Shown: one piece after another, positions 1 through 43,036 of the stretch | How the letters are laid out: each line of letters begins with the position of its first letter | Position numbering within the stretch: the first letter of the stretch is position 1 | Sequence record: KY684082 | Reading direction: 5' to 3' (one strand) | From: Shigella phage SFN6B | Length of the DNA: 43,036 bases | Translations under genes and position numbers: made by a program | Notes under the pieces: generated by a model | Told to the model about the DNA's origin: nothing | Databases searched by the model: none | The model's input: only the letters and a program-made list of their open reading frames with translations

Positions 1-14
1 CTCCCCCCCCCCCT
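1..14. repeat. Terminal homopolymer tract CTCCCCCCCCCCCC, also present at the right window end; putative terminal-repeat or assembly junction
   Basis: The window starts ct+c(11)+tg and ends cccct+c(11); the shared ~13-nt string sits at both extremities. Confidence 0.5.
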
Positions 15-245
15 GTAGTTGGGGGGCTTTTCCTTTTGTAGGTTAGTATTTATAAGCACTATTCCAGGTGCATATATGAAGTTATCTGCAAGTGGGTACA
101 AGAGAAGCGCCTGGAACATCACAAGGACTTCTCCCCTGCGCAGGTGTATACCTGAACTCGAAATTTGTTAGACTCACGCGAGGCCCTCCCTCACCCTCAA
201 CGCGCCCAATTGCCCCCATAGGGGGTGTCTAGCGTATAAATGAGG

Positions 246-256
246 GGGGGGGGGCC
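246..256. repeat. Poly-G tract (11 G) followed by GGCCGTCTAG-type short direct repeats
   Basis: Read directly: gagggggggggggccgtctagacgtctagatggccagctgtgggccgtctaggg. Confidence 0.6.
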
Positions 257-390
257 GTCTAGACGTCTAGATGGCCAGCTGTGGGCCGTCTAGGGCGGAC
301 CAGGAGGGCCGTAGAAGCTCGCTGCGCGGCCTAATGGCTATTGCTAGTGCTATCCTATGCCTATCGCTATAAGCTCCTTGTAGGGCCGCT

Positions 391-433
391 GGGAAGCTCT
401 GGGAGGCACTAGGGAGGCACTAGGGAGGCACTA
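391..433. repeat. Tandem repeat, 11-bp unit GGGAGGCACTA x3 plus one degenerate copy
   Basis: Read directly: gggaagctct gggaggcacta gggaggcacta gggaggcacta. Confidence 0.85.
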
Positions 434-482
434 AGTGGGCCGTGGGGACGCGCTCCGTCTTGCTTATTTTGTGCGCCTATTG

Positions 483-545
483 CGGGCTTCCATTGTGGGC
501 TTCCAGTGCCCGCATTGTGGGGCCATAGTGGGGGCCATAGTGGGC
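483..545. repeat. Cluster of short direct repeats (GGGCTTCCA x2, CATTGTGGG x2, GGCCATAGTGG x2)
   Basis: Read directly from the sequence; overlaps the probably spurious ORF 435..671. Confidence 0.75.
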
Positions 546-561
546 CGCCCAGTGCGCCGTG

Positions 562-590
562 GTGCTATCGCTAGTGCTATCGCTAGTGCT
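562..590. repeat. Tandem repeat, 12-bp unit GTGCTATCGCTA x2.4
   Basis: Read directly: gtgctatcgcta gtgctatcgcta gtgct; related GTGCTA(T/C)CCCTAG copies near 664-680 and 961-990. Confidence 0.8.
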
Positions 591-717
591 TTACATTGTG
601 CCGATTATATGCTACTCTGCGCGCTCCCCACTGAGGCGCACTTCCACTACCCACCACACGCCGTCACCTAGTGCTATCCCTTCACCCTTACTTTCATTCG
701 AAAGCTAATAAGAAATG

Positions 718-734
718 ATGTTACAGGAGTAGGA
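718..734 (+). promoter_or_regulatory. Candidate phage-RNAP promoter, copy 1 of exact 17-mer ATGTTACAGGAGTAGGA (left non-coding end)
   Basis: Exact 17-mer shared with 20183..20199 and 32788..32804; ends in ...GAGTA|GGAG, resembling the -1/+1 region of T7-family promoters. Confidence 0.4.
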
Positions 735-890
735 GGGTTTTAGGGCACTACATACATACTACTTACTACTACTCACTAGTATCCCCTAGTAATGCCCTAT
801 ATTACGACCGTAGGGAGTAAGCATTACCTACACAGTAACTGCATTGCTCCGTGTCCTTTCACTTCGTACGGACACTACGCACTGCTTTAT

Positions 891-940
891 GTAGTATTAG
901 ATAGTGTTAGGTAGTATTGGTTAGTATTGGTTAGTGGTGG
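891..940. repeat. Degenerate tandem repeat, ~10-bp unit (GTAGTATTAG / GGTTAGTATT) x5
   Basis: Read directly: gtagtattag atagtgttag gtagtattgg ttagtattgg ttagtggtgg. Confidence 0.75.
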
Positions 941-1201
941 CGAGCAGTGGCTACAGCTAGTAGCTGCATAGTGCTACCCCTAGTGCTATCCCTAGAATAG
1001 AAGCATTGGCTAAGTATTTGCCCCGCTTACCCCTTTTGCTCTCAGTGATAAAAGTTTAAAAAAAAGTGCTTGCTTCTTTTGGTTAGTTAGCGCTATAGTT
1101 CAATCACCGGGAGGCACTGAGGCGCTGAACGGGGTAGAGTCGGGAGACTCCACCGGATTAAAGCTAGATAGTGTGAAGGGTTAGATACTCGATAAAAAGA
1201 G

Positions 1202-1230
1202 TTGACACCGCGAAGAACATAGGCTAGATT
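1202..1230 (+). promoter_or_regulatory. Sigma70-like early promoter (TTGACA - 17 bp - TAGATT)
   Basis: Perfect -35 hexamer TTGACA, 17-bp spacer, -10 TAGATT (4/6); lies in the non-coding leader upstream of the first ORFs. Weaker candidates near 1070-1099 (TTGCTT-18-TATAGT) and 1274-1302. Confidence 0.5.
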
Positions 1231-1575
1231 GAATCCCGAAGTAAGCAGTTAGGTAGTACACAGAAACAAACGCTTGACAAGTTCAGATTCACCTAGTAAC
1301 TTAGATAGCGAACAACGTAGTAAGCTGATTTGCGGGGAGGCCCAGTACCTTGACTGGTACGATGACGACTGAGCCTATACAATCAGTGTAGTAAAGAAGT
1401 AACGTCAAGAGCTGAGACGACAAACGGCTGGGGCGCTGAGGCGCTGCCCCTTAAAAGAATAGCGTCGAGACCTGAGCCACAGGTTCCACGGTTGTGCAGT
1501 GGGTAACAAGGTGAAAGATTAGCGTCCAGCTAGATACTGCTAGGGCGTTAATCTTTGACTTTGATGGAGGACACA

Positions 1576-1791
1576 ATGAAATATCGTGAGAAGTTAGCCC
1601 AACAATTCGCCGGACTTGAGAAGTTATCTGGTCCGGAATTGAGAAAACGCCGGGACGCGTTGAATCGTGCCGGGTATATGCGGATGAAACAATCTGCTAC
1701 ATTCAGCACGAACGTACGCGGTAAGACCAAAACAAGGGGAAGTAGCAAGGCCCCGCAAGGCTGGTACACTGCCGGGCAGTTCGGACGCTAA
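1576..1791 (+). CDS. Hypothetical early protein (basic, ~71 aa)
   Basis: ORF track 1555..1791; in-frame ATG at 1576 with GGAGGA a few nt upstream; first ORF after the non-coding leader. Confidence 0.45.
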   Translation: MKYREKLAQQFAGLEKLSGPELRKRRDALNRAGYMRMKQSATFSTNVRGKTKTRGSSKAPQGWYTAGQFGR

Positions 1792-1797
1792 TTACAG

Positions 1798-1828
1798 CCT
1801 ATAGCATCCTACGGGGTGCTATGTGAAG
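1798..1828 (+). promoter_or_regulatory. Conserved inverted-repeat element, copy 1 (CCTATAGCATCC-tacg-GGGTGCTATGTGAAG)
   Basis: 9-bp stem with 4-nt loop; same motif family at 2646..2675 and 9606..9637; ~39 bp upstream of the gene starting at 1867. Confidence 0.5.
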
Positions 1829-1866
1829 TAATTCGATAAGTAAACAACCAATCAAAGAGGTGTATC

Positions 1867-2451
1867 ATGACTAATATGACTAATGCAACCAAAAAAGTAT
1901 TCAAATTAACCGCCGCCGGCAATATCCGTAAAGCACTGCGCGATGTAGTAGAAGCCAAGCGTAATATCACTATCAGCGCTCTGTTCCACGGCCTGATTAG
2001 TAGCAACGTTTCTTGGGCGACGGATATGCAGCGCAGTGATGCCGCTGACTTTGATATGGTGCTGCGTACACTGCTGCCCATCAAGTTCAACAAGGAATCT
2101 GGCAAGTACGAGTTCCACGCTAAAAAGTGCTATGCGTCGGCTGAGAAGTTGGGTATTGAGCTGGATACTATGCGTCTGGACTATAAACAAGCTGACAAGC
2201 AAGGCCGTGAAGAGATTGTTGCCAGCTTCTACAGCGCTTGTATGGCCCTGTACAACGCTGAAGCGGATAAGGTGAAGAATGATGCCTTAGATGCCGATGC
2301 CGTGCGTCTGCAAGCTCTGGGGCGCGTTAAAAACGCCATCAAGAAAGCTAAGGAAACTGGTGTAAGCGATTCCGATCTGGTGAGTATGCTCATCAGTCAG
2401 GGTGTTGATGTGCGTGCTGTACTGGATGCAACTTTGAAGGTGGCGGCATGA
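1867..2451 (+). CDS. Hypothetical early protein (194 aa)
   Basis: ORF track; ATG preceded by AAAGAGG; no recognisable catalytic motif. Confidence 0.7.
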   Translation: MTNMTNATKKVFKLTAAGNIRKALRDVVEAKRNITISALFHGLISSNVSWATDMQRSDAADFDMVLRTLLPIKFNKESGKYEFHAKKCYASAEKLGIELDTMRLDYKQADKQGREEIVASFYSACMALYNAEADKVKNDALDADAVRLQALGRVKNAIKKAKETGVSDSDLVSMLISQGVDVRAVLDATLKVAA

Positions 2452-2525
2452 GCATGGAACTTGTAGGACTCATTCTAGTGATTGCGCTACTGGTCATAGT
2501 AATAGCAGAGTGCAGACGCTTATGA
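2448..2525 (+). CDS. Putative 25-aa hydrophobic mini-protein (MSMELVGLILVIALLVIVIAECRRL)
   Basis: Not in ORF track (too short); ATG overlaps the upstream stop in an ATGA arrangement; almost entirely a single TM-like helix. Confidence 0.3.
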   Translation: MSMELVGLILVIALLVIVIAECRRL

Positions 2526-2645
2526 TTATCAAGTGCTGGGCCTTATGCCCAGCGGCCAACGATACCGACGCCTTTGACGTGCCAACCCGGGGGCGCCATA
2601 ACAAGTGGTGCTACGAAGGTTTAGGGGAGTACGTATAGTGTCAAG

Positions 2646-2675
2646 CCTATAGCGCCTTAGTGGGCGCTATGTGAA
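2646..2675 (+). promoter_or_regulatory. Conserved inverted-repeat element, copy 2 (CCTATAGCGCC-ttagtg-GGCGCTATGTGAA)
   Basis: Perfect 8-bp stem ATAGCGCC/GGCGCTAT; ~25 bp upstream of the ATG at 2700. Confidence 0.5.
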
Positions 2676-2699
2676 TGCCACTAATAAGTGAGGTTTCAA

Positions 2700-2921
2700 A
2701 TGAAAGCAAAGATAATCCATCCGGGGCACGTACTCTGGCCCGTGTGGTGCAACCAAGTGCACCCAGAGTATAATTACACTGTGATGATATTCTCTGACCT
2801 AGATACTGATCAGGAATTCCCTTTAGACCTCGTTGATACTTATACCGAAACGGCGGCGCGCACTCTGCTGGACGCCGTGAATCTAGGTGTTATTACCGAC
2901 TGGAAGCAACTTTATGGCTAG
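2700..2921 (+). CDS. Hypothetical early protein (73 aa)
   Basis: ORF track 2688..2921; ATG at 2700 has GAGG upstream. Confidence 0.5.
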   Translation: MKAKIIHPGHVLWPVWCNQVHPEYNYTVMIFSDLDTDQEFPLDLVDTYTETAARTLLDAVNLGVITDWKQLYG

Positions 2922-3102
2922 TAAGTACGGGAAGAATCCTGAAACGCTGCTGATGCGTAGGCAGCAACCAACGATCGAGGGACTGGCGCGGGAGTACAGC
3001 GCGAAGGCAGCACTGCGTCAGCACTATGAGAAACAAGCGAAGCGCCTGGGTATGACCCTGCGCGGTTACTGTCAACGTTTTAATGTACGAGGTGTAGTAT
3101 GA
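2914..3102 (+). CDS. Hypothetical early protein (62 aa)
   Basis: ORF track 2887..3102 trimmed to the first ATG after the upstream gene (MASKYGKN...). Confidence 0.45.
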   Translation: MASKYGKNPETLLMRRQQPTIEGLAREYSAKAALRQHYEKQAKRLGMTLRGYCQRFNVRGVV

Positions 3103-3296
3103 ATGAACTAGTTAAGTATGATTTATACAGACGCCGGAATGGGTTACTGTACCGGGTGTCACTGCATGGCGCACTGTACGGGCCCGCTGAGTTTTACGCC
3201 ACCGGTTGTTGGGTACAATCACACCTAACAATTTTTGGTGTAATAACAGGTAGTGCGAGCACGCTAGTGGCCCGCAACGTAGTATTCAAGGATTAA
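3099..3296 (+). CDS. Hypothetical early protein (65 aa)
   Basis: ORF track; ATGA overlap with the upstream gene. Confidence 0.45.
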   Translation: MNELVKYDLYRRRNGLLYRVSLHGALYGPAEFYATGCWVQSHLTIFGVITGSASTLVARNVVFKD

Positions 3297-3298
3297 AT

Positions 3299-3643
3299 AT
3301 GCTCACAGTAGACGAAACAGCGCTACTGTGTTGGCGCTTGCTAGAGACGCAAGGCAAGTGCGGCTGCAGTTGGGAAACATTCAAAGAGGTCCCTAATGAA
3401 CTCAAGCGAATCGTACCGGTCGAGCGTAGGCCCCTCCGAGTTCGTAAGCAGGATTCTACGGTGGTGCTCACCGCATACCGGGAGTATACAGAATCTGCCG
3501 CGCGGCAGTTGCAAGAGCACCTTGCATTCAATGTGGTTGCAGCGCTACGGCAGTATGGATATAGGGGAGCTTTTACGCGATTTAAAGCCGCAGTGCGAGC
3601 CTATTACAAGCAGCAACAACTCTCTGCGTGGTATGCACGCTGA
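3299..3643 (+). CDS. Hypothetical early protein (114 aa)
   Basis: ORF track; AAGGA Shine-Dalgarno upstream. Confidence 0.55.
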   Translation: MLTVDETALLCWRLLETQGKCGCSWETFKEVPNELKRIVPVERRPLRVRKQDSTVVLTAYREYTESAARQLQEHLAFNVVAALRQYGYRGAFTRFKAAVRAYYKQQQLSAWYAR

Positions 3644-3689
3644 ACTTTTAACGTATGATGAGATACTAGTAACACCGGAGACAAAGAAA

Positions 3690-5405
3690 ATGCAAGAGAC
3701 TAACAAAGTAAACGTAGATGCAAACGTACCTGCAAATGTACCTGCCTACGAGGGTTGGACCATCAAATTTCCAGAAGGGGCCAACGCTCTTCCGCTGAAG
3801 AAACAGATGTACTCTTCCGGGGATTACTGGTGCCAACTTCCCTACCTATCAACTCGAGGCCATGCGCGCGTGCAAAGTAACAAAACCCGTGCGCTTTTGA
3901 ATGGCATTTATATGTGGTCAAAGGTGCTGCCGGGATATATTGTAGCACTTGGCAACTTTACAGCTGCAGGAGAGGAGTTGAGTGTATATACTGGGCCGCT
4001 GGGAGCAGTTGATATTAGTGACACTCTCCTGCATAAGCTCCTTGACCGTGCAAGTACCTGCGACCGGGCATTCGGTTTATACAGCAGAACCTTCTATGAT
4101 GGCCCTGACGTAGTTACAGAGCGCGTAGTAGAGGCGGTGCAATACTTCACTGGATACAAGGTGCACAAACAGGCTATAGAGTTGTTCGAAGAGATTATGC
4201 TAGCACCTACGTACTCCCTCCGGGCCAAATACACTCGCGGCGCGTACAGTGAGCGTGATGGAGATTACTGGGCAGCAACCTTGCTTATGCAGTTGCACGG
4301 GTTCGTGGTGTCTAGGTTTGCAATCCCGCTGGGTTTTGGATTCCGAAACGGTGAGCCTGTAGTAATGCTGGGGCAGCCGCGACTACACAAAGATTATGCT
4401 GCAATTACCGAGTATCGCTGCGTGGAGATGCGCGTGGGTAAATGGCTTGCTAACTACTACGGTAGTGGGGTAGACTTCCGGGAATGTATTGAAGACCTCA
4501 AAGCTATGAATGTAGACCCAACCACGTATCTTTGTAAGACCGAAGAGGAGTGGTACAACGCATACGAGAAAGGCCCGCGTAGCTGCATGACCGGATACAA
4601 CTTCGAGTATAGCCCGGTGCGTGTATACGCTACGACGAGTCACGGCTTGCCGGATAATGGGCTGCGCTTGTTCATCCAGTATACCGGTGAACTTTTTGGC
4701 GACGACTTTAAAGTGCAAGCCCGCGCTATCGTTAACATCGAAACCAACGAATACGTCCGTGCATACGGAGATGCTGCGGACGCCATTCTACGTGCTAATG
4801 GGTATGAGCACGATACAGACTGCTTAGATGGCGCACTACTGGCACGCATTCCGCACCCAGAGAATGAAGGTGCCGTGCTTATGCCGTACTTAGACGGGAA
4901 TCAAGATGGCGTGGATGAAGAGGGGAATAATGCGTTCGTTATCTGCGACTGCTATGACTATGAAGCACAGGATGCTGACGGGTACATTTGGATTGATGAC
5001 GATCGCTGCGCTTGTACAGAGTGTGGGGAACGTTTCGACGAGGAGGACATGTACGTATCTTGTGACGGTGGTTATGTATGCTCGCACTGTATCGGTGATA
5101 CTTACGTACAGGTAGTGGGCCGCAGCGTAGTGTACCCATCATGGGATTGCTCATGGTCTGACTACCACGACTCTTGGGTACTTGACCAGGACGTAGCAGA
5201 TTGTGCTGTAGAGGGTACAGTGCATGATGAAGAGCCAATGGTGTGCGTACAAGGGTACAATGTTCTGAGTGTGCATGCCGAAGAGCACCCAGTGCACGGT
5301 ATGATTCTCACGGAGTATGCTGCGTCCGTATTGGATGAACCCTACCTCGGTAATGAAGAAGCCGAAGAAGACAAGGAAGCTAAAGCAGAACAGGAGGCAG
5401 CTTAA
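3690..5405 (+). CDS. Large early protein of unknown function (~571 aa) with C-terminal Cys-rich zinc-ribbon-like cluster and acidic tail
   Basis: ORF track 3396..5405; start moved to ATG 3690 (GGAG upstream; avoids overlap with 3299..3643); alternative ATG at 3633. Cys cluster CDCYDY...CACTECGERF...CDGGYVCSHC; C-terminus EEAEEDKEAKAEQEAA. Confidence 0.65.
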   Translation: MQETNKVNVDANVPANVPAYEGWTIKFPEGANALPLKKQMYSSGDYWCQLPYLSTRGHARVQSNKTRALLNGIYMWSKVLPGYIVALGNFTAAGEELSVYTGPLGAVDISDTLLHKLLDRASTCDRAFGLYSRTFYDGPDVVTERVVEAVQYFTGYKVHKQAIELFEEIMLAPTYSLRAKYTRGAYSERDGDYWAATLLMQLHGFVVSRFAIPLGFGFRNGEPVVMLGQPRLHKDYAAITEYRCVEMRVGKWLANYYGSGVDFRECIEDLKAMNVDPTTYLCKTEEEWYNAYEKGPRSCMTGYNFEYSPVRVYATTSHGLPDNGLRLFIQYTGELFGDDFKVQARAIVNIETNEYVRAYGDAADAILRANGYEHDTDCLDGALLARIPHPENEGAVLMPYLDGNQDGVDEEGNNAFVICDCYDYEAQDADGYIWIDDDRCACTECGERFDEEDMYVSCDGGYVCSHCIGDTYVQVVGRSVVYPSWDCSWSDYHDSWVLDQDVADCAVEGTVHDEEPMVCVQGYNVLSVHAEEHPVHGMILTEYAASVLDEPYLGNEEAEEDKEAKAEQEAA

Positions 5406-6439
5406 TGTATGGTGTTGACCTTAAACTACTGACAAAGATACTAACAACGCACCGACCTAGCTGGGGCAGTACCAAATGGTTTGAGCCGCTACTTAGTAGC
5501 GCTCTTGCTGGTGCAGAACACTACGTTAGGGACGCTCATGGTAACTACTTTGTGCTTATTGGTAACTCTGAACAGAGTGACGTAGCATTTACATCACACC
5601 TCGACACAGTGGCCCGGCCTGGTAGTGCTGCGCCAGACATTGCAATCACTAACAAGGGCATAATGTTCCTGCGGAATCCACAGGTGGCGGATTGTCTAGG
5701 TGCAGACTGCGGTGCTGGTATCTACCTGATGCTAGAGATGATTAGGCACGGTGTGCATGGGCGCTACTGCTTCTTCGTGGATGAGGAGGTAGGTTGTGAG
5801 GGCAGCAGAGCATCAGCCAAAGATGATACAGGGTTCTGGACTGGGGTCAAGGCGATGATTAGCTTCGACCGCCGGGGTGATGGTATCATTACGCATCAAC
5901 GGTACATGCGCTGCTGCTCTGATACGTTCGCAAAGGAACTAGCGGCCCGACTAGGACGAACGGAGGCGCACTTACAGAAGGGGGTATACACGGACTCCGC
6001 TGAGTTCGTAAGTATTATCCCAGAGTGCACTAACGTAGGCGTAGGGTACATGCACGAACATACACCAGACGAGGTGCTGGACTTAAACATCCTTGGTCAG
6101 GTACTGGAGCGTGTACTGCAAGCAGGCACATTCAAGCACCTACCGATTGAACGGGATCCAAAGGTAGTGGAACCGGATGCGTGGTTATCTGCCTCTGCGT
6201 ATCCTTTTGATATGTCACTAGATGTTCCCTATGCGGAAGACCCGCATTTACTTGCAGCATTCAAGGAGGTGTCACAGCTTTCTAAGCAGCAACTGATTAG
6301 TTGGGTATTGGATAACCCAGCAAGGGCGGCGGAGTACATCATGGTGTTCTCCGATTATGGCTTCAAAGAGGAACTGATTGAACTTGGCACCCGAGTTGTA
6401 GAGGACTGGGGTGGATACGAGAATATTGTGGAGGGTTGA
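5405..6439 (+). CDS. Putative MH-clan (M20/M28/M42-like) zinc metallopeptidase
   Basis: Ordered motifs matching the co-catalytic zinc peptidase pattern: SHLDTV (H-x-D), LGADCGAG (bridging Asp), FFVDEEVGCEGS (Glu-Glu), later Asp and His (MHEHT). Motif-level reading only. Confidence 0.5.
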   Translation: MYGVDLKLLTKILTTHRPSWGSTKWFEPLLSSALAGAEHYVRDAHGNYFVLIGNSEQSDVAFTSHLDTVARPGSAAPDIAITNKGIMFLRNPQVADCLGADCGAGIYLMLEMIRHGVHGRYCFFVDEEVGCEGSRASAKDDTGFWTGVKAMISFDRRGDGIITHQRYMRCCSDTFAKELAARLGRTEAHLQKGVYTDSAEFVSIIPECTNVGVGYMHEHTPDEVLDLNILGQVLERVLQAGTFKHLPIERDPKVVEPDAWLSASAYPFDMSLDVPYAEDPHLLAAFKEVSQLSKQQLISWVLDNPARAAEYIMVFSDYGFKEELIELGTRVVEDWGGYENIVEG

Positions 6440-6441
6440 TT

Positions 6442-6912
6442 ATGTCTAAGTTTAAAGTTGGTGATAAAGTTGTCCGCAAATCACCCGACGACAGTTCATC
6501 GTTTAAGAAGCACCAAGGGGATTTTGATTACTACACAGTTACAGATATGTCCCCAAGCGGCCACTGGCTGCAGTTGGACAACTTTACTATCGACGATGAC
6601 TATTACCCGTGGTGTGCAACTAACTTCGAGCTGTACCAAGAGCTGGACGACGAGCTGCCGCCTGCACCAACCTCAGTACTCTATTACCATAGCACTGCGG
6701 ATGCATATAACTTGCAGCATATGATCGTGCAACCACATTGGGAGTTAGAGGGACATCTCAGTATCGCTATCGTGAAGAGCGGTAAAAAGTTCGATCCCCT
6801 GGCTTACGGTGATGCATTATCCCTCAACCTGGAACCCGATGCAGCCTTGCAGTTGGCACATGACCTATGCCGCATGGCTATGGATATTAAACGTAAGGAG
6901 AAAGCACAGTGA
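6442..6912 (+). CDS. Hypothetical protein (156 aa)
   Basis: ORF track 6436..6912; ATG at 6442 preceded by GGAGGG. Confidence 0.6.
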   Translation: MSKFKVGDKVVRKSPDDSSSFKKHQGDFDYYTVTDMSPSGHWLQLDNFTIDDDYYPWCATNFELYQELDDELPPAPTSVLYYHSTADAYNLQHMIVQPHWELEGHLSIAIVKSGKKFDPLAYGDALSLNLEPDAALQLAHDLCRMAMDIKRKEKAQ

Positions 6913-7370
6913 AGTATGAGTACAACCCGGATACCGGGGAGATACTGCGCTATGGGAAACCGGTAGGGTCTAAGGACTCCTCCGGGTACCTGGTGGTGTG
7001 GGTGGATGGTAAGTGCTGGCGTGCCCACCGTCTGGCCTACCACCTACAAGGCTTGCCGGTACCTAGACAAGTGGACCACATTAATGGAATCAAAGATGAT
7101 AACCGGTGGGTCAACTTACGTGCAGCCACTAACTCTCAGAACCAGTACAACCGCAAAGGTTGTGCTGCATCAGGAAACCTAAAGGGCGCATACTACAACA
7201 AGGCTATGCGCAACTGGTACTCCCTAATTCGTGTAGGTGGTAAGCGTAAATACTTAGGCTCTTACCGTTCGGAAGCTGAGGCCCACGCAGCCTATGTAAA
7301 GGCCTCTCAACAAATGCACGAGGGGTTTGATGTATGGACGAGCCGTGGCTTAGAGCCTGCAAGCGCCTAG
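6909..7370 (+). CDS. HNH homing endonuclease (HNH plus AP2-like DNA-binding region), paralog 1
   Basis: VDHINGIKDDNRWVNLRAATNSQN HNH core; GTG start with AAGGAG upstream; paralogs at 13318, 24732 and 35743. Confidence 0.8.
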   Translation: MKYEYNPDTGEILRYGKPVGSKDSSGYLVVWVDGKCWRAHRLAYHLQGLPVPRQVDHINGIKDDNRWVNLRAATNSQNQYNRKGCAASGNLKGAYYNKAMRNWYSLIRVGGKRKYLGSYRSEAEAHAAYVKASQQMHEGFDVWTSRGLEPASA

Positions 7371-8122
7371 CGATAGGGCAATCGAGTAGGTTCCGCTGCT
7401 GCGGCAAGACTCCTGCAGCGGTAATCTACAATAAACCTGACACCTGGAGCATGTACTGCTTTAGGTGTCACAAGACTGTTAATGAGCGCAAGCAGTACCA
7501 GCGCATACAGTTACAGGAAGAGCCGAGGGTGCAGCCCTCTGCACCTGCAGATGCAATTTGCATTAGCCAAGCGCCTGCGGAAACACAGAATTTTATTTAC
7601 GGATTCCTTGCTACAAAAGGAATCATGCCTGAAATGGTGGGGGATGCAGAATGGAGCAAAGAGAAACAGCGGATACTATTCCGTGCCGGGGGTGCTGTAC
7701 TGGGCCGCGCTGTTCATGCCCGACAGCAACCGAAGTGGGTAATGTACGGCCAGCCAATAGCTTTCGCTGTCGCGGCACCTGCCGTAGCACCGGCTGTAGC
7801 TGCGGCCGCACCTCTAAAGGTCGTGCTCACCGAGGACTTACTCTCAGCCCGGAAGATACAGCACGCAGTTACGAGCTACAGTGCGTTGAACGTGCAGGCT
7901 ATAGCTATGCTGGGTACACGCTTGCCCACGCAGCTAAGGGCCTGGCTGATTCAGAATCGCCCGGAAGTGATTCTGATGCTGGATAATGACCCGGCAGGGC
8001 ATGCTGGGGTAGTAGCAGCACGCAAAGCACTGCGCCCGTTCATGCAGTGCCGAGAACATTACTTCGCTGCGGATCCTAAGGACGCAGAAATCAAAGAGAT
8101 ACTGGAGGCGCTTAATGCTTAA
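7334..8122 (+). CDS. DNA primase (zinc-binding domain plus TOPRIM)
   Basis: CCGKT...CFRCHK zinc-finger pattern; TOPRIM-like VVLTEDLLSARK and VILMLDNDPAGHAG; sits immediately upstream of the helicase. Confidence 0.8.
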   Translation: MDEPWLRACKRLAIGQSSRFRCCGKTPAAVIYNKPDTWSMYCFRCHKTVNERKQYQRIQLQEEPRVQPSAPADAICISQAPAETQNFIYGFLATKGIMPEMVGDAEWSKEKQRILFRAGGAVLGRAVHARQQPKWVMYGQPIAFAVAAPAVAPAVAAAAPLKVVLTEDLLSARKIQHAVTSYSALNVQAIAMLGTRLPTQLRAWLIQNRPEVILMLDNDPAGHAGVVAARKALRPFMQCREHYFAADPKDAEIKEILEALNA

Positions 8123-8321
8123 GAACAAATACAGGGTAGTGCAGGACAACTACGCAGGATTTGAGGCGCAGGTTAAGTTCTGGTGGTTTCCGGTGCGCTG
8201 GTGGCAACTGTGCAGATCTGGGCGTGGGGTGGGTACTAACACGTACCCCAATCTTCATGAGGCAGAGAGCCTGTGTCGAGTACATGCCAGAAAGAGTACC
8301 ATCTACAAAGTGGAGGTTTAA
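8115..8321 (+). CDS. Hypothetical small protein (68 aa) between primase and helicase
   Basis: ORF track; exactly fills the gap between the two genes. Confidence 0.4.
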   Translation: MLKNKYRVVQDNYAGFEAQVKFWWFPVRWWQLCRSGRGVGTNTYPNLHEAESLCRVHARKSTIYKVEV

Positions 8322-9602
8322 TTGGACCTAATAGTAGTCAAGGCAATGTGCACACAGAAGGTCTGGAACCGACTGCGAGAGCAGATACCCAAGTCTATGC
8401 TAGCGCCAGATACATCAAACCTACTGGACTGGGTGGGGCTGTACTGGAACACGTACCCGGAGCACCAGGAGGTGCAGTGGGACGCGATGCAAAGCATGCT
8501 CAATCTCCGGGCCGGACACTTGTCCCGTGAAGAGCGGGTGATTATGGACGAGCTTATGCGGGGAGTACAAGCCGTGCCACAGGATTCTGTGGTGGGGATT
8601 GTTCAGACCCTGAATGAGTTAGCATACAGTGGGGAGGTTGCTGCACTTACACAGCGCTACCAAGACGGTGAGGAGGTTGATTACCTGCTGGAGATGAAGC
8701 ACCTCCAGCGCAAGTACGGTGATGGTGCTGCTGTTCATGATTCGCTACTGGAATGGGAGAGCGGAAGTGTTGATGAGATACTTGCCGCGACTGATGAAAG
8801 TGGCGGTCTTAAGCTGGGTGTGTTTGAGCAACTGTCGAGTAGCATTCGTGGGCTTCGCGGAGGTGATTGCATCGCCGTTGCTGCCCCTGTTGATTCTGGT
8901 AAAACTAGTCTACTCGCTGCTATTGCCGTGGACTTTGCTAAGCAGATGCAGCAACAACCCGAAGTATATGGGGACCGTCCGATTCTGTGGTTGGTTAACG
9001 AAGGCCCGGCGACGCGTACAGTGCCGAGGGTATATCAAGCGGCGCTGCATTGGACTTTGGCTGAGATTAAGGACAGGCACAGTAGGCAAGAGTTTGTGCC
9101 AGCCTATCTGGAGAAAGTAGGCAGGGCTGACCGCATCCGTATCAAGGCAGCGCACTCCCTTACGATGGCCCAAATCTCTACACTCATGGAGGAGATGCGT
9201 CCGGCGGTAATCATCATAGATATGGTGGCTAACATCCGTGGTGGTACTATGGAGAGCGAACACCAGAACCTAGAGGCGAAGTGGCAGGAGCTGCGTATCC
9301 TGGGGTGTGAGAATGACTGTGCTGTTATCGGTACTATGCAGCTTTCGCTTGAAGGTTACAACCTGCTGTTCCCGCCGCTCACGGCGATGAAGCAGAGTAA
9401 GATTGGTGTACAAGGTGCTTTGGATTTGGCGATTATGATGGGGTGCTTAGACAGGAACGAGCAGCCGCACATGCAAAACATTCGTGGTATCAGTACACCC
9501 AAGAACAAGATGGCGCTATCAGGCAAGGAATCGCTACTGCAATTCGAGGTAGCATTCGACCCAGGTAGATGCCGCTTTAACGAAGGGCAGATTAACAAGT
9601 GA
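8322..9602 (+). CDS. DnaB-like replicative DNA helicase
   Basis: Walker A AAPVDSGKTSLL and Walker B AVIIIDMV; TTG start 5 nt after GGAGG. Confidence 0.85.
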   Translation: MDLIVVKAMCTQKVWNRLREQIPKSMLAPDTSNLLDWVGLYWNTYPEHQEVQWDAMQSMLNLRAGHLSREERVIMDELMRGVQAVPQDSVVGIVQTLNELAYSGEVAALTQRYQDGEEVDYLLEMKHLQRKYGDGAAVHDSLLEWESGSVDEILAATDESGGLKLGVFEQLSSSIRGLRGGDCIAVAAPVDSGKTSLLAAIAVDFAKQMQQQPEVYGDRPILWLVNEGPATRTVPRVYQAALHWTLAEIKDRHSRQEFVPAYLEKVGRADRIRIKAAHSLTMAQISTLMEEMRPAVIIIDMVANIRGGTMESEHQNLEAKWQELRILGCENDCAVIGTMQLSLEGYNLLFPPLTAMKQSKIGVQGALDLAIMMGCLDRNEQPHMQNIRGISTPKNKMALSGKESLLQFEVAFDPGRCRFNEGQINK

Positions 9603-9605
9603 CTT

Positions 9606-9637
9606 CCCTAGCGCCTTCCTAGAGGGCGCTATGTAGG
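9606..9637 (+). promoter_or_regulatory. Conserved inverted-repeat element, copy 3 (CCCTAGCGCC-ttcctagag-GGCGCTATGTAGG)
   Basis: Same motif family as 1798 and 2646; ~27 bp upstream of the DNA polymerase ATG. Confidence 0.5.
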
Positions 9638-9663
9638 TACATGGTATGGGAGGTATAAGTAGT

Positions 9664-12027
9664 ATGACAACCAGTATAATGCACATCGATTTGGAGACAG
9701 AGAACCATGAATATTATGGCTCTAAAGCAAGCCCATACTGCCCTGACAACTATGTTGTTGAGTCAGCATGGCGTATCGACACAACACAAGCTGACGGTAC
9801 TACCACTGTTGGCGCGACTCAATCAGTGCGCTTCAATTCAAGAGCTGATTTCTTGGCGGGAAACAGTGCAGCAGAAGGCTGCCGGTGGTTTCATATTCCA
9901 GAGGATTGTTGGCTTATTGTTGCACACAATGCCGCCTATGAAATCTCCTGGTTCCTCACGTATCAGAGACAGCAGTTCGAAGCCTTCCTCAAGCGCGGCG
10001 GCAGGGTGTTCTGCACGATGCACGGAGAATACATCGCCTCGGACTTTCAGAGCATGTATCCGTCACTGGACGAGACGGCTCCTAAGTACGGCGGTACGCA
10101 CAAAGTAGATGGGGTTAAGATTCTCTGGGAGCAAGGTGTATTAACCTCCCAGATTGATCCTATGCTATTGCATGACTACCTAGTGAATGGGGATATACCG
10201 AACACGGCCCTGTGCTTCTACGGCCAGTGCGCTACGTTCGCCCAGCGTAATCAGATGCAGTACGTGTGGGAGCGTATGGATGCGTTGCTGGCATGGGCAT
10301 ACTGTGAATGGTTTGGACTGTTCGTGAATATGCCTATTGCTCGCAAGAACCAAGAGGAGCAGGAGCAGCGTATCCTGGAGATTAAACAGGAACTGCAGCA
10401 GTACATACCGAAGGACTTGCCGGAGACCCTGGATTTCAACTTCGGTTCAGACTTTCATATGTCCGCACTGGTGTACGGCGGGCCTATCAAGTACCGCAAG
10501 AAGGTTCCCTATGACCCGCCGCAGTATGTTAAAGACGATTACTACCGCCTATTAGATGGTGGGAAGGTTCTGTGCAGGAACGTGGGTGGAGATGACTGGG
10601 ACCAGAAGGTAGTTAAGTATGCCTCAGGGAAGAACAAGGGCCTTCCCAAAGTATTCCGCCTTGATACAGAGGAGGAGAAACTCAAATGGGAGGACGACCT
10701 ATACTTCTGCCCGGGCCTGGTTAACATCCAAGAACTTCCAGAGGTGCTCCGAGAGAAGTATGCTGAGCGTGGGGAATTCAGGCAAGCACGGTGCCTGCAG
10801 GATGGGACACCAATCTACAGCACCAGCACAGATGCAATGGAAGCCCTAGCACGTAATGGATTTGAGTTCTGTCGATTGGTGAACGAACTAGGCGCTCTGG
10901 AGAAGGACACAGGAACCTACTACCTGCGAACAGAGTACAACGAAGATGGGTCAGTTAAAAAGACCTCGGGCATGCTTCAGTACGTCATACCTCAGAACTC
11001 CGATGACTCAGGTATTATTCACCACCGCCTTAATACTTGTGCTACTGTTACCGGGCGACTATCTGGCTCTAACCCAAACCTCCAGAATCTCCCGCGAGAT
11101 GGAACTAGTAAAGTAAAACAGATGTTCACTTCCCGTTTCGGTGAATCCGGTCGTATCACTGAGGTTGACTACTCCGCCCTGGAAGTGGTTATGTCTTGTG
11201 TTCACACCGGAGACAGGAAGCTGTTGGGTTTGCTGCAGAACGGCACGGATATGCACTGCTACCGCCTAGCGTTCAAGGAGGGCAAAACCTACGAAGAGAT
11301 GTATGACCTCTGCCACAACGCCAATGGGCCGGACTACAAATACTGGAAGCAGCAGCGTACGGACATTAAGCCTCCGAGCTTTGCTGCACAGTACGGGGCT
11401 ACGGCTAAAGGGATTGCGTTTGCTACAGGCTGTACAGTGGAGTATGCGCAGTCGTTCCTGGATAACGAGGCGAAGCTGTTCCCAGACACCATCGGATTCC
11501 GGGCGGTAGTGAAGGAGGAGGTAGAGCGCACCGGGGCGGCTGGGCGCATTTACCGGGAGCAGGCGGATGATGGCAGCTACCGCATCTACCGCATTGGCAC
11601 CTGGACCAGCCCAGCTGGTGCACGGTACAGCTTCCGCCAGAAGGAGCAGTGGAAGGAAGTAGTCCCTGGCCAGCGCAAACAAAAGGTGATGGACTACAAA
11701 GAAACTGAGATGGCTAACTACTGGTGTCAGGGTGAGGCATTCTTCCTGATGGCGGTAGCAGCTGGTATGGTTCTGCGTGCAATGCTGGCGCGTGATTGGT
11801 TCGATAATCAGGTGTGTTTGATTACGAACGTACACGATGCATTGTATCTGGATAGTGCTAATCCGGAAGTAGGCAGAGAAGCGAGCCTGTTGGTTAAGCA
11901 GTGTATGGAGGATGCGCCTAAGCGTATTCACCAGCTCTGGCCTAACTACGGCATCATTGGCGAAGTCCCGTTCCCAGCGGAAGCTGAAATGGGTACAAGC
12001 ATGTACAGTAAGGAGAAAGTAGAATGA
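9664..12027 (+). CDS. DNA polymerase, family A (T7 gp5-like)
   Basis: Exo motif HIDLETE; pol motif A DYSALEVV, motif B KPPSFAAQYG, motif C NVHDALYLD; track start 9646, ATG 9664 preferred because of GGGAGG upstream. Confidence 0.9.
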   Translation: MTTSIMHIDLETENHEYYGSKASPYCPDNYVVESAWRIDTTQADGTTTVGATQSVRFNSRADFLAGNSAAEGCRWFHIPEDCWLIVAHNAAYEISWFLTYQRQQFEAFLKRGGRVFCTMHGEYIASDFQSMYPSLDETAPKYGGTHKVDGVKILWEQGVLTSQIDPMLLHDYLVNGDIPNTALCFYGQCATFAQRNQMQYVWERMDALLAWAYCEWFGLFVNMPIARKNQEEQEQRILEIKQELQQYIPKDLPETLDFNFGSDFHMSALVYGGPIKYRKKVPYDPPQYVKDDYYRLLDGGKVLCRNVGGDDWDQKVVKYASGKNKGLPKVFRLDTEEEKLKWEDDLYFCPGLVNIQELPEVLREKYAERGEFRQARCLQDGTPIYSTSTDAMEALARNGFEFCRLVNELGALEKDTGTYYLRTEYNEDGSVKKTSGMLQYVIPQNSDDSGIIHHRLNTCATVTGRLSGSNPNLQNLPRDGTSKVKQMFTSRFGESGRITEVDYSALEVVMSCVHTGDRKLLGLLQNGTDMHCYRLAFKEGKTYEEMYDLCHNANGPDYKYWKQQRTDIKPPSFAAQYGATAKGIAFATGCTVEYAQSFLDNEAKLFPDTIGFRAVVKEEVERTGAAGRIYREQADDGSYRIYRIGTWTSPAGARYSFRQKEQWKEVVPGQRKQKVMDYKETEMANYWCQGEAFFLMAVAAGMVLRAMLARDWFDNQVCLITNVHDALYLDSANPEVGREASLLVKQCMEDAPKRIHQLWPNYGIIGEVPFPAEAEMGTSMYSKEKVE

Positions 12028-12245
12028 CTATTAAACCGGGTAGTATTGTGGAGATACTAGGACTTGGGCCGGAACCCTTAGAGCCTAGACATCGTGATTA
12101 CTTTGCACCAGGCACACAGCATCGTGTGATATCTTATGATCCTGAACTCTGGGAGGTGGAATTAATCAATCCAGACAACAACTCAGAGAAGCCTGGGGAT
12201 GGTATTACCTTCTTCTCTGGGGAGTACAAACTTATAGCGGAGTGA
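12024..12245 (+). CDS. Hypothetical protein (73 aa)
   Basis: ORF track; ATGA overlap with the DNA polymerase stop; AGGAG upstream. Confidence 0.55.
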   Translation: MTIKPGSIVEILGLGPEPLEPRHRDYFAPGTQHRVISYDPELWEVELINPDNNSEKPGDGITFFSGEYKLIAE

Positions 12246-12407
12246 TGATAGGTGTACCCTCGGGTGGTGTAGGGGGTTAGGGTAACATGAGAATTAGCCA
12301 GGGTCAAGTAGATAATTAAATAAAATTATTTGTTGACTCTGGCTTGATTCTGTGATTTACCGAGAATTAATGTGATACGAGTAGGAACAACATAAGAGAG
12401 GCAAACC

Positions 12408-13388
12408 TTGGCTAAAATTAGTTTGATTAACCTGTTCAGCAAAGACCAGCACGAGGAAGTGCTGAGTTATCATAAAGACAACACGGCGGCAGCTGCAGCC
12501 TACACAGCTATGACGGATGGGAAATACCCAGTGTCCCGCCAGCTTGTACGCTACTGGCGCAGCATCTTTATGGATAATAATGGTAGCAAGGCAAAGGCTA
12601 ATAATGCTTTGATGCAAGCCCGCAAACTAATCCAGCCCTCCCCAACGGATGACATTGGGGATACGTTTGTACCGGAAACCTGTCGACGTATTCTCGTTAT
12701 CGGGGACCTGCACGAACCGTACACACACCCGGACGCGTATGACTTTTTATGCACTGTGAGGGATGAGTACTGCCCAGACATTGTGGTGCAGATAGGCGAT
12801 GAGACAGATGGACACGCTATTAGCTTCCATGATAGCAGTCCGGAGTTAGACAGCGCTGGAGTGGAATTAGAGAAGGCCAAGCTCGGTCTGGAGAGGCTTC
12901 ATGCTCTGTTCCCTAACATGCTCCTGTGCGACTCTAACCATGGCTCCCTTGTATACCGTAGAGCCAAAGCTCATGGACTCCCTGTACAGTTCATTAAGAA
13001 GTATCGGGACATCCTGTTCCCAGAGCACGGAGCGCCGGGGTGGAGTTGGGGTGATGCTTGGGATTTAAATACTCCGATGGGTACTGTGCGATTTCAACAT
13101 CAAGTATCTGGGGACCTTCTGCTCAACGCAGCTCATGAACGTAAGTCCATGGTAATTGGACACTTCCATGGGAAGTTAGATATACAGTATGCGGCGAGCA
13201 GCACTGCTTTGTACTTTGGTGCGCACTGCGGTTGTTTAATCGACAATAAGAGTCTGGCATTTGCTTATGGTAAGTTGTCAAGAAGCAAGCCGATTCTAGG
13301 GTGTATGGTGATTACAGATGGATGCCCACAAATCATCCCCATGCTATTGGACGACACCGGCCGGTGGTGTTCTAGAGTACAACCCTGA
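12408..13388 (+). CDS. Calcineurin-like metallophosphoesterase (putative nuclease or phosphatase)
   Basis: MPP signature blocks GDLHEP, GDETDGH, DSNHG, GHFHG; TTG start after GAGAGG. Confidence 0.7.
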   Translation: MAKISLINLFSKDQHEEVLSYHKDNTAAAAAYTAMTDGKYPVSRQLVRYWRSIFMDNNGSKAKANNALMQARKLIQPSPTDDIGDTFVPETCRRILVIGDLHEPYTHPDAYDFLCTVRDEYCPDIVVQIGDETDGHAISFHDSSPELDSAGVELEKAKLGLERLHALFPNMLLCDSNHGSLVYRRAKAHGLPVQFIKKYRDILFPEHGAPGWSWGDAWDLNTPMGTVRFQHQVSGDLLLNAAHERKSMVIGHFHGKLDIQYAASSTALYFGAHCGCLIDNKSLAFAYGKLSRSKPILGCMVITDGCPQIIPMLLDDTGRWCSRVQP

Positions 13389-13827
13389 TACCGGGGAGTT
13401 CACATGGGTTAAAGTTGTTAGTAACCGTGCCAAGTTGGGAAGTACTGCTGGGCACGTAAGACCTGATGGGTACTTGGTATTGCCGTGCGGAACCCGTGCT
13501 AATGTTGCAGCGTGTATGTTGTTGGGCCTAGATGTTCCTGATGGATATGTGGTGGACCACATTAACAGGGACACCCTGGATAACCGCGCGTGCAATCTTA
13601 GGGTTGTGTCAAAGAAGGTTAATGCACACAACACGGGGCTCCGGGCCACCAACAAAACAGGTGCTCGCGGAGTCTCTTGGGATTCTAGCAGAGGCAAGTA
13701 CCGGGCCGCTCTGATGGTGGACGGAAAGCAATACAGCAGGCGCTTTGACAGCTTAGAAGAGGCCTCAGAGTGGTACCACAGTGTGGCCGACAAACACGGG
13801 GTTAGGCAATACCAGCAACCTGCATAG
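13318..13827 (+). CDS. HNH homing endonuclease, paralog 2
   Basis: YNPDTGEF... then VDHINRDTLDNRACNLRVV HNH core and AP2-like GVSWDSSRGKYRA; overlaps the 3' end of the metallophosphoesterase gene by ~70 nt; start uncertain. Confidence 0.75.
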   Translation: MDAHKSSPCYWTTPAGGVLEYNPDTGEFTWVKVVSNRAKLGSTAGHVRPDGYLVLPCGTRANVAACMLLGLDVPDGYVVDHINRDTLDNRACNLRVVSKKVNAHNTGLRATNKTGARGVSWDSSRGKYRAALMVDGKQYSRRFDSLEEASEWYHSVADKHGVRQYQQPA

Positions 13828-13896
13828 ATGTTCTTAAACCGTTAAGCCCTGCATCTGCACATAAATTTTATTTAAACTAAACGAGGACATAATTAT

Positions 13897-14721
13897 ATGA
13901 CTATGAATGCACTGGATACTCTGAACTCCCTGGTAGCTGCTGCGATTGAAACGCAAGATGTTGATATGACGGAGACCGCCCAGGGTGGGGCATATGAGGA
14001 CGTACTGCTGCCGAAGGGTGAATACTATGGTTACTTCACTGAGTACGTGGAAATCGGTAAGCGCCTCCCGACTAAGGGTGGTAAGCCTACTGGTAAGCCT
14101 GCAGCGGCAAACGTGCGTATCGGGGTTGTGGTGTACGGTCCGAACGGTGAGGTGAAGCGTATCCGTCCGTATCCGATGACTATCAGCAACTTTGAGCGCG
14201 CGGGCTTCAAGAAGTTCTTCGACAAGCTCAACTACGATGGCAGCATTAAGCACGCCGCACAGCGACTGGGACAGGCGTTTGTGTTCCCAGTGGATGAGCA
14301 CACCAGTGCAGCAGGTAAGAAGTCCAACATCGTAGACCTCGCGGCAATCCGTCCGATTCCGAAATTCGACCCGAATACCGGTGAGCCGATTAAAATGCCT
14401 GAGCTGGATGCTTCCGAGATTAAGCTATTCTTGTGGAACAACCCGACCAAGGAAACCTGGGATAGCTTATATATTGAGGGGACCAAGGACGACGGTAAGA
14501 GCAAGAACTGGATTCAGGAGGATATGTATAAGGCAGTGGACTTCCCAGGCAGTGCTCTGGATATTCTGCTGAACGCTAGCTCAGTTCCTAGTCCGGCAGC
14601 TATGCAGACCCCAGCAGCCCCAGCTGCTCCTGCTGCTCCAGCTACACCAATAGCTCCGGCTGCACCAGTGGCTCCAGCGGCCCCTGTAGCACCAGCAGCG
14701 CCTGCTGCACCTCAAGCATAA
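13897..14721 (+). CDS. Hypothetical protein with C-terminal Pro/Ala-rich repeat (274 aa)
   Basis: ORF track; C-terminus PAAPAAPAAPATPIAPAAPVAPAAPVAPAAPAAPQA encoded by a degenerate 9-nt repeat. Confidence 0.65.
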   Translation: MTMNALDTLNSLVAAAIETQDVDMTETAQGGAYEDVLLPKGEYYGYFTEYVEIGKRLPTKGGKPTGKPAAANVRIGVVVYGPNGEVKRIRPYPMTISNFERAGFKKFFDKLNYDGSIKHAAQRLGQAFVFPVDEHTSAAGKKSNIVDLAAIRPIPKFDPNTGEPIKMPELDASEIKLFLWNNPTKETWDSLYIEGTKDDGKSKNWIQEDMYKAVDFPGSALDILLNASSVPSPAAMQTPAAPAAPAAPATPIAPAAPVAPAAPVAPAAPAAPQA

Positions 14722-14744
14722 GCAACCATACTACTAACTAATAC

Positions 14745-14761
14745 GGCCCCGCCCAGGGGCC
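14745..14761 (+). promoter_or_regulatory. GC-rich hairpin (GGCCCC-gccca-GGGGCC), possible terminator or processing site
   Basis: 6-bp perfect stem directly downstream of the stop at 14721; no clean U-tract. Confidence 0.35.
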
Positions 14762-14778
14762 TTAGAGAGAGGGTTTAG

Positions 14779-15057
14779 GTGAATATAATCACATGGGTTA
14801 AGGAGCGTTACGTCGTATTTCTACTGTTACGCGCTGAGCACTTGCAAACGCGGGCAGACGACTATAGACGAGCAGCCTACCTTTACGCACGTAGGGCAAA
14901 CCTAATAGGCAACAAGGTTAGTGTACACCGTTACCACTTGAATCACCAGTGTGCCAAGTCCAGTAGACGTGCATACACGTTGGGTGCGAAAGCTGCTGCC
15001 ACTGAAGTTAAAGCGCACAACTTCATTTATAAACATAAGCTTAAGGGGTTTGATTGA
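14779..15057 (+). CDS. Hypothetical basic protein (92 aa)
   Basis: ORF track; GTG start after GAGGG. Confidence 0.45.
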   Translation: MNIITWVKERYVVFLLLRAEHLQTRADDYRRAAYLYARRANLIGNKVSVHRYHLNHQCAKSSRRAYTLGAKAAATEVKAHNFIYKHKLKGFD

Positions 15058-15437
15058 TGGATAAAGTATTGGATGCATATAAGAATCTGGCTATTACGGT
15101 TGGTGCTGCAGTGTATGATGCAGCGGCGTGCGGTATACACGATATTAGCCTGGACAACATCTATGATGCCCTAGACGAACTGGCCGCCTTGTACGGTATG
15201 GATCTAGAGTTAGCAGCCACTGCCTTCAAGGAGCACAACGACCTGGCGGCACATGCCGACAAGCTGAAGGGGGATGATCTAGCGGTTATCCGTGTGGTGG
15301 GCACGCTCAGCGTTGGTCTGGCGGAGATTGGCTCCTGCATCTACGACGTAGACCAGAGCCTGCGTACTCCGGAAGTAATTGGGGACATGCTGGGTACTGT
15401 ACTGGTGCTGTCTGAGCTGGAGGGTAGTGATGCGTAA
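15057..15437 (+). CDS. Hypothetical strongly acidic protein (~126 aa)
   Basis: ORF track 15054..15437; second codon is ATG; very Asp/Glu-rich with few Lys/Arg. Confidence 0.6.
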   Translation: MDKVLDAYKNLAITVGAAVYDAAACGIHDISLDNIYDALDELAALYGMDLELAATAFKEHNDLAAHADKLKGDDLAVIRVVGTLSVGLAEIGSCIYDVDQSLRTPEVIGDMLGTVLVLSELEGSDA

Positions 15438-15591
15438 CTTCTTTGCTAAAGCCTTTTACTTCCTGTTAGTAGCCCCTCTAGTACCAGTAGCCTTCCTGTG
15501 CTGGGTATTTGAGAAGATAGAAAACAGTAAAGCACTTATCGCATGGGAATCCTGGGCGCGTAAGCTAGCCAAGAAGGTTACGGGGGTCTGA
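15430..15591 (+). CDS. Small membrane protein (53 aa)
   Basis: ORF track 15379..15591 trimmed to ATG 15430 (GGAGGG upstream); hydrophobic FYFLLVAPLVPVAFLCWVF. Confidence 0.45.
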   Translation: MRNFFAKAFYFLLVAPLVPVAFLCWVFEKIENSKALIAWESWARKLAKKVTGV

Positions 15592-16559
15592 TGATTATCA
15601 ACGGGGTTGACTTGTCCCAGCTCGGGGAGCAGTTAGCTCCGCAGAACGCTGGGAAGATTCTGCTGTACGACGCGGACTTTTGCGTGTACAAAGCCGCTGC
15701 TACAGTGAAACGGCTAGATACCGCGATACGCCGCTTCTATCAACTGGTGCTTGAGGATATGTTCTTGGTCGGTTGCTCAGAAGCAGTGGCGTATCTAACG
15801 CCTACGGGCTGTGCTAAGTGCTTGCGATGGCACCTCCCTACGGCTAAGCCCTACCAGGGGCAGCGCATTAATCGGCAGGAGCTACCTCTAAAGGCGCCAT
15901 TGAAGCGGCACTTAATTGAGAATCCCGACCAGTACTATGAGCAAGGTATCCAGGTAGTTAGTAGTGACTTCTTCGAGGCGGATGACTTGTTCGTAATGGA
16001 TTCATACGCTTTCGGAGAACGTGGTATTCTGATGTCACAGGATAAAGATTCCTGGCTCAGCCCCATGGCTAGATTTGATATTCCAACCGGTACAGTGTGG
16101 CCTGCACTGAAGGATCCCTTCGGCTGGATTAAGTGGGATGATACCCAGGCTATGCCGGTACGAGCACACGGCTTGAAGTTCTTCTGGTGGCAGATGCTAG
16201 CGGGAGATGATGCCGATAACGTCAAAGGCATCACGTTGCTTGATGGGAAGCCCTGTGGCAAGCGAACGGCCTTTGATGCTATCTACCCTATTACCTCAGA
16301 GCAAGACGCCGCAGAGTTCGTTGTAGCGGCTTATGCTAGAAACAACCAAGATGTACTCGCAGAGGCTGAATGCCTGTTCCTGCGGCGCTCCCAATCAGAT
16401 TCTGCCTATCAGTATCTGATGTCACTGTTGACTACTCCCAGTCTACGTGACTGGGTGCAGTCGCTGCACGAGTACCATAAACAGCACATACAGTGGATAC
16501 AGGAGCACCCAGACAATGGCGAAGATGTCTGCGAAGGAAATGAGCCTGCGGGCGATTGA
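15591..16559 (+). CDS. 5'-3' exonuclease (T7 gene 6-like, FEN family)
   Basis: N-terminal ILLYDADFCVYKAA and later GLKFFWWQMLAGDDADNVKGI parallel T7 gp6 blocks (VMDGDWLVFQA, WWHLFQTIKGDITDGYSGI) as recalled. Confidence 0.8.
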   Translation: MIINGVDLSQLGEQLAPQNAGKILLYDADFCVYKAAATVKRLDTAIRRFYQLVLEDMFLVGCSEAVAYLTPTGCAKCLRWHLPTAKPYQGQRINRQELPLKAPLKRHLIENPDQYYEQGIQVVSSDFFEADDLFVMDSYAFGERGILMSQDKDSWLSPMARFDIPTGTVWPALKDPFGWIKWDDTQAMPVRAHGLKFFWWQMLAGDDADNVKGITLLDGKPCGKRTAFDAIYPITSEQDAAEFVVAAYARNNQDVLAEAECLFLRRSQSDSAYQYLMSLLTTPSLRDWVQSLHEYHKQHIQWIQEHPDNGEDVCEGNEPAGD

Positions 16560-16713
16560 GTTATACTACGAGGGGAAACATGATGAACTTGAAACTATTC
16601 TGGATGCGCTGCGTGAACGAGCACCCAAAACACATCGAAGAACGGTTGAGCGTTTGGATTCTATCATTCACGACAATGCTATGTTGGATTTAGTTGGGGA
16701 GATTGAATTATGA
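16516..16713 (+). CDS. Hypothetical small protein (65 aa)
   Basis: ORF track 16447..16713 trimmed to the ATG downstream of the exonuclease stop region. Confidence 0.4.
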   Translation: MAKMSAKEMSLRAIELYYEGKHDELETILDALRERAPKTHRRTVERLDSIIHDNAMLDLVGEIEL

Positions 16714-16913
16714 AATTGAACGTTGAGGCACCACGCCAAAAGAACAGAGAGTGTGTAACATGCGACCCCTGTCCCTTTTCGTACATGTGGGCCGTTAGTA
16801 GCCCTAGCGAAACTTACTACTGGTTCTTCTGGGCGCGCCCTACTAAGAAGCAACTACGCAGGTTGCAGCGCACCTACCGCAGAATCTTGGTAGATGGGGA
16901 TTGTATTGCATGA
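16710..16913 (+). CDS. Hypothetical small protein (67 aa)
   Basis: ORF track; ATGA overlap with the upstream gene. Confidence 0.45.
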   Translation: MKLNVEAPRQKNRECVTCDPCPFSYMWAVSSPSETYYWFFWARPTKKQLRRLQRTYRRILVDGDCIA

Positions 16914-17332
16914 GCCTGCGTAAAATTACACGGGCACAGATTCGCTCTGTGGCTATTAAACTCGCCAAAGACCAGGGAGGCATATGCCTCCTTTGTGGTA
17001 AGCCTTTGGACTTTACAATCAAGGGGGTGACTGGTGATTCTGTTGTCGTTGACCACTGTCATATTACTGGGCGTATTCGGGGTGCTCTTCATCGCTCATG
17101 CAATGGAGGAGAGGGCAAGGTGGCATCTGCCGCTGGGCGCTGGATTGTTGGTAGCATGCAATCTTCTGGGGCTATTGCTGAATCTCTGCGTAGGGTTGCC
17201 GACTACCTAGACCGGGAACCGACGGATATGTTATACTACACATATAAGACTCCGGAAGAACAGGCACAGGCACAGAGGCTCAAGGCACGCAAGGCCAGAG
17301 CTAGACGTAAAGCGCGGGAGATTATTAAATGA
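16910..17332 (+). CDS. Endonuclease VII-like Holliday-junction resolvase
   Basis: Motif VVVDHCHITGRIRGALHRSCN matches the Endonuclease_7 His-Cys box (DHxH...G..RG.L...CN); track start 16901 is TTG, ATG at 16910. Confidence 0.75.
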   Translation: MSLRKITRAQIRSVAIKLAKDQGGICLLCGKPLDFTIKGVTGDSVVVDHCHITGRIRGALHRSCNGGEGKVASAAGRWIVGSMQSSGAIAESLRRVADYLDREPTDMLYYTYKTPEEQAQAQRLKARKARARRKAREIIK

Positions 17333-17565
17333 GCGATGCAGTAAATTCGCCTAAACACTACCAATTCTTTCCAGACTTGGAAGCTATTTCTGTGATTGCC
17401 CGCAGCATGACCCGGGAACAATTCTATGGGTACTGCCTGGGAAATCGGCTCAAGTACAGACTCCGTGCTGGTAACAAGGATAAGCTGGAGCAGGATATTG
17501 CTAAATCTGACAAGTACTTAGAGCTGTATGAGCAGCATAAGGGGGAGTGTATTGACACCGAGTGA
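17329..17565 (+). CDS. DUF3310-like small protein
   Basis: SPKHY...GNRLKYRLRAGNK resembles the DUF3310 signature as recalled from phage proteins. Confidence 0.5.
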   Translation: MSDAVNSPKHYQFFPDLEAISVIARSMTREQFYGYCLGNRLKYRLRAGNKDKLEQDIAKSDKYLELYEQHKGECIDTE

Positions 17566-17706
17566 GTGGTGCCACTGGATGTGGCAGAAAGCAATAGAGC
17601 GGGGTGATGAAAGCGCCGCTAATGATTACCTGGCGATGTATAATCTCTGGGTAAGTAGAAACCAGTAGTTAGAAATATCGGACATAACCAAGGAGATTAA
17701 GCGCCT

Positions 17707-20175
17707 ATGATTAGCGCCCTGAATACGGTTGTAGTACCCGAGGAAGCACTGGTGGAACGCCAGTTGGAGCTTGAAGAGACTTACAAGATTCGCGGCATTG
17801 AACGTGCTCGCAAATTGATTACCGACGCTCTACAAAACGGCGGGATTATGAACCTGCCTATGACTCAGCGCATGCTAACCTCTGCGTACGACGTGGCCTC
17901 TGCAGCCATTGAGGAAATGCGTAACACCAAAGCCCCGGGTATTGGTGGAAAGTACCGCCGATTCCTACGCTTAGTCCCCTTGGATGTCCTAACTACTCTG
18001 AGCCTGTGCACAATGTTTGAGGCGTTCAGTGTTGCTCCTGGTGAGTCCGCCAGTCGCCGCCAAACAGCTCAGGCAGTGATGTCCGCTCTGGGTAGGAATG
18101 TACAGTCAGAGCTGCTGGCCCTACAACTACGTAATGTTGCCCCAGCGTATATGGACCGGGTATATGAATACCTCACTGAGCGCCGTACTAAGTCGCCTAC
18201 GCACATTCTGCGTACGCTCCGCGCCAGTGCTGAGAACGTGCACTATGGGCATGAGCCTTGGACCAACGCTCAGAATATTTCTGTGGGACGTCTGCTGTGT
18301 TCCGCAGTGTTTGAGACAGGGCTGTTCCAGTGGAAGACTGGTAGCGGGAACTTGAGTATGCTCTATCCCGCAGATAATGTTATGGAAGCATTTCAGCAGT
18401 TAGTGGAATCTGCTGACACTGTAACTATGAAGCCTCCGATGCTGGTGCCTCCGGTGCCACATACTACACTGTGGGATGGTGGCTACCTCACCCCAATAGA
18501 TAACCGTGGGACGTACCACAACTCACACATTGACCGCGCCAGACTGCGTGAAGTAGCGGAAGCATTTAAGTCTGCGGACGGTATCAAGAAGGCACTTAAT
18601 AAGGCGCAGGAAACTCCTTATCGCATTAATAAGCGAATACTGGAACTGGTACAAGAAGCACGGGCCTTAGGTATTGGTGTAGGTATGCCGCGCTCAGTGC
18701 CAGAGCCGAAACCTGAGTGGTACTTAGATGGTGTACCAAAAGAGAATTACACCGAGGAGGAACTCGACCGCTTCGGAGAGTGGAAGACGCGTATGTCCTT
18801 ATGGTACAGCGCAGACCGTAAGCGTGTGTCACAATTACGTAGCCTATTGACCACGCTAGAGATGGCAGAGGAATTCAAAGATGAGAAAGCCCTGTACTTC
18901 CCAACCTGTGTGGATTGGCGGTACCGGCTGTACTTCAAGTCCTCACTGCACCCCCAAGGTTCTGATTTGCAGAAGGCACTTCTTGAATTCGGACGAGGTA
19001 AACCTCTGGGAGAGAGAGGGTTATTCTGGCTTAAAGTGCACGTCGCTACCTGCTTTGGTTATGACAAAACCCTATTCGAAGACCGTGCAGCTTGGGTTGA
19101 TGCAAACTTTGCAGAGATTGAGCAGCTCGCGGATTCCCCTTTTGATTGCCCTGCTTTTACCTCCGCTGACAGCCCTTGGTGCTTCCTGGCAGCCGCTATT
19201 GACTTGGTTAATGCTGTACGTTCTGGATGCCCAGAAGAGTACATTAGCCGAATCCCGGTTGCTATGGATGCTACAAACTCAGGTGGGCAGCACCTCTCAG
19301 CGCTCCTGAGAGACCCTGTAGGCGGACGCCTGACGAACCTGTACTGGGAGGGTAACGACAAGAAAGCGGATCTGTATATGGACGTGAAGCGCCGTACGGA
19401 CGAGAAGGTGATACTGGACCTGGACAAAGAGGATTTCGTTATCCAGAGCACGTACTGGAGAGAGAACGAAATCACTCGAAGCATGACCAAGCGTCCTAGC
19501 ATGACCTACTTCTACAGCGCCACGGTGCGCAGCTGCAGCGACTATATCTTTGCCGGGGCCTGTGAAGAGGGGTATGAAGGAACGGATACGCACAGTCTTT
19601 GGAACCTTTCCTGCTACCTGGCTCCCAGAATGCGCAGTGCTATTGAGGAAGCTAACCCGGCAGCAGCAGCAGCTATGGGGTATCTGCAGAACCTCGCTAG
19701 GCGTGTACCTGCTAGTCAGCATCTGCAGTGGAAGACTCCGCTAGGTGGGCTGGTGATGAACCGGTACTCTCAGCGAGAGGAGGTACGTGTACGTATTGAC
19801 TGCATGAACCTGTCCGCCGTGCTGGTACACAACCGTGACTTTAAGACCTGTAATAAGCGCAAGGCCGCCTCTGGTATTGCCCCGAACTTTGTACATAGTC
19901 TGGATAGTACGCACTTGATGATGGTACTCTGTGCGGCAGAAGGTCTGGATATTGTCCCGATTCACGATTCGATGGCGACTCACGCGGCTGATGTAGATGC
20001 CCTGCACCGACATATCCGTGAACAGTTTGTGAAGCTGTACGAGGAGCACGATCTTCTGGGGGATATTACCAGGGCAGCTGCCGAAGCAGGGGCAGACCTG
20101 ACGGACCTGGATATGCCTGCGGTTGGTACTTTGGACATTCGGCAAGTGCTAGAATCTCCGTTCTTCTTTTCATAA
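17707..20175 (+). CDS. Single-subunit DNA-directed RNA polymerase (T7-like)
   Basis: 822 aa; motifs VAMDATNSGGQH, RSMTKRPSMTYFYSA, APNFVHSLDSTH, PIHDSMATHA parallel T7 RNAP motifs A, B and C; GGAG upstream. Confidence 0.95.
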   Translation: MISALNTVVVPEEALVERQLELEETYKIRGIERARKLITDALQNGGIMNLPMTQRMLTSAYDVASAAIEEMRNTKAPGIGGKYRRFLRLVPLDVLTTLSLCTMFEAFSVAPGESASRRQTAQAVMSALGRNVQSELLALQLRNVAPAYMDRVYEYLTERRTKSPTHILRTLRASAENVHYGHEPWTNAQNISVGRLLCSAVFETGLFQWKTGSGNLSMLYPADNVMEAFQQLVESADTVTMKPPMLVPPVPHTTLWDGGYLTPIDNRGTYHNSHIDRARLREVAEAFKSADGIKKALNKAQETPYRINKRILELVQEARALGIGVGMPRSVPEPKPEWYLDGVPKENYTEEELDRFGEWKTRMSLWYSADRKRVSQLRSLLTTLEMAEEFKDEKALYFPTCVDWRYRLYFKSSLHPQGSDLQKALLEFGRGKPLGERGLFWLKVHVATCFGYDKTLFEDRAAWVDANFAEIEQLADSPFDCPAFTSADSPWCFLAAAIDLVNAVRSGCPEEYISRIPVAMDATNSGGQHLSALLRDPVGGRLTNLYWEGNDKKADLYMDVKRRTDEKVILDLDKEDFVIQSTYWRENEITRSMTKRPSMTYFYSATVRSCSDYIFAGACEEGYEGTDTHSLWNLSCYLAPRMRSAIEEANPAAAAAMGYLQNLARRVPASQHLQWKTPLGGLVMNRYSQREEVRVRIDCMNLSAVLVHNRDFKTCNKRKAASGIAPNFVHSLDSTHLMMVLCAAEGLDIVPIHDSMATHAADVDALHRHIREQFVKLYEEHDLLGDITRAAAEAGADLTDLDMPAVGTLDIRQVLESPFFFS

Positions 20176-20182
20176 AAATTTA

Positions 20183-20199
20183 ATGTTACAGGAGTAGGA
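20183..20199 (+). promoter_or_regulatory. Candidate phage-RNAP promoter, copy 2 of exact 17-mer ATGTTACAGGAGTAGGA
   Basis: Sits between the RNAP stop and the first downstream gene, abutting its ATG. Confidence 0.45.
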
Positions 20200-20640
20200 A
20201 TGAAGTTAAAACACACTAGTAAAACTTCCGACTATACTCTCAAGGTTCTGCATAAGTCTGACGATATTACAGACGCAGTGAAGCAACTGCATGAACTAGG
20301 CCACGGCATTAGTCGGGGCCTTACCACAGAGCAACACTATTGGAGAGTACTAAAAAGTATACTAGGTAAACAGTATATACTAGGAGTCTATGACTCCCGG
20401 GGCGATTTAGTAGGTGCTGCCAGTTACTACCCAGAAGCTATAGAGGACTGCCATTACGTAGAGCCTGTGTTGTATACAGACTTCTTCGTATTGAAACCAG
20501 GAAATAGTGAGGCAATGCTTGTAGTTATGAAGGGTCTGCAAGCAATCGCTAAGTGTATGCGAGCTGGGCGCATCGCTATTAGTCGCAATACATCGGATAA
20601 TACTTACAAAACAACTTACCATTTAGTGAGGTCAGCATGA
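20200..20640 (+). CDS. Hypothetical protein (146 aa)
   Basis: ORF track; first gene after the RNAP. Confidence 0.6.
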   Translation: MKLKHTSKTSDYTLKVLHKSDDITDAVKQLHELGHGISRGLTTEQHYWRVLKSILGKQYILGVYDSRGDLVGAASYYPEAIEDCHYVEPVLYTDFFVLKPGNSEAMLVVMKGLQAIAKCMRAGRIAISRNTSDNTYKTTYHLVRSA

Positions 20641-20900
20641 GCGGTGGATTAGGTAAACTGTTAGGTAAGGCCACGGATATGCTTGGCCTTACTGATAACG
20701 AAGGATTAGAGCAACAGCAGCGCATGGCTGAGCAGCAGGCTGAGGCAGCAAAACAGCAGGCAGCCTTAGAGGCGAACAGTGCAGCTGACAATATTGCTGA
20801 GATCAACCCCTCCGGGGCGGCCTCTGCATCTGCAGATGCAATTACGTCTGAGCAGAAGAAACGGCGACGGGCAGGGCAGAGCAACCCCCTGGGCCTGTAA
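20637..20900 (+). CDS. Hypothetical Gln/Ala-rich small protein (87 aa)
   Basis: ORF track; ATGA overlap with the upstream gene. Confidence 0.5.
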   Translation: MSGGLGKLLGKATDMLGLTDNEGLEQQQRMAEQQAEAAKQQAALEANSAADNIAEINPSGAASASADAITSEQKKRRRAGQSNPLGL

Positions 20901-20909
20901 GGAGGAAGC

Positions 20910-22505
20910 TTGGACTATAAAAAGACATTAGCGGAACTGTTCCTGGGGGACCAGGATGCTGGCGTACTGGATGCGTCAGAGAAGTTTGCTGAGTGGACGC
21001 TACCTACAATCTTTACCAGAGAGCTCTATACTGATGGGCGGCGTATGCAGCTTAGTCGAGACTATCAGAGTACAGGTGCTCAGCTGGTCAATACAGCAGC
21101 GACTAAAATTGTAGGTGCATTATTCCCGCAAGGTACTAGCTTCTTTCGGTTCTCTAAGAGTGCGGCCCTTGACAACTTTATTAGTAGTCTGGGAAGTTCT
21201 AGCACTGCGGAATCCCGTTTATCCGAGGTAGAGAACACCGCCTCTCAGAAGGTGTTTGAGAAGGATGGGTATGCTGCTAAGCTTCAAGCTGTGAAATTGC
21301 TGCTTATCACCGGGAACGCATTGGAGTATATCGATGAAAGAACCGGGAAATCCATTATCTACTCGGTCCGTAACTTTACCGTTCGAAGGGATGGTAGCGG
21401 GAACGTGCTGCGACTCATTATCAAAGAGCGCGCCAGCATCCAGGACCTACCAGAAGACATTCAAAAAGCACACTACAATGGTCGAGACCCATACAGCGAC
21501 ATTGATATCTACACTGCCGCTTGTCGTAAGATTAAGCACCTTCCAAATGGAGAAGAAGCAGTAAGCTATGAGGTGTATCAAGAAGTTGATGGCCGTCGCC
21601 TAGGCGAGAGCAGCACCTACCCTGAGCTGGAGCTTCCGTATAACGTATTGGTGTGGAACCTGGTTAATGGTGAGCACTATGGACGCGGTCTGGTGGAAGA
21701 CTATGCAGGTGACTTTGCGCGACTGTCTGTGTTGACCGAAGCGTTGACCAACTACGAGATTGAAGCCTCACGTCTTATCCCTATGGTCGATGCCAGTTCA
21801 GGCTTGGACGTTGATGAGTTCTCTCAAGCCGAGACCGGTGAGGCAGTACAGGTTGGTGGCGGTGGTAGTAATGGTAACACCAAGTCCCCTGTAACAGCTT
21901 ACGAGGGTGGTGCAGCTCAAAAGATTCAGTGGATTGCAAGCGACATTCAGATGCTTGAGCAGAAACTGGCCCGTGCGTTTATGTACACCGGCAATGCTCG
22001 ACAGGGTGAGCGTGTAACTGCTTACGAGATTCGTCAGAATGCTAAAGAGGCAGAGTACGCTATGGGTGGTGGATTCAGCATCCTCAGTGACTCCTGGCTG
22101 CGTAAGCTCGCGTACCTGTATACTATCGTGGCATATCCTAAGTTCAAGGTGTACCTCACCGAGGGTGTAGTGGATATCAACGTGATGGTAGGTACTGCAG
22201 CACTGGCTAAAGCAGCAGCAGCAGATAAACTGCTAGAAGCTACCCAGGCTATGCAGCTGGCTATTCCTGTGCTCAAACAGCTTACTCCTCGCTTTAATGA
22301 GGATGCATGCGTAGATTGGTACTTGGATGCATACGGTATTGTAAGTGGACCGTTCATGCTCACAGAAGAGCAACTACAAGAGAAGCAGCAAGTTCAAGAG
22401 AATGCAGCGGCGGCATCGGCAGCTCAAGCGCAATCACAGGTACAAGACCTACAGGCAGCGGACCCAACCGTAGCAGGACAACAACTAGGCCTGTTACCGG
22501 GCTAA
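20910..22505 (+). CDS. Portal (head-tail connector) protein
   Basis: 531 aa; block GERVTAYEIRQNAKEAEYAMGGGFSILSDSWL matches T7 gp8 GERVTAEEIRYVASELEDTLGGVYSILSQEL as recalled; TTG start after AGGAGG. Confidence 0.9.
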   Translation: MDYKKTLAELFLGDQDAGVLDASEKFAEWTLPTIFTRELYTDGRRMQLSRDYQSTGAQLVNTAATKIVGALFPQGTSFFRFSKSAALDNFISSLGSSSTAESRLSEVENTASQKVFEKDGYAAKLQAVKLLLITGNALEYIDERTGKSIIYSVRNFTVRRDGSGNVLRLIIKERASIQDLPEDIQKAHYNGRDPYSDIDIYTAACRKIKHLPNGEEAVSYEVYQEVDGRRLGESSTYPELELPYNVLVWNLVNGEHYGRGLVEDYAGDFARLSVLTEALTNYEIEASRLIPMVDASSGLDVDEFSQAETGEAVQVGGGGSNGNTKSPVTAYEGGAAQKIQWIASDIQMLEQKLARAFMYTGNARQGERVTAYEIRQNAKEAEYAMGGGFSILSDSWLRKLAYLYTIVAYPKFKVYLTEGVVDINVMVGTAALAKAAAADKLLEATQAMQLAIPVLKQLTPRFNEDACVDWYLDAYGIVSGPFMLTEEQLQEKQQVQENAAAASAAQAQSQVQDLQAADPTVAGQQLGLLPG

Positions 22506-22519
22506 CAACAGAGGTATAA

Positions 22520-23392
22520 ATGGACGGCGTAGAAACCACTCAAACTAACGTAACAACTACCCAGGTAGAGAACCAAGGCGGCCCTAAGATTCCGGGTCTG
22601 GGCGCTCCTCTTAACGCCCCAAATAATCAGGGTGTGCAGGATGCGCAGATCTCTATGCAGCAGCAACAGGGCAAAGATTCCCCTGCACCTGCAGTAGTTC
22701 CGGCAGTAGCTCCAACACAGATTCCTCTGGATATCGAAGCCCTAAAAGCGGCCCTTAATGACAAGGGTGGCGAAAGCGCCAAAGAGCAGCCTCAGGAGCT
22801 GGCTCAAACAGGCAATCCGACAATTGATGCCGGTGTAGCAATGTTGAAGCAAGTCTCTGGGTTAACTGACTCGGACATGGTGCGGGCACTTAGTAAGGCC
22901 CTGGAGTATCAGGACCCTAACCTAATCGATACGGCCTTCATCAAGGAGCGCTTCGGTGAGCATGCTGCGTATGCAGAGCTGCTGGCTAAGGCGTATCTTG
23001 AAGACCAGGTGGGACAAGCCACTAAGGCTGTACAGGAAGCGTATGACCTCGTAGGCGGGAAGGAGAATTGGGAGGTAGCGGCGCAGCTATTTAATTCCAA
23101 GGCCCCAGAGCCTCTGCGTAAGGCTGCACGAGTCCTAGCTGATTCTGGTGAGCTTAAACAGGCAGCAGAGTTAGTGGCAGGTTATTGCCGTGATATGGGT
23201 CTTATCAAGACCTCAAATCCATTAGTACGTGGTGTCCCTGGCAACAATGCCTTGTCCGCTGCGGACTTCAAAGTAGAGTATGCTAAACTGCGTCAGGAGG
23301 CAGGGAACCGAAGCTTGGAATCTCAGCAGTTCAGTCAACGTTATCACGATTTACTCGCACGCCGTGAAGCCGGTAAACGCGTAGGTCTTTAA
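22520..23392 (+). CDS. Scaffolding protein
   Basis: 290 aa, acidic and Gln/Ala-rich, between portal and capsid as in T7 gp9. Confidence 0.7.
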   Translation: MDGVETTQTNVTTTQVENQGGPKIPGLGAPLNAPNNQGVQDAQISMQQQQGKDSPAPAVVPAVAPTQIPLDIEALKAALNDKGGESAKEQPQELAQTGNPTIDAGVAMLKQVSGLTDSDMVRALSKALEYQDPNLIDTAFIKERFGEHAAYAELLAKAYLEDQVGQATKAVQEAYDLVGGKENWEVAAQLFNSKAPEPLRKAARVLADSGELKQAAELVAGYCRDMGLIKTSNPLVRGVPGNNALSAADFKVEYAKLRQEAGNRSLESQQFSQRYHDLLARREAGKRVGL

Positions 23393-23416
23393 TATCATTT
23401 AAAAGGAAAGTAATAC

Positions 23417-24436
23417 ATGGCAGATACTATTTATAAAGCTGGTGACACGCGGGCACACTGGGGCGGAGCGGCGTCCGACGTCGATATTCACCTGGAAGTG
23501 TACCAGAACGAAGTGGACACCCGCTTCCAGTACCAAGCGCTGTTCCTAGGCCTCTCTAGCCAGCGCTCTATCAGCGGCTCTAACACCTACCGTATCGACC
23601 GCCTGAATACCTCTGCGGTGAAGGGTCGTCGTTCTGGCGAAGCGCTGGATAGCACTCCGGTCCGTAACGATAAGATGATTATCGTAGTGGATACGGTGCT
23701 GTACATCCGTAACCCAATCGACTACCAGGACGACTGGACTGGTCCGGACTTCCTCTCTGAGATGGGTCAGAACAACGGTTCCGAATTCGCGGAGACCTTC
23801 GACCAGGCGCACCTGATTCAGCTCATCAAGGGCCGTTCCTGGGTTGCACCAGCGCACCTGAAGCCTGCGTTCAACGACGGTATTGAAGTCGGTGCCTCCA
23901 TCCTCGTAGCAGGTAGTACGCCGGATAAGCAGCTGACCCAGGCTGAGATGGAAGCCAACGCCATGAACATCAACCTGGCTCACAAGGCCGGTATCGATGA
24001 GCTCATCAAGCGTAAGACCCCGCTGATGGATATGATTACTCTGGTGGACGTAGATACCTACTCCCGACTGTTGGAGCATCCGAAGCTGTTAAATCTCGAG
24101 TTCGGCGCAACCAACGACGACGGTTACAAGAACCGCCGAGTTGTGAAGATGAATGGTGTGCCGGTAGTAGAGTGCACCGAGTTCCCGACTGCTGCTGGTA
24201 CGCATCCGCTGGGTACTGCTTACACGGTCACTGAGGATGATGCGAAATGTCGCATGGTAACTTTCAGTAAGTCCAAGACCTTGGTGACGGTAGAAGCTAA
24301 GCCGTTCACTTCTCGTATCTGGGATGACCAGCGCGAGTTCAACAACGTTCTGGACTGCTACGCGATGTACAACATCGGCCTGCGTCGTCCGGATACAGCG
24401 GCAGTGACTAAGTTCACCTTCACCACTAAAGTCTGA
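23417..24436 (+). CDS. Major capsid protein
   Basis: 339 aa; position and C-terminal similarity to T7 gp10A (YAMYNIGLRRPDTAAV vs YAMGHGGLRPEAAGAV as recalled). Confidence 0.9.
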   Translation: MADTIYKAGDTRAHWGGAASDVDIHLEVYQNEVDTRFQYQALFLGLSSQRSISGSNTYRIDRLNTSAVKGRRSGEALDSTPVRNDKMIIVVDTVLYIRNPIDYQDDWTGPDFLSEMGQNNGSEFAETFDQAHLIQLIKGRSWVAPAHLKPAFNDGIEVGASILVAGSTPDKQLTQAEMEANAMNINLAHKAGIDELIKRKTPLMDMITLVDVDTYSRLLEHPKLLNLEFGATNDDGYKNRRVVKMNGVPVVECTEFPTAAGTHPLGTAYTVTEDDAKCRMVTFSKSKTLVTVEAKPFTSRIWDDQREFNNVLDCYAMYNIGLRRPDTAAVTKFTFTTKV

Positions 24437-24447
24437 TTGGAGGTTAA

Positions 24448-24645
24448 ATGGCAGTGATCGCCGTGTTCGGTCTGGAGACTCTTCAAGCCAACGCTGCTCA
24501 ACGTGAGGCGGTAAAAGCCGCCTCCGAGGTCGCGAAGCACATTCAAGTAGGTTCGGTCGAATCTGGCCGCAAAGCTACTAAGCGTACCCGCAAAGCTGTT
24601 GATGCAGTAGCTGATGCAGCAGCAGGTACAGAAACTAAAGAGTAA
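24448..24645 (+). CDS. Hypothetical small protein downstream of capsid (65 aa)
   Basis: ORF track; GGAGG upstream; lies between the capsid gene and a terminator. Confidence 0.45.
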   Translation: MAVIAVFGLETLQANAAQREAVKAASEVAKHIQVGSVESGRKATKRTRKAVDAVADAAAGTETKE

Positions 24646-24650
24646 TATGC

Positions 24651-24687
24651 GCCCCTGGTGCCTTCGGGTGCCGGGGGCTTTTTTTTG
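24651..24687 (+). terminator. Rho-independent terminator after the capsid region
   Basis: GCCCCTGGTGCC-ttcg-GGTGCCGGGGGC forms a 12-bp stem (with G-U pairs) and UUCG loop, followed by T(9). Confidence 0.8.
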
Positions 24688-24731
24688 TCCCTGTCTTAAG
24701 GGTCCTAGGGGTCTTTAATAGAGGAACAAAT

Positions 24732-25199
24732 ATGAGAGAGTTGCTGATGTATGACCCAACGAGTCCTAGCGGGCTGCGTTGGAAGGTTGATGGTTACAGA
24801 AACACGTACCGGGCTGGGGACGTAGCTGGATGTACCCACTCTGGGACTACTGGGTATTATCAAATCGTTATTCGCGGTAAGAAATATATGAGTCATAGGG
24901 TGGTATACTTCTTAGTGCACGGGGAGTGGCCGGATACCGTAGATCACGTTAACGGTGATCGCAAAGATAATCGCATCGAGAACCTACGAGCGGCTACTAT
25001 GCGACAGAACCTGTGTAACCTGACGCGAGCCAAAGGTTTCTACTTCTCCAAAGTAAGTCATAAATTCATAGCCCAAATATGCAATTACGGTAAGAATCGC
25101 ACACTTGGCAGTTTTGACACTGCACTAGATGCGAGAGCTGCGTACCTGCGGGCTAAACTGGAAGAGCACGGTTTCGTGCCGGGGGTGGTTTATTCGTGA
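24732..25199 (+). CDS. HNH homing endonuclease, paralog 3
   Basis: YDPTSPSGLRW... VDHVNGDRKDNRIENLRAATMRQN; inserted between capsid and tail tubular A. Confidence 0.8.
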   Translation: MRELLMYDPTSPSGLRWKVDGYRNTYRAGDVAGCTHSGTTGYYQIVIRGKKYMSHRVVYFLVHGEWPDTVDHVNGDRKDNRIENLRAATMRQNLCNLTRAKGFYFSKVSHKFIAQICNYGKNRTLGSFDTALDARAAYLRAKLEEHGFVPGVVYS

Positions 25200-25752
25200 A
25201 TTAGATGCTATTAACTTAACGCTGGAAGCCTTAGGGGAGTCTCGCGTTATGGATATCAATACTTCAAACCCTAGTGCGGGGTTAGCACGCTCTGCTCTCG
25301 CGCGTAATCGCAGAGGGTTGCTCAGTACTGGTTACTGGTTCAATGTAGTTGAGCGAGAGGTTACTCCTACGACTGACGGTTTTATTAAAATTCCGTGGAA
25401 CCAACTAGCAGTATATGATGCGTGCTCCGATAATAAGTATGGTGTACGTGATGGAAACCTTTACAACCTGGTAGAGCAGGATGAATACTTCGATTCTCCT
25501 GTTAAGGTTAAAGTGGTGCTAGACCTCAACTTTGAGGACCTGCCGGAGCACGCTGCTATGTGGATTGCAAACTACACTGCTGCACAGGTGTACCTGAATG
25601 ACCTTGGCAGTGATGGCAACTACGCCAACTACGCCGCAGAGGCAGAGCGGTACAAGTCCTTGGTGTTGCGAGAGCATCTGCGGAACCAGAAGTACAGTAC
25701 AAGCAAGACCAGATTCGCACGTCGTATTCGTCGTGCACGCTTCGTGATTTAA
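25129..25752 (+). CDS. Tail tubular protein A (T7 gp11-like)
   Basis: 207 aa; alignable with T7 gp11 from the N-terminus; no in-frame start codon lies downstream of the HNH stop before the conserved region, so the start appears to be inside the HNH gene (71-nt overlap). Confidence 0.75.
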   Translation: MRELRTCGLNWKSTVSCRGWFIRELDAINLTLEALGESRVMDINTSNPSAGLARSALARNRRGLLSTGYWFNVVEREVTPTTDGFIKIPWNQLAVYDACSDNKYGVRDGNLYNLVEQDEYFDSPVKVKVVLDLNFEDLPEHAAMWIANYTAAQVYLNDLGSDGNYANYAAEAERYKSLVLREHLRNQKYSTSKTRFARRIRRARFVI

Positions 25753-25761
25753 GGAGAGCAC

Positions 25762-43036: not shown

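Follow-up and report, generated by a model that had tools for sequence, protein, structure and literature searches.

Shared 13-nucleotide ends in the genome record of Shigella phage SFN6B and a predicted direct terminal repeat at positions 189-455

The genome record of Shigella phage SFN6B (KY684082) begins and ends with the same C-rich string, and this raises the question of whether its ends are the physical termini of the virion DNA, portions of a terminal repeat, or a product of the way in which the sequence was assembled and opened. In this report the window is the entire stretch of 43,036 nucleotides held in that record. It begins with CTCCCCCCCCCCCTGTAGTT and ends with ...TTTTAACCAAAGCCCCTCCCCCCCCCCC, and the longest exact match between a prefix and a suffix is the 13-nt string CTCCCCCCCCCCC, which lies on the plus strand at both 1-13 and 43024-43036, with C11 at 3-13 and again at 43026-43036. 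A preliminary description had recognized the common C-rich string, and the exact 13-nt overlap bears this out; it gave the end string, CCCCTCCCCCCCCCCC, correctly, but its 14-nt start string contained one C too many. The C run that it placed at 3-14 stops at 13, since the window starts with CT, 11 C residues and T, the last being base 14. The 13-nt identity is real rather than fortuitous, because a prefix and suffix of this length would coincide by chance with a probability of approximately 1.6e-8 given the base composition of the window, and a 43-kb sequence should contain approximately 0.003 C11 runs per strand, whereas two are observed, one at each end of the record. The only G/C homopolymers of at least 7 nt in the window are these two C11 runs, one G11 run, and a single G7 run at 42823-42829 within the tailspike gene.

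A megablast search assigns the window to the genus Drulisvirus (KP34-like Autographiviridae, subfamily Slopekvirinae). In this search the Escherichia phages PSK2, ZH5, Minorna, and AV102 and the Klebsiella phage KPV811 were the closest; they matched 80-89% of a 24.5-kb query at approximately 90-93% identity. The window has the appearance of a complete Drulisvirus genome record of approximately 43 kb, belonging to the E. coli/Shigella clade of the genus within the T7 supergroup. The last gene of the genome in the list of open reading frames encodes an Sf6-type tailspike of 598 amino acids (41218-43014, plus strand, with the TAA stop codon at 43012-43014). Its C-terminal 322 residues (277-598) are 93% identical to the tailspike of Shigella phage Moonfish, and it is 39% identical to Sf6 gp14 (both by tblastn); homologues that are 84-90% identical carry the Pfam domains Tail_spike_N, Pect-lyase, and Tailspike_C. 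The tailspike of the Bucovirus Buco (the same phage as HRP29, with locus tags of the form HRP29_gpNN) is only 47% identical. The neighboring open reading frame (203 amino acids, 40607-41218) probably encodes an endolysin, judging from gene order. Exact-protein look-ups with the tailspike and the 203-residue product recorded no contig for either, and an Rfam scan of the whole window yielded no family at the gathering score.

Here, we describe a comparative analysis of the record ends and of the sequences adjoining them. We present evidence that the duplicated 13-mer is a by-product of the linearization of a circular, repeat-collapsed assembly and not a biological repeat. The features that underlie it are of ordinary, known kinds, namely a terminator into which a homopolymer is inserted and a predicted terminal repeat of the Drulisvirus type.

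The tailspike terminator and the junction of the record ends

When the two ends of the window are joined and one copy of the 13-mer is dropped, the resulting sequence reads TAA-CC-AAAGCCCC-T-C11-T-GTAGTT-GGGGGG-CTTTTCCTTTT. This has the organization of a rho-independent terminator that begins 3 nt past the stop codon of the last gene, and the left part of the motif lies at the 3' end of the window while its right part lies at the 5' end. The 5' half (43017-43036, plus strand) consists of the conserved arm AAAGCCCC at 43017-43024 followed by the T-C11 of an insertion. The 3' half (14-37, plus strand) consists of T at 14, the conserved loop GTAGTT at 15-20, the arm GGGGGG at 21-26, and the T-rich tail CTTTTCCTTTT at 27-37. 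A scan with a terminator consensus produced a call at 9-26 followed by the T-rich tail CTTTTCCTTT. Taken together, the G+C-rich hairpin, the run of T residues, and the location after the last gene lead us to predict a rho-independent terminator here.

Homologous elements follow the tailspike stop codon in four independent phage contexts besides the window. The sequence is CAAAGCCCCC-GTAGTT-GGGGGCTTTTTT in Moonfish and CAAAGCCCCCC-GTAGTT-GGGGGCTTCC in a contig from Logan (L017), and it is CAAAGCCCC-GTAGTT-GTGGAGG... in two further contexts represented by T7-like contigs (L018/L019 and L020). The arm CAAAGCCCC(C)(C) is found in all four, and GTAGTT-GGGGGCTT is retained in Moonfish and L017. The tailspike terminators of Moonfish and of the metagenomic contigs therefore resemble that of the window in having the arm AAAGCCCC and the loop GTAGTT immediately after the stop codon, and Moonfish and L017 additionally share with it the 3' arm GGGGG(G)CTT and a T-rich tail. 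Since these homologous terminators carry the motif unbroken, the two record ends abut in the phage DNA; by this comparison they are contiguous in the real molecule, and one copy of the 13-mer must be removed in order to rebuild it. The record thus combines an exact identity of prefix and suffix with a joined sequence that is contiguous in independent genomes, and the preliminary suggestion of an assembly artefact or a circularized assembly agrees with both of these results. Exact and gapped searches with the junction sequence in IMG/VR, JGI metagenomes, and GTDB genomes gave no match, and none of the collections covered yielded another assembly of SFN6B.

What sets the terminator of the window apart from its four homologues is an insertion of 13 nt, T-C11-T, which separates the 5' arm from the loop. 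The Moonfish hairpin has a 10-bp stem with a folding energy of -17.4 kcal/mol (z = -4.6). In the window, unlike these homologues, the insertion either enlarges the loop to 17 nt, with a stem formed by AAAGCCCCUC and GGGGGGCUUU (-14.6 kcal/mol), or shifts the pairing to a C6/G6 stem (-13.3 kcal/mol). The folding energy of the window hairpin is no better than that of shuffled sequences, owing to the C and G runs.

These properties of the insertion bear on the possibility that the C run is absent from phage DNA, such that the true hairpin would be Moonfish-like, AAAGCCCCC-GTAGTT-GGGGGG, and T-C11-T would have arisen through sequencing or assembly at the contig ends. The insertion is unique among the five homologous terminators and falls exactly at the ends of the contig, as this explanation would have it. 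Homopolymers of such length are miscalled on several sequencing platforms, and the earlier warning that they are prone to error was right. However, the two ends present the run on the same strand and with matching flanks (CCCCT-C11 and CT-C11-TGTAG), as contiguous real sequence would. The C run of the homologues itself varies from C4 to C6, in keeping with slippage, and real, conserved runs of G9 to G14 located nearby in relatives also break assemblies. We consider it unlikely that the entire run is artificial; the T-C11-T sequence could nevertheless be in part a consensus error. One specific source of error, poly-G tails generated by the dark cycles of two-color chemistry, was rejected, as such tails would give a record that starts in C and finishes in G, and what is observed is C at both ends, on one strand and with matching flanks.

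A second reading takes the 13-mer for a real, if short, redundancy of the termini or for a cohesive end, with the record ends as physical termini. The 13-mer is an exact direct repeat at the two ends, and 13 nt lies within the size range of cohesive ends, which are short single-stranded overhangs made by terminase at a site conserved in the phage backbone. Nonetheless, every Drulisvirus with annotated ends has a repeat of 192-279 bp beginning with CCTCACCCT, and the ends of one of them, fHe-Kpn01, are blunt. The landmarks of Drulisvirus ends are fully conserved in the window, at 189-455, and the junction site is conserved in no Drulisvirus in an alignment of eight phages. The junction lies, moreover, in a terminator hairpin that the tailspike cassette carries along into phages of unrelated families; because the hairpin travels in this manner, it is no packaging signal of this phage backbone. 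Termini at the 13-mer therefore seem hardly credible to us.

The cassette itself comprises the C-terminal part of the tailspike gene together with the terminator (approximately 42044-43036 plus 14-30) and is 84-95% identical across phage families. It is found in Moonfish (Schitoviridae), in T7-like metagenomic contigs that have a Phage_T7_tail domain at the N terminus, and in a contig where two tailspike genes are present. Inside the terminator hairpin, the homology of the cassette stops.

A predicted direct terminal repeat and the spacer to its left

The segment that does resemble a terminal repeat lies farther to the right. Positions 189-455 (267 bp, plus strand) align end to end with the annotated direct terminal repeats (DTRs) of five Drulisvirus genomes, those of KpV475 (243 bp), KpV48 (192 bp), SAA231 (268 bp), Dlv622 (279 bp), and fHe-Kpn01 (222 bp). 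The blunt termini of fHe-Kpn01 have been mapped by PhageTerm, restriction analysis, fragment ligation, and Sanger sequencing (PMC7291057). All five annotated DTRs start with CCTCACCCT and end with GCGCTC, which correspond to window positions 189 and 455, respectively; in two of these records the annotation extends for two additional bases, TG, past GCGCTC. The palindrome CCCCCATAGGGGG, found at nt 25-37 of each of the five DTRs and at nt 26-38 in T7, is present at 213-225 (plus strand), where it is unique in the window and serves as a fixed landmark, 25 nt from the predicted left end. The 189-455 segment thus possesses each of the Drulisvirus DTR landmarks, that is, the start, the palindrome at nt 25-37, and the end. 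In the alignment of eight phages, conservation amounts to 87-94% at 141-240 and 84% at 441-460, and its maxima coincide with both of the predicted repeat boundaries.

On the basis of these alignments we predict that the left end of the virion DNA is at 189 and that its right end is formed by a second copy of the repeat ending at 455, and we infer that the physical ends of SFN6B virion DNA correspond to 189/455. Like the other Drulisvirus DTRs, the predicted repeat has a G-rich tract, short tandem arrays, and a conserved unique block upstream of its right copy. In contrast to them, it is present in a single copy in the record, as revealed by self-BLAST, and the 13-mer is located outside it. The left end of T7 (Teseptimavirus, with a 160-bp DTR) and the sequence at window position 189 both begin with YCTCAC (TCTCAC in T7), and the identical CCCCCATAGGGGG is preceded by 24 nt at the predicted end of the SFN6B genome and by 25 nt at that of T7; the T7 repeat is otherwise unrelated in sequence to 189-455. 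Perfect or near-perfect tandem arrays, with units of 8-13 nt in 2-4 copies, occur at 256-271, 401-433, 479-544, 562-590, and 747-995, inside the predicted repeat and just to the right of it, and such arrays are typical of the terminal regions of T7-group phages.

The sequence between the window start and the predicted repeat has a different character. Positions 14-188 align to the unique spacer that separates the tailspike gene from the right DTR in KpV475, SAA231, fHe-Kpn01, AV102, and others. In KpV475, SAA231, Dlv622, KpV48, and fHe-Kpn01 the matching spacer is found at the right end only and outside the repeats. Positions 1-40 show no conservation in the per-column comparison of eight phages and are aligned to no Drulisvirus.

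These alignments weigh on a third reading, in which the segment from C11 to G11 (approximately 250 bp, 1-254) is the terminal repeat and the record contains one copy of it plus the start of a second. The segment is similar in size to Drulisvirus repeats, and the two runs are complementary homopolymers. However, 14-188 is homologous to a spacer that lies outside the repeats of five relatives, 1-40 is without conservation in any Drulisvirus, and the G11 run (244-254, plus strand; previously placed at 246-256) is 55 nt inside the aligned repeat, counted from the predicted left end, and marks no repeat boundary. When the first 600 nt were compared with the window by self-BLAST, the far end was seen to share nothing beyond the 13-mer with this region; a T7-type DTR would put some 150-800 bp of identical sequence at each end of the linear genome. 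We therefore regard a repeat delimited by the two runs as scarcely tenable and favor the repeat at 189-455. The preliminary description had proposed a full terminal repeat followed by the first 13 nt or so of a second copy, yet the 13-mer is outside the repeat, in the terminator that follows the tailspike gene. Its use of the C11 and G11 runs as brackets is superseded by the homology of 189-455 to five annotated DTRs; the size that it proposed, approximately 240 bp, came close to 267 bp, although the placement was wrong.

Two features can be distinguished within the spacer. The first is a 3' remnant of an HNH endonuclease gene at 75-155 on the plus strand, consisting of 26 codons plus TGA; in a tblastn comparison with the SAA231 HNH protein, 19 of 25 residues are identical (E = 2e-11). 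Annotations of HNH genes in relatives underlie the matches to 75-188. Several Klebsiella relatives, among them SAA231, BUCT631, and BUCT86, have a full HNH gene between the tailspike gene and the right repeat. The 5' part of this gene is absent from the window, where the remnant adjoins the incoming cassette of tailspike and terminator.

The second feature is a conserved block of approximately 48 nt directly to the left of the DTR (141-188, plus strand). Its mean per-column conservation is 87-94% across the eight phages. In relatives it occurs at the right end only, and the annotated repeats of KpV475, SAA231, Dlv622, KpV48, and fHe-Kpn01 do not include it. It is a candidate recognition sequence for packaging or for cutting at the genome end. 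The block contains GACTCAC, the core of the T7 promoter. We considered a role as a general promoter for the phage RNA polymerase and found it unsupported: the 16-mer around this core occurs in a single copy, with only one relative at three mismatches in the window. The block is also recognizable in the Bucovirus Buco.

Probable opening of a circular assembly at a homopolymer

The position of the junction relative to the predicted repeat suggests how the record came to end where it does. The C11 run is 176 nt upstream of the repeat, and the cut falls 176-188 nt before the repeat begins, within sequence confined to the right end in relatives with mapped ends, which is at odds with the earlier proposal of a circularized assembly cut inside the repeat. 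In all likelihood, the record represents a circularly joined assembly with a collapsed repeat that was opened in the C run of the terminator, leaving an overlap of 13 nt. In this scheme, the two DTR copies of the virion DNA would have collapsed to one during assembly, giving rise to a circular map. The circle would then have been opened in the C homopolymer, on the loop side of the terminator hairpin downstream of the tailspike gene, so that CT + C11 remained in duplicate, once at each end. If the run varied in length among reads, it may have been the sole branch point in an otherwise closed assembly graph; the reason for the opening at the C run, like the exact length of that run, is a matter of interpretation. 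The order in the virion would be tailspike gene, terminator with its C run, HNH remnant, conserved block, and right DTR. The virion DNA would correspond to 189..43036 + 14..455, or approximately 43,290 bp (43,036 - 13 + 267), with blunt-ended repeats of 267 bp, and the repeat would be regenerated at packaging through the cutting of concatemers, as in T7-type phages. In T7, packaging entails the cleavage of concatemers and the formation of a second copy of the repeat.

Parallels to this scheme are found in the records of related phages. The ZH5 record opens with the initial bases of the repeat's G run and has an end overlap of 127 nt; the PSK2 record starts with G10 of the same run; the EC22.5-2 record is a raw SPAdes node that stops in G11 of the run, with an overlap of 77 nt; and Buco (MK562503) has an end overlap of 127 nt. 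AV102, in which the run is only G9, is contiguous through it. From the cuts at the repeat G run in the ZH5, PSK2, and EC22.5-2 records it follows that assemblies in this clade repeatedly open at G:C homopolymers of approximately 10 nt or more. The SFN6B record resembles those of ZH5, Buco, and EC22.5-2 in having an exact identity of prefix and suffix in a circularly permuted record with a collapsed DTR, and it resembles those of ZH5, PSK2, and EC22.5-2 in being cut exactly at a G:C homopolymer of at least 10 nt. It differs from the latter three in that its cut is in the C run of the tailspike terminator, whereas theirs is in the G run of the DTR. Its overlap of 13 nt corresponds to no standard assembler k, in contrast to the 127 nt of ZH5 and Buco and the 77 nt of EC22.5-2. 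The 'complete genomes' of ZH5, Buco, and EC22.5-2 hold the left-end motif internally and hence are circular permutations rather than end-defined genomes.

For curation, these results indicate that 13 nt should be removed from the record, its start moved to 189, and a second 267-bp repeat added before it is used in comparative or packaging analyses. More generally, contig ends and short end repeats in this clade tend to fall at G:C homopolymers and are not to be taken as genome termini. The 13-mer itself implies no new biology.

The homopolymers of the terminal region might also be viewed as real, slippage-prone functional elements of the Drulisviruses of the E. coli/Shigella clade, a reading that embraces the C11 of the terminator, the G9-G13 of the DTR, and the G14 and G11 of the E. 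coli phage phiHAO78-1. They could, for example, tune the extent to which transcription continues past the last terminator and enters the packaging region, or take part in end processing. We judge such a function to be improbable. The position of the G run in the repeat is constant while its length varies, from G9 in AV102 and phiHAO78-1, through G10 in KpV475 and SAA231 and at least G10 in PSK2 (whose record begins within the run), to G11-12 in EC22.5-2 and G13 in ZH5 and Minorna; in fHe-Kpn01, Dlv622, and KpV48 the run is interrupted. The record of the related phage phiHAO78-1 (PP197160) has G14 at 63-76, G9 at 289-297, and G11 at 2216-2226, all in the terminal or early non-coding region and one of them in the spacer that separates the repeat from the tailspike gene.

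Follow-up and report, generated by a model that had tools for sequence, protein, structure and literature searches.

The repeat-dense stretch at positions 240-1000 of the Shigella phage SFN6B sequence (KY684082; the window, by which we mean the whole 43,036 nt analysed) is a genuine feature whose kind is already known, namely the end-processing and early-control region of a KP34-like phage. We lean towards reading it as a KP34-like concatemer-junction and left-end control region in which conserved blocks act specifically and the repeat arrays serve as redundant, phased accessory DNA. The window is a complete genome of a Drulisvirus (KP34-like, T7 family), and 240-1000 takes in most of its predicted direct terminal repeat (DTR) along with ~545 bp of non-coding sequence that precedes the early host promoters.

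All repeats named in the preliminary description were found in place with TRF and a check of the sequence. Tandem arrays cover 249 of the 761 bases of 240-1000 (11 TRF rows), compared with 4.0 +/- 9.0 bases (maximum 46) and 0.19 TRF rows in 500 dinucleotide-preserving shuffles, and with 204 coding segments of equal size, where the mean is 8.8 bases (maximum 101); the array density is far above chance. The units are 8-13 bp long and run head to tail without spacers, so that the 24-50 bp repeats and similar-length unique spacers of a CRISPR array are not seen here. Base autocorrelation of the stretch peaks at lags 10-13, 20-23, and 32-33 and has no 3-nt rhythm, and neither the array periods nor the inter-genome indels are multiples of 3. 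In addition, CTAG occurs 13-26 times per kb vs. 3.1 times per kb in coding DNA, and in every genome GCTATC is found 5-10 times on the plus strand and 0-1 times as its reverse complement. Open reading frames at 435-671, 559-708, 792-914, 271-372, and 92-232 have no PHROG family match, which, together with the missing 3-nt periodicity and the indel lengths, led us to reject hidden small genes; the hypothetical proteins called here in relatives by some pipelines are probably spurious. A MetJ met-box reading of AGACGTCT (259-266) was rejected, as the segment is missing from many relatives and chance is the most likely explanation.

The assembly is a circle opened within a poly-C tract, with its first 13 nt identical to its last 13 nt. 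Of the earlier proposal that the arrays mark the non-coding left end of the genome, the non-coding character holds, but the physical left end does not coincide with window position 1 and is predicted at base 189. Because the assembly has one DTR copy, the repeat was placed by homology to relatives. The DTRs of fHe-Kpn01 (222 bp), KP34 (216 bp), KpV475 (243 bp), SAA231 (267 bp), and JKT6 (311 bp), annotated or derived independently of one another, all start at window 188/189 and finish at 455-457, and the ends of fHe-Kpn01, mapped by PhageTerm, ligation, and Sanger sequencing, are blunt. Both ends of KP34 were retrieved with a scan of IMG/VR for CCCCCATAGGGGGT, which had many unrelated contigs among the matches listed. 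By this homology, SFN6B is predicted to have fixed genome ends with a short DTR, and there are strong grounds for placing one 267-bp copy at 189-455, the assembler having apparently collapsed the repeat to that single copy. The ends thus predicted adjoin (189) and fall within (455) the flagged region, in keeping with the T7-like analogy drawn in the preliminary description. In the virion, the terminator-like hairpin behind the tail spike gene lies at the right end, ahead of the right DTR copy.

Table 1 Features of the SFN6B left-end region and related genes, in window coordinates.
Feature	Position	Strand	Remarks
Terminator-like hairpin CCCCCTGTAGTTGGGGGG + T-run	9..36	+	3' of last gene
Conserved unique block left of predicted left-end cut, ending in TTAGACTCACGCGAGGCCCTC	141..188	+	0.79-0.91 identity, 20 relatives
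Predicted DTR, 267 bp, single copy in window	189..455	+	Homology to relatives
Left terminus	189..231	+	Alignable with first 43 nt of T7
Palindrome CCCCCATAGGGGG	213-225	+	DTR offset 25-37; T7 offset 26-38
Poly-G(11)	244..254	+	G-run in all relatives; length varies, sometimes interrupted
GGCCGTCTAG repeats	253-262 and 284-293	+	Variable segment 253..293
ACGTCTAG	263-270		Palindrome GTCTAGACGTCTAGA; TRF period 8
Conserved GCTAT-family block within DTR (GGCTATTGCTAGTGCTATCCTATGCCTATCGCTA)	335..372	+	0.83 identity; cluster of GCTATC
GGGAGGCACTA x3.0	401-433	+	Copies 100% identical
Conserved block across predicted right DTR boundary (GCGCTC/CGTCTTGCTTATTTTGTG)	441..473	+	
Post-DTR run, ~11 units, period 11-13 bp	479..604	+	CCTAGTG / GCTATCCCTAG families; comprises the next three arrays
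ATTGCGGGCTTCC x2.4	479-509	+	TRF; overlooked in preliminary description
GGGGCCATAGTG x2.2	519-544	+	
GTGCTATCGCTA x2.4	562-590	+	
Candidate host promoter TTTACA, 17 nt, TGc-TACTCT (extended -10)	590..618	+	
Phage RNA polymerase strong promoter TGATGTTACAGGAGTA	716..731	+	Start predicted at G732, rightward
G-less ACTAC/ACTCACTAG array	746..778	+	Relatives: 2-5 copies of ACTCACTAGG(C/T)
ACTACTTACT x3.1	747-778	+	TRF; overlooked in preliminary description
Hairpin/inverted repeat GTGTCC-N13-GGACAC	851..875	+	88.5% of cells paired
10-bp array TAGTATTGGY x4-5	887..935	+	TRF x4.4, 892-935
GTGCTA(C/T)CCCTAG x2.2	968..996	+	TRF 969-995; GCTATCCCTAG family members
A-rich tract, then candidate early host promoter TTGCTT-18-TATAGT	1040..1099	+	Highly conserved; outside 240-1000
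Early sigma-70 promoter TTGACA-17-TAGATT	1202..1230	+	Promoter scan; outside 240-1000
Small terminase (TerS), 100 aa	37244-37546		
Tail spike	41218-43014		Last gene

Across 29 relatives, the best conserved parts of the region are unique blocks over both cut sites (141-235 and 441-480), and each of the predicted cuts, at 188/189 and 455/456, very probably lies embedded in such a block. KP34 and KpV475 have the same context as 141-188 ahead of their right DTR copies, and in the concatemer this block precedes the DTR. The left block, CCCCCATAGGGGG included, is most probably homologous to the left tip of T7: when T7 and three drulisviruses are aligned over it, 32 of 62 columns are invariant, and ~21 of 30 Drulisvirus sequences carry an exact copy of the palindrome (TGCCCCCATAGGGGGT), most of the others differing from it by a single base. 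The boundary block CGTCTTGCTTATTTTG occupies the position held in T7 and SP6 by the class II pause heptamer ATCTGTT; near 455 the heptamer itself is absent, and a different conserved T-rich block without similarity to it is found. We know of no pause signal for the KP34 RNA polymerase. Arrays left of the DTR, equivalent to the SRR arrays, are present in 12 of 27 relatives and absent from window 1-188 apart from the poly-C tract.

The main functional element of the region, which had been overlooked, is the phage RNA polymerase promoter at 716-731. It is strongly indicated to fire rightward, like phiOL of T7, of which it would be the counterpart, and it lies between the arrays and the early host promoters. 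An identical 16-mer is active in vitro in KP34 (nt 475-490; Lu et al. 2019, PMC6834552). Further exact copies in the window occur only at 20181, immediately past the end of the RNAP gene, and at 32786, a three-site layout that matches KP34. How much the left-end promoter matters is doubtful, since 17 of 30 relatives have 1-3 substitutions in it; variants of the form TGAAGT(T/A)ACCGGAGTA were seen. Early host promoters very likely follow from ~1070 onward. One of these candidates, TTGCTT-18-TATAGT, was missed by the promoter scan because its -35 matches at just 3 of 6 positions, while the TTGACA-17-TAGATT sequence is annotated in KpV475 and is listed for KP34, SU503, NTUH-K2044-K1-1, and F19 (Eriksson et al. 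2015). The "phage promoter" motif of the same study was discarded as a source of the repeats, since it lies at ~1796-1828, outside the region, and has been shown to be inactive. Within the region, the element at 590-618 may be a host promoter, with a -35 invariant in 30 of 30 sequences, TGCTACGCT in 28 of 30, a variable spacer, and a score below the consensus-scan threshold. The hairpin at 851-875 has one pair that is seen as C-G, U-A, and A-U; three relatives have another hairpin instead, and it is missing in five.

The left ends of other drulisviruses (KP34, fHe-Kpn01, KpV475, SAA231, JKT6, ZH5, and Minorna) are directly homologous to the window and share its termini, conserved blocks, promoter, and unit families, but differ in array copy numbers and in some whole arrays; Drulisvirus left ends are ~70-81% identical to the window in the region vs. 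86-91% in genes. Promoters are conserved, and most arrays fall where conservation is lowest. The phage collection has no near-identical isolate against which copy number could be compared strictly, and ZH5, the closest relative there (~91% identity in genes), was used instead; even against ZH5, copy number differs by unit-sized indels. Conservation is only 0.21 at 261-280, and the GGCCGTCTAG repeat / GTCTAGACGTCTAGA segment is missing in KP34, KpV475, and fHe-Kpn01. The GGGAGGCACTA array arose by lineage-specific triplication from one conserved GGCACTAGG, with three copies in ZH5, one in Minorna, and none in KP34 or fHe-Kpn01. The TAGTATTGGY array, which sits in a C-less stretch of 55 nt (886-940), has 3-5 copies in most relatives and is truncated in ZH5. 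The GTGCTA(C/T)CCCTAG pair is missing in ZH5, L007, L020, and L028, and in five relatives an HNH gene replaces the hairpin, the 10-bp array, and the GCTAYCCCTAG pair. All 27 relatives nevertheless carry 104-337 nt of arrays at the same intervals, built from the same unit families (GCTATCCCTAG, CCTAGTG, and TAGTATTGG) with periods of 10-13 bp, and the non-coding 1101-1240 has arrays in only 5 of 30 sequences.

Several arrays are thus missing from viable phages, and therefore none is essential on its own; this natural loss argues against a strict packaging need for any one of them. The preliminary description had suggested that the arrays themselves might encode terminase recognition or pausing signals, which does not fit conserved unique blocks at the cut sites and arrays that mostly occupy the least conserved stretches, vary in copy number, or are missing or replaced. 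Its other suggestion, that a phage or host factor binds the arrays, is possible. The arrays do look maintained rather than purely accidental, because all 27 relatives keep the unit families at the same intervals and because of the GCTATC strand bias, the CTAG enrichment, and the autocorrelation peaks; orientation bias and shared units could also be no more than the outcome of inherited sequence being tandemly duplicated over and over.

The earlier statement that T7-like phages carry repeat arrays near their ends was borne out on the records of T7 and SP6, checked with the same tool as the window. T7 has CCTAAAG arrays with a 13-bp period at 174-340, directly after its 160-bp terminal repeat, and SP6 has CCTTAGT arrays with a 12-bp period at 219-350, after a 174-bp repeat. 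T7 shares with the window the order of CCCCCATAGGGGG tip, DTR, boundary motif, arrays, phage RNAP promoter, and host promoters (A1-A3 in T7), and its 7-nt core recurs every 11-13 bp as in the window, whose run at 479-604 corresponds to the SRL arrays. The left-end short-repeat arrays of T7 are known as SRL arrays (Dunn and Studier 1983). The window differs from T7 in the length of its DTR (267 vs. 160 bp), in its unit (CCTAGTG/GCTATCCCTAG vs. CCTAAAG), in its boundary motif (CGTCTTGCTTATTTTG vs. ATCTGTT), in the distance from tip to first host promoter (~880 vs. ~500 bp), and in having a second array set beyond the phage promoter. Both T7 and SP6 have ATCTGTT on the DTR boundary; at the concatemer junction of T7, this heptamer is the class II pause/termination signal. 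The SP6 unit CCTTAGT(G) differs from CCTAGTG by one base, and SP6 also has a TAGTGGCTATC element and a tip CCCCATAGGG at 29-38; unlike the window it retains ATCTGTT on the boundary and has a shorter non-coding leader, and no sequence homology with the window is detectable beyond the shared motifs. In phiKMV, the tip reads CCCCCGTAGG at 26-35 and the DTR is followed directly by CCTTGCCTCT. Overall, T7, SP6, and phiKMV are laid out like the window, and the arrangement of a DTR, a boundary motif, phased arrays, and a phage promoter is common to four Autographiviridae subfamilies, with near-identical units in three; those of T7, SP6, and KP34-type phages (CCTAAAG, CCTTAGT, and CCTAGTG) are just 1-2 bases apart.

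Under the reading we favour, the arrays, a feature of the genus and of the family as a whole, occupy the gaps between cut-site blocks and promoters, with GCTATCCCTAG / CCTAGTG, TAGTATTGGY, and ACTCACTAGG as strand-specific motifs that recur at intervals of roughly one helical turn (10-13 bp), their copy number continually altered by replication slippage and each array dispensable singly. Arrays of this kind flank the predicted DTR in the window (479-604 and 380-440) and in all 27 relatives. In concatemers, specific recognition, cutting, and any polymerase pausing would fall to the conserved unique blocks, while the phased CTAG-rich arrays beside the right-hand cut would act collectively, as redundant, easily bent multi-site DNA that aids assembly of a protein oligomer at the junction. 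The likeliest oligomer would be the small terminase (both TerS and TerL are encoded by the phage), acting as at lambda cosB or SPP1 pacL/pacR. Multiple short phased sites beside a fixed cut are found in those systems, and here arrays lie on both sides of 455/456; the resemblance is one of possible working, TerS recognition is proposed by analogy, and the window units are shorter and much more variable than the cosB or pacL/pacR sites. The model predicts that mutation of CTTGCTTATTTTG or of the tip palindrome would be lethal or severe. The arrays right of the promoter (746-996) are without support for a packaging role and may merely be a spacer before the early promoters. T7-type packaging also requires terminal-repeat duplication and, in T7, the phage RNA polymerase. 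To our knowledge, no experiment ties any array to packaging, in Drulisvirus or in T7.

A possible, if doubtful, alternative is that the arrays have no function of their own and are slippage products that build up in the genome's sole long stretch under neither coding nor tight regulatory constraint, with selection acting on the conserved blocks only and perhaps also on the length of the spacer between tip and early promoter. The 100% identical copies in three arrays indicate recent duplication, the arrays lie where conservation is lowest, unit-sized indels separate the window from ZH5, and viable relatives have lost arrays or swapped them for an HNH gene; TRF matches in coding DNA are mostly multiples of 3, as genome-wide slippage followed by selection would give. 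Set against this are unit families that persist in place in 27 genomes although the DNA around them has diverged to ~70-75% identity, a GCTATC multiplicity kept at 5-10 with strict strand bias and helical phasing, and near-identical motif arrays at the equivalent position in three other subfamilies. The equally non-coding 1101-1240, which is under promoter constraint, seldom has arrays. That the arrays are instead an artefact of homopolymers or low-complexity sequence at a mis-joined contig end deserves next to no credence: the window does open in a poly-C tract with a 13-nt overlap and contains a G11 run, but homologous arrays are present in dozens of independently sequenced phages, some finished with experimentally mapped ends. 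Their existence is already settled against an artefact, and only the exact copy numbers here could be off by one unit.

It is improbable that the arrays are the iterons and unwinding region of an origin primed by the left-end promoter, in the way proposed for the secondary origin at phiOL of T7, even with a promoter that is followed by a strongly strand-skewed stretch of lower GC (G-less at 746-778) and direct repeats, and with phiOL annotated at the equivalent place in T7. The primary origin of T7-type phages is located elsewhere. Against typical iterons of 17-22 bp, the units measure 10-13 bp; no initiator gene is adjacent (the first CDS begins at 1576), GC content is 0.49-0.57, and the features of an iteron origin are not found together here. 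Moreover, ZH5 and the five HNH-carrying relatives have lost or replaced the downstream arrays, and the promoter is mutated in many relatives. Still less probable is a structured leader RNA at 732-1060, transcribed from the phage promoter, in which the complementary C/A/U-rich (746-778) and G/U-rich (886-940) arrays would pair. The minimum-free-energy fold does pair 755-770 with ~905-920, and the hairpin at 851-875 contains one covarying pair, but 11 of 100 shuffles fold equally well, RNAalifold retains almost none of the structure over 25 relatives (covariation term -1.55 kcal/mol), and several relatives lack the segment or have other sequence in its place. An Rfam search at E <= 1 returned no match. 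With z = -1.33 and -0.39 on the two strands, structured RNA at 732-1060 was rejected save for the 6-bp hairpin, and the leader reading is already weakly refuted.

A broader proposal, which we regard as rather unlikely, is that the DTR-adjacent arrays are one ancient homologous element of the Autographiviridae, a phased, strand-specific loading array that co-evolves with the packaging machinery. T7 CCTAAAG, SP6 CCTTAGT, and KP34-type CCTAGTG/GCTATCCCTAG would in that case have diverged from one unit, present also just 3' of the shared tip palindrome, and the machinery would be the small terminase, possibly with phage RNA polymerase paused at the boundary block. The literature found assigns no function to the T7 SRL/SRR arrays, and a description of arrays for the genus Drulisvirus was not found there. 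If true, this proposal would give a function to arrays unexplained since the 1983 T7 sequence, and the hundreds of Drulisvirus genomes with natural copy-number variation would form a ready test set.

The practical gain is a correct map of the genome, with physical ends predicted at 189 and 455 rather than at window base 1, and with ~1.4 kb at the left that is regulatory and non-coding. This is relevant to the engineering or rebooting of Klebsiella or E. coli drulisviruses for therapy, in which the junction blocks should be kept and individual arrays could probably be trimmed. For the family, the shared layout and nearly identical units make the function of the T7 short repeats approachable by comparative and deletion analysis.

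The 43,036-base sequence is the complete genome of a KP34-like podophage (Drulisvirus, Slopekvirinae, Autographiviridae), with ~250 Klebsiella and Escherichia drulisviruses matching it; its nearest relatives are the E. coli phages ZH5, Hope, Minorna, and IK_ECO1 (gene identity 86–91%). The + strand carries all genes, with cumulative GC skew climbing along the whole window. The assembly is a circle opened within a poly-C tract and holds the terminal repeat in one copy; its last 13 nt (43024–43036) are identical to its first 13 (CTCCCCCCCCCCC). This tract is the stem of a terminator-like hairpin 3′ of the tail-spike gene, and its true homopolymer length is uncertain.

Window position 189 (CCTCACCCT...) is the exact first base of many independent records. 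The direct terminal repeats (DTRs) of five relatives, annotated or derived, start at 188/189 and end at 455–457 in window coordinates (KpV475, 243 bp; SAA231, 267 bp; JKT6, 311 bp; fHe-Kpn01, 222 bp; and KP34, 216 bp, derived from prefix/suffix identity between its two ends), with the common right boundary ...GCGCTC followed by CGTCTTGCTTATTTTGTG. The ends of fHe-Kpn01 are blunt, as determined by PhageTerm, restriction mapping, ligation, and Sanger sequencing (PMC7291057). Given this convergence, the DTR of the present phage is therefore predicted to be 267 bp long, and the right end of the virion DNA takes in window 1–188. Variation in DTR length among relatives is due wholly to indels in internal arrays.

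All repeats listed for 240–1000 in the preliminary description were recovered in place, and TRF added two further arrays. The 11 TRF rows cover 249 of 761 bases. Coverage in 500 shuffles that preserve dinucleotides is 4.0 ± 9.0 bases and never exceeds 46, while 204 equally sized windows of the coding genome average 8.8 bases and reach at most 101. CTAGTGC occurs five times against 0.05 expected, GCTATC is found five times forward and never in reverse, and CTAG density falls from 26/kb in 189–456 to 13/kb in 457–1060 and 3.1/kb in genes. The stretch is non-coding: ORFs inside it matched no PHROG family, and its base autocorrelation contains no 3-nt rhythm, peaking at 10–13, 20–23, and 32–33 nt. 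A G-free run of 33 nt (746–778) is followed ~110 nt on by a C-free run of 55 nt (886–940); the two are partly complementary, and conserved pairing between them is unsupported. A palindrome at 256–271, GTCTAGACGTCTAGA, holds a perfect MetJ met-box octamer, AGACGTCT (259–266), in an 8-bp tandem register, probably by coincidence; the palindrome is also present in ZH5, Minorna, and JKT6, is varied in EC22.5-2 (AGACGGCT), and is absent from KP34, KpV475, and fHe-Kpn01.

Arrays are general among the relatives rather than private to this genome. In 27 of 27, 4–13 TRF arrays with periods of 10–13 nt cover 104–337 nt of the interval spanning 189–1060, and a few unit families recur at matching alignment intervals (GCTATCCCTAG / GCTATCCACTG; CTAGTGGGCCA / GCCTGCCTAGT; ACTCACTAGG(C/T); TAGTATTGG(C/T); CTGTGCGCTCA). 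Every genome carries 5–10 copies of GCTATC on the + strand and 0–1 on the − strand, with the extended consensus cCtaGgGCTATCCCTaGt (214 instances) and clusters within the DTR, directly past it, at 640–680, and at 960–1000. Copy number turns over rapidly: even ZH5, the closest relative, differs by array indels of 12, 24, 30, and 79 nt. The GGGAGGCACTA array is missing from KP34 and fHe-Kpn01, and the GGCCGTCTAG repeats from KP34, KpV475, and fHe-Kpn01. In five relatives (L019, L027, L037, L039, and L041), the DNA corresponding to ~830–1020, to the right of the left-end phage promoter and ahead of the early host promoters, has given way to a 132–142-aa ORF that contains an HNH motif (YHVHHCDSNRLNC...H) and is likely a homing endonuclease; the hairpin, the 10-bp array, and the GCTAYCCCTAG pair are lost with it. 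In view of these losses and replacements, no single array is essential. Over the 300 nt preceding the left cut (approximately window 43000–43036 plus 1–188), 12 of 27 relatives had 11–12-nt arrays no more than ~100 nt to the left of the DTR, such as GGGCACTGCTT and TGTACTGGGGC x5.2, which are counterparts of the short repeats at the T7 right end; the window itself had none.

Features of the genome and its left end
Feature	Position	Strand	Basis or remark
DTR	189–455		predicted; 267 bp
Host promoter, TTTACA-17-TGcTACTCT	590–618	+	candidate; inference only
Phage promoter	716–731	+	predicted
Hairpin	851–875
10-bp array	887–935
GCTAYCCCTAG pair	968–996
Early promoter	1070–1099	+	further candidate
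Early promoters	1202–1230 and ~1274	+	accepted; right of 240–1000
RNA polymerase	17707–20175	+	PHROG match
Small terminase	37244–37546	+	PHROG match
Large terminase	37546–39402	+	PHROG match
Tail spike	41218–43014	+	PHROG match

Identity across 29 relatives is blocky. The cut-site blocks are well conserved (141–235, 0.76–0.93; 441–480, 0.70–0.79), as are 341–360, 561–640, 681–760 (including the phage promoter; 0.86–0.94), and 1021 onward. The perfect arrays have low identity (261–280, 0.21; 381–440, 0.38–0.52; 481–560, 0.32–0.61), except for the GTGCTATCGCTA array (562–590), which sits in a conserved block.

KP34 RNA polymerase recognises T(A/G)ATGTTACAGGAGTA, and TGATGTTACAGGAGTA (KP34 nt 475–490) shows the same in vitro activity as each of the two TAATG copies (Lu et al. 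2019, PMC6834552). An exact copy of this 16-mer lies at 716–731, and a phage promoter is therefore predicted to fire rightward from G732, transcribing the right half of the repeat-dense stretch, as the left-end promoter phiOL does in T7. The TAATG form occurs in the window only at 20181, 6 nt past the RNA polymerase gene, and at 32786. Only 13 of 30 genomes carry the left-end promoter in its exact form; other forms include TGAAGT(T/A)ACCGGAGTA and TGATGTTACACGAGTA, and such variants may track the two RNA polymerase specificity-loop subgroups pointed out by Eriksson et al. 2015, or reflect decay in some lineages. The candidate host promoter has a −35 element invariant in 30/30 sequences and an extended −10, TGCTACGCT, in 28/30. 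The hairpin motif AGCCTATAGCATCCTACGGGGTGCTATGTGAA at ~1796–1828, in the intergenic gap 3′ of the first gene, was predicted to be a phage promoter (Eriksson et al. 2015) and later found by Lu et al. 2019 (PMC6834552) to give no activity with KP34 RNA polymerase; it is a candidate terminator or RNA processing site. The start of the phage-promoter transcript, GGAGGGTTTTAGGGCA (732–748), forms an imperfect inverted repeat with TGCCCCGCTTACCCCTTTT (1018–1037), just 5′ of an early promoter, and neither arm varies among relatives.

Comparisons with T7, SP6, and phiKMV were made on the actual sequence records. At the predicted left end, the initial 43 nt align with T7. T7 has a 160-bp DTR with CCCCCATAGGGGG at 26–38, ATCTGTT abutting its end (161–167), CCTAAAG arrays of period 13 nt (174–245 and 282–340), phiOL at 405, and the early host promoters A1–A3 at 498–750. 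SP6 has a 174-bp DTR with CCCCATAGGG at 29–38, ATCTGTT across the boundary (174–180), and 12-nt CCTTAGT(G) arrays at 219–350, while the annotated 414-bp DTR of phiKMV is followed directly by CCTTGCCTCT and its 10–13-nt repeats are weaker. ATCTGTT is the class II pause/termination signal at the T7 concatemer junction, and pausing there is reportedly required for concatemer processing (attributed to Lyakhov et al. 1997 and Zhang and Studier 2004); at the exactly equivalent position the KP34 group instead carries a conserved T-rich block, CGTCTTGCTTATTTTG. The array cores (CCTAAAG in T7, CCTTAGT in SP6, CCTAGTG in the KP34 group) are one or two bases apart. The left tip follows nCTCAC...ACG...CCCCCATAGGGGGT..CTA across subfamilies (window 189–231, T7 1–44, SP6 1–40, phiKMV 1–40), with its palindrome at 25–37 from the end in the window and 26–38 in T7; no assigned function was found for it.

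Together these results show or strongly indicate a T7-type concatemer-junction and left-end control region, comprising the DTR, two conserved cut-site blocks, and phage and host promoters. The T7-like analogy and the location near the genome ends, both proposed in the preliminary description, thus hold, while its suggestion that the arrays are specific signals is unlikely. The conserved unique blocks would instead account for sequence-specific recognition, for cutting, and for any pausing by a polymerase, the arrays being redundant, helically phased, CTAG-rich DNA that would be kept as a class, not copy by copy. Iterated sites at lambda cosB and SPP1 pac aid protein loading or DNA wrapping; by analogy, the most plausible role of the arrays at the right-hand cut (380–440, 479–604) is to assist an oligomeric protein, probably the small terminase, in loading on or wrapping DNA. 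The main rival explanation is that the arrays are functionless slippage products within unconstrained spacer DNA, but the motifs persist genus-wide together with their strand bias and phasing, and near-identical array motifs persist between subfamilies, which makes pure neutrality less likely. Origin iterons find little support, as does a structured RNA, and an Rfam search of the stretch returned no match.

The DTRs, the phage promoter, and the early promoters of these phages were already described, and the Drulisvirus arrays seem not to have been. Most worth pursuing is the likeness of array units and boundary architecture across subfamilies.

What the first reader, a model, noticed from the sequence alone, without database searches (positions are those of the whole stretch)
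718..734. Left-end copy of the promoter-like 17-mer in the non-coding terminal region
A copy of the putative phage promoter sits in the repeat-rich non-coding left end with no ORF immediately downstream. This is analogous to the T7 phiOL promoter near the left end, which is implicated in replication and concatemer processing rather than mRNA production.
Basis: inference. Interest (0 to 1): 0.5.

Follow-up and report, generated by a model that had tools for sequence, protein, structure and literature searches.

The report
Left-end promoter for phage RNA polymerase
This is the left-end copy of the promoter read by the phage's own RNA polymerase, already shown to work in the test tube for the close relative Klebsiella phage KP34; what it does in an infected cell is still untested.

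Summary
The window is a KP34-like phage genome (genus Drulisvirus). The 17-mer at 718-734 is real: three exact copies, all on the + strand, against 0.08 expected by chance. Shifted by two bases, 716-731 (TGATGTTACAGGAGTA) is letter for letter the "S2" strong promoter of KP34 RNA polymerase. The copies at 20181 and 32786 are "S1" (Lu et al. 2019; in vitro transcription, start on the G after the 16-mer, here G732).

New here:
- The left copy sits at one fixed place, about 277 nt inside the terminal repeat and 420-496 nt upstream of the host-type early promoters, in every relative examined. Its 95-nt module occurs once in each of 242 phage records.
- Promoter position -7 is A or C in step with a four-residue swap in the polymerase specificity loop. 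The left copy follows the other copies in 20 of 20 genomes.

The promoter call is therefore strongly supported. The T7 phiOL analogy holds for position only. Nothing shows that it serves replication "rather than mRNA": it points the same way as all genes, with no terminator-like site before them, and there is no right-end partner. The identity is already known; the in vivo role is open. Interest is modest.

The parts
716..731 (+). Left-end promoter for the phage single-subunit RNA polymerase (KP34 'S2' type, TGATGTTACAGGAGTA; positions -16 to -1)
   Evidence: Identical to KP34 nt 475-490, tested in vitro. Exact or near-exact at the syntenic place in all relatives examined.
732..765 (+). Predicted transcription start (G732) and conserved initially transcribed sequence GGAGGGTTTTAGGGCACTA...
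   Evidence: The start is placed by analogy with 5'-RACE on the KP34 post-polymerase copy, where the first base after the 16-mer is +1. Conservation here is 0.91-0.98 and the stretch is nearly invariant in 34 distinct left ends.
687..707 (+). Conserved upstream box CTTACTTTCATTCGAAAGCTA (-45 to -25), specific to the left copy; function unknown
   Evidence: Nearly invariant in 33-34 distinct left ends and absent upstream of the other two copies. Conservation 0.90-0.95.
747..790 (+). Short direct repeats (ACTACTTACT / CTCACTAGGTA type) whose copy number differs between genomes
841..885 (+). Stem-loop in the leader (+110 to +154), supported by covariation
   Evidence: MFE -15.1 kcal/mol, z -4.70. 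Nine pairs, 98.1% of cells paired, one pair with four pair types, covariation score 0.229 against 0.072 in shuffles, 0 of 500 shuffles as high.
189..455 (.). Predicted direct terminal repeat (a single collapsed copy in this assembly); the inner edge is 277 nt upstream of G732
   Evidence: Alignment to both copies of the annotated repeats of KP34 and KpV475
1202..1230 (+). Host sigma-70-type early promoter P1
   Evidence: 10 of 12 consensus match. Same sequence as the host promoters listed by Eriksson et al. 2015.
1273..1301 (+). Host sigma-70-type early promoter P2 (TTGACAAGTTCAGATTCACCTAGTAACTT)
   Evidence: Matches the second host promoter listed for NTUH-K2044-K1-1 and F19; sequence read
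1576..1791 (+). First conserved gene, 844 nt downstream of the predicted start
   Evidence: PHROG 6352, E 3e-45; annotated as the first CDS in relatives
17707..20175 (+). Phage single-subunit RNA polymerase gene. Codons 703-706 (nt 19813-19824, SAVL) are the specificity-loop block that co-varies with promoter position -7.
   Evidence: E 1e-69 to T7 RNA polymerase; residues 703-706 align to T7 Q758-I761. These are the only fixed differences between A-type and C-type genomes. The same dimorphism is tabulated by Eriksson et al..
20181..20196 (+). S1 promoter copy directly after the polymerase gene (the main late promoter)
32786..32801 (+). S1 promoter copy inside the internal-virion-protein ORF

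Best explanation
It is a working promoter for the phage's own T7-type RNA polymerase, the Drulisvirus counterpart of KP34 'S2'. Once the polymerase has been made (its gene lies at 17.7-20.2 kb and is first reached by host polymerase from the early promoters at about 1.2 kb), it binds 716-731. The specificity loop reads the -7 region, and transcription starts at G732 and runs rightward. The transcript crosses an 844-nt untranslated leader that is lower in G+C and carries a conserved stem-loop at 841-885. Nothing terminator-like intervenes, so it continues through the early genes, the replication genes and the polymerase gene itself. This gives the phage polymerase fast, host-independent access to the left 20 kb and a positive feedback loop on its own gene. 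Shown elsewhere: the 16-mer is a promoter in vitro. Shown here: fixed position, co-evolution with the polymerase and the other copies, orientation, and absence of a terminator. Inferred: use in vivo, read-through into genes, and the biological purpose. A second use of the same transcripts, as primers for DNA synthesis, is not excluded.
For: - Exact identity to the KP34 S2 16-mer. In vitro it promoted transcription as efficiently as S1, with the start on the base after the 16-mer.
- Three exact copies on the + strand against 0.08 expected.
- A left copy lies 420-496 nt upstream of the sigma-70 early promoter in every relative examined. The 95-nt module occurs once in each of 242 phage records, and 256 records match the polymerase region.
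- Position -7 is A in all copies or C in all copies of a genome: 20 concordant and 0 discordant.
- That split coincides with the only fixed differences in the polymerase, residues 703-706 (SAVL versus T-I-L/M-R). They align to T7 Q758-I761 in the specificity loop.
- Outside the loop, A-type and C-type polymerases are no more different from each other than A-type ones are among themselves, 0.960 against 0.960. Each type of downstream leader sequence occurs with both dialects. The match is therefore kept across different sequence backgrounds.
- It has the same orientation as all genes. No convincing + strand terminator-like site lies from 732 to 20000.
- A terminator-like hairpin at 9-26 closes the late transcription unit just before the repeat. 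Transcription into the early region therefore restarts at a dedicated promoter instead of arriving by read-through.
- The sister phage LIMElight has sense copies of its own promoter motif inside its early and middle region, so transcription of these genes by the phage polymerase appears normal in this group.
- The left-end phage promoter of LUZ19 is active in vivo.
Against: - There are no in vivo data for any Drulisvirus. No transcriptome was found in the searchable library.
- S2 was tested only as a 16-mer on synthetic templates with a foreign downstream sequence.
- An 844-nt leader, an invariant box at -45 to -25 and a covarying hairpin are more than a plain mRNA promoter needs.
- In LUZ19 and LIMElight the left-end copy points the other way, at a similar distance from the repeat. 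That argues the conserved role may not be early-gene mRNA.
- Some genomes carry extra changes in the left copy only: -10 T to A in 13 left ends, and -6 G to C in Minorna and EC22.5-2. These may weaken it.
- No host-polymerase inhibitor could be identified that would make such a promoter necessary.
- The A/C switch may be one evolutionary event, so 20 of 20 overstates the number of independent observations.
Confidence: 0.55

Rival explanations
1. Replication promoter in the manner of the T7 origins. The polymerase starts at G732, and the short RNA made in the lower-G+C, repeat-bearing region downstream is taken over by the phage DNA polymerase as a primer (or transcription opens the duplex). 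The site would then be a left-end origin, and any mRNA would be incidental.
For: - Same layout as T7 phiOL: repeat, short repeats, rightward phage promoter, host promoters.
- Every T7 origin contains a T7-polymerase promoter, and secondary origins work when the primary ones are deleted.
- G+C falls from 0.57 in the 300 nt upstream to 0.45 in the 300 nt downstream. The same step is seen in all 16 left ends compared.
- This is one of the longest low-G+C stretches of the genome.
- Conserved flanks and a hairpin beyond promoter needs.
- Position relative to the repeat is kept in T7, LIMElight and Drulisvirus while orientation is not.
Against: - No origin has been mapped in any KP34-like phage.
- Cumulative GC skew rises monotonically and tells nothing.
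- The lowest-G+C intergenic region is elsewhere, at 11981-12533.
- The primase recognition sites of this phage are unknown, so the T7 origin signature cannot be tested.
- According to the papers read, phiOL itself is 'used only weakly', and its cited function is genome entry.
Confidence: 0.25
2. End-linked landmark. Polymerase bound or stalled about 250-280 nt inside the repeat helps concatemer processing or packaging, or insulates the early region. The effect would not depend on which way the promoter points.
For: - Similar distance from the repeat's inner edge in this window (277 nt), KP34 (275), KpV475 (278), LIMElight (about 250, opposite strand) and T7 (245, taking the 160-bp repeat from established knowledge).
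- LUZ19 P001 is also at the left end, on the opposite strand.
- Highly conserved non-coding blocks flank it, at 426-475 and 556-645.
Against: - A rightward promoter downstream of the repeat cannot transcribe across its own junction.
- There is no right-end partner.
- The T7 class II pause motif ATCTGTT is absent from the + strand.
- The distance agreement rests on a handful of lineages.
Confidence: 0.08
3. An inherited copy with little or no present function, conserved only because these genomes are close relatives.
For: The whole non-coding left end is fairly conserved, mostly 0.7-0.95. T7 phiOL is thought to be weakly used. Some left copies carry private substitutions.
Against: The left copy changed at -7 together with the other copies and the polymerase loop, in several different leader backgrounds. 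The module is among the best conserved islands, while neighbouring stretches fall to 0.3-0.6. It is present once in 242 records.
Confidence: 0.07
4. Not a promoter at all: a chance repeat, or a ribosome-binding-like AGGAG element.
For: The motif contains AGGAG. At 20181 it lies just before an ATG at 20200.
Against: 0.08 copies are expected by chance. No start codon or conserved ORF follows the left copy. Promoter activity of this exact 16-mer has been shown biochemically.
Confidence: 0.02

Closest known systems
KP34 RNA polymerase strong promoter S2 (KP34 nt 475-490; Lu et al. 2019, PMC6834552)
   Same: Identical 16-mer. Same position relative to the terminal repeat (275 against 277 nt) and to the host early promoters. 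Same partners (S1 after the polymerase gene and S1 inside the internal-virion-protein gene). The cognate polymerase has the same specificity-loop allele (SAVL).
   Different: Nothing material: this is the orthologous site in another Drulisvirus. Neither site has been tested in vivo or on its natural downstream sequence.
T7 promoter phiOL (start at nt 405)
   Same: A rightward phage-polymerase promoter between the left terminal repeat and the host early promoters. It is a non-consensus variant of the phage promoter, and its transcripts head into the early region.
   Different: There is no sequence relation, because the polymerase specificity differs. T7 also has phiOR at the right end, and this genome does not. 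The T7 polymerase gene is early, so phiOL can serve genome entry; here the polymerase gene lies 17 kb downstream. S2 was as strong as S1 in vitro, whereas phiOL is regarded as weak.
LUZ19 (Phikmvvirus) phage-specific promoter P001 (Putzeys et al. 2024, PMC10914365)
   Same: A left-end copy of the phage's own promoter, numbered before the host early promoters P002-P005. The overall promoter set is the same: a left-end copy, copies after the polymerase gene, and one in the structural region. It is conserved across its genus.
   Different: P001 is on the opposite strand. It makes antisense RNA running across the genome junction into the right-end genes, and was proposed to block read-through into early genes. 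That cannot apply to a sense promoter.
Pantoea phage LIMElight left-end copy of its promoter motif
   Same: A copy of the phage's own promoter motif about 250 nt inside the left terminal repeat. A terminator sits just before the right repeat, as here.
   Different: Opposite orientation and a different motif (ATGATnnACGTTATAGAG). LIMElight also has three sense copies inside its early and middle region, which Drulisvirus lacks. This is a prediction only.
T7 primary origin (promoters phi1.1A and phi1.1B plus an A+T-rich region)
   Same: A phage promoter followed by DNA of lower G+C.
   Different: The T7 origin lies just after the polymerase gene, not at the end. No origin activity has been shown here.

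Membership tests
KP34-type single-subunit RNA polymerase strong promoter | 16-nt sequence T(A/G)ATGTTACAGGAGTA | tested here: met
   716-731 = TGATGTTACAGGAGTA, exact (definition)
KP34-type single-subunit RNA polymerase strong promoter | G-start directly after the 16-mer | tested here: met
   732-737 GGAGGG; KP34 transcripts start on the first base after the 16-mer
KP34-type single-subunit RNA polymerase strong promoter | Cognate polymerase with matching specificity loop encoded in the same genome | tested here: met
   Polymerase at 17707-20175 with the loop ...NLSAVLVHNRD, as in KP34
KP34-type single-subunit RNA polymerase strong promoter | Co-variation with the polymerase and the other promoter copies across relatives | tested here: met
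   -7 A/C concordant in 20 of 20 genomes; the loop block 703-706 is the only fixed polymerase difference
KP34-type single-subunit RNA polymerase strong promoter | Initiation by the polymerase at this site | not testable with these tools
   Shown in vitro for the identical 16-mer on a synthetic template; not shown for the natural context or in vivo
T7 phiOL-type left-end promoter | Phage-polymerase promoter between the left terminal repeat and the host early promoters, pointing right | tested here: met
   Predicted repeat 189-455, promoter 716-731 (+), host promoters 1202 and 1273; T7 layout
T7 phiOL-type left-end promoter | Non-consensus variant of the phage promoter | tested here: met
   Position 2 is G in all left copies seen, while the late copy is always TAAT; phiOL is described as non-canonical
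T7 phiOL-type left-end promoter | Partner promoter near the right end (phiOR) | tested here: not met
   No further copy with up to 3 mismatches on either strand
T7 phiOL-type left-end promoter | Acts as a secondary replication origin or in genome entry | not testable with these tools
   Only a drop in G+C downstream (0.57 to 0.45) is seen
T7 phiOL-type left-end promoter | Sequence homology to T7-group promoters | tested here: not met
   A different consensus; Lu et al. compare the promoter classes
Phikmvvirus P001-type antisense left-end promoter | Opposite orientation to the genes, transcribing across the genome junction | tested here: not met
   The left copy is on the + strand in all Drulisvirus genomes examined
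Bacterial sigma-70 promoter | -35 and -10 hexamers with 16-18 nt spacing | tested here: not met
   The scan finds none at 680-740
Described non-coding RNA family (leader 732-1575) | Match to an Rfam covariance model | tested here: not met
   No match up to E = 1 in 1-3000

The most novel reading that the evidence does not exclude
The promoter is the core of a conserved module of about 200 nt: the invariant box at -45 to -25, the promoter, the G-rich start and the covarying hairpin at +110 to +154. Its real job would be linked to the genome end, not to making messenger RNA. For example, it could launch DNA replication from the left end with a short primer RNA, or mark the end for processing. 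A copy of the phage's own promoter about 250-280 nt inside the terminal repeat, in either orientation, would then be a shared and unexplained design rule of T7-like, phiKMV-like, LIMElight-like and KP34-like phages.
Probability: 0.2. Interest if true: 0.55.

Novelty: already known. Interest (0 to 1): 0.3.

Why it matters
The identity of the element is settled and published for the type phage, so the finding itself is ordinary. Three points have some value.

1. None of the GenBank records I inspected marks this site as a promoter, and most list no feature under it, so it could be annotated across the genus (about 242 records carry the module).
2. The natural pairing of promoter position -7 (A or C) with a four-residue specificity-loop swap (SAVL against TI(L/M)R) is a ready-made pair of possibly orthogonal polymerase and promoter variants. 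KP34 polymerase is already used for RNA synthesis.
3. The purpose of left-end phage promoters (T7 phiOL, LUZ19 P001, this one) has never been pinned down. Drulisvirus has only three strong promoters and offers a simple system to test it.

Tried and rejected
- Rfam scan of 1-3000 at E up to 1: nothing.
- Folding the whole leader: 732-1000 gives z -1.38 and 1000-1300 gives z +0.13, so it is not a globally structured RNA. Only the local hairpin at 841-885 stands out.
- Small ORF at 792-914: not conserved.
- A second element upstream of each strong promoter. The core of the KP34 'weak promoter', ACTTTGGAC, occurs exactly twice in the window, 53 and 65 nt upstream of the two S1 copies. However, the first is polymerase C-terminal coding sequence and is missing where an extra gene is inserted, and the second is not conserved across the genus. 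Rejected as a general feature.
- T7 class II pause or termination motif ATCTGTT: only two copies, both on the minus strand, fewer than expected by chance.
- Cumulative GC skew as an origin indicator: monotonic and uninformative.
- Search for a host-polymerase inhibitor among ten small early and middle proteins (PHROGs): nine matched only families of unknown function, and the tenth (17329-17562) matched nucleotide-kinase families.
- Literature search for in vivo transcript maps of KP34-like phages: none in the library.
- The first IMG/VR scan with the bare 16-mer returned mostly chance hits in unrelated contigs.

Full report
WHAT THE WINDOW IS

The window is a whole genome of a KP34-like podophage (Autographiviridae, Slopekvirinae, genus Drulisvirus). 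The polymerase region is 96-97% identical to Klebsiella phage Hope and Escherichia phage Minorna, and about 86% identical to KP34. The left end matches 251 records, almost all Klebsiella or Escherichia phages of this genus. All large ORFs are on the + strand. The single-subunit RNA polymerase gene lies at 17707-20175, at the end of the DNA-metabolism block. It matches T7 RNA polymerase at E 1e-69.

THE OBSERVATION

The 17-mer ATGTTACAGGAGTAGGA is at 718-734. It recurs exactly at 20183 and 32788, and with three mismatches at 12370, all on the + strand. That is four matches against 0.08 expected (repeat family D2).

No conserved ORF follows the left copy. The 40-codon ORF at 792-914 is disrupted in relatives and varies equally at all three codon positions. 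The first real gene starts at 1576. The region is full of short tandem repeats.

The window does not begin at the physical end. Aligned with the annotated terminal repeats of KP34 (1-216) and KpV475 (1-243), the repeat is predicted at about 189-455. Window 1-188 corresponds to the unique sequence in front of the right-hand repeat.

WHAT IT IS

A full-text search for the motif found one paper: Lu et al. 2019, on KP34 RNA polymerase. The authors define the strong promoter as T(A/G)ATGTTACAGGAGTA. KP34 has three copies: S2 (TGAT...) at 475-490, and S1 (TAAT...) at 22197-22212 and 33721-33736. 5'-RACE places the start on the base after the 16-mer. S1 and S2 worked equally well on synthetic templates, and the shared 14-nt core was much weaker.

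The window has exactly this set: S2 at 716-731, S1 at 20181-20196 and S1 at 32786-32801.

The hairpin motif that Eriksson et al. 2015 had proposed as the phage promoter gave no transcript in vitro.

COMPARATIVE EVIDENCE GATHERED HERE

1. Position. In 16 GenBank left ends and about 20 IMG/VR contigs, the left copy always lies 420-496 nt upstream of the host-type early promoter TTGACACCGCGAAG. The predicted start is 275-278 nt inside the repeat where the repeat is known or predicted. The 95-nt module 676-770 occurs once in each of 242 phage records (243 places in all) at 85% identity or more. None of the 30 listed rows shows it annotated as a promoter.

2. Conservation. It sits in one of the best conserved islands of the non-coding left end, 0.88-0.98 over 676-765, while neighbouring stretches fall to 0.3-0.6.

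3. Co-evolution.
   - The genus has two promoter dialects. Position 10 of the 16-mer (-7) is A (KP34, KpV475, Minorna, this window) or C (NER40 and many IMG/VR contigs).
   - In all 20 genomes where the left copy and at least one other copy are known, the left copy has the same base as the others.
   - The polymerases of 12 A-type and 10 C-type genomes differ consistently at only four consecutive residues, 703-706: SAVL against T-I-(L/M)-R.
   - These residues align with T7 Q758-I761 in the specificity loop. Eriksson et al. tabulated the same dimorphism without knowing the true promoter.
   - Outside the loop, A-type and C-type polymerases are as similar to each other (0.960) as A-type ones are among themselves.
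   - All four kinds of downstream leader sequence occur with both dialects.
   - The left copy therefore tracks the polymerase, not its own flanks. I take this as good evidence that it is kept as a polymerase target. The caveat is that the number of independent switches may be small.
   - No paper in the library contains the C-dialect sequence.

ANATOMY AROUND THE PROMOTER

- Upstream, a 21-nt box CTTACTTTCATTCGAAAGCTA (687-707, -45 to -25) is almost invariant and is found only at the left copy.
- Downstream, GGAGGGTTTTAGGGCACTA is conserved. It is followed by short repeats whose number varies between genomes.
- G+C drops from 0.57 in the 300 nt upstream to 0.45 in the 300 nt downstream, and the same step is seen in all 16 left ends compared.
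- At 841-885 a stem-loop folds far better than shuffled sequence (z -4.70). It is supported by covariation in 18 distinct sequences: 98.1% of cells paired, one pair with four pair types, covariation score 0.229 against 0.072, and 0 of 500 shuffles as high.
- Two other leader types have unrelated sequences at that place that also fold. A fourth type does not.
- The leader as a whole is not unusually structured and matches no Rfam family.
- No convincing + strand terminator-like site lies between 732 and 20000.
- A terminator-like hairpin at 9-26 follows the last gene, just ahead of the repeat.

HOW IT MOST LIKELY WORKS

What is shown or follows directly:
- The 16-mer is a promoter for this type of polymerase.
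- It faces the same way as all genes.
- Nothing terminator-like stands between it and the early, replication and polymerase genes.
- Late transcription appears to be closed off before the repeat, so transcription into the left 20 kb by the phage enzyme would have to start here.

Inference: once made, the polymerase uses this site to transcribe the early and middle genes, and its own gene, quickly and independently of the host enzyme. In LIMElight, three sense copies of that phage's own promoter motif lie inside its early and middle region. Transcription of these genes by the phage polymerase therefore seems normal in this group. I put about 0.9 on "functional polymerase promoter" and about 0.55 on this whole account.

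RIVAL ACCOUNTS AND THE phiOL ANALOGY

The layout does parallel T7: phiOL at 405, host promoters A1-A3 at 498-750, and gene 0.3 at 925. phiOL is likewise a non-canonical variant. Every T7 origin contains a T7 promoter, and secondary origins exist, so a primer or origin role is a fair rival (0.25).

The extra conserved features and the drop in G+C favour that rival. So does a comparison made here. LIMElight carries a perfect copy of its own promoter motif at 528-545 on the minus strand, about 250 nt inside its left repeat, where 0.00 are expected by chance. LUZ19 has an in vivo active antisense phage promoter at its left end. Position relative to the repeat is thus shared by several lineages while orientation is not.

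- Nothing indicates "rather than mRNA".
- This genome has no right-end copy.
- As I recall the T7 literature, concatemer processing involves phiOR and a pause site in the repeat, not phiOL.
- The papers I could read describe phiOL as weakly used and cite it for polymerase-driven genome entry. That cannot be the role here, because the polymerase gene lies 17 kb downstream.

NOVELTY

The identity is already known: it is the orthologue of a published, biochemically tested promoter. Three things appear to be new, but they are modest. First, the left copy is universal in the genus and sits at a fixed position. Second, the -7 base pairs with the specificity-loop allele. Third, the leader carries a covarying hairpin and LIMElight has an antisense left-end copy. 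The in vivo function remains open.

Noticed in passing
window 841-885 (+): Stem-loop in the untranslated leader, 110-154 nt after the predicted start. z is -4.70, and covariation supports it in 18 relatives (one pair shows CG, UA, AU and GC). Two other leader types have a different sequence at that place that also folds; one type has none. Only transcripts from the left-end promoter, or read-through across the repeat, would contain it.
   Followed up: yes
window 19813-19824 (polymerase codons 703-706), with 725, 20190 and 32795 (promoter position -7): A natural polymerase-promoter co-variation within the genus. Loop SAVL goes with A at -7, and T-I-(L/M)-R goes with C at -7. These are the only fixed polymerase differences between the two groups. 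The loop dimorphism was published, but its link to the promoter was not found in the literature searched.
   Followed up: yes
window 12368-12386 (+): A fourth, variant copy, TAATGTGATACGAGTAGGA, with differences at -10, -8 and -6. It is identical in KP34, KpV475, Minorna and NER40, and lies in the lowest-G+C intergenic region of the genome (11981-12533), after the DNA polymerase gene. It does not follow the A/C dialect and was not tested by Lu et al. It could be a weak promoter, an origin-linked site or neither.
   Followed up: partly
window 1796-1827 and 2644-2675 (+): Two copies of the hairpin motif AGCCTATAGC..GCTATGTGAA, which Eriksson et al. proposed as the phage promoter and Lu et al. 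found inactive in vitro. They lie between early genes and could be RNA processing sites (my guess, untested).
   Followed up: no
window 1-188 and 189-455: The assembly is circularly permuted with the terminal repeat collapsed. The repeat is predicted at 189-455. A G+C-rich hairpin followed by a T-run (9-26) lies after the last gene, just before the repeat. LIMElight has an annotated terminator at the same place.
   Followed up: partly
L226 (Pantoea phage LIMElight NC_019454) 528-545, minus strand: A perfect copy of LIMElight's own promoter motif (ATGATnnACGTTATAGAG), about 250 nt inside the left terminal repeat and pointing leftward. The record does not annotate it as a phage promoter. The annotated 'phage promoter' at 4898-4922 seems misplaced, since the motif is at 5002-5019.
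   Followed up: partly
window 20181-20202 (+): The main late promoter ends 3 nt before the ATG of the next gene (20200). Transcripts starting there would have a 3-nt leader, whereas read-through transcripts would see the promoter's AGGAG as a ribosome-binding site.
   Followed up: no
window 20128-20136 and 32721-32729 (+): ACTTTGGAC, the core of the KP34 'weak promoter', occurs exactly twice, 53 and 65 nt upstream of the two S1 copies. The first is polymerase C-terminal coding sequence, and the second is not conserved in most relatives, so the pairing may be fortuitous.
   Followed up: partly
window 556-645 and 426-475 (+): Two very highly conserved non-coding blocks (0.88-0.99): one between the repeat and the promoter, and one across the inner edge of the repeat. 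Their function is unknown; packaging or end-recognition signals are candidates.
   Followed up: no
window 687-707 (+): The invariant box CTTACTTTCATTCGAAAGCTA at -45 to -25 of the left promoter contains the palindrome TTCGAA and a 5-bp inverted repeat. It lies outside the reach of a T7-type promoter and might bind another factor.
   Followed up: partly
window 32786-32801, inside ORF 31479-35741: The third promoter copy lies within the coding sequence of the large internal virion protein and is conserved there across the genus, so those codons are doubly constrained.
   Followed up: no

Follow-up and report, generated by a model that had tools for sequence, protein, structure and literature searches.

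The window analysed here, i.e. the whole 43,036-nt stretch of DNA from Shigella phage SFN6B (KY684082), derives from a Drulisvirus (KP34-like) phage of the Klebsiella/E. coli podophage group. Its leftmost gene block carries a 25-codon mini-ORF (type A1) between the genes gp2 and gp3. The initial annotation had described this ORF as attached to an early gene, a label that is based on genome position and on the literature. The features of the locus, together with a distant cassette to which we return below, are as follows:

716-731, plus strand: KP34-type strong phage-RNAP promoter TGATGTTACAGGAGTA, an exact match to T(A/G)ATGTTACAGGAGTA, upstream of the early block
1798-1827, plus strand: 30-nt palindromic motif forming a 10-bp hairpin (-17.3 kcal/mol, z -4.0), upstream boundary of the gp2/mini-ORF/gp3 unit
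1867-2451, plus strand: gp2, 194 aa, mostly helical, PHROG 5277 (match 5e-103)
2436-2443, plus strand: Shine-Dalgarno (SD)-like GAAGGTGG, read from the sequence, within the gp2 3' end and 4 nt before the mini-ORF ATG
2448-2525, plus strand: mini-ORF type A1, product MSMELVGLILVIALLVIVIAECRRL, with a hydrophobic helix L5-A20 between E4 and E21; kept in 7 genomes
2522-2638, plus strand: gp3, 38 aa, conserved, MIIKCWALCPAANDTDAFDVPTRGRHNKWCYEGLGEYV, PHROG 10968 (match 1.5e-27), homologue of SU552A_03
2646-2675, plus strand: palindromic hairpin motif, copy 2 (-16.8 kcal/mol, z -2.35), downstream boundary of the three-gene unit
39975-41203: complete lysis cassette (u-spanin/holin/endolysin), 37 kb from the mini-ORF

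The mini-ORF opens with the ATG at 2448 and ends with the TGA closing at 2525, and its coordinates, frame and peptide are exactly those of the initial annotation, which had described an ORF starting within an ATGA overlap. This overlap (2448-2451) is formed with the TGA of gp2, while the TGA of the mini-ORF shares a second ATGA (2522-2525), absent from the initial annotation, with the gp3 ATG at 2522. The SD-like sequence occupies positions -12 to -5 and has the conserved form [GA]AAGG[TC]GG across the loci of type A1 and of two further mini-ORF types, A2 and B. The criteria for coupling of overlapping cistrons were taken from PMC6728339, where ATGA overlaps are a recognised mark of termination-reinitiation that has been validated in E. 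coli. They comprise an overlap of stop and start codon (as ATGA or TGATG) and an SD within the preceding gene, and the mini-ORF shows both. These features support an arrangement structurally suited to translational coupling, the coupling itself being predicted. As far as the structural set-up is concerned, the earlier proposal of coupling to the upstream gene holds, and the ATGA overlaps at both ends suggest that the mini-ORF is coupled on either side.

In this phage, inspection of the sequence upstream of gp3 revealed no SD for that gene. In the A1 phages, gp3 has lost this SD along with five N-terminal codons (MIIK... versus MIYKVPVIK...), whereas in most relatives it is coupled directly to gp2. 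Because it lacks an SD, gp3 probably depends on termination-reinitiation from the mini-ORF. The gp2 homologues are restricted to Drulisvirus-like phages. An AF2 model of gp2 (pLDDT 86) shows a long helix near the end, followed by short C-terminal helices; a fold search with this model returned no PDB match, and BFVD gave only uncharacterised podophage proteins. The function of gp2 was therefore abandoned as a lead to the role of the mini-ORF, the good model having no informative fold match. Exact-sequence look-ups of the gp2 and gp3 of the window retrieved no record.

The promoter consensus T(A/G)ATGTTACAGGAGTA was defined experimentally for the KP34 RNAP (PMC6834552), and the window contains three copies of this promoter against 0.04 expected. 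As one of them lies upstream at 716-731, expression of the mini-ORF is not necessarily confined to the early phase served by the host RNAP. The conserved 30-nt palindromic motif that flanks the three genes occurs twice in the window, with no copy expected by chance, and its upstream and downstream copies differ by a compensatory A:U to G:C change. The label ‘phage promoter’ for this motif was rejected, since it is reported not to function as a KP34 RNAP promoter in vitro (PMC6834552).

The product of the mini-ORF has a GRAVY of 2.01, and L5-A20 form an uninterrupted hydrophobic stretch. It is the sole ATG-initiated ORF of 20-40 codons with GRAVY >= 2.0 in all six frames of the window, while simulating the window 200 times with a second-order Markov model yielded a mean of 0.035 such ORFs per genome, so the mini-ORF is more than chance would provide. 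The Hessa-type summed apparent free energy of the best 17-residue stretch of the peptide is about -3 kcal/mol, an approximate value obtained without position weighting. With 25 codons (22-25 in relatives) the ORF falls within the length of small single-TM proteins (<= 50 aa), and GRAVY and the approximate free energy both point to a segment able to span the bilayer. The hydrophobic core of only ~16 residues counts against the interpretation that we favour below. Overall, the product is probably a membrane-embedded peptide. The single hydrophobic helix of the initial annotation is borne out by the single segment L5-A20 in a conserved coding ORF, whereas the basic C-terminus, which was also proposed, is present in the window variant (Arg-Arg) and is not conserved: the ORF of phage Hope ends at codon 22, and the A2 peptide ends in GEYL. 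The topology deduced from these basic residues is consequently not general.

Type A1 recurs, in frame every time, in five GenBank phages and one IMG/VR contig; the start codon and frame are kept in 7/7 genomes and the length in 6/7. The mini-ORF of Hope stops three codons early, at codon 22, still just 5 nt before the gp3 ATG. In the alignment, the variable columns at the first, second and third codon positions number 10, 2 and 14. Between the two A1 subclades, pS is 0.70 (saturated) and pN 0.11, with a ratio of 0.15 that rests on just seven sequences from two deep clades; the neighbouring gp2 gives 0.03-0.12. Peptide identity between the subclades is about 70-80%. Between the window and JKP2, changes affect 14 of 17.8 synonymous sites versus 6 of 48.2 non-synonymous ones (Fisher p about 1e-6). 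Within the subclade of the window (window, Hope and phiBO1E) the counts are tiny (Nd 4-7 versus Sd 1-2), and all the substitutions swap one hydrophobic residue for another. This excess of non-synonymous swaps is easier to reconcile with a peptide for which any greasy helix suffices than with a tight, specific interface. The residues S2, E4/D4, L15 and E21 are invariant across the A family, and a G7xxxA11 motif is conserved, yet it carries V11 in the window variant and is absent from A2 and B.

Other readings of the same nucleotides fared worse. The remaining five frames gave ratios of 0.36-8.6, each worse than frame 0, and an antisense or alternative-frame gene was rejected on these grounds (8.6 for +2 and 0.36 for antisense-1); the latter two frames are stop-free in all the homologues because of the NTN codons. 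An RNA element was dismissed (fold z = +0.79, no Rfam match). No X_XXY_YYZ slippery site, as read from the sequence, precedes either overlap, and every mini-ORF type, including the free-standing A2 of KpV48, has an ATG and SD of its own; a -1 frameshift product joining the helix to either gp2 or gp3 was therefore rejected. No paralogue or donor of the mini-ORF was found elsewhere in the window.

None of the 10 peptide variants was found in a collection of 15 billion proteins, and degenerate back-translated DNA patterns matched only phiBO1E and one UViG in viral_contigs and nothing in genome_contigs. Two matches in metagenome_contigs lay in unrelated contexts and were discarded as chance, and the additional gp2-bearing contigs examined held no further A1 copies.

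Mini-ORFs at the gp2 junction are not limited to type A1. Among 242 matching GenBank records, the numbers of phages with A1, A2 and B are 5, 7 and 6, and about 17 of these relatives (~7%) bear some mini-ORF there, each of the three types being directly coupled to the gp2 3' end. A2 is a divergent homologue of A1 (12/23 identical, with 0/100,000 permutations as good). It is retained in seven GenBank phages that have lost gp3, which argues that it is the peptide that is being maintained. Type B is a TM mini-ORF unrelated in sequence to A; it was inserted at the same junction independently, with a duplicated GGTGGCRGCATGATTT, and re-creates an SD for gp3. The B copies of L048 and KpV48 differ at four nucleotides, 4/4 synonymous, and in KpV48 the types B and A2 stand in tandem. 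L025 and L045 have nothing downstream of gp2, a more divergent Buco-like clade lacks both mini-ORF and gp3, and presence of a mini-ORF varies between phages that are otherwise about 97% identical. With three divergent or unrelated peptides in the same place, it could also be that this site simply tolerates and translates any insert.

Conservation in relatives had been named in the initial annotation as a check on the ORF, and the outcome is divided: about 93% of relatives lack it, whereas wherever present it is in frame and under purifying selection between clades. We are highly confident that the mini-ORF is a real protein-coding gene. It is very likely a genuine accessory gene for a single-TM micropeptide, dispensable and strain-variable like a moron, the function of which we infer. 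The ORF had rightly been called unannotated, as no GenBank relative carrying it or its analogues annotates one. The one toxicity screen in the genus (fHe-Kpn01) covered only annotated genes (PMC7291057).

The mini-ORF peptides matched no PHROGs family and no Pfam family above the cutoff (a sub-threshold ABC-3 hit only), and A1, A2 and B matched no NCBIfam family at E <= 10. A PDB profile search with the peptide gave only noise (E = 9.1). An Rfam scan of positions 1500-3200 on both strands (E <= 1) found no family and thus no known antisense antitoxin, leaving room for an undescribed sRNA.

Bacterial small membrane proteins (<=50 aa, e.g. YohP of 27 aa) resemble the mini-ORF peptide in consisting of a single hydrophobic helix whose polar ends are short, in lacking a catalytic domain and in being routinely missed by annotation; AcrZ, KdpF, MgtS and CydX are further examples with a single TM segment. 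The peptide has no sequence similarity to any of these five (NCBIfam and Pfam scans were empty), and its gene belongs to the early polycistronic unit of a virulent phage, unlike these stress-regulated host genes. Proteins of this kind bind larger membrane proteins or alter membrane properties (review PMC12648545). Type I toxins (Ibs, ShoB, TisB, Ldr, Hok/Gef), which are 18-50-aa peptides of Enterobacteriaceae inserting into the inner membrane (PMC2887945), are likewise short, hydrophobic single helices. However, the mini-ORF matches no curated toxin model and no antisense RNA family was detected; it sits in the operon of a lytic phage and is predicted to be coupled in translation to the gene before it, whereas the toxins are repressed by an sRNA and lie in chromosomal or plasmid TA loci.

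Among phage proteins, Gp11 of Staphylococcus phage PhiNM1 is also a small membrane protein encoded in the early region, and it binds host MurG and DivIC (PMC11237401); the targeting of host membrane proteins suggested in the initial annotation follows this model and is a hypothesis for the mini-ORF. It comes from a different phage group and host, shows no sequence relationship, and, unlike it, the 25 residues of the Drulisvirus peptide comprise little beyond the TM helix itself. Holins, pinholins and single-gene lysis peptides share with the mini-ORF peptide a small size, TM helix(es) and charged termini. In contrast to a holin, the mini-ORF is an early-block gene, and beside the 83-aa holin of this phage it is very short; the identity was rejected as it falls outside the lysis cassette and occurs in only ~7% of relatives, though all lyse their hosts. 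The complete cassette elsewhere in the genome likewise argues that it is not a lysis gene. The predicted enterobacterial microproteins of ‘Entero67K’ (PMC11188072) were recognised by the same logic, i.e. purifying selection on ORFs of 15-70 codons. They are mostly hydrophobic, without Pfam domains, and come from intergenic regions of bacteria, whereas the mini-ORF belongs to a phage and overlaps its neighbours at both the start and the stop codon.

Based on these observations, we suggest that gp2, the mini-ORF and gp3 form a hairpin-bounded three-cistron unit within the leftmost gene block. The mini-ORF would be started by ribosomes that terminate gp2 at the first ATGA or that are recruited by GAAGGTGG, and those terminating it at the second ATGA would reinitiate on gp3. 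The 25-residue product is expected to enter the host inner membrane as one transmembrane helix; in the window variant, the positive-inside rule would place the acidic N-terminus out and the Arg-Arg C-terminus in. There it may pack against, and modulate, an inner-membrane protein of the host or, with less likelihood, of the phage, a mode of action proposed since bacterial small membrane proteins and some small membrane proteins of early phage regions work by such binding. To this explanation as a whole, a coupled accessory micropeptide gene acting on a membrane protein, which is the best that we can offer, we give an even chance. By analogy, binding to a membrane-protein partner might be how the peptide acts, a step that we propose tentatively and hold to be somewhat short of even.

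It is also conceivable, though unlikely, that the peptide acts on the lipid bilayer itself, causing partial depolarisation or a change in fluidity that leads to metabolic shut-down of the host, superinfection exclusion or tuning of lysis timing. Its size and composition are like those of depolarising peptides such as YohP, a single-TM protein of 27 aa that partly dissipates the membrane potential (bioRxiv 10.1101/2025.05.06.652344). Both the sharing of one slot by the unrelated TM peptides A and B and the free hydrophobic swaps in the subclade of the window (pN/pS >= 1) favour composition over a precise interface, whereas the invariant residues of the A family point beyond bulk hydrophobicity. 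Moreover, early depolarisation of the host would reduce the energy available for phage replication, the peptide has no homology to curated toxin families, and the phage already possesses holin, endolysin and u-spanin genes. A partner within the phage, with the peptide serving as a membrane tether or subunit that localises gp2 (or gp3) to the inner membrane in fixed proportion, appears decidedly unlikely. Coupling typically serves stoichiometric co-production (PMC6728339), every mini-ORF type is coupled to the gp2 3' end, and the short C-terminal helices of the gp2 model could dock on a partner. Yet gp2 works alone in the roughly 93% of relatives without any mini-ORF and has nothing at all behind it in L025 and L045, the A2 phages show that gp3 is not an obligate partner, and a single gp2 surface would be unlikely to accommodate both A and B, given how much they differ.

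That the mini-ORF is a short spacer cistron tuning reinitiation on gp3, with the peptide a by-product, we consider improbable. The ATGA at both ends, the loss of the SD and five codons from gp3 in the A1 phages, and the shortened Hope ORF, whose end stays 5 nt from the gp3 ATG, speak for such a relay. However, a relay needs no particular amino-acid sequence, and here the pN/pS of 0.15 and the hydrophobicity are maintained; A2 is kept where gp3 is deleted, type B restores an SD to gp3 and makes a relay superfluous there, and gp3 follows gp2 directly in most relatives. Finally, the ORF might be a non-functional frame in a recombination scar, conserved through recent shared ancestry. It is found in a minority of relatives at a junction that is a recombination hotspot, its NTN-rich sequence automatically holds two other frames open, and the few changes in the closest subclade are mostly non-synonymous. 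Against this stand the saturation of synonymous sites between A1 subclades with the peptide largely preserved (Fisher p = 1e-6), the maintenance of start codon, frame and stop/ATG overlap, the 0.035 such ORFs expected per genome and the independent origin of TM mini-ORFs at the same site. The comparative data have largely refuted this reading already, and we regard it as extremely improbable.

The gp2 junction is a compact natural example of a translational-coupling site hosting the birth or capture of micro-genes. In a bolder version, which we think unlikely, the gp2 3' junction of Drulisviruses might be a ‘plug-in socket’, in which the ATGA and SD ensure translation, and single-helix peptides, with A1/A2, B and the tandem B+A2 as instances, are repeatedly captured or evolve de novo as interchangeable host-specific weapons. 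If so, the peptides might block a membrane-embedded effector of abortive infection or defence, or an inner-membrane protein used by competing phages, and therapeutic Klebsiella phages would then possess very small determinants of host range or anti-defence of a class not seen before.

It is a well-known general phenomenon that small TM proteins are missed by annotation. Our results indicate that Drulisvirus annotations systematically miss real genes of this kind, i.e. membrane micropeptides of 22-25 codons. The locus is experimentally tractable, as it comprises 78 nt and natural presence, absence and swap variants exist. Of the phages isolated and put forward as therapy against multidrug-resistant Klebsiella, Drulisviruses are among the most frequent, yet nearly all of their early genes bear the label ‘hypothetical’. 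As strain-variable early phage genes usually control takeover of the host, exclusion or the evasion of defences, the micropeptides could explain differences in host range or efficacy beyond the annotated gene content.

The mini-ORF has the structure described in the initial annotation: it occupies 2448..2525 (+), starts with ATG, comprises 25 codons (MSMELVGLILVIALLVIVIAECRRL), and its start overlaps the TGA of the 194-aa upstream gene gp2 as ATGA. A second overlap, which had been missed, joins its own TGA to the ATG of the 38-aa gene gp3 at 2522 (cgcttATGAtt); the three genes lie in three different frames joined by two ATGA overlaps. A palindromic motif of 30 nt stands on either side of this unit.

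1798-1827, + strand: upstream copy of the 30-nt motif
1867-2451, + strand: gp2
2436-2443, + strand: Shine-Dalgarno-like (SD) GAAGGTGG, 5' of the mini-ORF ATG
2522-2638, + strand: gp3
2646-2675, + strand: downstream copy of the 30-nt motif

Stop/start overlaps of the ATGA type, with an SD inside the preceding gene, have been validated for E. coli gene pairs, and the anatomy of the mini-ORF fits such termination-reinitiation coupling (PMC6728339). The coupling proposed earlier is borne out as far as its signals go, i.e. the overlaps, the SD inside gp2 and a gp3 without an SD of its own in the A1 phages (those carrying this form of the mini-ORF); passage of ribosomes between the cistrons would be the predicted outcome. 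In the six frames of the window, the mini-ORF is the sole ATG-ORF of 20-40 codons with a GRAVY of at least 2.0, and 0.035 such ORFs per genome are expected from second-order Markov simulations of the window. Chance does not explain it.

A 2-kb query around the mini-ORF matched 242 phage records, almost all of Klebsiella/Escherichia Drulisvirus (KP34-like, Autographiviridae, Slopekvirinae). Escherichia phages EC22.5-2, Minorna and AV102 and Klebsiella phages Hope and KPV811 share ~96.5-96.8% identity with the window across the RNAP-capsid region. The leftmost gene block, home of the mini-ORF, is the early region in the KP34 literature (PMC6834552). Since one copy of the strong KP34 promoter stands upstream of this 'early' block, its genes may also be transcribed by the phage RNAP. 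Two such sites were reported in KP34 itself. The non-coding left end (256-995, +) carries a cluster of short tandem repeats, among which lie this phage promoter and a sigma70-like one; repeat/promoter clusters of this kind are typical of T7-like left ends.

401-433, + strand: 11-nt tandem repeat, 3 copies
562-590, + strand: 12-nt tandem repeat, 2.4 copies
747-778 and 892-935, + strand: 10-nt repeat arrays
1202-1230, + strand: sigma70-like promoter
716-731, 20181-20196 and 32786-32801, + strand: three perfect matches to the strong KP34 promoter established by experiment, T(A/G)ATGTTACAGGAGTA (PMC6834552)

Type A1 was found by sensitive blastn with the 91-nt segment in only 5 distinct GenBank phages (phiBO1E, Hope, vB_Kpn_K15PH90, JKP2 and vB_Kpn_K1PH164C1) and by pattern scans in one more IMG/VR contig (UViG); no real match turned up when 185,579 prokaryotic genomes and a metagenome collection were scanned. 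The frame and the ATG within the overlap are kept in 7/7 A1 genomes, and the 25 codons with the second ATGA in six of them, the exception being Hope, in which AGA to TGA at codon 23 yields a 22-codon ORF ending 5 nt before the gp3 ATG. Two subclades (window/Hope/phiBO1E/K15PH90 vs JKP2/K1PH164C1/UViG) share only ~77% DNA identity, yet ~70-80% peptide identity. Variable columns are distributed over codon positions as 10/2/14, and the pooled values between subclades are pS 0.70 (saturated), pN 0.11 and pN/pS 0.15 (gp2 pN/pS across the same genome pairs: 0.03-0.12). Between the window and JKP2, 14/17.8 synonymous and 6/48.2 non-synonymous sites are changed (Fisher p = 1e-6). Conservation in relatives, named in the initial annotation as a check, therefore holds in part: the ORF is in frame in seven genomes, with a pN/pS of 0.15 between the subclades, whereas ~93% of relatives have gp2 alone. 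Two further frames (+2 and one antisense) contain no stop in any of the seven genomes, an automatic consequence of NTN codons; both were ruled out as coding, as their pN/pS (8.6 and 0.36) and pattern are not coding-like. The RNA structure of the segment is nothing unusual (z = +0.79), and it has no Rfam match.

Within the window subclade (Nd 4-7, Sd 1-2) all non-synonymous differences are conservative hydrophobic swaps, the counts being too few to tell relaxed from diversifying selection. The mini-ORF pS is 0.06 against phiBO1E and 0.12 against Hope, compared with 0.52 and 0.45 for the adjacent gp2. This hints at a recent horizontal transfer of the A1 cassette followed by mostly amino-acid-changing differences, a contrast that over 78 nt is not statistically secure. 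Of the closest relatives of the window, Hope alone carries A1; it is missing, for instance, from Minorna. The cassette therefore travels by recombination, independently of the backbone.

The region downstream of gp2 was compared in 37 IMG/VR loci and in GenBank loci, and takes the following forms.

Commonest form (most loci): ATGA-coupled 43-aa gp3 (MIYKVPVIKWWALCPAAND...)
Long gp3 form (several loci): 74-aa gp3 with a Cys4 zinc-ribbon-like N-terminal extension
None form (L025, L045): gp2, then the hairpin directly
A1 form (window, 5 GenBank phages, 1 further IMG/VR contig): mini-ORF, then gp3 shortened to MIIK...
A2 form (7 distinct GenBank phages, 2 UViGs): MS[VI]EFMVIITAVVLLFVVVGEYL, 23-24 codons, ATGA-coupled to gp2, without gp3
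B form (6 distinct GenBank phages, 1 UViG): MILDIDAVLIIFMLVIAMIAACIR, 24 codons
KpV48 tandem (L049; KX237514.1, 2154-2309): B ATGA-coupled to gp2, then GGTGG-N4-ATG and an A2 copy starting MGIEF

A2 and A1 are identical at 12/23 ungapped positions and form one family, since 0/100,000 composition-preserving permutations did as well. The 3' end of A2 consists of the final residues and stop context of gp3, as if a deletion had joined an A-type ORF to the end of gp3. B has no significant similarity to A1 or A2 (p = 0.22 and 0.84), and a duplicated GGTGGCGGCATGATTT junction 3' of it restores the SD and start of gp3, which marks it as an independent insertion; all four nucleotide differences between the B copies of L048 and KpV48 are synonymous. 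In the more distant Buco-like clade neither mini-ORF nor gp3 is present. That the mini-ORF had escaped annotation is confirmed: at least one mini-ORF is present in ~17 distinct GenBank phages among the 242 records and annotated in none, the KpV48 record even placing a 'promoter' feature within B, and none of ten peptide variants occurs in a 15-billion-protein collection.

The neighbouring genes gave no functional lead. gp2 (PHROG 5277) has a confident, mostly helical AF2 model (pLDDT 86) with a 50-53-residue helix at 111-163 and a small beta-hairpin at 72-83, and its structural matches are only uncharacterised proteins of phiKMV-like podophages (Aeromonas PS, Pectobacterium MA2, Vibrio VpV262, Pantoea LIMElight); it is a widespread early protein. 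gp3, conserved among phages (PHROG 10968, E 1.5e-27; homologue of SU552A_03), is highly plastic (window, 2522-2638; L002, 1436-1567; L004, 983-1204; L014; L037), with forms of 38 aa, as in the window, 43 aa and 73/74 aa, the long ones bearing a zinc-ribbon-like CxxC...C...C module at the N-terminus. It has an in-frame TGA at codon 11 in Minorna and an identical UViG, is frameshifted in L014 and L037 and deleted in A2 phages; decay of gp3 in several lineages is one possible reading, and readthrough of the TGA in Minorna another.

The flanking motif, CCTATAGCrycyTAnnGGGyGCTATGTGAA, folds into a hairpin of 10 bp (-17 kcal/mol), with z -4.0 for the upstream and -2.35 for the downstream copy. It is labelled a MEME-discovered promoter in the SU552A record, but Lu et al. 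2019 (PMC6834552) found it inactive as a promoter for KP34 RNAP in vitro. In the window as in SU552A, a compensatory A:U to G:C change separates its upstream and downstream copies. These features point to a role in RNA processing or stability, perhaps as an RNase III-type site, more than to a promoter. In JKP2 and K1PH164C1 (L006/L007), L024, L027, L053 and L056 another palindrome (TTTCTCATAGGGTATTCTAACGAGTACCCTAGAGGGCAATCATGCC and variants) replaces the CCTATAGCG-type hairpin at the same position downstream of gp2/gp3, and the boundary element appears to be exchangeable, like the mini-ORF cassette.

The peptide is a single helix with 16 uninterrupted hydrophobic residues (L5-A20) between E4 and E21; S2, L5-L10, L15, I19 and E21 are invariant in A1. 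The basic C-terminus noted initially is present in the window (Cys-Arg-Arg-Leu) but absent in Hope and A2. By the positive-inside rule the window variant would be oriented N-out/C-in; given the absence of this tail elsewhere, the topology is proposed for A1 only. Coding conservation in one frame, the retained start and coupling signals and the conserved hydrophobic helix, together with the survival of an A-type ORF after gp3 loss and the separate gain of an analogous ORF at this site, make it well supported that the mini-ORF is a real, presumably translated gene, with the peptide as the product under selection. No match was found in Pfam, PHROG, NCBIfam or PDB, and we place the peptide, as a new family, among the small single-TM proteins of bacteria and phages, a functional class whose mode of working it probably shares. 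Membership in a type I toxin family was rejected, since neither a toxin model nor an antisense RNA family matched and the genetic context differs; a holin was rejected too (wrong locus and size, not universal). Small TM proteins overlooked by annotation are to be expected in phages. The sole functional screen in the genus was confined to hypothetical proteins that had been annotated (PMC7291057).

We propose that ribosomes would pass from gp2 through the mini-ORF to gp3, and that the peptide would insert into the inner membrane and there modulate a membrane protein. By analogy, a protein partner is favoured, because early depolarisation would hurt the phage and because PhiNM1 Gp11, an early small membrane protein binding the host envelope enzymes MurG and DivIC (PMC11237401), is a direct precedent. 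The same harm weighs against action at the bilayer level, for which the 27-aa YohP, which partially depolarises E. coli (bioRxiv 10.1101/2025.05.06.652344), is the model; this alternative is kept alive by the free exchange of hydrophobic residues in the peptide and by the sequence-unrelated peptides that fill the same slot.

A role in lysis is unlikely, as the window encodes a u-spanin, a holin and an endolysin of its own at 39975-41203. A pure 'relay cistron' explains neither the amino-acid-level constraint nor the A2 phages without gp3, and an obligate partnership with gp2 is hard to square with the large majority of relatives (~93%) that carry gp2 alone. The initial interpretation is partly supported, in that the gene is real and carries the signals for coupling, and its functional part, the targeting of host membrane proteins, is carried forward as a proposal. 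The notable point is that different micro-TM genes repeatedly occupy one coupling junction.

Follow-up and report, generated by a model that had tools for sequence, protein, structure and literature searches.

The genome of Shigella phage SFN6B (sequence record KY684082) carries, upstream of three early or middle genes, a short palindromic element, one copy of which lies at 2646-2675, and the question raised by this locus is what the element does and whether it acts as DNA or as RNA. The window analysed here (43,036 nt) is the complete 43-kb genome of a KP34-like phage (Drulisvirus, Autographiviridae) whose + strand carries all long open reading frames. Bases 1500-9800 are 88-92% identical to the Escherichia phages PSK2, Minorna and ZH5 and to the Klebsiella phages KPV811 and Kpn13; the 249 related records are mostly Klebsiella phages.

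A literature search by the sequence of the element returned Eriksson et al. 2015 only (PMC4411677), where a MEME motif with the consensus AGCCTATAGCGTCCTACGGGGCGCTATGTGAA was named a "putative phage promoter", nick sites being the alternative, at two early-region sites each in KP34, SU503, SU552A, NTUH-K2044-K1-1 and F19. This putative promoter and the element are the same sequence; its extension into a longer hairpin, its covariation, a third and diverged copy and the occurrence in SP6-like and P22-like phages, all of which are reported below, were not part of that description. Subsequently, a linear PCR fragment with the motif yielded no RNA with purified KP34 RNA polymerase, and the actual strong promoter of this enzyme was determined as T(A/G)ATGTTACAGGAGTA (Lu et al. 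2019, PMC6834552).

The initial annotation placed three copies at 1798-1828, 2646-2675 and 9606-9637. All three are present at these places, two of them being highly significant and the third diverged:

1796-1827, + strand: copy 1, AGCCTATAGCATCCTACGGGGTGCTATGTGAA
2644-2675, + strand: copy 2, AGCCTATAGCGCCTTAGTGGGCGCTATGTGAA
9604-9637, + strand: copy 3, TTCCCTAGCGCCTTCCTAGAGGGCGCTATGTAGG

A repeat search paired 1796-1827 with 2644-2675 (family D16, 32 nt, 81% identity). With a covariance model built from relatives (R1), copy 1 scored 50.5 bits (E 2e-13) and copy 2 scored 45.9 bits (E 5e-12), while a model including the lower stem described below (R2) gave 73.4 and 59.7 bits, respectively. The R1 score of copy 3 was weak (only 12.2 bits, E 0.19). 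Because the segments TAGCGCCTT and GGGCGCTATGT are identical between copies 2 and 3, and because copy 3 is kept at the junction of the helicase and DNA polymerase genes in 14 related loci and in KP34 (9471-9493), copy 3 (9609-9631) was treated as a diverged member. The following features surround the copies:

1202-1230, + strand: sigma-70-type early promoter (TTGACA-17-TAGATT), from a sequence scan; context, outside the element
1576-1791, + strand: gene 1 (71 aa, KP34 gp1 homologue), its TAA stop codon (1789-1791) inside the lower stem of copy 1
1867-2451, + strand: gene 2 (194 aa, 92% identical to KP34 gp2), first gene 3′ of copy 1
2510-2638, + strand: 42-aa open reading frame (KP34 gp3 homologue, blastp E 3e-15), its TAG stop codon (2636-2638) overlapped by the lower stem of copy 2
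2700-2921, + strand: 73-aa gene (KP34 gp5 homologue), first gene 3′ of copy 2
8322-9602, + strand: DNA helicase gene (annotation of relatives), its TGA stop codon (9600-9602) inside the lower stem of copy 3
9646-12027, + strand: DNA polymerase gene, first gene 3′ of copy 3

The spacing of 25-40 bp to the next gene start given earlier holds for copy 1 (39 nt to ATG 1867) and copy 2 (25 nt to ATG 2700), and for copy 3 it amounts to 9 or 27 nt depending on whether ATG 9646 or ATG 9664 is used. The latter is likely to be the true start of the DNA polymerase gene, judging by its better Shine-Dalgarno sequence (GGGAGG before it). The sequence of the promoter at 1202-1230 was listed as a host promoter by Eriksson et al. 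2015 (PMC4411677). It is predicted to be the source of a host-polymerase transcript carrying copies 1-3, and no terminator was found between it and the elements in the open reading frame map and the terminator scan.

Other features were observed in the same early region. A leader hairpin of 19 bp (1509-1560, -27.6 kcal/mol) lies just 5′ of the Shine-Dalgarno sequence of gene 1, in a region that contains repeated AAGAWTAGCGTC motifs (1456-1540). An open reading frame of 23 codons (2454-2525), which overlaps the stop codon of gene 2 (ATGA), encodes the very hydrophobic peptide MELVGLILVIALLVIVIAECRRL; nothing is annotated at the matching interval of the close relative Minorna.

The element was then folded together with more flanking sequence. 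The palindrome had been taken as an inverted repeat of 8-9 bp with a loop of 4-9 nt; it is real, with sizes corrected to an upper stem of 9-10 bp, U·G pairs counted, under a loop of 3-4 nt, and with a lower stem that had been missed. Once this lower stem is counted, the full elements comprise approximately 45-50 nt (1790-1833, 2636-2683 and 9599-9642) and follow a common plan, which from bottom to top consists of a lower stem of 7-9 bp (6 bp in copy 1), an AG/AA internal loop, a C-G pair, a C×U mismatch, a 10-bp upper stem and the loop:

1790-1833, + strand: copy 1, full hairpin, lower stem 1790-1795/1828-1833 (AAUUAC/GUAAUU)
1796-1799 and 1824-1827, + strand: copy 1, centre, 2x2 loop AG 1796-1797 / AA 1826-1827, pair C1798-G1825, mismatch C1799×U1824
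1800-1809/1814-1823, + strand: copy 1, upper stem of 10 bp including U1800·G1823 and U1807·G1816, UACG tetraloop 1810-1813
2636-2683, + strand: copy 2, full hairpin, lower stem 2636-2640 and 2642-2643 with 2676-2677 and 2679-2683
2644-2647 and 2672-2675, + strand: copy 2, centre, loop AG 2644-2645 / AA 2674-2675, pair C2646-G2673, mismatch C2647×U2672
2648-2657/2662-2671, + strand: copy 2, upper stem, loop UAGU 2658-2661
9599-9642, + strand: copy 3, full hairpin, lower stem 9599-9605 with 9635-9638 and 9640-9642
9607-9608 and 9632-9633, + strand: copy 3, centre, mismatch C9608×U9632, pair C9607-G9633, and a 1x1 mismatch
9609-9618/9622-9631, + strand: copy 3, upper stem (UAGCGCCUUC/GAGGGCGCUA), loop CUA

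Copy 1 thus reads AAUUAC-[AG]-C-[C]-UAUAGCAUCC-UACG-GGGUGCUAUG-[U]-G-[AA]-GUAAUU, the upper stem beginning with U·G. The folding energies are -18.8 kcal/mol (z -4.5) for copy 1, -20.6 kcal/mol (z -3.6) for copy 2 and -20.2 kcal/mol (z -2.4) for copy 3. All three lower stems overlap, with their 5′ strand, the stop codon that ends the preceding open reading frame.

For the analysis of conservation, IMG/VR was scanned with an exact pattern, which yielded 52 related loci. The scan of the genome and its relatives with a motif model, which had been suggested as a check, showed that the element is conserved in related phages: 86 strong R1 matches were found in these 52 loci, with 1-3 matches per locus and always on one strand within a locus. 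A total of 64 distinct homologous sequences of 54 nt were aligned without gaps and compared with a structure of 20 pairs. In this alignment 90.8% of the cells are paired (73.6% in shuffles), double (compensatory) changes occur in 13 of the 20 pairs, and none of 500 shuffles equalled the observed covariation; when the partner columns were slid against each other, pairing fell to 25-43%. The lower stem provides an unbiased test of pairing, since it lies outside the search pattern: out of 7 possible pairs, its 20 haplotypes form on average 6.05 with the partner strand of the same sequence vs 3.26 with the partners of others. Even the constant base of the stem changes in a compensatory manner, namely from U-A to C-G in loci L036 and L037 (ACAG/CUGU) and from C-G to U-A in phage SP6 (AUAGU/ACUAU), while the central mismatch is preserved as such, with C×A instead of C×U in locus L027. 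The two U·G wobble pairs are present in 64 and 62 of the 64 sequences, and the antisense strand of the copies in the window folds 4-6 kcal/mol worse than the sense strand. As the wobbles correspond to C·A mismatches on the other strand, these observations together with the covariation indicate that the element is an RNA structure of the sense strand and not a site in double-stranded DNA.

The same observations bear on the proposal that the palindrome is a signal at the DNA level, i.e. a promoter, an operator for a dimeric regulator, or a hairpin promoter that needs supercoiled DNA. The copies are palindromic and lie 25-40 bp 5′ of gene starts, CTATAG/CTATG faintly resembles positions -4 to +1 of T7/SP6-type promoters, and the assay of Lu et al. 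2019 used a linear PCR fragment only. However, a site in duplex DNA does not predict compensatory changes throughout 20 pairs together with strand-specific U·G pairs. The operator suggested by the initial annotation is specifically disfavoured, because the inner positions of the palindrome and its flanks covary for pairing, the asymmetric U·G is kept and the minus strand folds worse. The suggested promoter element fared no better: it has no sigma-70 hexamers, it is unlike the KP34-type promoter T(A/G)ATGTTACAGGAGTA, to which no similarity was detected, and the fragment carrying it was silent with the KP34 polymerase (PMC6834552), whose real promoter family differs in sequence. In a scan for -35/-10 hexamers with 16-18 bp spacing, no match on the + strand covered any copy, and matches in the region were no commoner than in shuffles. 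Moreover, P22, which has no phage RNA polymerase, carries the element. A DNA-level signal of any of these kinds is therefore regarded as very unlikely.

On the minus strand, a sigma-70 promoter read by eye (TTCACA-18-TATAGG) was rejected, as it does not have the essential T at -7. Copies of the KP34-type promoter T(A/G)ATGTTACAGGAGTAGGA were observed at 716-734, 20181-20199 and 32786-32804, i.e. at the left end, right after the RNA polymerase gene and inside the gene of the 1420-aa internal virion protein; a variant at 12368-12386 differs at 3 positions.

The initial annotation also considered a short processing or terminator hairpin. Processing agrees best with the evidence, as discussed below, while termination was rejected: the 3′ flanks GUGAAGUAAUU, GUGAAUGCCAC and GUAGGUACAUG contain no U-tract, and the copies are absent from the terminator scan. 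A canonical intrinsic terminator is present elsewhere in the genome, at 24651-24686 after the major capsid region (GCCCCUGGUGCC-UUCG-GGUGCCGGGGGC followed by U8), and corresponds to the annotated terminator of KP34.

The element is also found in phages that are not related to SFN6B. A relaxed scan of viral contigs, in which most of the matches listed were chance, provided the leads to P22 and UAB_Phi78, and subsequent model searches located the element in SP6 (2363-2416, E 1e-16; SP6 was absent from the first model), in the SP6-like phage UAB_Phi78 (2531-2583) and in the PL operon of P22, between orf87 and gene 17 on the PL-sense strand. These three have the same core and different but complementary stems; in the P22 version the lower stem has just 2 bp and is followed by a 4x4 loop. 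Throughout Drulisvirus, SP6-like and P22-like phages, a central part of approximately 17 nt (AGCCUAUAG / CUAUGUGAA) is nearly invariant and both stems are free to vary. In SFN6B, KP34, SP6, UAB_Phi78 and the PL operon of P22 the element is intergenic, 2-7 nt past a stop codon, in an early region read by the host polymerase. Comparison by blastp of all flanking proteins of these five phages revealed no homology between the lineages; what they have in common is the host family and a region transcribed by the host polymerase. Since no flanking gene is common to the lineages, the distribution suggests that a host factor shared by Enterobacteriaceae is involved. A mobile cassette with a linked gene was rejected on the basis of the same blastp result.

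A search with a pattern of the SP6-type variant returned SP6 itself only, and the GenBank records of SP6 have nothing annotated at the site of the element. A scan of bacterial genomes gave mainly chance matches and coding sequence and added one P22-like prophage (Atlantibacter). Of 5426 complete E. coli genomes, 92 have prophages with a copy of the P22 type that, flanks included, is 90-99% identical; these copies are always in the chromosome and mostly unannotated. SP6 (L294) contains a second hairpin at approximately 3324-3366, directly 5′ of the SP6 RNA polymerase gene, which is the place of R1 in T7. It has the layout of a T7 R site, with a 6-bp lower stem, a small internal loop and a 10-bp upper stem (fold z -3.8), and is more diverged, with a partial likeness to the family core (UUAUAGAGCGUC...GGCGCUC). 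A start-stop mini-ORF on the 3′ side at the base of the stem (AUG-UGA; AUG-UAG in copy 3) was considered and rejected: its AUG is paired, it has no Shine-Dalgarno sequence, the second SP6 hairpin does not contain it, and it is broken in the variants GUGUGA (L036, L037), AUGAGA (L027) and AUGUCG (L046).

RNase III had been set aside in the initial annotation with the argument that the stems are too short. This argument fails once the lower stem is included, as the helix then extends over approximately two turns and has the layout of the RNase III sites of phage T7. The T7 early sites were placed at the positions reportedly given by Dunn & Studier 1983; R0.3 at nt 890 agrees with UAU|GAU in the sequence. 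Folding of the T7 intergenic regions with R0.3, R0.5, R1, R1.1 and R1.3 gave upper stems of 9-13 bp, an internal loop and lower stems of 5-7 bp, and compared with these five folds, irregular hairpins of two turns were found for the three SFN6B copies and the copies of SP6, UAB_Phi78 and P22. Like the T7 sites, the element is located in intergenic regions on the sense strand of early polycistronic RNA made by the host polymerase, and it shares with them a hairpin of approximately two turns with an upper stem of about 10 bp containing U·G, a loop of 3-5 nt, a non-Watson-Crick centre and a lower stem of 5-9 bp. In both cases, the copies within a genome keep the core while the stems vary, and the conservation of the T7 core around the bubble is likewise unexplained.

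At the sequence level, the element is collinear in an alignment with T7 R0.3 and R0.5. UAB_Phi78 and R0.3 have the 10-mer GAUAUUCACU in common, the segment ..UAUG..AUAUUCACU of UAB_Phi78 lies within this collinear alignment, and its lower stem is of the GUGAU/AUCAC type as in R0.5. R2 has no match in the first 7 kb of T7; as the family models miss the T7 sites, a single short alignment is what speaks for homology to them. There are also clear differences. The T7 core is ACUCAAGG / CCUUUAUGAU, compared with AGCCUAUAG / CUAUGUGAA in the element, and T7 has an asymmetric bubble of 4/5 nt where the centre of the element is nearly helical (2x2 loop, one pair, 1x1 mismatch), so that cutting of both strands is conceivable. 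Furthermore, cleavage is established for the T7 sites whereas it is predicted from structure for the element, which moreover occurs in a temperate, P22-like phage.

The element was also compared with the known substrate preferences of the enzyme. RNase III has a footprint of approximately 22 bp with a measuring distance of 11 nt, and the rules derived in vivo comprise G/C pairs between the scissile bonds with A/U flanks (W-S-S-W) and an A-U or U-A pair at position D (Altuvia et al. 2018, PMC6212723). The distance of the conserved CC is 11 positions to the loop and approximately 9-11 to the base, which puts the CC at the centre of a footprint of approximately 22 bp. RCCU agrees with W-S-S-W, and position D is U-A, but C-G in two phages; at position D′, roughly half of the copies, copy 1 among them, have G-C or C-G, and such pairs are reported to weaken binding of RNase III in vitro. 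Given that only around one copy in two conforms at D′ and that two phages have C-G at D, the fit to the RNase III rules is partial.

Taking structure, strand and position together with the likeness to T7, we infer RNase III as the enzyme: by analogy, it seems somewhat probable that the element is a host RNase III processing signal in early polycistronic mRNA, forming a candidate new sequence family of the T7 kind, in which membership is provisional. No transcriptome study of a Drulisvirus and no assignment of the element to RNase III were found in the literature search, nor were transcript-end data for the Drulisvirus, SP6-like or P22 copies.

If the element is a processing signal of this type, the hairpin would form in the sense-strand early and middle polycistronic transcript, which would be made by the host RNA polymerase, starting at promoters near 1200-1300, and later on by the phage polymerase, starting at its promoter at 716. 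The footprint of RNase III of approximately 22 bp would be centred on the core 5′-RCC|UAU-3′ opposite 3′-AAG|UGU-5′. The cut on the 3′ side is predicted after GUG where GCUAUGUG is followed by AA, i.e. between G1825 and A1826, between G2673 and A2674 and between G9633 and U9634, and a further cut may occur on the 5′ side after AGCC. The consequences that we infer are shorter mRNAs, which would comprise gene 1, the block of genes 2-4, the block from the 73-aa gene to the helicase gene, and the block starting with the DNA polymerase gene. With a cut on the 3′ side only, the upstream message would end in the stable 10-bp upper hairpin, which may be protective, and the downstream message would begin 25-40 nt before the start codon. 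As ribosomes terminate on the lower stem, translation of the upstream open reading frame could modulate cutting.

RNase III needs little specific sequence and would not by itself explain why about 17 nt are almost invariant in three lineages of phages. This near-invariance, with its maintained mismatch, is the signature of sequence-specific recognition, and no Rfam family matches the element: the Rfam covariance models gave nothing at gathering score in the whole window and nothing at E up to 10 in 1700-2750, and at the P22 element there was no match on the element itself and two chance-level hits (E 1.4 and 4.6) downstream. The hairpin might accordingly be recognised specifically by an RNA-binding factor other than RNase III, be it a host protein common to Klebsiella, E. 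coli and Salmonella or an early phage protein, with RNase III uninvolved; this factor would then control translation, decay by another nuclease (e.g. RNase E on the A/U-rich 3′ flank) or transcription elongation. Since no flanking protein is common to the lineages, a phage-encoded partner is unlikely, and a helix of two turns whose conserved part is exactly central agrees better with an enzyme acting on double-stranded RNA. The RNase III sites of T7 are, moreover, conserved in sequence in a like manner. We know of no host RNA-binding protein with the motif of the element. Recognition by such another factor is on the whole considered unlikely. A more specific form of this idea, that the centre (AG/AA loop, C-G, C×U, U·G and AUAG/CUAU) is where an as yet unrecognised, sequence-specific RNA-binding factor of Enterobacteriaceae docks, or serves as a decoy for a host defence nuclease, and that KP34-, SP6- and P22-like phages acquired it horizontally to control or protect their early transcripts, is speculative and appears rather more doubtful still. 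An RfaH ops element, a CRISPR-repeat mimic, an attC-like site and a REP element were rejected as readings, as none of them is known to have a convincing likeness to the element.

Variation between the copies in relatives was considered with respect to recombination. Three loci, L008 (9140-9176), L032 (215-251) and L039 (9965-10001), contain a single hybrid element, whose 5′ flank is that of copy 1 and whose 3′ flank is that of copy 2. Such hybrid flanks indicate that recombination between the repeats deleted the intervening genes, which are lost in these loci, and the lower stem of the hybrids forms only 1 of 7 pairs. Three other loci (L024, L038 and L052) have three copies, two of which are 88 nt apart.

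These hybrids, the variable gene content between the copies among relatives and the presence of the element in unrelated phages would be compatible with repeats that serve as recombination boundaries or single-strand nick sites for early cassettes, the RNA fold being incidental or a passive 3′ stabiliser; nick sites were raised by Eriksson et al. 2015 (PMC4411677). Recombination, however, needs sequence identity alone and leaves the complementary but differing lower stems, the wobbles and the mismatch unexplained. Given their broken lower stems, the hybrids look like by-products of recombination, and there is no U-tract for termination. Recombination or nicking as the function of the repeats is consequently judged most unlikely. 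A comparable arrangement, reportedly described by Arbiol et al. in 2010, is that of the PeSL cassettes of T4-type phages, which are said to combine an early promoter and a stem-loop and to flank mobile early genes. Similar to these, the short conserved stem-loop repeats in Drulisvirus bracket variable early genes and recombine with each other, as in the three hybrids. The element differs in having no attached promoter, in being a two-stem RNA with strand-specific wobbles, and in being common to unrelated phage families.

With processing by RNase III as the preferred reading, a motif that had been without a function since its assignment as a promoter failed in 2019 now has a proposed and testable one. 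If true, phiKMV-type phages, which rely on the host polymerase for approximately 17 kb of early and middle genes, would share the processing of their early mRNA by RNase III with T7, where it is textbook knowledge. The 30-nt core in SP6-like and in temperate P22-like phages points to a common host factor or to the horizontal spread of a small RNA module. As Drulisviruses of Klebsiella are a common chassis for therapy and engineering, cut sites in early transcripts and repeat-driven gene deletion bear on genome design.

Further repeats and hairpins were observed outside the element. The non-coding left end contains arrays of short direct repeats spanning 335-995, namely GTGCTATC(G/C)CTA at 335-359, 559-598, 668-694 and 968-995, and GGCACTAGGGA at 405-442. 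The sequence GTGCTAT of the left-end repeats also forms the 3′ arm of copy 1, and no functional link between the two was found. In the 160-nt gap after the DNA polymerase block, just 5′ of the promoter-like sequence at 12368, an almost perfect hairpin of approximately 27 bp with an AU-rich apex and without a U-tract is located at 12290-12350 (-45.5 kcal/mol, z -4.6), which, judging by its predicted fold, could be another double-stranded RNA substrate or a barrier for the switch between polymerases.

What the first reader, a model, noticed from the sequence alone, without database searches (positions are those of the whole stretch)
3690..5405. Large early protein with Cys-rich zinc-ribbon-like cluster and acidic tail, function unknown
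At ~571 aa this is unusually large for the early region of a T7-like phage, and I recognise no polymerase, kinase, nuclease or methyltransferase motifs in it. The C-terminal third carries C-x-C...C-x-C-x2-C...C...C-x2-C spacing typical of zinc ribbons, then an acidic tail EEAEEDKEAKAEQEAA. Early-expressed, metal-binding and acidic is the profile of host-takeover or anti-defence proteins.
Basis: partly seen in the sequence, partly recalled or inferred. Interest (0 to 1): 0.7.

Follow-up and report, generated by a model that had tools for sequence, protein, structure and literature searches.

The report
Uncharacterised phage protein partnered with peptidase
This is a real, conserved 571-residue protein of a Klebsiella KP34-like phage from a large family with no assigned function; it has a weakly acetyltransferase-like core, an invariant cysteine and a zinc ribbon, and it nearly always sits next to a zinc peptidase gene, so the two probably work as one unit of unknown activity.

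Summary
ORF 3690..5405 is a genuine 571-aa gene with the stated Cys pattern and acidic tail. The window is a complete KP34-like (Drulisvirus) phage genome, not a T7-like one.

Only four of the cysteines form the conserved C4 zinc ribbon: C442/C445 and C464/C467, kept in 62-64 of 66 diverse relatives. It has invariant S298-C299-M300, R345 and D402.

The main result is synteny. In 49 of 52 loci, down to 25% identity and in unrelated phage types, the gene lies directly upstream of an M28-type di-zinc peptidase with an intact active site. In the window the two genes overlap (TAATG).

Best reading: the protein is the larger partner of a two-protein phage enzyme module that acts on a peptide or protein substrate early in infection. 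The activity is unknown. Anti-defence and host takeover are neither shown nor excluded. Interest is moderate.

The parts
3677..3680 (+). Shine-Dalgarno GGAG of the target gene, 9 nt before ATG 3690
   Evidence: read directly from the sequence
3690..5405 (+). Target CDS: 571 aa plus stop; pI 4.5, net charge -49
   Evidence: member of phrog_6980, function unknown
3690..4109 (+). Fast-evolving N-terminal region (aa 1-140), modelled with low confidence
   Evidence: pLDDT below 50. 34% identity within Drulisvirus. Only 42% of substitutions fall on codon position 3.
4110..4310 (+). Helical region, aa 141-207
   Evidence: AF2 secondary structure; 61% identity within the genus
4311..4949 (+). Conserved core, aa 208-420: a three-stranded sheet and two helices, then a GNAT-like alpha/beta unit. 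Carries R345, R357, Y359, G360, P399, Y400 and D402.
4581..4589 (+). Codons of the Ser298-Cys299-Met300 motif. Ser and Cys are invariant; Met is kept in 65 of 66 in the first set and in all 74 of the second.
   Evidence: S and C 66 of 66, M 65 of 66 in alignment A2. S, C and M are all invariant in 74 further members. The motif is kept as 'sSCM' in the sister family.
5007..5099 (+). C4 zinc ribbon, aa 440-470: C442-x2-C445 ... C464-x2-C467
   Evidence: The four Cys are kept in 62-64 of 66. Beta hairpins in the AF2 models. The family profile matches zinc fingers in the PDB.
5100..5324 (+). Acidic, beta-hairpin-rich C-terminal domain, aa 471-545
   Evidence: AF2 strands at aa 472-540 with pLDDT above 90; net charge -12
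5325..5402 (+). Acidic helical tail, aa 546-571
   Evidence: It is out of frame in the Kpn13 record.
5393..5407 (+). GGAGG (5393-5397) and the TAATG stop/start overlap (5403-5407): junction with the peptidase gene, compatible with translational coupling
   Evidence: read directly from the sequence
5405..6439 (+). Partner gene: M28-type di-zinc peptidase, 344 aa. Predicted ligands H65, D101, E128, D155, H219; also D67 and E127.
   Evidence: Pfam Peptidase_M28 at 23.4 bits against a cut-off of 21.3. phrog_4191 'peptidase'. Weak match to PepT. Ligands kept in 46 of 47 unique homologues. Adjacent to the target's homologue in 49 of 52 loci.
3299..3643 (+). Upstream 114-aa gene (phrog_6167). It overlaps the spurious 5' extension of the target ORF.

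Best explanation
The protein is the larger component of a conserved two-gene phage module. Its partner is the M28-type di-zinc exopeptidase encoded immediately downstream.

Shown:
- The gene is real and under purifying selection.
- It carries a conserved core (aa 208-420) with invariant Ser298-Cys299, Arg345 and Asp402, followed by a C4 zinc ribbon.
- The gene pair travels together across unrelated phage lineages. In the window the two genes share a TAATG stop/start overlap.
- The peptidase keeps a complete metal site.

Inferred:
- The two proteins act together, probably as a complex, on a peptide or protein substrate in the infected cell. The time is the host-RNA-polymerase-transcribed early or middle phase.
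- The conserved residues would line the canonical cleft of a GNAT-like fold. This is inferred from the order of secondary-structure elements, because model coordinates could not be inspected. They would form a catalytic or substrate-binding site, with Cys299 a candidate nucleophile for acyl or peptidyl transfer or hydrolysis.
- The peptidase would carry out the adjacent hydrolytic step.
- The fast-evolving N-terminus, the ribbon surface and the acidic C-terminus would adapt the module to host-specific targets.
For: Gene reality. A homologue was detected by LC-MS/MS (PMC7291057).

Family size and lack of annotation: 503 clusters at 50% identity. None of 140 diverse members has a Pfam domain.

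Invariant residues.

Synteny with the peptidase:
- 43 of 43 informative loci among the first 44 fetched, including unrelated phage types.
- 3 of 4 further metagenomic loci.
- 2 Mesorhizobium assemblies.
- Identical record counts in GenBank phages: Klebsiella 232 and 232, Vibrio 42 and 42, Escherichia 10 and 10.
- Adjacency is kept, with a different gene order, in a sister family in Cellulophaga phage phi38:1 and in a megaphage.

Junction between the genes: the TAATG overlap, with the peptidase's GGAGG inside the tail codons.

Peptidase active site kept in 46 of 47 unique homologues.

Mosaic conservation: core 79-89% identity against N-terminus 34%.
Against: - No activity, interaction or phenotype has been measured for any family member.
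- GNAT helix alpha-4 is not predicted. Motif A is only half present and is followed by a conserved Asp, so acyl-CoA use is doubtful.
- No invariant His, Lys or Glu accompanies Cys299, so no textbook cysteine-hydrolase triad is present.
- Three loci lack an adjacent peptidase (L047, L058, L059).
- Related peptidases occur alone in Thermus and Bacillus phages, so the peptidase does not need this partner.
- The Pseudomonas and Pectobacterium lineages lack the zinc ribbon.
Confidence: 0.45

Rival explanations
1. Non-catalytic adaptor or regulator. The protein has an enzyme-like fold but no chemistry of its own. It binds the peptidase and either recruits host proteins to it or gates its activity. 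This is comparable to PanZ, a GNAT-fold protein that regulates PanD.
Against: Ser, Cys, Arg and Asp stay invariant across relatives with under 25% identity, which is more typical of a catalytic or ligand site than of an interface. The peptidase works without this partner in other phages.
Confidence: 0.2
2. Stand-alone anti-defence or host-takeover inhibitor. An acidic, possibly DNA-mimicking, zinc-binding protein blocks a restriction or defence nuclease or another basic host protein.
For: pI 4.5 and net charge -49, all of it within aa 278-571. Early genomic position. The fast-evolving N-terminus is compatible with an arms race.
Confidence: 0.12
3. Particle-associated protein that is packaged and delivered with the DNA, so that it acts at the very start of infection.
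For: In the Drulisvirus fHe-Kpn01, the homologue g12, the peptidase g13 and g14 were found by LC-MS/MS in gradient-purified particles. Primase, helicase and DNA polymerase were not (PMC7291057 Table S2).
Against: 29 of 56 gene products were detected after only ultrafiltration and a glycerol step gradient, so carry-over of abundant or large complexes is likely. The gene lies in the early region, far from the structural module. SDS-PAGE band assignments for KP34-like virions in PMC4411677 name no band for it.
Confidence: 0.1
4. Accessory factor of phage DNA replication.
For: The gene always lies just upstream of the primase/helicase/DNA polymerase block. In L047 a short form sits between primase and helicase. 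It has a zinc ribbon.
Against: The protein is strongly acidic, and the ribbon region has 2 basic against 15 acidic residues, which makes nucleic-acid binding unlikely. There is no similarity to any replication protein. This reading does not explain the partnership with a peptidase.
Confidence: 0.05

Closest known systems
GNAT / acyl-CoA N-acyltransferase fold superfamily (includes FemA, MprF, ATE1, PanZ)
C4 zinc ribbon / treble-clef zinc fingers
   Same: Two CxxC knuckles 18 residues apart on beta hairpins. They are conserved family-wide, and the profile matches RING, LIM and Rubicon zinc sites.
   Different: The region is acidic rather than basic. It is absent from the Corkvirinae homologues. 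The extra cysteines around it are not conserved.
PcfJ-like proteins (Pfam PF14284) of conjugative elements
   Same: By eye, PcfJ of pCF10 has helix-'HCVGS..Y'-beta-meander, resembling helix-'SCMTG..Y'-beta-meander here. There are two weak Foldseek hits, E 0.15-0.28.
   Different: No Pfam hit. hhalign probability is 0.3%. The PcfJ profile used had low diversity, so a very remote relation is not excluded.
Clan MH metallopeptidases (M28 aminopeptidases, M20 PepT/DapE): family of the partner gene
   Same: The partner passes the Pfam M28 threshold, keeps all di-zinc ligands and resembles PepT. HHpred gave DapE at 99.8% for the fHe-Kpn01 homologue (PMC7291057 Table S2).
   Different: It is a phage-specific branch (phrog_4191) with a variable C-terminal extension. 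Its substrate is unknown. None of the papers read here describes a clan MH peptidase paired with a protein like this one.

Membership tests
GNAT acyltransferase superfamily | Sequence-profile match to an acetyltransferase family | tested here: not met
   No Pfam or NCBIfam hit for the protein or for 140 relatives. No PDB sequence hit to the core.
GNAT acyltransferase superfamily | Fold b1-a1-a2-b2-b3-b4-a3-b5-a4-b6-b7 | tested here: inconclusive
GNAT acyltransferase superfamily | Motif A [QR]-x-x-G-x-[GA] at b4/a3, which binds the CoA pyrophosphate | tested here: not met
   R357 is kept in 58 of 66 and G360 in 59 of 66. Position 362 is E/S/N/D/A, and position 361 is Asp or Asn in 54 of 66.
GNAT acyltransferase superfamily | Acyl-CoA-dependent (or aminoacyl-tRNA-dependent) transfer activity | not testable with these tools
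   Needs biochemistry.
C4 zinc ribbon | Two CxxC knuckles on beta hairpins, conserved across the family | tested here: met
   C442/C445 and C464/C467 are kept in 62-64 of 66. Hairpins in the AF2 models. Profile hits to zinc fingers. Absent from two lineages.
C4 zinc ribbon | Bound zinc | not testable with these tools
   Needs metal analysis.
PcfJ-like (PF14284) | Match to the PcfJ profile | tested here: not met
   No Pfam hit. hhalign of the core alignment against a PcfJ alignment gave probability 0.3%.
M28/M20 clan MH peptidase (partner gene 5405..6439) | Profile match plus the H, D, E-E, D, H di-zinc site | tested here: met
   Pfam M28 at 23.4 bits against a cut-off of 21.3. H65, D67, D101, E127, E128, D155 and H219 are kept in 46 of 47.
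Known defence or anti-defence proteins (Ocr/ArdA-type DNA mimics, PADLOC families) | Sequence or fold similarity to a described member | tested here: not met

The most novel reading that the evidence does not exclude
The pair is a new kind of phage-encoded protein-remodelling system. The exopeptidase would trim host (or phage) protein N-termini or peptides. The Cys-dependent GNAT-like partner would transfer or remove an acyl or aminoacyl group on the trimmed product. The result could be, for example, a created or destroyed degradation signal, or a disabled defence protein. The module might also be carried in the virion so that it acts at once.
Probability: 0.12. Interest if true: 0.8.

Novelty: new variant of a known kind. 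Interest (0 to 1): 0.55.

Why it matters
The family is widespread: 503 clusters at 50% identity. It was found in 232 Klebsiella phage records, most at about 60% identity or more, as expected for KP34-like relatives. It also occurs in Vibrio, Pectobacterium, Pseudomonas and Escherichia/Shigella phage records, in uncultured-phage contigs, and as a sister branch in megaphages. These Klebsiella phages are among the most used candidates for phage therapy, and this is their largest gene of unknown function before the replication block.

A gene pair that stays linked across unrelated phage lineages, each member with an intact-looking active site, points to a discrete biochemical activity that is not in any annotation resource. 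If the activity is found, about 400 'hypothetical protein' and 'peptidase' annotations in GenBank phages alone could be replaced. It might also reveal a new way for phages to manipulate host proteins.

If the protein turns out to be an ordinary accessory factor, the practical gains are smaller:
- a corrected gene start (571 aa rather than about 665 aa);
- a domain definition suitable for a new Pfam entry.

Tried and rejected
- Sequence libraries. Pfam, NCBIfam, PADLOC and phmmer or profile searches against PDB sequences gave nothing for the core. Only generic zinc-finger matches appeared.
- Fused known domains. None of 140 diverse family members has any Pfam domain.
- Plasmids. tblastn of the core against 72,556 plasmids found no match.
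- PcfJ lead. This came from memory plus two weak Foldseek hits. I fetched pCF10 PcfJ, confirmed PF14284 and built an alignment. hhalign gave probability 0.3%, so the lead is rejected. The caveat is the low diversity of the PcfJ profile.
- AlphaFold database fold libraries were not available.
- The 669-aa long form is rejected by the codon-position analysis.
- Conserved third partner. The 114-aa gene upstream and the 158-aa gene downstream are shared only within the KP34-like supergroup. They are absent from the distant loci.
- Literature. Eight searches and six papers give no functional statement. The only experimental datum is the LC-MS/MS detection in fHe-Kpn01. Because of that detection, the homologue was left out of that paper's toxicity screen.
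- Bacterial genomes. The scan found only 5 loci, all in Alphaproteobacteria assemblies. The search pattern was narrow, so this says little about true distribution.

Full report
**What the window is.** All long ORFs are on the + strand. The genome order runs as follows:
- small early genes;
- the target gene;
- an M28 peptidase;
- Toprim primase, DnaB-like helicase and family A DNA polymerase;
- a single-subunit RNA polymerase at 17707..20175;
- T7-type terminase and a tailspike.

That is the KP34/phiKMV architecture, not the T7 one. The closest GenBank records are Drulisvirus phages. Klebsiella phage Kpn13 has a 100% identical peptidase, and phages Hope and KPV811 have target homologues at 88-89% identity.

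**The observation.** ORF 3690..5405 gives 571 aa, with a GGAG 9 nt upstream of the ATG.

The frame stays open back to ATG 3396, and many database entries use a 664-669-aa form. In 3396-3643, however, substitutions against 18 related loci fall on the third codon position of the overlapping 114-aa gene 3299..3643 (511, against 253 and 199 at the other two positions). They do not follow the extension's frame. That 114-aa gene matches phrog_6167 end to end. The long form is therefore an annotation artefact.

Within the true ORF, the share of substitutions at position 3 is 0.74 in the core but only 0.42 in the first 140 codons.

**No match to described families.**
- Pfam, NCBIfam and PADLOC give nothing, and the PDB sequence search gives nothing significant.
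- PHROGs places the protein in phrog_6980, function unknown.
- 319 GenBank phage records encode a homologue; wherever the matched region is annotated, the label is 'hypothetical protein' or 'unknown function'.
- An exhaustive HMMER search finds 503 clusters at 50% identity. The shared region is aa ~240-480.
- None of 140 diverse members carries any Pfam domain.

**Anatomy.** Alignments of 66 and 74 diverse relatives (20-46% identity to the window protein in the first set) give these conservation levels:
- Invariant: S298, C299, R345, D402 and G431 in the first set. In the second set the Ser-Cys-Met motif, two Tyr and the Asp are invariant, and the Arg and that Gly are kept in at least 90%.
- At least 90% conserved in the first set: Y292, M300, Y313, Y359, L367, G371, P399, Y400, and the four cysteines C442, C445, C464 and C467.

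The Pseudomonas and Pectobacterium (Corkvirinae) homologues lack the CxxC pairs altogether.

AlphaFold2 gives pLDDT 77.8 for the whole protein, with aa 1-137 unstructured or uncertain. A model of aa 205-480 alone reaches pLDDT 91.4. The parts, in order, are:
- a low-confidence N-terminus;
- a helical segment;
- a three-stranded sheet with two helices;
- an alpha/beta unit;
- the zinc ribbon;
- a run of short hairpins;
- an acidic helix.

The protein has pI 4.5 and net charge -49, all of it within aa 278-571.

Within Drulisvirus the conservation is mosaic. For comparison, the peptidase is about 82% identical in the same phages.

| Region | Identity |
|---|---|
| N-terminus | 34% |
| Core | 79-89% |
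| Ribbon region (Cys kept) | 38% |
| C-terminal domain | 60% |

The order of predicted elements at aa 278-400 fits the GNAT order, but alpha-4 is missing. R357-x-x-G360 lies where GNAT motif A sits. It is followed by a conserved Asp rather than G/A.

I therefore call the core 'GNAT-like in topology' and do not file it as a GNAT.

Foldseek against viral models finds 16 significant hits, all uncharacterised phage proteins. A resemblance to PcfJ ('HCVGS..Y' against 'SCMTG..Y') did not survive a profile-profile test.

**The partner.** This is the main new result. I used tblastn of the target and of the downstream peptidase on every locus fetched.
- Among the first 44 loci fetched (L001-L044), all 43 with downstream DNA have the peptidase homologue within a few hundred bases of the target homologue. 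This holds even where the target homologue is only 25% identical and the phage has a different portal and terminase.
- Three of four further metagenomic loci show the same, as do two Mesorhizobium assemblies.
- The exceptions are L047, L058 and the fragment L059. L047 is a 378-aa short form lying between primase and helicase.

The total is 49 of 52 loci. Some of these are duplicates of the same genome.

In GenBank phages the record counts coincide: Klebsiella 232 and 232, Vibrio 42 and 42, Escherichia 10 and 10.

A more distant sister family keeps the 'sSCM' and 'GRA' motifs. It lies next to the peptidase in a different gene order in Cellulophaga phage phi38:1 and in a 735-kb megaphage.

Related peptidases stand alone in Thermus P23-45-like and Bacillus phages. 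The dependence therefore looks one-sided.

In the window the two genes overlap as TAATG. The peptidase's GGAGG lies inside the codons of the acidic tail.

The peptidase passes the Pfam M28 threshold. It keeps H65, D67, D101, E127, E128, D155 and H219 in 46 of 47 unique homologues.

**Experimental data in the literature.** Papers on KP34-like and PhiM1-like phages list the protein as hypothetical and only its neighbour as 'putative peptidase' (PMC3082699, PMC4411677, PMC6115819).

For the Drulisvirus fHe-Kpn01, Table S2 of PMC7291057 reports three points:
- HHpred gave 'no significant hits' for the homologue g12 and DapE (99.8%) for g13.
- g12, g13 and g14 were detected by LC-MS/MS in gradient-purified particles.
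- Primase, helicase and DNA polymerase were not detected.

Because g12 was detected in particles, it was excluded from that paper's toxicity screen. The detection proves expression. It does not prove packaging, because 29 of 56 gene products were detected after a mild purification.

**Interpretation.** The best-supported statement is that this protein and the peptidase form one functional module.

Its chemistry is inferred only. The invariant Ser-Cys, Arg, Asp and Tyr residues fall on elements that would surround the canonical cleft in a GNAT-like fold. That suggests a catalytic or substrate site, with Cys299 a possible nucleophile. There is no accompanying invariant His, Lys or Glu, and no intact CoA motif.

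None is excluded. The adaptor and packaged readings could hold alongside the module model.

**Verdict.** The feature is real and the zinc ribbon is real. The 'anti-defence' reading is untested. The protein belongs to a large family absent from the annotation libraries searched, built from recognisable parts and tied to a peptidase. It is a good, tractable target for experiment, of moderate rather than exceptional interest on present evidence.

Noticed in passing
window 3396-3689: The in-frame 5' extension of the target ORF is used in many public annotations (664-669 aa). It is not coding in that frame. The overlapping 114-aa gene 3299..3643 is the one under codon-level constraint.
   Followed up: yes
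window 5393-5407: The stop of the target and the start of the peptidase overlap as TAATG. The peptidase's GGAGG lies within the last codons of the acidic tail, so part of the tail sequence is also constrained as a ribosome-binding site.
   Followed up: yes
L053 (Klebsiella phage Kpn13, OQ790081) ~5300-5414, corresponding to window ~5330: The closest GenBank relative has a 1-nt deletion that replaces the acidic tail with a basic one and makes the CDS overlap the peptidase by 14 nt. Either this is a sequencing error or the tail is dispensable.
   Followed up: partly
window 6909-7370: An HNH_3 homing-endonuclease ORF (153 aa) overlaps the start of the primase ORF (7334). The Kpn13 record has only a short hypothetical gene at that place and an HNH gene elsewhere, so this looks like a mobile insertion.
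   Followed up: partly
window 6436-6912: A 158-aa gene (phrog_4317) follows the peptidase. Its fHe-Kpn01 homologue g14 was co-detected in particles with g12 and g13, and had a weak HHpred hit to R67-type DHFR (PMC7291057). It is conserved only within the KP34-like supergroup.
   Followed up: partly
L050 5913-7241 (Cellulophaga phage phi38:1 gp037); L052 3424-4875 and 1166-2380 (megaphage LR756503): This is a distant sister family of the core domain. It keeps the 'sSCM' and 'GRA' motifs and lies next to the peptidase in another gene order. It has no Pfam or PHROG match. The two megaphage records show 5 and 8 peptidase matches.
   Followed up: partly
L047 2119-3255: A 378-aa short form of the family sits between a Toprim primase and a DnaB-like helicase, with no peptidase on the 4.2-kb contig.
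   Followed up: partly
window 2887-3102: A small early ORF matches Pfam DUF7267 (E 8e-28). It is conserved across Drulisvirus, Bucovirus, Maculvirus and Kotilavirus loci.
   Followed up: no
L055, L056 (Mesorhizobium assemblies): The gene pair also occurs in a few alphaproteobacterial genome assemblies, one on a 205-kb contig. It may be a prophage or a co-assembled phage.
   Followed up: no

Follow-up and report, generated by a model that had tools for sequence, protein, structure and literature searches.

A lid-less M20-like peptidase domain and its cysteine-rich partner gene in KP34-like phages

The stretch of DNA analysed here (the window, 43,036 nt) is a complete KP34-like Drulisvirus genome in which the plus-strand open reading frame at 5405..6439 (344 aa plus stop, ATG start) encodes a peptidase whose catalytic domain is most aptly called M20-like, although the lid domain is missing. 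To the existing annotation of this protein the present analysis adds counts of how often its gene is linked to that of a cysteine-rich partner, which lies directly upstream at 3690..5405, and a C-terminal module of about 40 residues that is confined to partner-positive loci among the clusters compared.

The peptidase as such is neither new nor unusual and already has a standard annotation. The product of 5405..6439 is 100% identical to WJE88642.1 of the Klebsiella phage Kpn13, which is annotated as "peptidase", and its KP34 homolog, gp11, has been named "putative peptidase" since 2011. It matches PHROG 4191 over the full length of the profile (E = 5.5e-146; residues 4-343 align with positions 3-342 of the 342 in the profile), a core gene of Drulisvirus and PhiM1-like phages of which this protein is a member with nothing to set it apart; homologs from Thermus, Cellulophaga and Bacillus phages and one metagenomic homolog match the same profile. 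The first-pass annotation of this DNA had considered a peptidase of this clan unusual in an early phage operon, a view that has to be given up in light of the KP34 precedent and of the 2,588 peptidase clusters recovered by an exhaustive search at E ≤ 1e-30. Within the searchable literature, the annotation of PHROG 4191 is a bioinformatic one: searches for data on the function or transcription of the peptidase gene, or on a role in anti-defence, returned only genome-description papers, and the P23-45 transcription paper does not mention gp56 by name. Searches with NCBIfam and PADLOC were unproductive for the peptidase and its partner as well as for the gene downstream.

The catalytic domain and its place in clan MH

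The assignment to clan MH had depended on a predicted fold and on motifs that homologs conserve, and both are found. Residues 1-252 (5405..6160) adopt the alpha/beta catalytic fold of the clan and end in a conserved L246-P-x-x-R250-x-P252 motif, and the reading frame contains all of the motifs listed earlier, namely S64-H65-L-D67-T-V, L98-G-A-D101-C-G-A-G105, F123-F-V-D-E127-E128-V-G-C-E-G-S134, I-S-F-D155-R-R-G and M216-H217-E-H219-T220. Conservation was scored over 85 distinct homologs with 25-45% overall identity. The ordered His/Asp/Glu-Glu/Asp/His ligand set, consisting of H65 (codon 5597..5599), D101 (5705..5707), E127 and E128 (5783..5788), D155 (5867..5869) and H219 (6059..6061), is invariant in 85/85 sequences, and D67 (codon 5603-5605) and R156 are invariant as well. 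What had been announced only as a later Asp is D155 in ISFDRRG, located near the C-terminal end of model strand 150-157. The histidine proposed in MHEHT can be narrowed down to the second one, H219, since H217 varies and is His in only 27 of the 85 sequences.

The five ligand residues are predicted to converge on a two-metal site, the geometry of which we infer from alignments. By analogy with characterised enzymes, metal one would be held by H65, D101 and D155 and metal two by D101, E128 and H219, with D101 as the predicted bridging ligand and E127 as the predicted general base. Four of the motifs pair residue for residue with PepT: HMMER pairs H65 with the His of FTSHMDTV in PepT 3gb0, D101 aligns with LGADDKAG, E127 and E128 with VGEESG, and H219 with the His of IHT. 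A homolog profile searched against the PDB finds PepT at E = 1.8e-14, far beyond chance.

Profile searches against the M20, M28 and M42 families, suggested in the first-pass annotation as a check, bear out its placement in part. M28 (PF04389) is the only Pfam family to exceed its gathering score, marginally so (23.4 bits vs 21.3, E = 5.5e-5), and the match covers only residues 53-160, a span that includes D155 and corresponds to HMM positions 8-98 of 193. Peptidase_M20 (PF01546) does not match at E ≤ 1, M42 (PF05343) stays under its cut-off (12.1 bits vs 23.2), and the NCBIfam PepT-like model, which has a cut-off of 274, scores 18.1 bits. The nearest solved relatives are nevertheless M20 enzymes rather than M28 enzymes, and the best matches in both sequence and structure are PepT-like tripeptidases (M20 subfamily B; B. 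cereus 3gb0, S. aureus SAV1512 3rza).

Compared with PepT, in which about 145 residues including the lid/dimerisation domain occupy the corresponding position, the phage protein has about 33, and PepT residues ~157-301 are left unmatched in the alignment to the phage family. The spacing from D155 to H219 is 62-72 aa in 85/85 sequences, the M20 lid/dimerisation insert (PF07687 M20_dimer) being absent, while the linker and the C-terminal module are additional to PepT. M28 aminopeptidases (A. proteolytica AAP 1rtq; S. griseus SGAP 1cp7) are likewise single-domain and have similar ligand spacing, whereas M42 TET aminopeptidases (P. horikoshii TET1 2cf4) carry an insert that separates the first His from the bridging Asp and that the phage protein lacks, with a spacing of 30-57 aa between H65 and D101. 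Annotators should therefore treat "M28 peptidase" with caution, as it is an imprecise name for a domain that is nearest to M20 enzymes yet without their lid.

The partner gene, its linkage and the C-terminal module

The partner gene (3690..5405, plus strand), a homolog of KP34 gp10 that belongs to PHROG 6980, encodes 571 aa when read from M99 of the longest open reading frame, which starts at 3396; many of its homologs measure ~565-575 aa. The protein is indeed Cys-rich, as had been said of it, with 18 Cys of which 11 fall within the last 170 aa. The reported 1-nt overlap of the two genes is equally real: the partner's TAA (5403-5405) and the peptidase's ATG (5405-5407) share one nucleotide in TAATG, and a Shine-Dalgarno sequence, AGGAGG (5392-5397), lies within the 3' end of the partner gene with a gap of 7 nt to the ATG, so that the whole junction spans 5392..5407 on the plus strand. 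The same stop/start overlap is shared by 22/22 Drulisvirus loci and by three distant loci, and the pair is probably expressed by translational coupling. In Kpn13 a 14-nt overlap is annotated, but this is a product of that record's annotation, since the junction DNA is identical to that of the window. A promoter and terminator scan found nothing above shuffled expectation and is uninformative for the operon structure around the pair; terminal direct repeats were not found in the window.

The partner matches no known family. Pfam searches with 20 diverse partners and a partner profile run against PDB sequences returned only weak LIM/zinc-ribbon noise. In a 20-sequence alignment (16-26% identity), the Ser-Cys of S298-C299-M300 (4581..4589) is invariant, as are P399 and D402 of P399-Y-L-D402 (4884..4895), in which Y400 is conserved at ≥90%. 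A zinc-ribbon-like pair of CxxC motifs follows at 5013..5090 (C442, C445 and C464, C467), with C442, C445 and C467 conserved at ≥90%, and the partner model places beta-hairpins in this region. The alignment behind this model is shallow, and the N-terminal 270 aa are poorly modelled; the model's weak resemblance to the GNAT acyl-CoA N-acyltransferase fold, under the usually trusted level and without sequence support, is only a lead.

Of 57 diverged viral loci, 37 have the Cys-rich gene as a neighbour of the peptidase, as do 22 of 36 prophage-like bacterial loci. This linkage persists across lineages that have no other neighbour genes in common and survives inversion of the gene order, and in Vibrio phage KF1, Pectobacterium phage PPWS1 and a 73-kb phage contig the gene immediately preceding that of the peptidase is a partner homolog. 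The two-gene module is conserved in phage genomes of ~25-62 kb. The partner is absent beside the peptidase at 13/13 loci on contigs >90 kb as well as in Thermus P23-45, Bacillus Sophrita and Cellulophaga phi38:1, from which it follows that the enzyme as such does not require it. An extension to a three-gene module with the 114-aa gene upstream or the 156-aa gene downstream was rejected because the conservation of these genes does not extend beyond Autographiviridae relatives.

Across the family, the tail after P252 varies in length between 28 and 179 aa. In the protein studied here, a variable linker (aa 253-294, 6161..6286, plus strand, pLDDT ~45-60) leads to a helical module (aa 295-334, 6287..6406, plus strand, containing DNPARAAEYI), which is a candidate partner-docking element. 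The HMM of this module finds 21 of 37 partner-positive and 0 of 19 partner-negative clusters (Fisher p = 1.7e-5). The correlation stands at p = 0.011 once the training clusters are left out, values to be read with the understanding that it was noticed in the data first and is thus post hoc, and that the loci are phylogenetically related. The module regex has a chance rate of 0.4%. Long family members (500-590 aa) were considered as Rosetta-stone fusions with the partner and rejected, their extra length consisting of low-complexity linkers instead.

Proposed mechanism and alternative functions

We consider it likely that the peptidase is a lid-less M20-like two-metal hydrolase that acts with the Cys-rich partner, docked through the C-terminal module, during takeover. 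The product of 5405..6439 would be a cytoplasmic enzyme of MEROPS clan MH, a hydrolase with two bound metals (Zn, Co or Mn), expressed along with the upstream Cys-rich gene from the pre-replication (early/middle) block. By analogy, E127 would activate the metal-bridging water for attack on a terminal amide bond of the substrate, either that of an N-terminal residue or that of an N-acyl or peptidyl group. The missing lid should leave the active site open, and the substrate could thus be a peptide or protein terminus and not only a di- or tripeptide. An engineered DapE without its lid domain (PDB 4h2k, 4onw), the work of Nocek et al. in 2014, is reportedly inactive, so that a lid-less M20-type site is not guaranteed to be catalytic alone. 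In the most likely arrangement, the two proteins would form a physical complex and act as a docked pair on a host or phage target. A narrower version of this mechanism, in which the partner and the lid-less peptidase constitute a two-component phage effector that remodels specific protein termini early in infection, is possible but doubtful. The C-terminal module would then tether the peptidase, and the partner, with its invariant Ser-Cys, PYLD, zinc ribbons and possibly acyltransferase-like core, would recognise the substrate or stand in for the missing lid; N-termini would be trimmed and/or acylated, which may alter protein stability or disable a defence or housekeeping factor.

Other functions have to be weighed against this mechanism. 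The enzyme could be a small-molecule amidohydrolase or deacylase similar to the M20 enzymes ArgE, DapE, aminoacylase and carboxypeptidase G2, taking an acyl or amino-acid group off a metabolite, for instance an N-acyl amino acid or a precursor of the cell wall or of a cofactor, and were the partner acyltransferase-like, the substrate might even be made or modified by it. We hold this to be unlikely, given that the GNAT resemblance falls short of the trusted level, that the top matches are peptidases, and that the characterised M20 deacylases all bind and turn over their substrates with the help of a lid, which is absent here. A stand-alone general aminopeptidase, recycling host peptides for phage protein synthesis and adjacent to the Cys-rich gene by mere synteny, would agree with the occurrence of the enzyme on its own in many phages, jumbo-size contigs with two copies among them, and with the broad aminopeptidase activity of its M42 and M28 relatives. 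Such a role seems quite improbable in view of a partner linkage that extends across otherwise unlike neighbourhoods and through an inversion and is accompanied by a dedicated C-terminal module. Moreover, enterobacterial hosts already possess several broad aminopeptidases, so the benefit of one more general enzyme would be unclear.

That the protein is a catalytically dead scaffold, comparable to the M28 domain of the transferrin receptor, or a one-metal enzyme of different chemistry, such as a glutaminyl cyclase, is very improbable: such cyclases and pseudoenzymes are generally known to lack some of the ligands, whereas the complete conservation of the five ligands and the catalytic Glu is the pattern expected of an active two-metal hydrolase. 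Generic "peptidase" labels in phages often refer to lysis or virion-associated functions, but a cell-wall peptidase or head-maturation protease is scarcely credible in this case. The gene is part of the pre-replication block, with primase, helicase and DNA polymerase encoded downstream of it and the structural and lysis genes a long way off. The peptidase was found to have neither a signal peptide nor a membrane segment, and MH-clan enzymes are exopeptidases or amidohydrolases and are not known as maturation endoproteases. The PhiM1-like phage paper also counts the gene among the early ones.

Taken by itself, the identification of a putative two-metal peptidase re-derives the standard annotation and so adds little. 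The gene is a core gene whose family numbers thousands of phage proteins, and few other genes in the early region of the KP34-like therapeutic Klebsiella phages have a catalytic fold that can be recognised. That the peptidase gene is linked to one specific partner gene in unrelated phages, and that a C-terminal module goes with this partner, provides a concrete and testable hypothesis on how this family may act.

A lid-less domain of the MH clan

The peptidase ORF at 5405..6439 (+) starts with ATG and encodes 344 aa, and the motifs reported in the first-pass annotation are present exactly as claimed: SHLDTV (aa 64-69), LGADCGAG (aa 98-105), FFVDEEVGCEGS (aa 123-134) and MHEHT (aa 216-220), with D155 lying in ISFDRRG. 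That annotation read these motifs as the ligand pattern of M20/M28/M42-type enzymes, a reading supported by profile matches and by the conservation of the ligand residues. PHROG 4191 ("peptidase") matches the protein over its full length (E = 5.5e-146), and a profile built from 45 sequences and run against the PDB retrieves PepT-like M20 tripeptidases at E = 1.8e-14 and 1.7e-13, with HxDTV, LGADD, EE and HT aligned. The Pfam search proposed as a check gave a divided answer, as Peptidase_M28 is barely over threshold (23.4 vs 21.3 bits) and confined to aa 53-160, M42 stays below threshold and the Pfam M20 model does not match. The motif residues, on whose conservation the annotation had made its claim depend, are retained: H65, D101, E127, E128, D155 and H219 are invariant among 85 distinct homologs of 25-45% identity from GenBank phages and IMG/VR contigs, a set that takes in Thermus P23-45, Bacillus Sophrita, Cellulophaga phi38:1 and jumbo-size contigs. 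D67, R156, D197, N210, Y215 and E223 are likewise invariant in this set, and H217, the first histidine of MHEHT, is variable. By fold and ligand pattern, the protein thus belongs to the MH clan.

None of the MH-clan families is fitted cleanly. The peptidase shares its motifs with M20, which also provides the nearest structures, but it lacks the lid (the M20 dimerisation domain): D155 and H219 lie just 62-72 aa apart in each of the 85 sequences, and the profile alignment sets about 145 PepT residues (157-301) opposite about 33 peptidase residues. M42 enzymes carry an insert that separates the first His from the bridging Asp, and this too is missing (spacing 30-57 aa); M28 has a similar one-domain layout but its structures are farther off. 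Hence, the peptidase is described as a lid-less M20-like MH-clan domain, and the common label "M28" is imprecise. Since no signal peptide or membrane segment was found in the peptidase, it should act in the cytoplasm.

The Cys-rich partner and the peptidase tail

The Cys-rich protein encoded directly upstream has its longest form at 3396..5405 (+). Its real start is probably M99 (nt 3690), since many homologs are about 570 aa long and since the longer form shares about 250 nt, in a different frame, with a KP34 gp09-like 114-aa ORF (3299..3643); the long form is nevertheless included in PHROG 6980, the family of unknown function to which the partner belongs. No significant match to the partner was found in Pfam, NCBIfam, PADLOC or PDB sequences. 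Homologs of 16-26% identity keep an invariant Ser-Cys (SCM), a Pro, an Arg and PYLD, together with a CxxC...CxxC zinc-ribbon-like pair and an acidic C-terminal tail. The 1-nt TAATG overlap of the two genes is borne out, with the partner stop TAA at 5403-5405, the peptidase ATG at 5405-5407 and an AGGAGG Shine-Dalgarno sequence at 5392-5397, 7 nt ahead of the ATG (all on the plus strand).

The suggestion that the two form a functional pair gains support far beyond the overlap alone. A partner homolog immediately precedes the peptidase gene in Vibrio phage KF1 (E = 3e-39), in Pectobacterium phage PPWS1 (E = 3e-12) and in a 73-kb phage contig encoding terminase, PolA and ClpP (E = 8e-8), the last with a stop/start overlap. 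Scored by systematic tblastn, the partner occurs in 22/22 Drulisvirus loci, all with the identical 1-nt overlap, and a four-protein query detects it in 31 of 57 diverged viral loci, on the same strand and with junctions of -11 to +22 nt in 30 of the 31; a richer query raises this to 37/57. Among bacterial-genome loci it is found in 22/36, in three of them downstream of the peptidase instead, and tblastn found it in 0/13 loci from contigs above 90 kb. Because the genes flanking the pair are conserved among Autographiviridae relatives only, the co-travelling unit is specifically the partner and the peptidase.

The peptidase catalytic domain ends at a conserved LPxxRxP motif, followed by a linker that differs in length and is often of low complexity, and then by a helical module of about 40 aa ("...DNPARAAEYI...", aa 295-334 here; 30-49 aa from the C-terminus). 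A regular expression for this module matches 46 partner-positive and 0 partner-lacking loci, with a chance rate of 0.4% in shuffled tails. In clusters collapsed at ≥60% identity, a module HMM detects 21/37 partner-positive vs 0/19 partner-negative clusters (Fisher p = 1.7e-5; p = 0.011 without the training clusters). As the pattern was spotted post hoc and the sequences are related, this restriction to partner-bearing loci is suggestive; interpreted most simply, the tail would dock the peptidase to its partner.

Distribution and genome setting

The window is essentially a complete KP34-like podovirus genome (Drulisvirus, Slopekvirinae, Autographiviridae) with the usual gene order of small early genes, a primase/helicase/DNA polymerase replication block, RNA polymerase and structural genes. 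A search of 1-43036 for direct terminal repeats of ≥60 nt found none, although a repeat region is annotated at 53-277 in the record of Klebsiella phage Kpn13; the genome ends may have been collapsed or permuted when the window was assembled. Between window 3690-6912 and Kpn13 3652-6936, identity is 100% for the peptidase, about 86% for the partner and about 50% for the downstream 156-aa gene, a mosaicism that suggests recent recombination with breakpoints at gene borders. In the Kpn13 record (3652-5445) the annotated partner ends at 5445, 14 nt inside the peptidase gene; since the junction DNA is the same and the window stop lies within TAATG, the upstream frame in Kpn13 must differ through an indel or annotation choice. 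An HNH homing endonuclease gene (6909-7370, +; Pfam HNH_3, E = 1.2e-11; PHROG 99) separates the 156-aa gene from the primase, whose start it overlaps at 7334, and it looks like a mobile insertion varying among close relatives, as Kpn13 has a different small ORF there.

The first-pass annotation considered such a peptidase unusual in an early phage operon, which is not supported. By tblastn the family turns up in 400 GenBank phage records, among them phages of Klebsiella, Pectobacterium, Vibrio, Bacillus, Thermus and Cellulophaga, and relatives are encoded in at least 577 IMG/VR stretches, whose contigs span 4-476 kb. When 1.84 billion cluster representatives were searched exhaustively with a profile, 2,588 passed E ≤ 1e-30 and 8,779 passed E ≤ 1e-3. 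Some jumbo-size viral contigs carry two separate copies (L034 and L051, 150 kb; L056 and L084, 476 kb), which lack both the Cys-rich partner and the C-terminal module. Bacterial and archaeal species genomes (185,579) hold only 36 loci, and both bacterial loci inspected look like prophages because an integrase lies within about 2 kb. In these, Shimia sp. (L090, 6037-6645 and 7374-8387) and Xanthobacter sp. (L105, 6835-7998), the pair adjoins the integrase, and in Shimia a T7 gp0.7-like protein kinase homolog follows directly (phrog_15752, E = 1.8e-12), which suggests integrated podovirus-like prophages retaining a host-takeover cassette.

The feature is also already known as an annotation. The Kpn13 protein of 100% identity is annotated "peptidase", as are those in most related phage records; KP34 gp11 was named "putative peptidase" in 2011 (PMC3082699), its homolog is among the core genes of the proposed Kp34likevirus genus (PMC4411677), and among the conserved early genes of PhiM1-like Pectobacterium phages it alone has been assigned a function (IPR007484, Peptidase M28; PMC6115819). 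No functional study of the gene was found in the searchable literature.

Possible modes of action

The peptidase is likely an active hydrolase that uses two metals in an open site without a lid and is expressed from the pre-replication block. In mid-size phages it would join the partner in acting on a target from host or phage; the catalytic core is the stronger part of this explanation and the partner-coupled role the less certain one. Following the MH-clan paradigm, one metal would presumably be held by H65/D101/D155 and the other by D101/E128/H219, with E127 as general base. A DapE engineered without its lid is reportedly inactive, so the peptidase may use an M28/M42-like mode or be helped by the partner. 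The partner cannot be strictly required, since the peptidase is found alone in many phages.

Among other roles, that of a small-molecule deacylase is the least improbable, though unlikely, and a stand-alone aminopeptidase recycling peptides is more doubtful still. A pseudoenzyme or cyclase is very improbable, and a lysis or virion protease is the most remote of the four. Compared with these, the two-metal hydrolase remains the preferred reading.

Taken together, the modest novelty lies in two leads, the conserved two-gene module of partner and peptidase and the partner-specific tail.

Follow-up and report, generated by a model that had tools for sequence, protein, structure and literature searches.

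Among phage metallophosphoesterases (MPPs) of the family considered here, nuclease activity and a requirement in phage DNA replication are known only for mycobacteriophage members. In Bxb1, gp47 is the recombination directionality factor (RDF) of the phage integrase, an activity viewed as a moonlighting trait of this protein and not of the family as a whole (PMC11795197). Its best structural matches are Mre11 and DP1, and in vitro it displayed a limited, weak 3' exonuclease activity, for which the authors did not exclude contamination (PMC11795197). Phage DNA replication has been stated to require gp47 (Savinov et al. 2012, as cited in PMC11795197), and gp47 is elsewhere described as having no phosphoesterase activity (PMC12287305). 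Gp48 of the cluster A phage A10ZJ24, set against the Bxb1 MPE in an alignment, breaks down linear DNA, plasmids and genomic DNA in vitro and has a toxic effect; replication of the phage DNA in M. tuberculosis depends on it, and mutants in its motifs lose these activities (PMC12287305).

Our literature searches found no functional study of an MPP from the Autographiviridae, the group that accounts for most of the 641 phage records in which tblastn detected this gene. The phages that carry it, SP6 and K1E included, infect for the most part Klebsiella, Escherichia, Pectobacterium, Pseudomonas, Aeromonas, Vibrio, Proteus and Salmonella, and the usual annotation in their records is phosphoesterase. 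The stretch of DNA analysed here (43,036 bp; hereafter the window) is a complete genome of the KP34-like (Drulisvirus, Autographiviridae) Klebsiella phage type. Over positions 12000-14000 it shares 93% identity with Klebsiella phage Hope, and this 2-kb stretch has matches in 243 phage records. Every recognisable gene of the window is on the plus strand, and the gene order is that of KP34, namely early genes, primase, helicase, DNA polymerase, exonuclease, endonuclease VII, RNA polymerase and structural and lysis genes. The MPP gene does lie between the DNA polymerase and the exonuclease, as an earlier note on this DNA had it, together with six other ORFs in the same interval. The features referred to in the text are as follows.

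9646-12027, DNA polymerase
12368-12391, plus strand, candidate promoter for the phage RNA polymerase, TAATGTGATACGAGTAGGAACAAC, 16 nt 5' of the TTG; a variant of the KP34 strong promoter
12394-12401, plus strand, Shine-Dalgarno sequence AAGAGAGG, 6 nt 5' of the TTG, read from the sequence
12408-13388, plus strand, MPP gene from the ORF listing, 326 aa, TTG start, stop codon counted
12408-12632, plus strand, N-terminal helical domain (aa 1-75), a three-helix core and a linker helix, possibly a DNA-binding HTH
12687-13385, plus strand, MPP catalytic core (aa 94-326) with a family-specific C-terminal beta extension (GCLID...AFAYGK...PILG...PMLL)
12702-12719, plus strand, motif I, GDLHEP (aa 99-104; D100, H102)
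12795-12815, plus strand, motif II, GDETDGH (aa 130-136; D131 the bridging ligand, D134 also conserved)
12930-12944, plus strand, motif III, DSNHG (aa 175-179; N177 and the catalytic H178)
13089-13103, plus strand, motif IV, RFQHQ (H231)
13158-13172, plus strand, motif V, GHFHG (aa 251-255; H252, H254)
15591-16559, gp6-like exonuclease

The profile search that the earlier note had proposed for assigning the MPP subfamily led to phrog_221 ('metallo-phosphoesterase'), the family of Bxb1 gp47. The window protein matches it over residues 1-322 (E 7.8e-109), its sole PHROG match, and gp47 matches it at E 4.5e-116. Pairwise BLASTP aligns the window protein with gp47 at about 24% identity (E 2e-4), and hhalign of a 72-sequence profile against gp47 gives a probability of 97% and an E-value of 1.1e-10 over 200 columns that take in all motifs and the GCLID region. 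By sequence comparison, the window protein is a member of a phage MPP family that also includes mycobacteriophage Bxb1 gp47, L5 gp54 and A10ZJ24 Gp48. With the MPEs of cluster A mycobacteriophages it has in common, besides the PHROG, profile homology over the catalytic core including the C-terminal GxLxD region, and a gene location in the replication module, with DNA polymerase, primase and endonuclease VII close by; with gp47 it also shares its structural neighbours, DP1 and Mre11 (for gp47, PMC11795197). The mycobacteriophage MPEs (255 aa), in contrast, lack the N-terminal helical domain of the window protein, and gp47 serves a serine integrase as RDF, whereas the window phage is lytic and no integrase was found in its scanned ORFs.

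Pfam PF00149 scored the window protein at 18.2 bits, below the gathering threshold of 21.5, but the same model matches 48 of 72 family members at E <=0.01 (best 2.5e-13); the sub-threshold score is a matter of sensitivity and is not evidence against MPP membership. NCBIfam and PADLOC models did not match the window protein, and the PDB yielded nothing meaningful at sequence level, whether searched with the protein, with the 72-sequence profile or with an N-terminal profile. The family is large, with 1174 homologues in a protein database clustered at 90% and 1848 clusters at 50% identity. Between phage genera the MPP core remains at least 70% identical, so that it is under strong purifying selection. 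The window gene is an ordinary, intact and conserved copy of a widely annotated phage MPP family and, taken alone, adds one more 'metallo-phosphoesterase' to the hundreds of phage genomes in which it has been annotated.

The active site is complete. The four calcineurin-like motifs that the earlier note had named as a full set were all found, and the set is completed by H231 of motif IV, which that note had missed, so that the seven canonical MPP metal ligands (D100, H102, D131, N177, H231, H252 and H254) are present along with the catalytic histidine. Among 72 homologues ranging down to 35% identity, D131, N177, H178, H231, H252 and H254 are invariant, and at least 90% of the aligned sequences retain D100 and H102. 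In motif I, gp47 reads DTQ, with Q in place of H, whereas the window protein keeps the canonical DxH, and for this reason its catalytic activity is no less likely than that of gp47. Going by these residues, the gene is predicted to encode an active binuclear metallophosphoesterase. An AlphaFold model made with the 72-sequence alignment (pLDDT 93.5) has the alpha/beta sandwich of the MPP fold. Nearest to the predicted fold are MPPs of the nuclease type (PolD DP1, SbcD, Mre11) together with small phosphodiesterases (YfcE, MJ0936), while PPP protein phosphatases and the Clostridium thermocellum Pnkp phosphatase domain score 10-11, all scores of this comparison being cross-subfamily scores. Judged from the model, the window protein represents a distinct MPP subfamily without a close solved relative, leaning to the nuclease/diesterase branch.

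The MPPs of Autographiviridae carry about 90 additional residues at the N-terminus. In the window protein, residues 12-56 form a three-helix unit, which is followed by a linker helix and then by an invariant peptide, QPSPTDDIG. Structural matches to this domain are weak and are mostly to DNA-binding HTH, Myb, small-terminase or transposase domains; Pfam returned only noise for it, and in a few family members HTH_psq or sigma-70 region 4 occupies the N-terminal position. The modelled structure is suggestive of a domain that binds DNA.

In all Autographiviridae lineages examined, MPP lies within the DNA replication and recombination module. Its place in that module differs, following the DNA polymerase in KP34-type phages and coming directly after endonuclease VII in SP6-like and other non-KP34-type lineages; variable positions among KP34-like and PhiM1-like phages had been noted earlier (PMC6115819). 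The SP6-like phage K1E has the order exonuclease, endonuclease VII, MPP, DUF3310 protein and then a true ATP-dependent DNA ligase, and Vibrio phage phi-A318 has a similar arrangement, ligase included; in both, the ligase gene is 0.3-1 kb downstream of MPP. In Aeromonas phiA014L, endonuclease VII and MPP are followed by a phrog_415 'polynucleotide kinase'/HAD-type phosphatase and then a dNMP kinase, and in PPWS1 a 'polynucleotide kinase' comes directly after MPP. Among 80 IMG/VR loci with MPP, endonuclease VII is nearby in 58, a gp6-like exonuclease in 57 and an ATP-dependent DNA ligase in 18, the last always 0.3-1 kb downstream of MPP. Two larger phages, of Nitrincola and Tenacibaculum, have MPP beside ribonucleotide reductase and MazG genes, and none of the reference neighbour proteins was matched around MPP in 19 environmental loci, whose context, as far as these proteins can show, has no connection with replication. 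MPP is thus a fixture of the nuclease/recombination cluster and co-occurs freely with ligase. The 'polynucleotide kinase' of Hope consists of a HAD PNKP phosphatase domain only and is absent from the window, as is a small kinase-like gene that Hope carries; the role of MPP is therefore independent of both. The neighbours seen elsewhere (HAD PNKP-type phosphatase, dNMP-kinase-like, DUF3310, MazG and ribonucleotide reductase genes) fit nucleotide metabolism or end healing equally well.

The earlier note had also remarked that no DNA ligase is recognisable in this genome, and every search agreed. Pfam found no ligase domain in the early and middle ORFs or in ten further, mostly late, ORFs, and PHROG no ligase family among the early and middle ORFs. 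With the ligases of K1E and phi-A318 as queries, tblastn and HMM searches of all six frames gave a best E-value of 0.02 over 23 aa, as against E-values of 0 to 1e-74 for the positive controls, and the four KxDG strings in the window are all in non-ligase proteins. The link that the note implied between the MPP and the missing ligase did not survive comparison with relatives, as K1E, phi-A318 and the 18 IMG/VR loci encode both, and so do Aeromonas phages, which share a polynucleotide 5' kinase and an ATPase as well (PMC9145550). Since MPP and ligase occur together in these phages, the presence of MPP is independent of the absence of ligase, and a false lead, the MPP compensating for a missing ligase, is thereby removed. 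Nick sealing is beyond any phosphoesterase, and in ligase-deficient T7 the nicks are sealed by the host NAD-dependent ligase. The MPP would likewise be no substitute for a ligase, and nick sealing in the window phage would be left to the host NAD-dependent enzyme, as in ligase-deficient T7.

Several known systems invite comparison with the window protein. Archaeal PolD DP1, a 3'-5' proofreading exonuclease (PDB 5ihe), is 13% identical to it without a match at sequence level, and falls into a different type in that DP1 has an OB domain and a DP2 partner, whereas the window MPP has an all-helical extra domain and is found with a family A polymerase. The Pfam match to that polymerase covers the polymerase domain only (residues 377-785), and its N-terminal region, with the DxE motif IDLETE, appears from its sequence to be a DnaQ-type proofreading exonuclease domain. 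A part for the MPP as a proofreading substitute was rejected, the polymerase apparently possessing an exonuclease motif of its own. Mre11 and SbcD have a nuclease capping domain after the MPP core that the window protein lacks. Pfam and PHROG scans of the window revealed no Rad50/SbcC-type ATPase partner, and the only canonical Walker A motif is that of the replicative helicase; an Mre11-Rad50 system was set aside, the partner ATPase being absent from the window. YfcE and MJ0936 differ in having GNCD in motif III, a length of about 165-185 aa, and neither the N-terminal domain nor the C-terminal extension of the window MPP. Lambda protein phosphatase and the C. thermocellum Pnkp phosphatase domain resemble the window protein in being phage- or repair-associated MPPs; the polynucleotide kinase and ligase co-encoded in Pnkp-type systems are both absent from the window.

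What, then, is the substrate? The earlier note had suggested an Mre11/SbcD-like nuclease or a phosphatase acting in DNA end processing or nucleotide metabolism. Of this, a catalytically complete MPP in a DNA-metabolism module stands, now placed in the gp47 family, while strict membership of the Mre11/SbcD group does not, and neither of the outcomes that the note had named as contrary to it (a protein phosphatase subfamily unrelated to DNA metabolism, or a ligase detected by HMM) was encountered. On the strength of the family placement, the gp47 and Gp48 literature, the complete active site, the gene context, the selection on the core and the HTH-like matches of the N-terminal domain, we consider the chances about even that the MPP is a metal-dependent DNA nuclease working in replication, recombination or the breakdown of host DNA. 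The low identity to gp47 (~24%) and the difference in motif I are a caveat here, as activities may differ between the two proteins, and so are the absence of both an Mre11-type capping domain and a DP1-type OB domain, the weakness of the gp47 exonuclease activity and the 19 environmental loci with their different context.

An MPP could instead heal the ends of broken DNA or RNA, removing 3'-phosphates or opening 2',3'-cyclic phosphates in the manner of the CthPnkp MPP domain, where breaks might come, for example, from host defence nucleases and the partners would be a kinase and a ligase if present and host repair enzymes otherwise. This would suit those Autographiviridae in which MPP has as neighbours a phosphatase of the HAD PNKP type, genes resembling P-loop kinases and an ATP-dependent ligase (K1E, phiA014L, PPWS1), and the shared gene set of the Aeromonas phages, with its 5' kinase, ATPase and ligase (PMC9145550). 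We nonetheless find it unlikely, given that the window keeps its MPP without kinase, HAD phosphatase or ligase, so that MPP function does not depend on them, that an MPP 3'-phosphatase would be redundant wherever the HAD 3'-phosphatase occurs, and that the characterised family members are tied to DNA replication or degradation and not to repair. Enzymes of the CthPnkp and lambda-phosphatase type also stand well below DP1, YfcE, SbcD and Mre11 in the fold ranking, and motif II of the window protein lacks the Arg of GDxxDRG. A specific version, in which the MPP and the Hope 'polynucleotide kinase' would form a Pnkp-like heal-and-seal pair, was discarded, that gene encoding only a HAD phosphatase and being missing from the window. 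Somewhat less probable again is an enzyme acting on small molecules, a phosphodiesterase or phosphatase for nucleotide salvage or for destroying a signal of the host's immune or alarmone response (cyclic nucleotides, dinucleotides of the Ap4A type). It is kept alive by the ribonucleotide reductase and MazG neighbours in the Nitrincola and Tenacibaculum phages and by the 19 environmental contigs without reference neighbours, and it is consistent with the dNMP kinase and DUF3310 genes that adjoin MPP in Autographiviridae and with the MPE gp66 of mycobacteriophage D29, for which cAMP, monoesters and diesters are described as substrates (cited in PMC12287305). Against it are the additional N-terminal domain, which resembles DNA-binding modules and is a bona fide HTH in some relatives, the nearest characterised relatives, which act on DNA or are needed for it, and the tight linkage of MPP with endonuclease VII and exonuclease; moreover, PADLOC and NCBIfam gave no match, and literature searches found no anti-defence phosphodiesterase of MPP fold.

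Membership of the MPP superfamily and the label 'phosphatase 2a-like protein' on some homologue records might suggest a Ser/Thr/Tyr protein phosphatase similar to lambda phosphatase, by which the phage would reprogramme host proteins, but this is very improbable, as the window protein has GDETDGH against GDxVDRG in motif II and SNHG against GNHE in motif III, departing from the PPP signatures, has no Pfam, NCBIfam or PDB sequence match to PPP families, and is encoded in a context of DNA metabolism. We give equally little credence to the protein being mainly a structural or regulatory cofactor with catalysis secondary, as gp47 is for the Bxb1 integrase: gp47 does moonlight as an RDF (PMC11795197), but Pfam and PHROG found no integrase or recombinase domain in the scanned ORFs of this lytic genome, and the catalytic residues are strongly conserved in the 72 diverse homologues, which argues that catalysis is the selected function.

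If the MPP is a DNA nuclease, it would act as a Mn2+/Mg2+-dependent exo- or endonuclease, with the N-terminal three-helix domain aiding or guiding DNA binding. Together with the gp6-like 5'-3' exonuclease and endonuclease VII, it might process replication or recombination intermediates; alternatively, the same nucleases may degrade host DNA, shutting off the host and supplying nucleotide salvage. More tentatively, and with the odds well against it, the Autographiviridae MPP may be an HTH-tethered DP1/Mre11-like exonuclease that is an obligatory accessory of the replisome, or a host-DNA shredder that blunts inducible defences, like A10ZJ24 Gp48. Were the first of these true, it would be the lytic-phage counterpart of Bxb1 gp47, and an editing or processing nuclease of the PolD-DP1 type would be widespread in bacterial viruses. 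The useful result is that a highly conserved MPP of KP34-, SP6- and PhiM1-like therapeutic phages is tied to the gp47/Gp48 family and to the DP1/Mre11 class; through this link, a core gene of phages now used against Klebsiella gains a candidate function that is concrete and can be tested.

Upstream of the MPP, the only sigma-70 promoter candidate, a single weak consensus match at 12287-12316, was no better than those in shuffled sequences and was set aside. The strong promoter of the KP34 RNA polymerase has been defined experimentally as T(A/G)ATGTTACAGGAGTA (PMC6834552), and the element at 12368-12391, also referred to as the TAATGTGATACGAGTA element, agrees with this consensus at 13 of 16 positions, although it is not among the four published KP34 promoters (PMC6834552). 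A degenerate pattern of the promoter occurs at 4 sites in the window where 0.09 would be expected. No Drulisvirus locus examined, Hope, SU552A, Kp2, KP34 and 17 IMG/VR contigs among them, departs from this 24-mer, whereas the MPP genes that adjoin it are only 71-95% identical, with divergence of the neighbouring coding sequence to 71-76% identity at the protein level. From sequence conservation, the element, previously unreported and perfectly conserved, makes a good candidate for a further promoter used by a KP34-type RNA polymerase, one that would drive MPP and the genes downstream. The MPP would then probably be transcribed by the phage RNA polymerase from this promoter-like element just upstream, and translation from the weak TTG codon would be in keeping with limiting the amount of a nuclease that could be toxic.

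The non-ATG start that the earlier note had reported is well founded, with a TTG preceded by a good ribosome-binding site. Conservation of residues 1-34 (MAKISLI.LF.K..H...L...AA.AY) extends to homologues from Yersinia, Escherichia, Pectobacterium, Vibrio and Cronobacter phages; in the AlphaFold model these residues form confident helices, and upstream of the TTG the reading frame extends for only 12-36 nt before a stop. An alignment of 26 related loci from residue 1 shows the same TTG and leader in half (13) and an ATG at the homologous codon in the other 13. This conservation and helicity of residues 1-34, the little room upstream and the homologous start codon in relatives indicate that the TTG is the right start. 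AAGAGAGG is kept together with the TTG in related Drulisvirus loci, and in the ATG lineage (KP34, Kp2) an extra gene, gp22, is inserted upstream. The non-ATG start is a conserved trait of its lineage and no peculiarity of the window genome. The Hope record begins the MPP gene at an internal ATG (M35) despite an identical TTG and ribosome-binding site, and its annotation is probably too short; the present analysis corrects the start codon in some database records.

Before the metallophosphoesterase (MPP) gene lies a candidate promoter, TAATGTGATACGAGTAGGAACAAC, a variant of the strong promoter of the KP34 RNA polymerase, with which it agrees at 13 of 16 positions. This element is not among the four published KP34 promoters. 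Because its 24-mer shows no differences across all Drulisvirus loci examined, despite divergence of the adjoining genes, it may constitute a previously unreported middle promoter, a candidate proposed here from sequence. The elements concerned are:

12368-12391, candidate promoter (variant) before the MPP gene
716-733, canonical KP34-type strong promoter copy corresponding to published S2
20181-20198, canonical copy corresponding to published S1
32786-32803, canonical copy corresponding to published S1

MPP starts with TTG in 13 of the 26 aligned loci, and also in Klebsiella phage Hope, SU552A and PPWS1 (window 12408; Hope locus L001 2672; loci L010 and L011, both 401; L003 8869). The annotated start of the K1E protein is likewise TTG, but does not line up with the N-terminus of the window protein. 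ATG is found in lineages where the gp22 gene is inserted upstream. It may be that the weak TTG start holds down expression of a potentially toxic MPP. In the Hope record the gene (L001 2774-3652) was called from an internal ATG, probably leaving it 34 codons too short. For core-only environmental homologues (L076 5989-6696 and the similar loci L073-L093), which are ~235 aa long and ~46% identical, no replication module could be recognised around the gene; that of L076 also starts with TTG and is flanked by the gene for a 1073-aa protein and by lysis-like genes.

The final 71 nt of MPP are overlapped by one of four HNH_3 homing-endonuclease genes, two of which additionally contain a weak AP2-like region:

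6909-7370, first HNH_3 gene
13318-13827, second HNH_3 gene, overlapping MPP
24732-25199, third HNH_3 gene
35698-36231, fourth HNH_3 gene

Presence of the gene at 13318 is variable in close relatives, and it is missing or replaced in SU552A and Kp2. The phrog_862 protein gene (13897-14721) adjoins the MPP/HNH pair; its product has a C-terminal tail rich in proline and alanine (PAAPAAPAAPATPIAPAAPVAPAAP...) and no Pfam match, and its labels conflict between records (SSB versus 'large tegument protein').

Gene content was compared at window 9602-9646 and 17332 against L002 18471-18791 and L001 7348-7842. Two Hope genes are missing from the window genome: one for a HAD PNKP-type phosphatase, which in Hope follows endonuclease VII, and a small 'nucleotide kinase' gene located between helicase and polymerase. 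The gp22 gene (Gp5.5-like) of KP34 and Kp2 is missing as well. The Hope 'polynucleotide kinase' (L001 7348-7842) has the HAD PNKP phosphatase (PF25109) as its sole domain, the kinase domain being absent.

Among early genes, that of a 669-aa phrog_6980 protein (3396-5405), without match in Pfam and PDB sequence searches, is followed directly by an M28-like peptidase homologue (5405-6439), a conserved pair.

In the mycobacteriophage Bxb1 RefSeq record (NC_002656, 5876-6788), gp46 is labelled 'recombination directionality factor' and gp47, the MPP relative, 'metallo-phosphoesterase', whereas in the literature the recombination directionality factor is gp47.

What the first reader, a model, noticed from the sequence alone, without database searches (positions are those of the whole stretch)
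14610..14721. Pro/Ala-rich C-terminal tandem repeat in a middle-region protein
The protein at 13897..14721 ends with PAAPAAPAAPATPIAPAAPVAPAAPVAPAAPAAPQA, encoded by imperfect 9-nt repeats (GCTCCAGCx). This is a flexible extended tail, different from the acidic tail expected of a T7 gp2.5-type SSB. Repeat number may vary by slippage.
Basis: seen in the sequence. Interest (0 to 1): 0.4.

Follow-up and report, generated by a model that had tools for sequence, protein, structure and literature searches.

The report
Proline-alanine repeat tail on putative phage SSB
A Klebsiella/E. coli podophage replication protein, probably its single-stranded-DNA-binding protein, ends in an uncharged run of twelve "x-Ala-Pro" units whose number changes quickly between near-identical phages, where related proteins carry the acidic docking tip typical of such proteins.

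Summary
ORF 13897..14721 (274 aa) ends in 12 in-phase x-A-P units (14605-14712) followed by Q-A-stop, encoded by degenerate 9-nt repeats.

The window is a Drulisvirus (KP34-like, phiKMV supergroup). The protein is the ortholog of phiKMV ORF21 / LUZ19 Gp21 (phrog_862, no Pfam family). Databases label it "hypothetical", "large tegument protein" or "Fe-S oxidoreductase".

In 61 close relatives the tail varies only in whole 3-aa units, giving proteins of 256-328 aa. Two pairs with 100% identical cores differ by one unit. One of these differences is a clean gain or loss of one copy of a perfect 9-nt tandem, the signature of slippage. Composition is constrained: no D, E or R in 2,479 tail residues.

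An AlphaFold model gives a basic, aromatic-rich barrel with OB-fold strand order. Its matches to PrgE, RPA, PriB and SSB structures are weak, and there is no detectable homology to T7 gp2.5. About 8% of family representatives end in the bacterial SSB tip (DDDIPF), including a syntenic ortholog.

Best reading: an SSB-like replication protein whose linker and tail module here is an uncharged, probably stiff proline-alanine rod without an acidic tip. ssDNA binding and the role of the tail are untested.

The parts
13883..13887 (+). Shine-Dalgarno-like GAGGA, 9 nt upstream of the ATG
   Evidence: read directly from the sequence
13897..14721 (+). CDS of 274 aa plus stop. Ortholog of phiKMV ORF21 / LUZ19 Gp21 (phrog_862). 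Putative SSB-like replication protein.
   Evidence: synteny
13897..14013 (+). N-terminal acidic segment (aa 1-39: 7 D/E, no K/R). Predicted helix at aa 5-19, then a low-confidence loop carrying the family-invariant D23, G30 and G31.
14014..14346 (+). Predicted barrel with OB-fold strand order (aa 40-150): b1 41-56, b2 70-80, b3 86-89, helix 103-111, b4 127-136, b5 142-146. Basic (pI 9.8, 18 K/R against 10 D/E) with 14 aromatic residues. Inferred ssDNA-binding surface.
14347..14592 (+). Conserved acidic, mostly helical C-terminal subdomain (aa 151-232), including the invariant P183, T184, W188, N204, Q207, G218 and S219
14593..14718 (+). Uncharged Pro/Ala tail (aa 233-274): conserved lead-in PAAMQ, the x-A-P array, and the conserved end A-P-Q-A
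14605..14712 (+). The repeat array proper: 12 in-phase x-A-P units (9-nt period, degenerate at the DNA level). This is the part that changes length between relatives.
14745..14761 (+). GC-rich hairpin (GGCCCC-GCCCA-GGGGCC) 24 nt after the stop, with no U-run on the + strand. Possibly a 3' end or processing structure. It is not shown to belong to the feature.
   Evidence: z = -1.8, not significant

Best explanation
The gene encodes the phage's SSB-like replication protein, the ortholog of phiKMV ORF21 / LUZ19 Gp21. It has an acidic N-terminal segment, a basic aromatic-rich OB-type barrel that is inferred to coat ssDNA, and an acidic helical subdomain. Its C-terminal tail corresponds to the 'disordered linker plus tip' module of bacterial SSB.

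In other branches of the family that tail ends in partner-docking tips: the bacterial SSB tip DDDIPF, or an LAALGL-type tip. In the Drulisvirus branch the tail is a charge-free, glycine-free x-A-P array with only a short conserved A-P-Q-A end.

I infer that it forms an extended polyproline-II-like rod of roughly 11-12 nm for about 37 residues. The rod would act as a spacer or bristle that sets SSB-SSB spacing and cooperativity on ssDNA. It might also present multivalent PxxP sites or the PQA end to a phage replisome partner, without recruiting host SSB-interacting proteins.

The number of units changes by slipped-strand mispairing or unequal pairing among the 9-nt repeats, faster than point substitutions accumulate in the core. 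Selection keeps the composition (x-A-P, uncharged) and a preferred length of about 13-14 units.

Shown here: the repeat, its conservation, unit-wise length variation, the compositional constraint, orthology and synteny, and the tail types in relatives. Inferred: ssDNA binding, rod conformation, and the spacer or partner-binding role.
For: Repeat and conservation:
- Homologs listed down to 35% identity end in P/A-rich tails, apart from a few frameshifted or truncated entries (P0021, P0092) and a few that end otherwise (P0053, P0090).
- Pro columns 251-269 are nearly invariant in the 40-sequence alignment.

Length variation:
- 61 close relatives have proteins of 256, 262, 265... 286 and 328 aa, always in 3-aa steps, with a mode of 277-280 aa.
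- L032/L034 and L025/L028 have 100% identical 711-nt cores and differ by one unit.
- L025/L028 differ by two versus three copies of a perfect CCGGTAGCA tandem.
- L027 carries a 45-nt perfect unit about four times.

Compositional constraint:
- 2,479 tail residues are A 1332, P 784, V 190, Q 77, T 60 and S 26, with 0 D/E/R, 3 G and 1 L.
- One-step mutation of these codons would make D+E+R about 19% and G about 11% of the non-P/A residues.

SSB-like nature:
- The AF2 model (pLDDT 82) has OB strand order.
- The top Foldseek PDB hits are PriB and SSBs.
- The barrel segment has pI 9.8 and 14 aromatic residues.
- The gene sits between the DNA polymerase and the exonuclease and endonuclease VII genes.
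- No other SSB is recognisable among the early and middle ORFs.
- 12 of 150 50%-identity representatives end in a DDDIPF-like tip, for example GDFDDDIPF, ELDDDIPF and AGDDDIPF.
- P0090 (...PSIDFDDDTPF) occupies the same syntenic slot in a phiKMV-like contig.
- The E. coli SSB tip is MDFDDDIPF, its linker is 56 aa long and needed for cooperativity, and bacterial linkers range from about 25 to 125 aa (PMC7145534; PMC5872125).
- LUZ19 Gp21, the ortholog (37% identity, E 3e-43), is among the most abundant early/late-early phage proteins (PMC3604761), as expected of a stoichiometric DNA-coating protein.
- A few GenBank records already label it 'single strand DNA binding protein'.
Against: - There is no sequence or profile match to any Pfam family, PDB chain or T7 gp2.5.
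- The whole core is acidic (pI 5.4).
- In P. aeruginosa, LUZ19 Gp21 expression caused immediate growth arrest and a 20-25% drop in transcription and translation. It left DNA replication unaffected. This does not point specifically to a replication role.
- The window protein lacks any acidic or aromatic tip, so the classical SSB partner-recruitment mechanism cannot apply.
- The proposal that PxxP motifs in the SSB linker bind partners is contested for E. coli SSB (PMC7145534).
- The spacer or rod role of the tail is inference only.
- Some length variants come from metagenome assemblies. The L027 expansion, with exact repeats of at least 60 nt, could be an assembly artefact.
Confidence: 0.55

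Rival explanations
1. The protein is mainly a host-shutoff or host-manipulating factor rather than the replisome SSB. The Pro/Ala tail is a PxxP-type ligand or tether for a host target.
For: Single-copy expression of the ortholog LUZ19 Gp21 arrests P. aeruginosa growth at once and lowers transcription and translation by 20-25%, while DNA replication is unaffected (PMC3604761). The function is unknown in Pfam and PHROGs. The tail is a continuous PxxP array.
Against: The gene is conserved in the replication module of about 900 phages infecting very different hosts. That fits a core replication role better than a host-specific effector. The core has OB-type topology with a basic, aromatic barrel. 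Relatives carry the SSB-specific DDDIPF tip after a linker. Toxicity of an over-produced foreign nucleic-acid-coating protein is not unexpected (inference). The two roles are not mutually exclusive.
Confidence: 0.2
2. The tail is a selectively neutral low-complexity expansion, produced and maintained only by replication slippage. It has no role beyond being tolerated.
For: Length is highly polymorphic, 19-91 residues after the MQ landmark, even between phages with identical cores. The tail sequence does not align between clades, only its composition. pLDDT is low at residues 230-248.
Against: The P/A tail is retained in homologs down to 35% identity. The DNA repeat is degenerate, with many synonymous differences, while the x-A-P pattern is strict: position 2 is Ala in 836 of 867 cases and position 3 is Pro in 784 of 806. 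No D, E or R occurs, against an expected 19% or so of replacements. The length distribution is peaked, with 35 of 61 tails at 40-43 residues. The lead-in and the PQA end are conserved. Every in-frame variant keeps the frame.
Confidence: 0.1
3. The protein is a T7 gp2.5-type SSB and annealing protein in the strict sense, that is, a divergent member of the gp2.5 family that has swapped its acidic tail.
For: It lies in an Autographiviridae genome with a T7-like replisome of primase, DnaB-like helicase, Pol A, exonuclease and endonuclease VII. The OB order with a helix between b3 and b4 is the arrangement I recall for gp2.5 (own knowledge). BFVD Foldseek links the model to many phage OB-like proteins, including a DUF669 protein (E 1.5e-4). 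I recall DUF669 as gp2.5-like, from my own knowledge; this was not tested.
Confidence: 0.1
4. The database labels are right: the protein is a 'large tegument protein', an 'Fe-S oxidoreductase', a 'structural protein' or a 'DNA polymerase'.
For: These labels appear on GenBank records of close relatives.
Against: The only resemblance to a herpesvirus large tegument protein is a low-complexity match of residues 232-268 (E 4.6). There are no Fe-S, oxidoreductase or polymerase domains in Pfam. The core contains no cysteine (sequence). The gene lies in the DNA-metabolism block, not the virion block.
Confidence: 0.02

Closest known systems
LUZ19 Gp21 / phiKMV ORF21 (PHA02030; phrog_862)
   Same: Ortholog: 37% identity over the core (E 3e-43 to 4e-43). 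It occupies the same slot between the DNA polymerase and the exonuclease/endonuclease VII genes and has a P/A/V-rich C-terminal tail. LUZ19 Gp21 is experimentally abundant early/late-early and toxic when expressed alone (PMC3604761).
   Different: The Pseudomonas proteins are longer (349 aa), with insertions in the barrel. Their tail is longer and less regular, rich in V/A/P and ending ...VPAVPVIPAVPQV, rather than a strict x-A-P array. No biochemical function has been published in the library searched.
Bacterial SSB (E. coli SSB: OB domain + 56-aa disordered linker + acidic tip MDFDDDIPF)
   Same: Both have the architecture 'OB-type DNA-binding core, then a low-complexity proline-containing linker, then a C-terminal tip'. 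The E. coli linker contains a PAAP motif and varies from about 25 to 125 aa among bacteria (PMC7145534). 12 of 150 family representatives, and the syntenic ortholog P0090, end in near-copies of the SSB tip.
   Different: There is no sequence homology (no PF00436 hit) and only weak fold matches. The core is about twice as large, with extra N- and C-terminal parts. The window protein has no acidic tip and no charge in the tail. The tail is a strict 3-residue repeat free of Gly and Gln-rich stretches.
T7 gp2.5
   Same: It would play the same expected role in an Autographiviridae replisome: an abundant middle-class protein with a functionally important C-terminal tail (PMC10359462 abstract).
   Different: There is no detectable homology and the gene position differs. 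The gp2.5 tail is strongly acidic and ends in Phe (...EEADEDGDF). This tail is uncharged and ends in Q-A.
PrgE of plasmid pCF10 (PDB 8S4S), an atypical OB-fold SSB
   Different: Identity is 7% and rmsd 3.9 A, which is weak. PrgE is 128 residues in the solved chain, and no Pro/Ala repeat tail is known to me for it.
Ala-Pro-rich inter-domain linkers (E2 chains of 2-oxo acid dehydrogenases, the OmpA hinge, TonB Pro-rich rod)
   Same: These are uncharged or simple X-Pro/Ala-Pro repeats that behave as extended, rather stiff spacers. This is my own knowledge of established biochemistry and was not tested here.
   Different: Those linkers join two folded domains or span the periplasm. Here the repeat is a free C-terminal tail on a cytoplasmic replication protein, and its length is polymorphic between near-identical genomes.

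Membership tests
phiKMV ORF21 / LUZ19 Gp21 family (phrog_862, PHA02030) | Full-length match to the family profile | tested here: met
   phrog_862 E 1.9e-82 over residues 3-272. All 61 diverse members hit phrog_862. BLASTP to phiKMV ORF21 and LUZ19 gp21 gives E 4e-43 and 3e-43.
phiKMV ORF21 / LUZ19 Gp21 family (phrog_862, PHA02030) | Syntenic position downstream of DNA polymerase and upstream of the exonuclease and endonuclease VII genes | tested here: met
   Window ORF order, AttikonH1, metagenomic contig L064, phiKMV and LUZ19.
T7 gp2.5-type SSB | Sequence or profile homology to gp2.5 | tested here: not met
   hhalign of the 22-sequence core profile against T7 gp2.5 gives probability 0.09%. 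No Pfam family matches. The profile search of PDB sequences found nothing relevant.
T7 gp2.5-type SSB | OB fold closest to gp2.5 | tested here: inconclusive
T7 gp2.5-type SSB | Acidic C-terminal tail ending in an aromatic residue | tested here: not met
   The tail at residues 233-274 has no D or E and ends in Q-A. For comparison, gp2.5 ends ...EEADEDGDF.
Bacterial-type SSB (PF00436 architecture) | SSB OB domain recognisable by sequence | tested here: not met
   No PF00436 hit at E up to 1 for the window protein, or up to 0.1 for 61 members.
Bacterial-type SSB (PF00436 architecture) | OB fold similar to SSB or PriB | tested here: inconclusive
Bacterial-type SSB (PF00436 architecture) | Low-complexity or disordered linker C-terminal to the DNA-binding core | tested here: met
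   Residues 230-248 have pLDDT below 50. The tail has strict low-complexity x-A-P composition.
Bacterial-type SSB (PF00436 architecture) | Conserved acidic C-terminal tip (DDDIPF) | tested here: not met
   It is absent in the window protein and in all 61 close relatives, which end in PQA. It is present in 12 of 150 family representatives and in the syntenic ortholog P0090.
Any SSB | Preferential, sequence-independent ssDNA binding | not testable with these tools
   This needs EMSA or fluorescence titration with purified protein.
Herpesvirus large tegument protein / Fe-S oxidoreductase (labels on GenBank relatives) | Similarity outside the low-complexity tail; catalytic or Fe-S motifs | tested here: not met
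   The only match to a tegument protein chain covers residues 232-268, at E 4.6. There are no Pfam domains, and the 232-residue core contains no cysteine.

The most novel reading that the evidence does not exclude
The phiKMV-ORF21 family is a previously unrecognised class of phage SSB with an exchangeable C-terminal 'plug'. Some lineages carry the host-type DDDIPF tip and so tap the host SSB-interactome. Others carry an LAALGL-type tip. The Klebsiella, Enterobacter and Pseudomonas lineages have replaced tips with a charge-free x-A-P rod that works by a different principle: a stiff spacer and/or multivalent PxxP contacts with the phage's own replisome. The x-A-P tail's rapid unit-number change would then be an adaptive tuning knob, for example matching partner geometry, or evading host defences that sense phage SSBs or SSB-bound ssDNA (Hna, AbpAB, retron-Eco8 and DARNA, as listed in the preprint read).
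Probability: 0.15. Interest if true: 0.7.

Novelty: new variant of a known kind. Interest (0 to 1): 0.45.

Why it matters
This protein family is present in about 900 sequenced phiKMV-like phages, including many Klebsiella, Pseudomonas and Acinetobacter phages. It is almost always annotated 'hypothetical' or given a misleading label caused by its low-complexity tail.

If it is the missing SSB of these T7-like replisomes, that fills a gap in their replication model. It would also give a natural series of tail types (acidic host-type tip, LAALGL tip, uncharged x-A-P rod) for asking what an SSB tail is for. In particular, it tests whether a linker without a tip can support cooperativity or partner recruitment, a point still debated for E. 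coli SSB.

Practically, three things follow:
- The labels 'large tegument protein' and 'Fe-S oxidoreductase' should be corrected.
- The 9-nt repeat is a fast-evolving marker that can distinguish otherwise identical Drulisvirus isolates.
- The repeat is a place where short indels in assemblies produce spurious frameshifts.

Tried and rejected
- Sequence searches of the protein and of a 22-sequence core profile against PDB chains gave only low-complexity or chance hits (AKAP14, tegument protein, CCT eta).
- Pfam gave no family for the protein or for 61 diverse members.
- PHROGs gave only families of unknown function: 862, 2544 and 6599.
- hhalign against T7 gp2.5 found no relationship.
- Foldseek against PDB found nothing below E 1e-3.
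- BFVD gave strong matches only to uncharacterised phage proteins.
- I looked for a repeated promoter motif using the upstream intergenic sequence. It has a single occurrence in the window.
- The sigma-70 promoter and terminator scan around the gene found nothing above the shuffle expectation. The downstream hairpin is not significant (z = -1.8).
- The repeat finder on the region did not report the degenerate array. It found only an unrelated 16-nt pair.
- Literature searches found no biochemical study of this family as an SSB. The queries were phiKMV/LUZ19/Drulisvirus + SSB, OB-fold, and PHA02030. The gp21 + LUZ19 + phiKMV query found the only experimental data, the LUZ19 Gp21 abundance and toxicity results.
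I therefore could not check whether the moderately confident end of the tail (pLDDT 63-75) docks on the core or is polyproline-II.
- The reverse-strand ORF 14581-14715 (44 aa, Cys/Ser/Trp-rich) was rejected as a by-product of the repeat.
Full report
**1. The observation**

The + strand ORF 13897..14721 encodes 274 aa and has a GAGGA ribosome-binding site 9 nt upstream of the ATG.

In codon register there are 12 consecutive x-A-P units at 14605-14712, followed by Q-A-stop. Tandem Repeats Finder reports a period-9 array (14611-14699, 9.9 copies, 65% matches) and a period-18 array (14616-14704, 71% matches).

The DNA repeat is degenerate. The longest exact internal repeat is 8 nt, and the units use four Ala codons and three Pro codons. 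Pro is mostly CCA in the tail (7 of 12) but mostly CCG in the core (11 of 17). The regularity is therefore chiefly at the protein level. It is not a chance or assembly artefact, because the same feature occurs in hundreds of independently sequenced genomes.

**2. What the window and the gene are**

tblastn places the window among Drulisvirus (KP34-like) podophages of Klebsiella and E. coli, at 95-98% amino-acid identity to KPV811, ZH5 and Minorna. The taxonomy of a relative is Autographiviridae, Slopekvirinae, Drulisvirus.

The gene lies in the DNA-metabolism block. The order is primase (7334-8122), DnaB-like helicase (8322-9602), DNA polymerase (9646-12027), metallophosphoesterase (12408-13388), an HNH endonuclease (13318-13827), this gene, small ORFs, exonuclease (15591-16559), endonuclease VII (16901-17332) and RNA polymerase (17707-20175).

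The protein belongs to phrog_862, 'unknown function' (E 1.9e-82). It has no Pfam family. It is the ortholog of phiKMV ORF21 and LUZ19 Gp21, with 37% identity, E about 1e-43, and the same slot directly upstream of the exonuclease.

About 900 phage records carry a homolog, in phages of Klebsiella, Pseudomonas, Acinetobacter, Pectobacterium, Vibrio, Ralstonia and other hosts. Nearly all are labelled 'hypothetical protein'. Others are labelled 'large tegument protein', 'Fe-S oxidoreductase', 'structural protein' or 'DNA polymerase', and a few 'single strand DNA binding protein'. The tegument label comes from the low-complexity tail: the only PDB resemblance to a tegument protein covers residues 232-268, at E 4.6.

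**3. The tail is conserved in kind, constrained in composition and unstable in length**

Homologs listed down to 35% identity end in a P/A(V)-rich tail, apart from a few frameshifted, truncated or otherwise-ending entries. In the 40-sequence alignment the prolines at 251, 254... 269 are nearly invariant.

I fetched 61 loci from IMG/VR and one GenBank relative. Sixty of these gave usable full-length genes and, with the window, make the 61 sequences compared. Their cores are 90-97% identical to the window at the protein level. Protein lengths are:

| Length (aa) | 256 | 262 | 265 | 268 | 271 | 274 | 277 | 280 | 283 | 286 | 328 |
|---|---|---|---|---|---|---|---|---|---|---|---|
| Number of proteins | 1 | 2 | 1 | 2 | 3 | 7 | 18 | 17 | 8 | 1 | 1 |

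Every difference is a multiple of 3 aa. All 61 cores are exactly 711 nt up to the MQ landmark.

Two pairs, L032/L034 and L025/L028, have 100% identical cores yet differ by one unit. L025 and L028 are identical over 1,311 nt and in the rest of the tail. They differ only by two versus three copies of a perfect CCGGTAGCA tandem, the textbook signature of slipped-strand mispairing. L027 carries about four perfect copies of a 45-nt unit, giving a 91-residue tail. This could be real or an assembly problem.

The composition of the 2,479 tail residues is A 1332, P 784, V 190, Q 77, T 60 and S 26. G, K, H, I, N and L together account for 10, and D, E and R for none. Position 2 of the unit is Ala in 836 of 867 cases and position 3 is Pro in 784 of 806. 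A one-step mutational spectrum of these codons would make D+E+R about 19%, G about 11% and L about 9% of the non-P/A residues. The sequences are related, so these are not independent counts, but the direction is clear: charge, glycine and leucine are selected against.

The lead-in (SVPSPAAMQ-APAAP) and the end (A-P-Q-A) are conserved, and the length change is internal.

**4. What the rest of the protein looks like**

An AlphaFold2 model built on the 40-sequence alignment has mean pLDDT 82, with residues 40-229 mostly above 90. Its elements are:

- helix 5-19
- strands 41-56, 70-80 and 86-89
- helix 103-111
- strands 127-136 and 142-146
- a mostly helical region up to residue 229

This is OB-fold order (b1-b2-b3-helix-b4-b5). 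Residues 230-248 have pLDDT below 50, and the last 25 residues have 63-75.

The family profile has no relationship to T7 gp2.5 (hhalign probability 0.1%) or to any PDB sequence.

Charge is partitioned along the protein:

| Residues | Segment | Charge |
|---|---|---|
| 1-39 | N-terminal segment | acidic: 7 D/E, 0 K/R |
| 40-150 | predicted barrel | basic: pI 9.8, 18 K/R against 10 D/E, 14 aromatic residues |
| 151-232 | helical subdomain | acidic |
| 233-274 | tail | neutral |

The same pattern holds on average across 61 family members.

**5. Evidence from relatives on what the tail position is for**

A profile search of 1.8 billion representative proteins found 901 family members at E up to 1e-3. 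Their cores align, but their tails differ widely. Among the 150 best representatives:

| Tail type | Representatives | Examples |
|---|---|---|
| P/A/V-rich tail | 58 (24 with strict period-3 proline) | as in the window |
| LAALGL-type tip, usually after a Lys/Ala/Pro-rich linker | 22 | ...DDALAALGL |
| Acidic-hydrophobic tip nearly identical to the bacterial SSB C-terminus | 12 | GDFDDDIPF, ELDDDIPF, AGDDDIPF, DADDDIPY, NDDDIPW |
| Other | 56 | |

For comparison, the E. coli SSB tip is MDFDDDIPF. [quoted passage not shown]

One such protein, P0090 (46% identical to the window protein), ends ...APSAPAEPSIDFDDDTPF. It therefore has a short x-A-P stretch followed by the SSB tip. It sits in the same syntenic slot of a phiKMV-like contig: Toprim primase, DnaB-like helicase, Pol A, two unassigned genes, this gene, small ORFs, an unassigned 311-aa gene, endonuclease VII and RNA polymerase.

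An OB-type core followed by a low-complexity linker and a DDDIPF tip is the SSB architecture. This is the strongest single argument that the family is an SSB, and that the x-A-P array occupies the linker/tail position.

No other SSB candidate is recognisable among the early and middle ORFs of the window by PHROGs or Pfam.

**6. Experimental data on an ortholog**

Lavigne et al. 2013 (PMC3604761) found LUZ19 Gp21 to be one of the most abundant early/late-early phage proteins on 2-D gels and could not predict its function. Single-copy expression arrested P. aeruginosa growth immediately, with a 20-25% fall in transcription and translation and no effect on DNA replication.

High abundance fits a stoichiometric DNA-coating protein. 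The toxicity phenotype is not specific, and it keeps a host-shutoff role open. I found no later functional study.

**7. Most likely mechanism**

*Shown:* a conserved replication-module protein with an OB-ordered, basic, aromatic barrel. Its C-terminal tail has a strictly constrained x-A-P composition and a unit number that changes by 9-nt steps faster than the core accumulates substitutions. Homologous tails elsewhere in the family end in SSB-type docking tips.

*Inferred:*
- The barrel binds ssDNA.
- The tail is an extended polyproline-II-like rod rather than a floppy chain, because it contains no Gly and has Ala-Pro repeats. That such sequences are stiff, extended linkers is established knowledge for E2 dehydrogenase linkers, OmpA and TonB. 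It is my own knowledge and was not tested here.
- At about 0.3 nm per residue, the rod would be roughly 11-12 nm for the window and about 6-28 nm over the observed range.
- Because this branch has no acidic tip, the tail most likely acts as a neutral spacer or bristle that tunes packing and cooperativity on ssDNA, as the E. coli linker does. It may also present its PxxP array or its conserved PQA end to a phage partner.
- The idea that PxxP motifs bind partners is contested for E. coli SSB, so I rank it second.

Overall confidence is about 0.55. It is higher for 'SSB-like protein with a slippage-prone linker-type tail' and lower for the specific role of the tail.

**8. Comparison with known families, and novelty**

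The protein works like, and is built like, a bacterial SSB: core, then linker, then tip. It is not a member of PF00436 or of the gp2.5 family by any sequence test, and its fold matches are weak. It is a member of the uncharacterised phiKMV-ORF21 family.

The x-A-P tail is a new variant of the SSB-tail theme. It is uncharged and tipless, a strict three-residue repeat, and polymorphic in length between near-identical genomes.

It is not categorically new, and the SSB assignment has already appeared as an automated label on a few GenBank records. Interest is moderate (0.45). The value lies in identifying a likely missing replisome component of a large phage group, and in the natural tail-swap series. 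The repeat itself is of less interest.

Noticed in passing
window 13318-13827 (+): An HNH (HNH_3, weak AP2) homing-type endonuclease ORF lies just upstream of the gene and overlaps the end of the metallophosphoesterase ORF (12408-13388). The relative AttikonH1 has two small hypothetical ORFs at this position and an HNH gene upstream of the polymerase instead. The HNH genes therefore look mobile between Drulisvirus genomes.
   Followed up: partly
window 6909-7370 (+): A second HNH endonuclease ORF (phrog_99, E 6.5e-44) lies between an unknown ORF and the primase gene.
   Followed up: no
window 13897-14013 (aa 1-39): The N-terminal segment of the protein is strongly acidic (7 D/E, no K/R) and carries the family-invariant D23, G30 and G31 in a low-confidence loop. 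In a protein with no acidic C-terminal tail, this segment could play the DNA-mimic or autoregulatory role that acidic tails play in gp2.5 and SSB. This is speculation.
   Followed up: partly
relatives P0214-P0266: 22 of 150 family representatives end in a conserved LAALGL-type tip (for example ...DDALAALGL...DPLADLGL), usually after a Lys/Ala/Pro-rich linker. A few combine it with a DDDIPF-like tip (for example ...DPLADLAGDDDIPF). I could not match this tip motif to any motif known to me.
   Followed up: no
L027:1311-1583 (IMGVR_UViG_3300045988_002328): One relative has a 91-residue tail made by about four perfect copies of a 45-nt (15-aa) higher-order unit. It is either a recent expansion or a short-read assembly artefact.
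   Followed up: partly
P0092 (Klebsiella virus 2019KP1 KP1_19) and P0021: These database versions of the gene are frameshifted. P0092 shifts inside the repeat and reads ...APATLLLRQHRQHRLRQW... past the normal stop. This is probably an indel error in or near the repeat, or a real non-3n slippage event.
   Followed up: no
window 14745-14761: A perfect 6-bp GC hairpin (GGCCCC GCCCA GGGGCC) lies 24 nt after the stop codon, without a U-run on the + strand. Folding of the region is not significantly better than shuffles (z = -1.8).
   Followed up: partly
window 256-995: This region holds a cluster of short tandem repeats of period 8-20, some of them perfect (for example GGGAGGCACTA x3 at 401-433). 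It lies at the left end of the genome, upstream of the first sizeable ORFs. It may be an early regulatory or terminal-repeat region.
   Followed up: no
window 3396-5405 (+): A 669-aa early-region ORF has no Pfam family and matches only PHROGs of unknown function (phrog_6980). It is followed by a 'peptidase' PHROG ORF (5405-6439).
   Followed up: no
L065:3480-3516 and L066:914-933 (phiKMV, LUZ19): In phiKMV and LUZ19 a phage-specific promoter is annotated immediately upstream of gene 21. The corresponding intergenic sequence in the window (13828-13896) has no second copy elsewhere in the window.
   Followed up: partly
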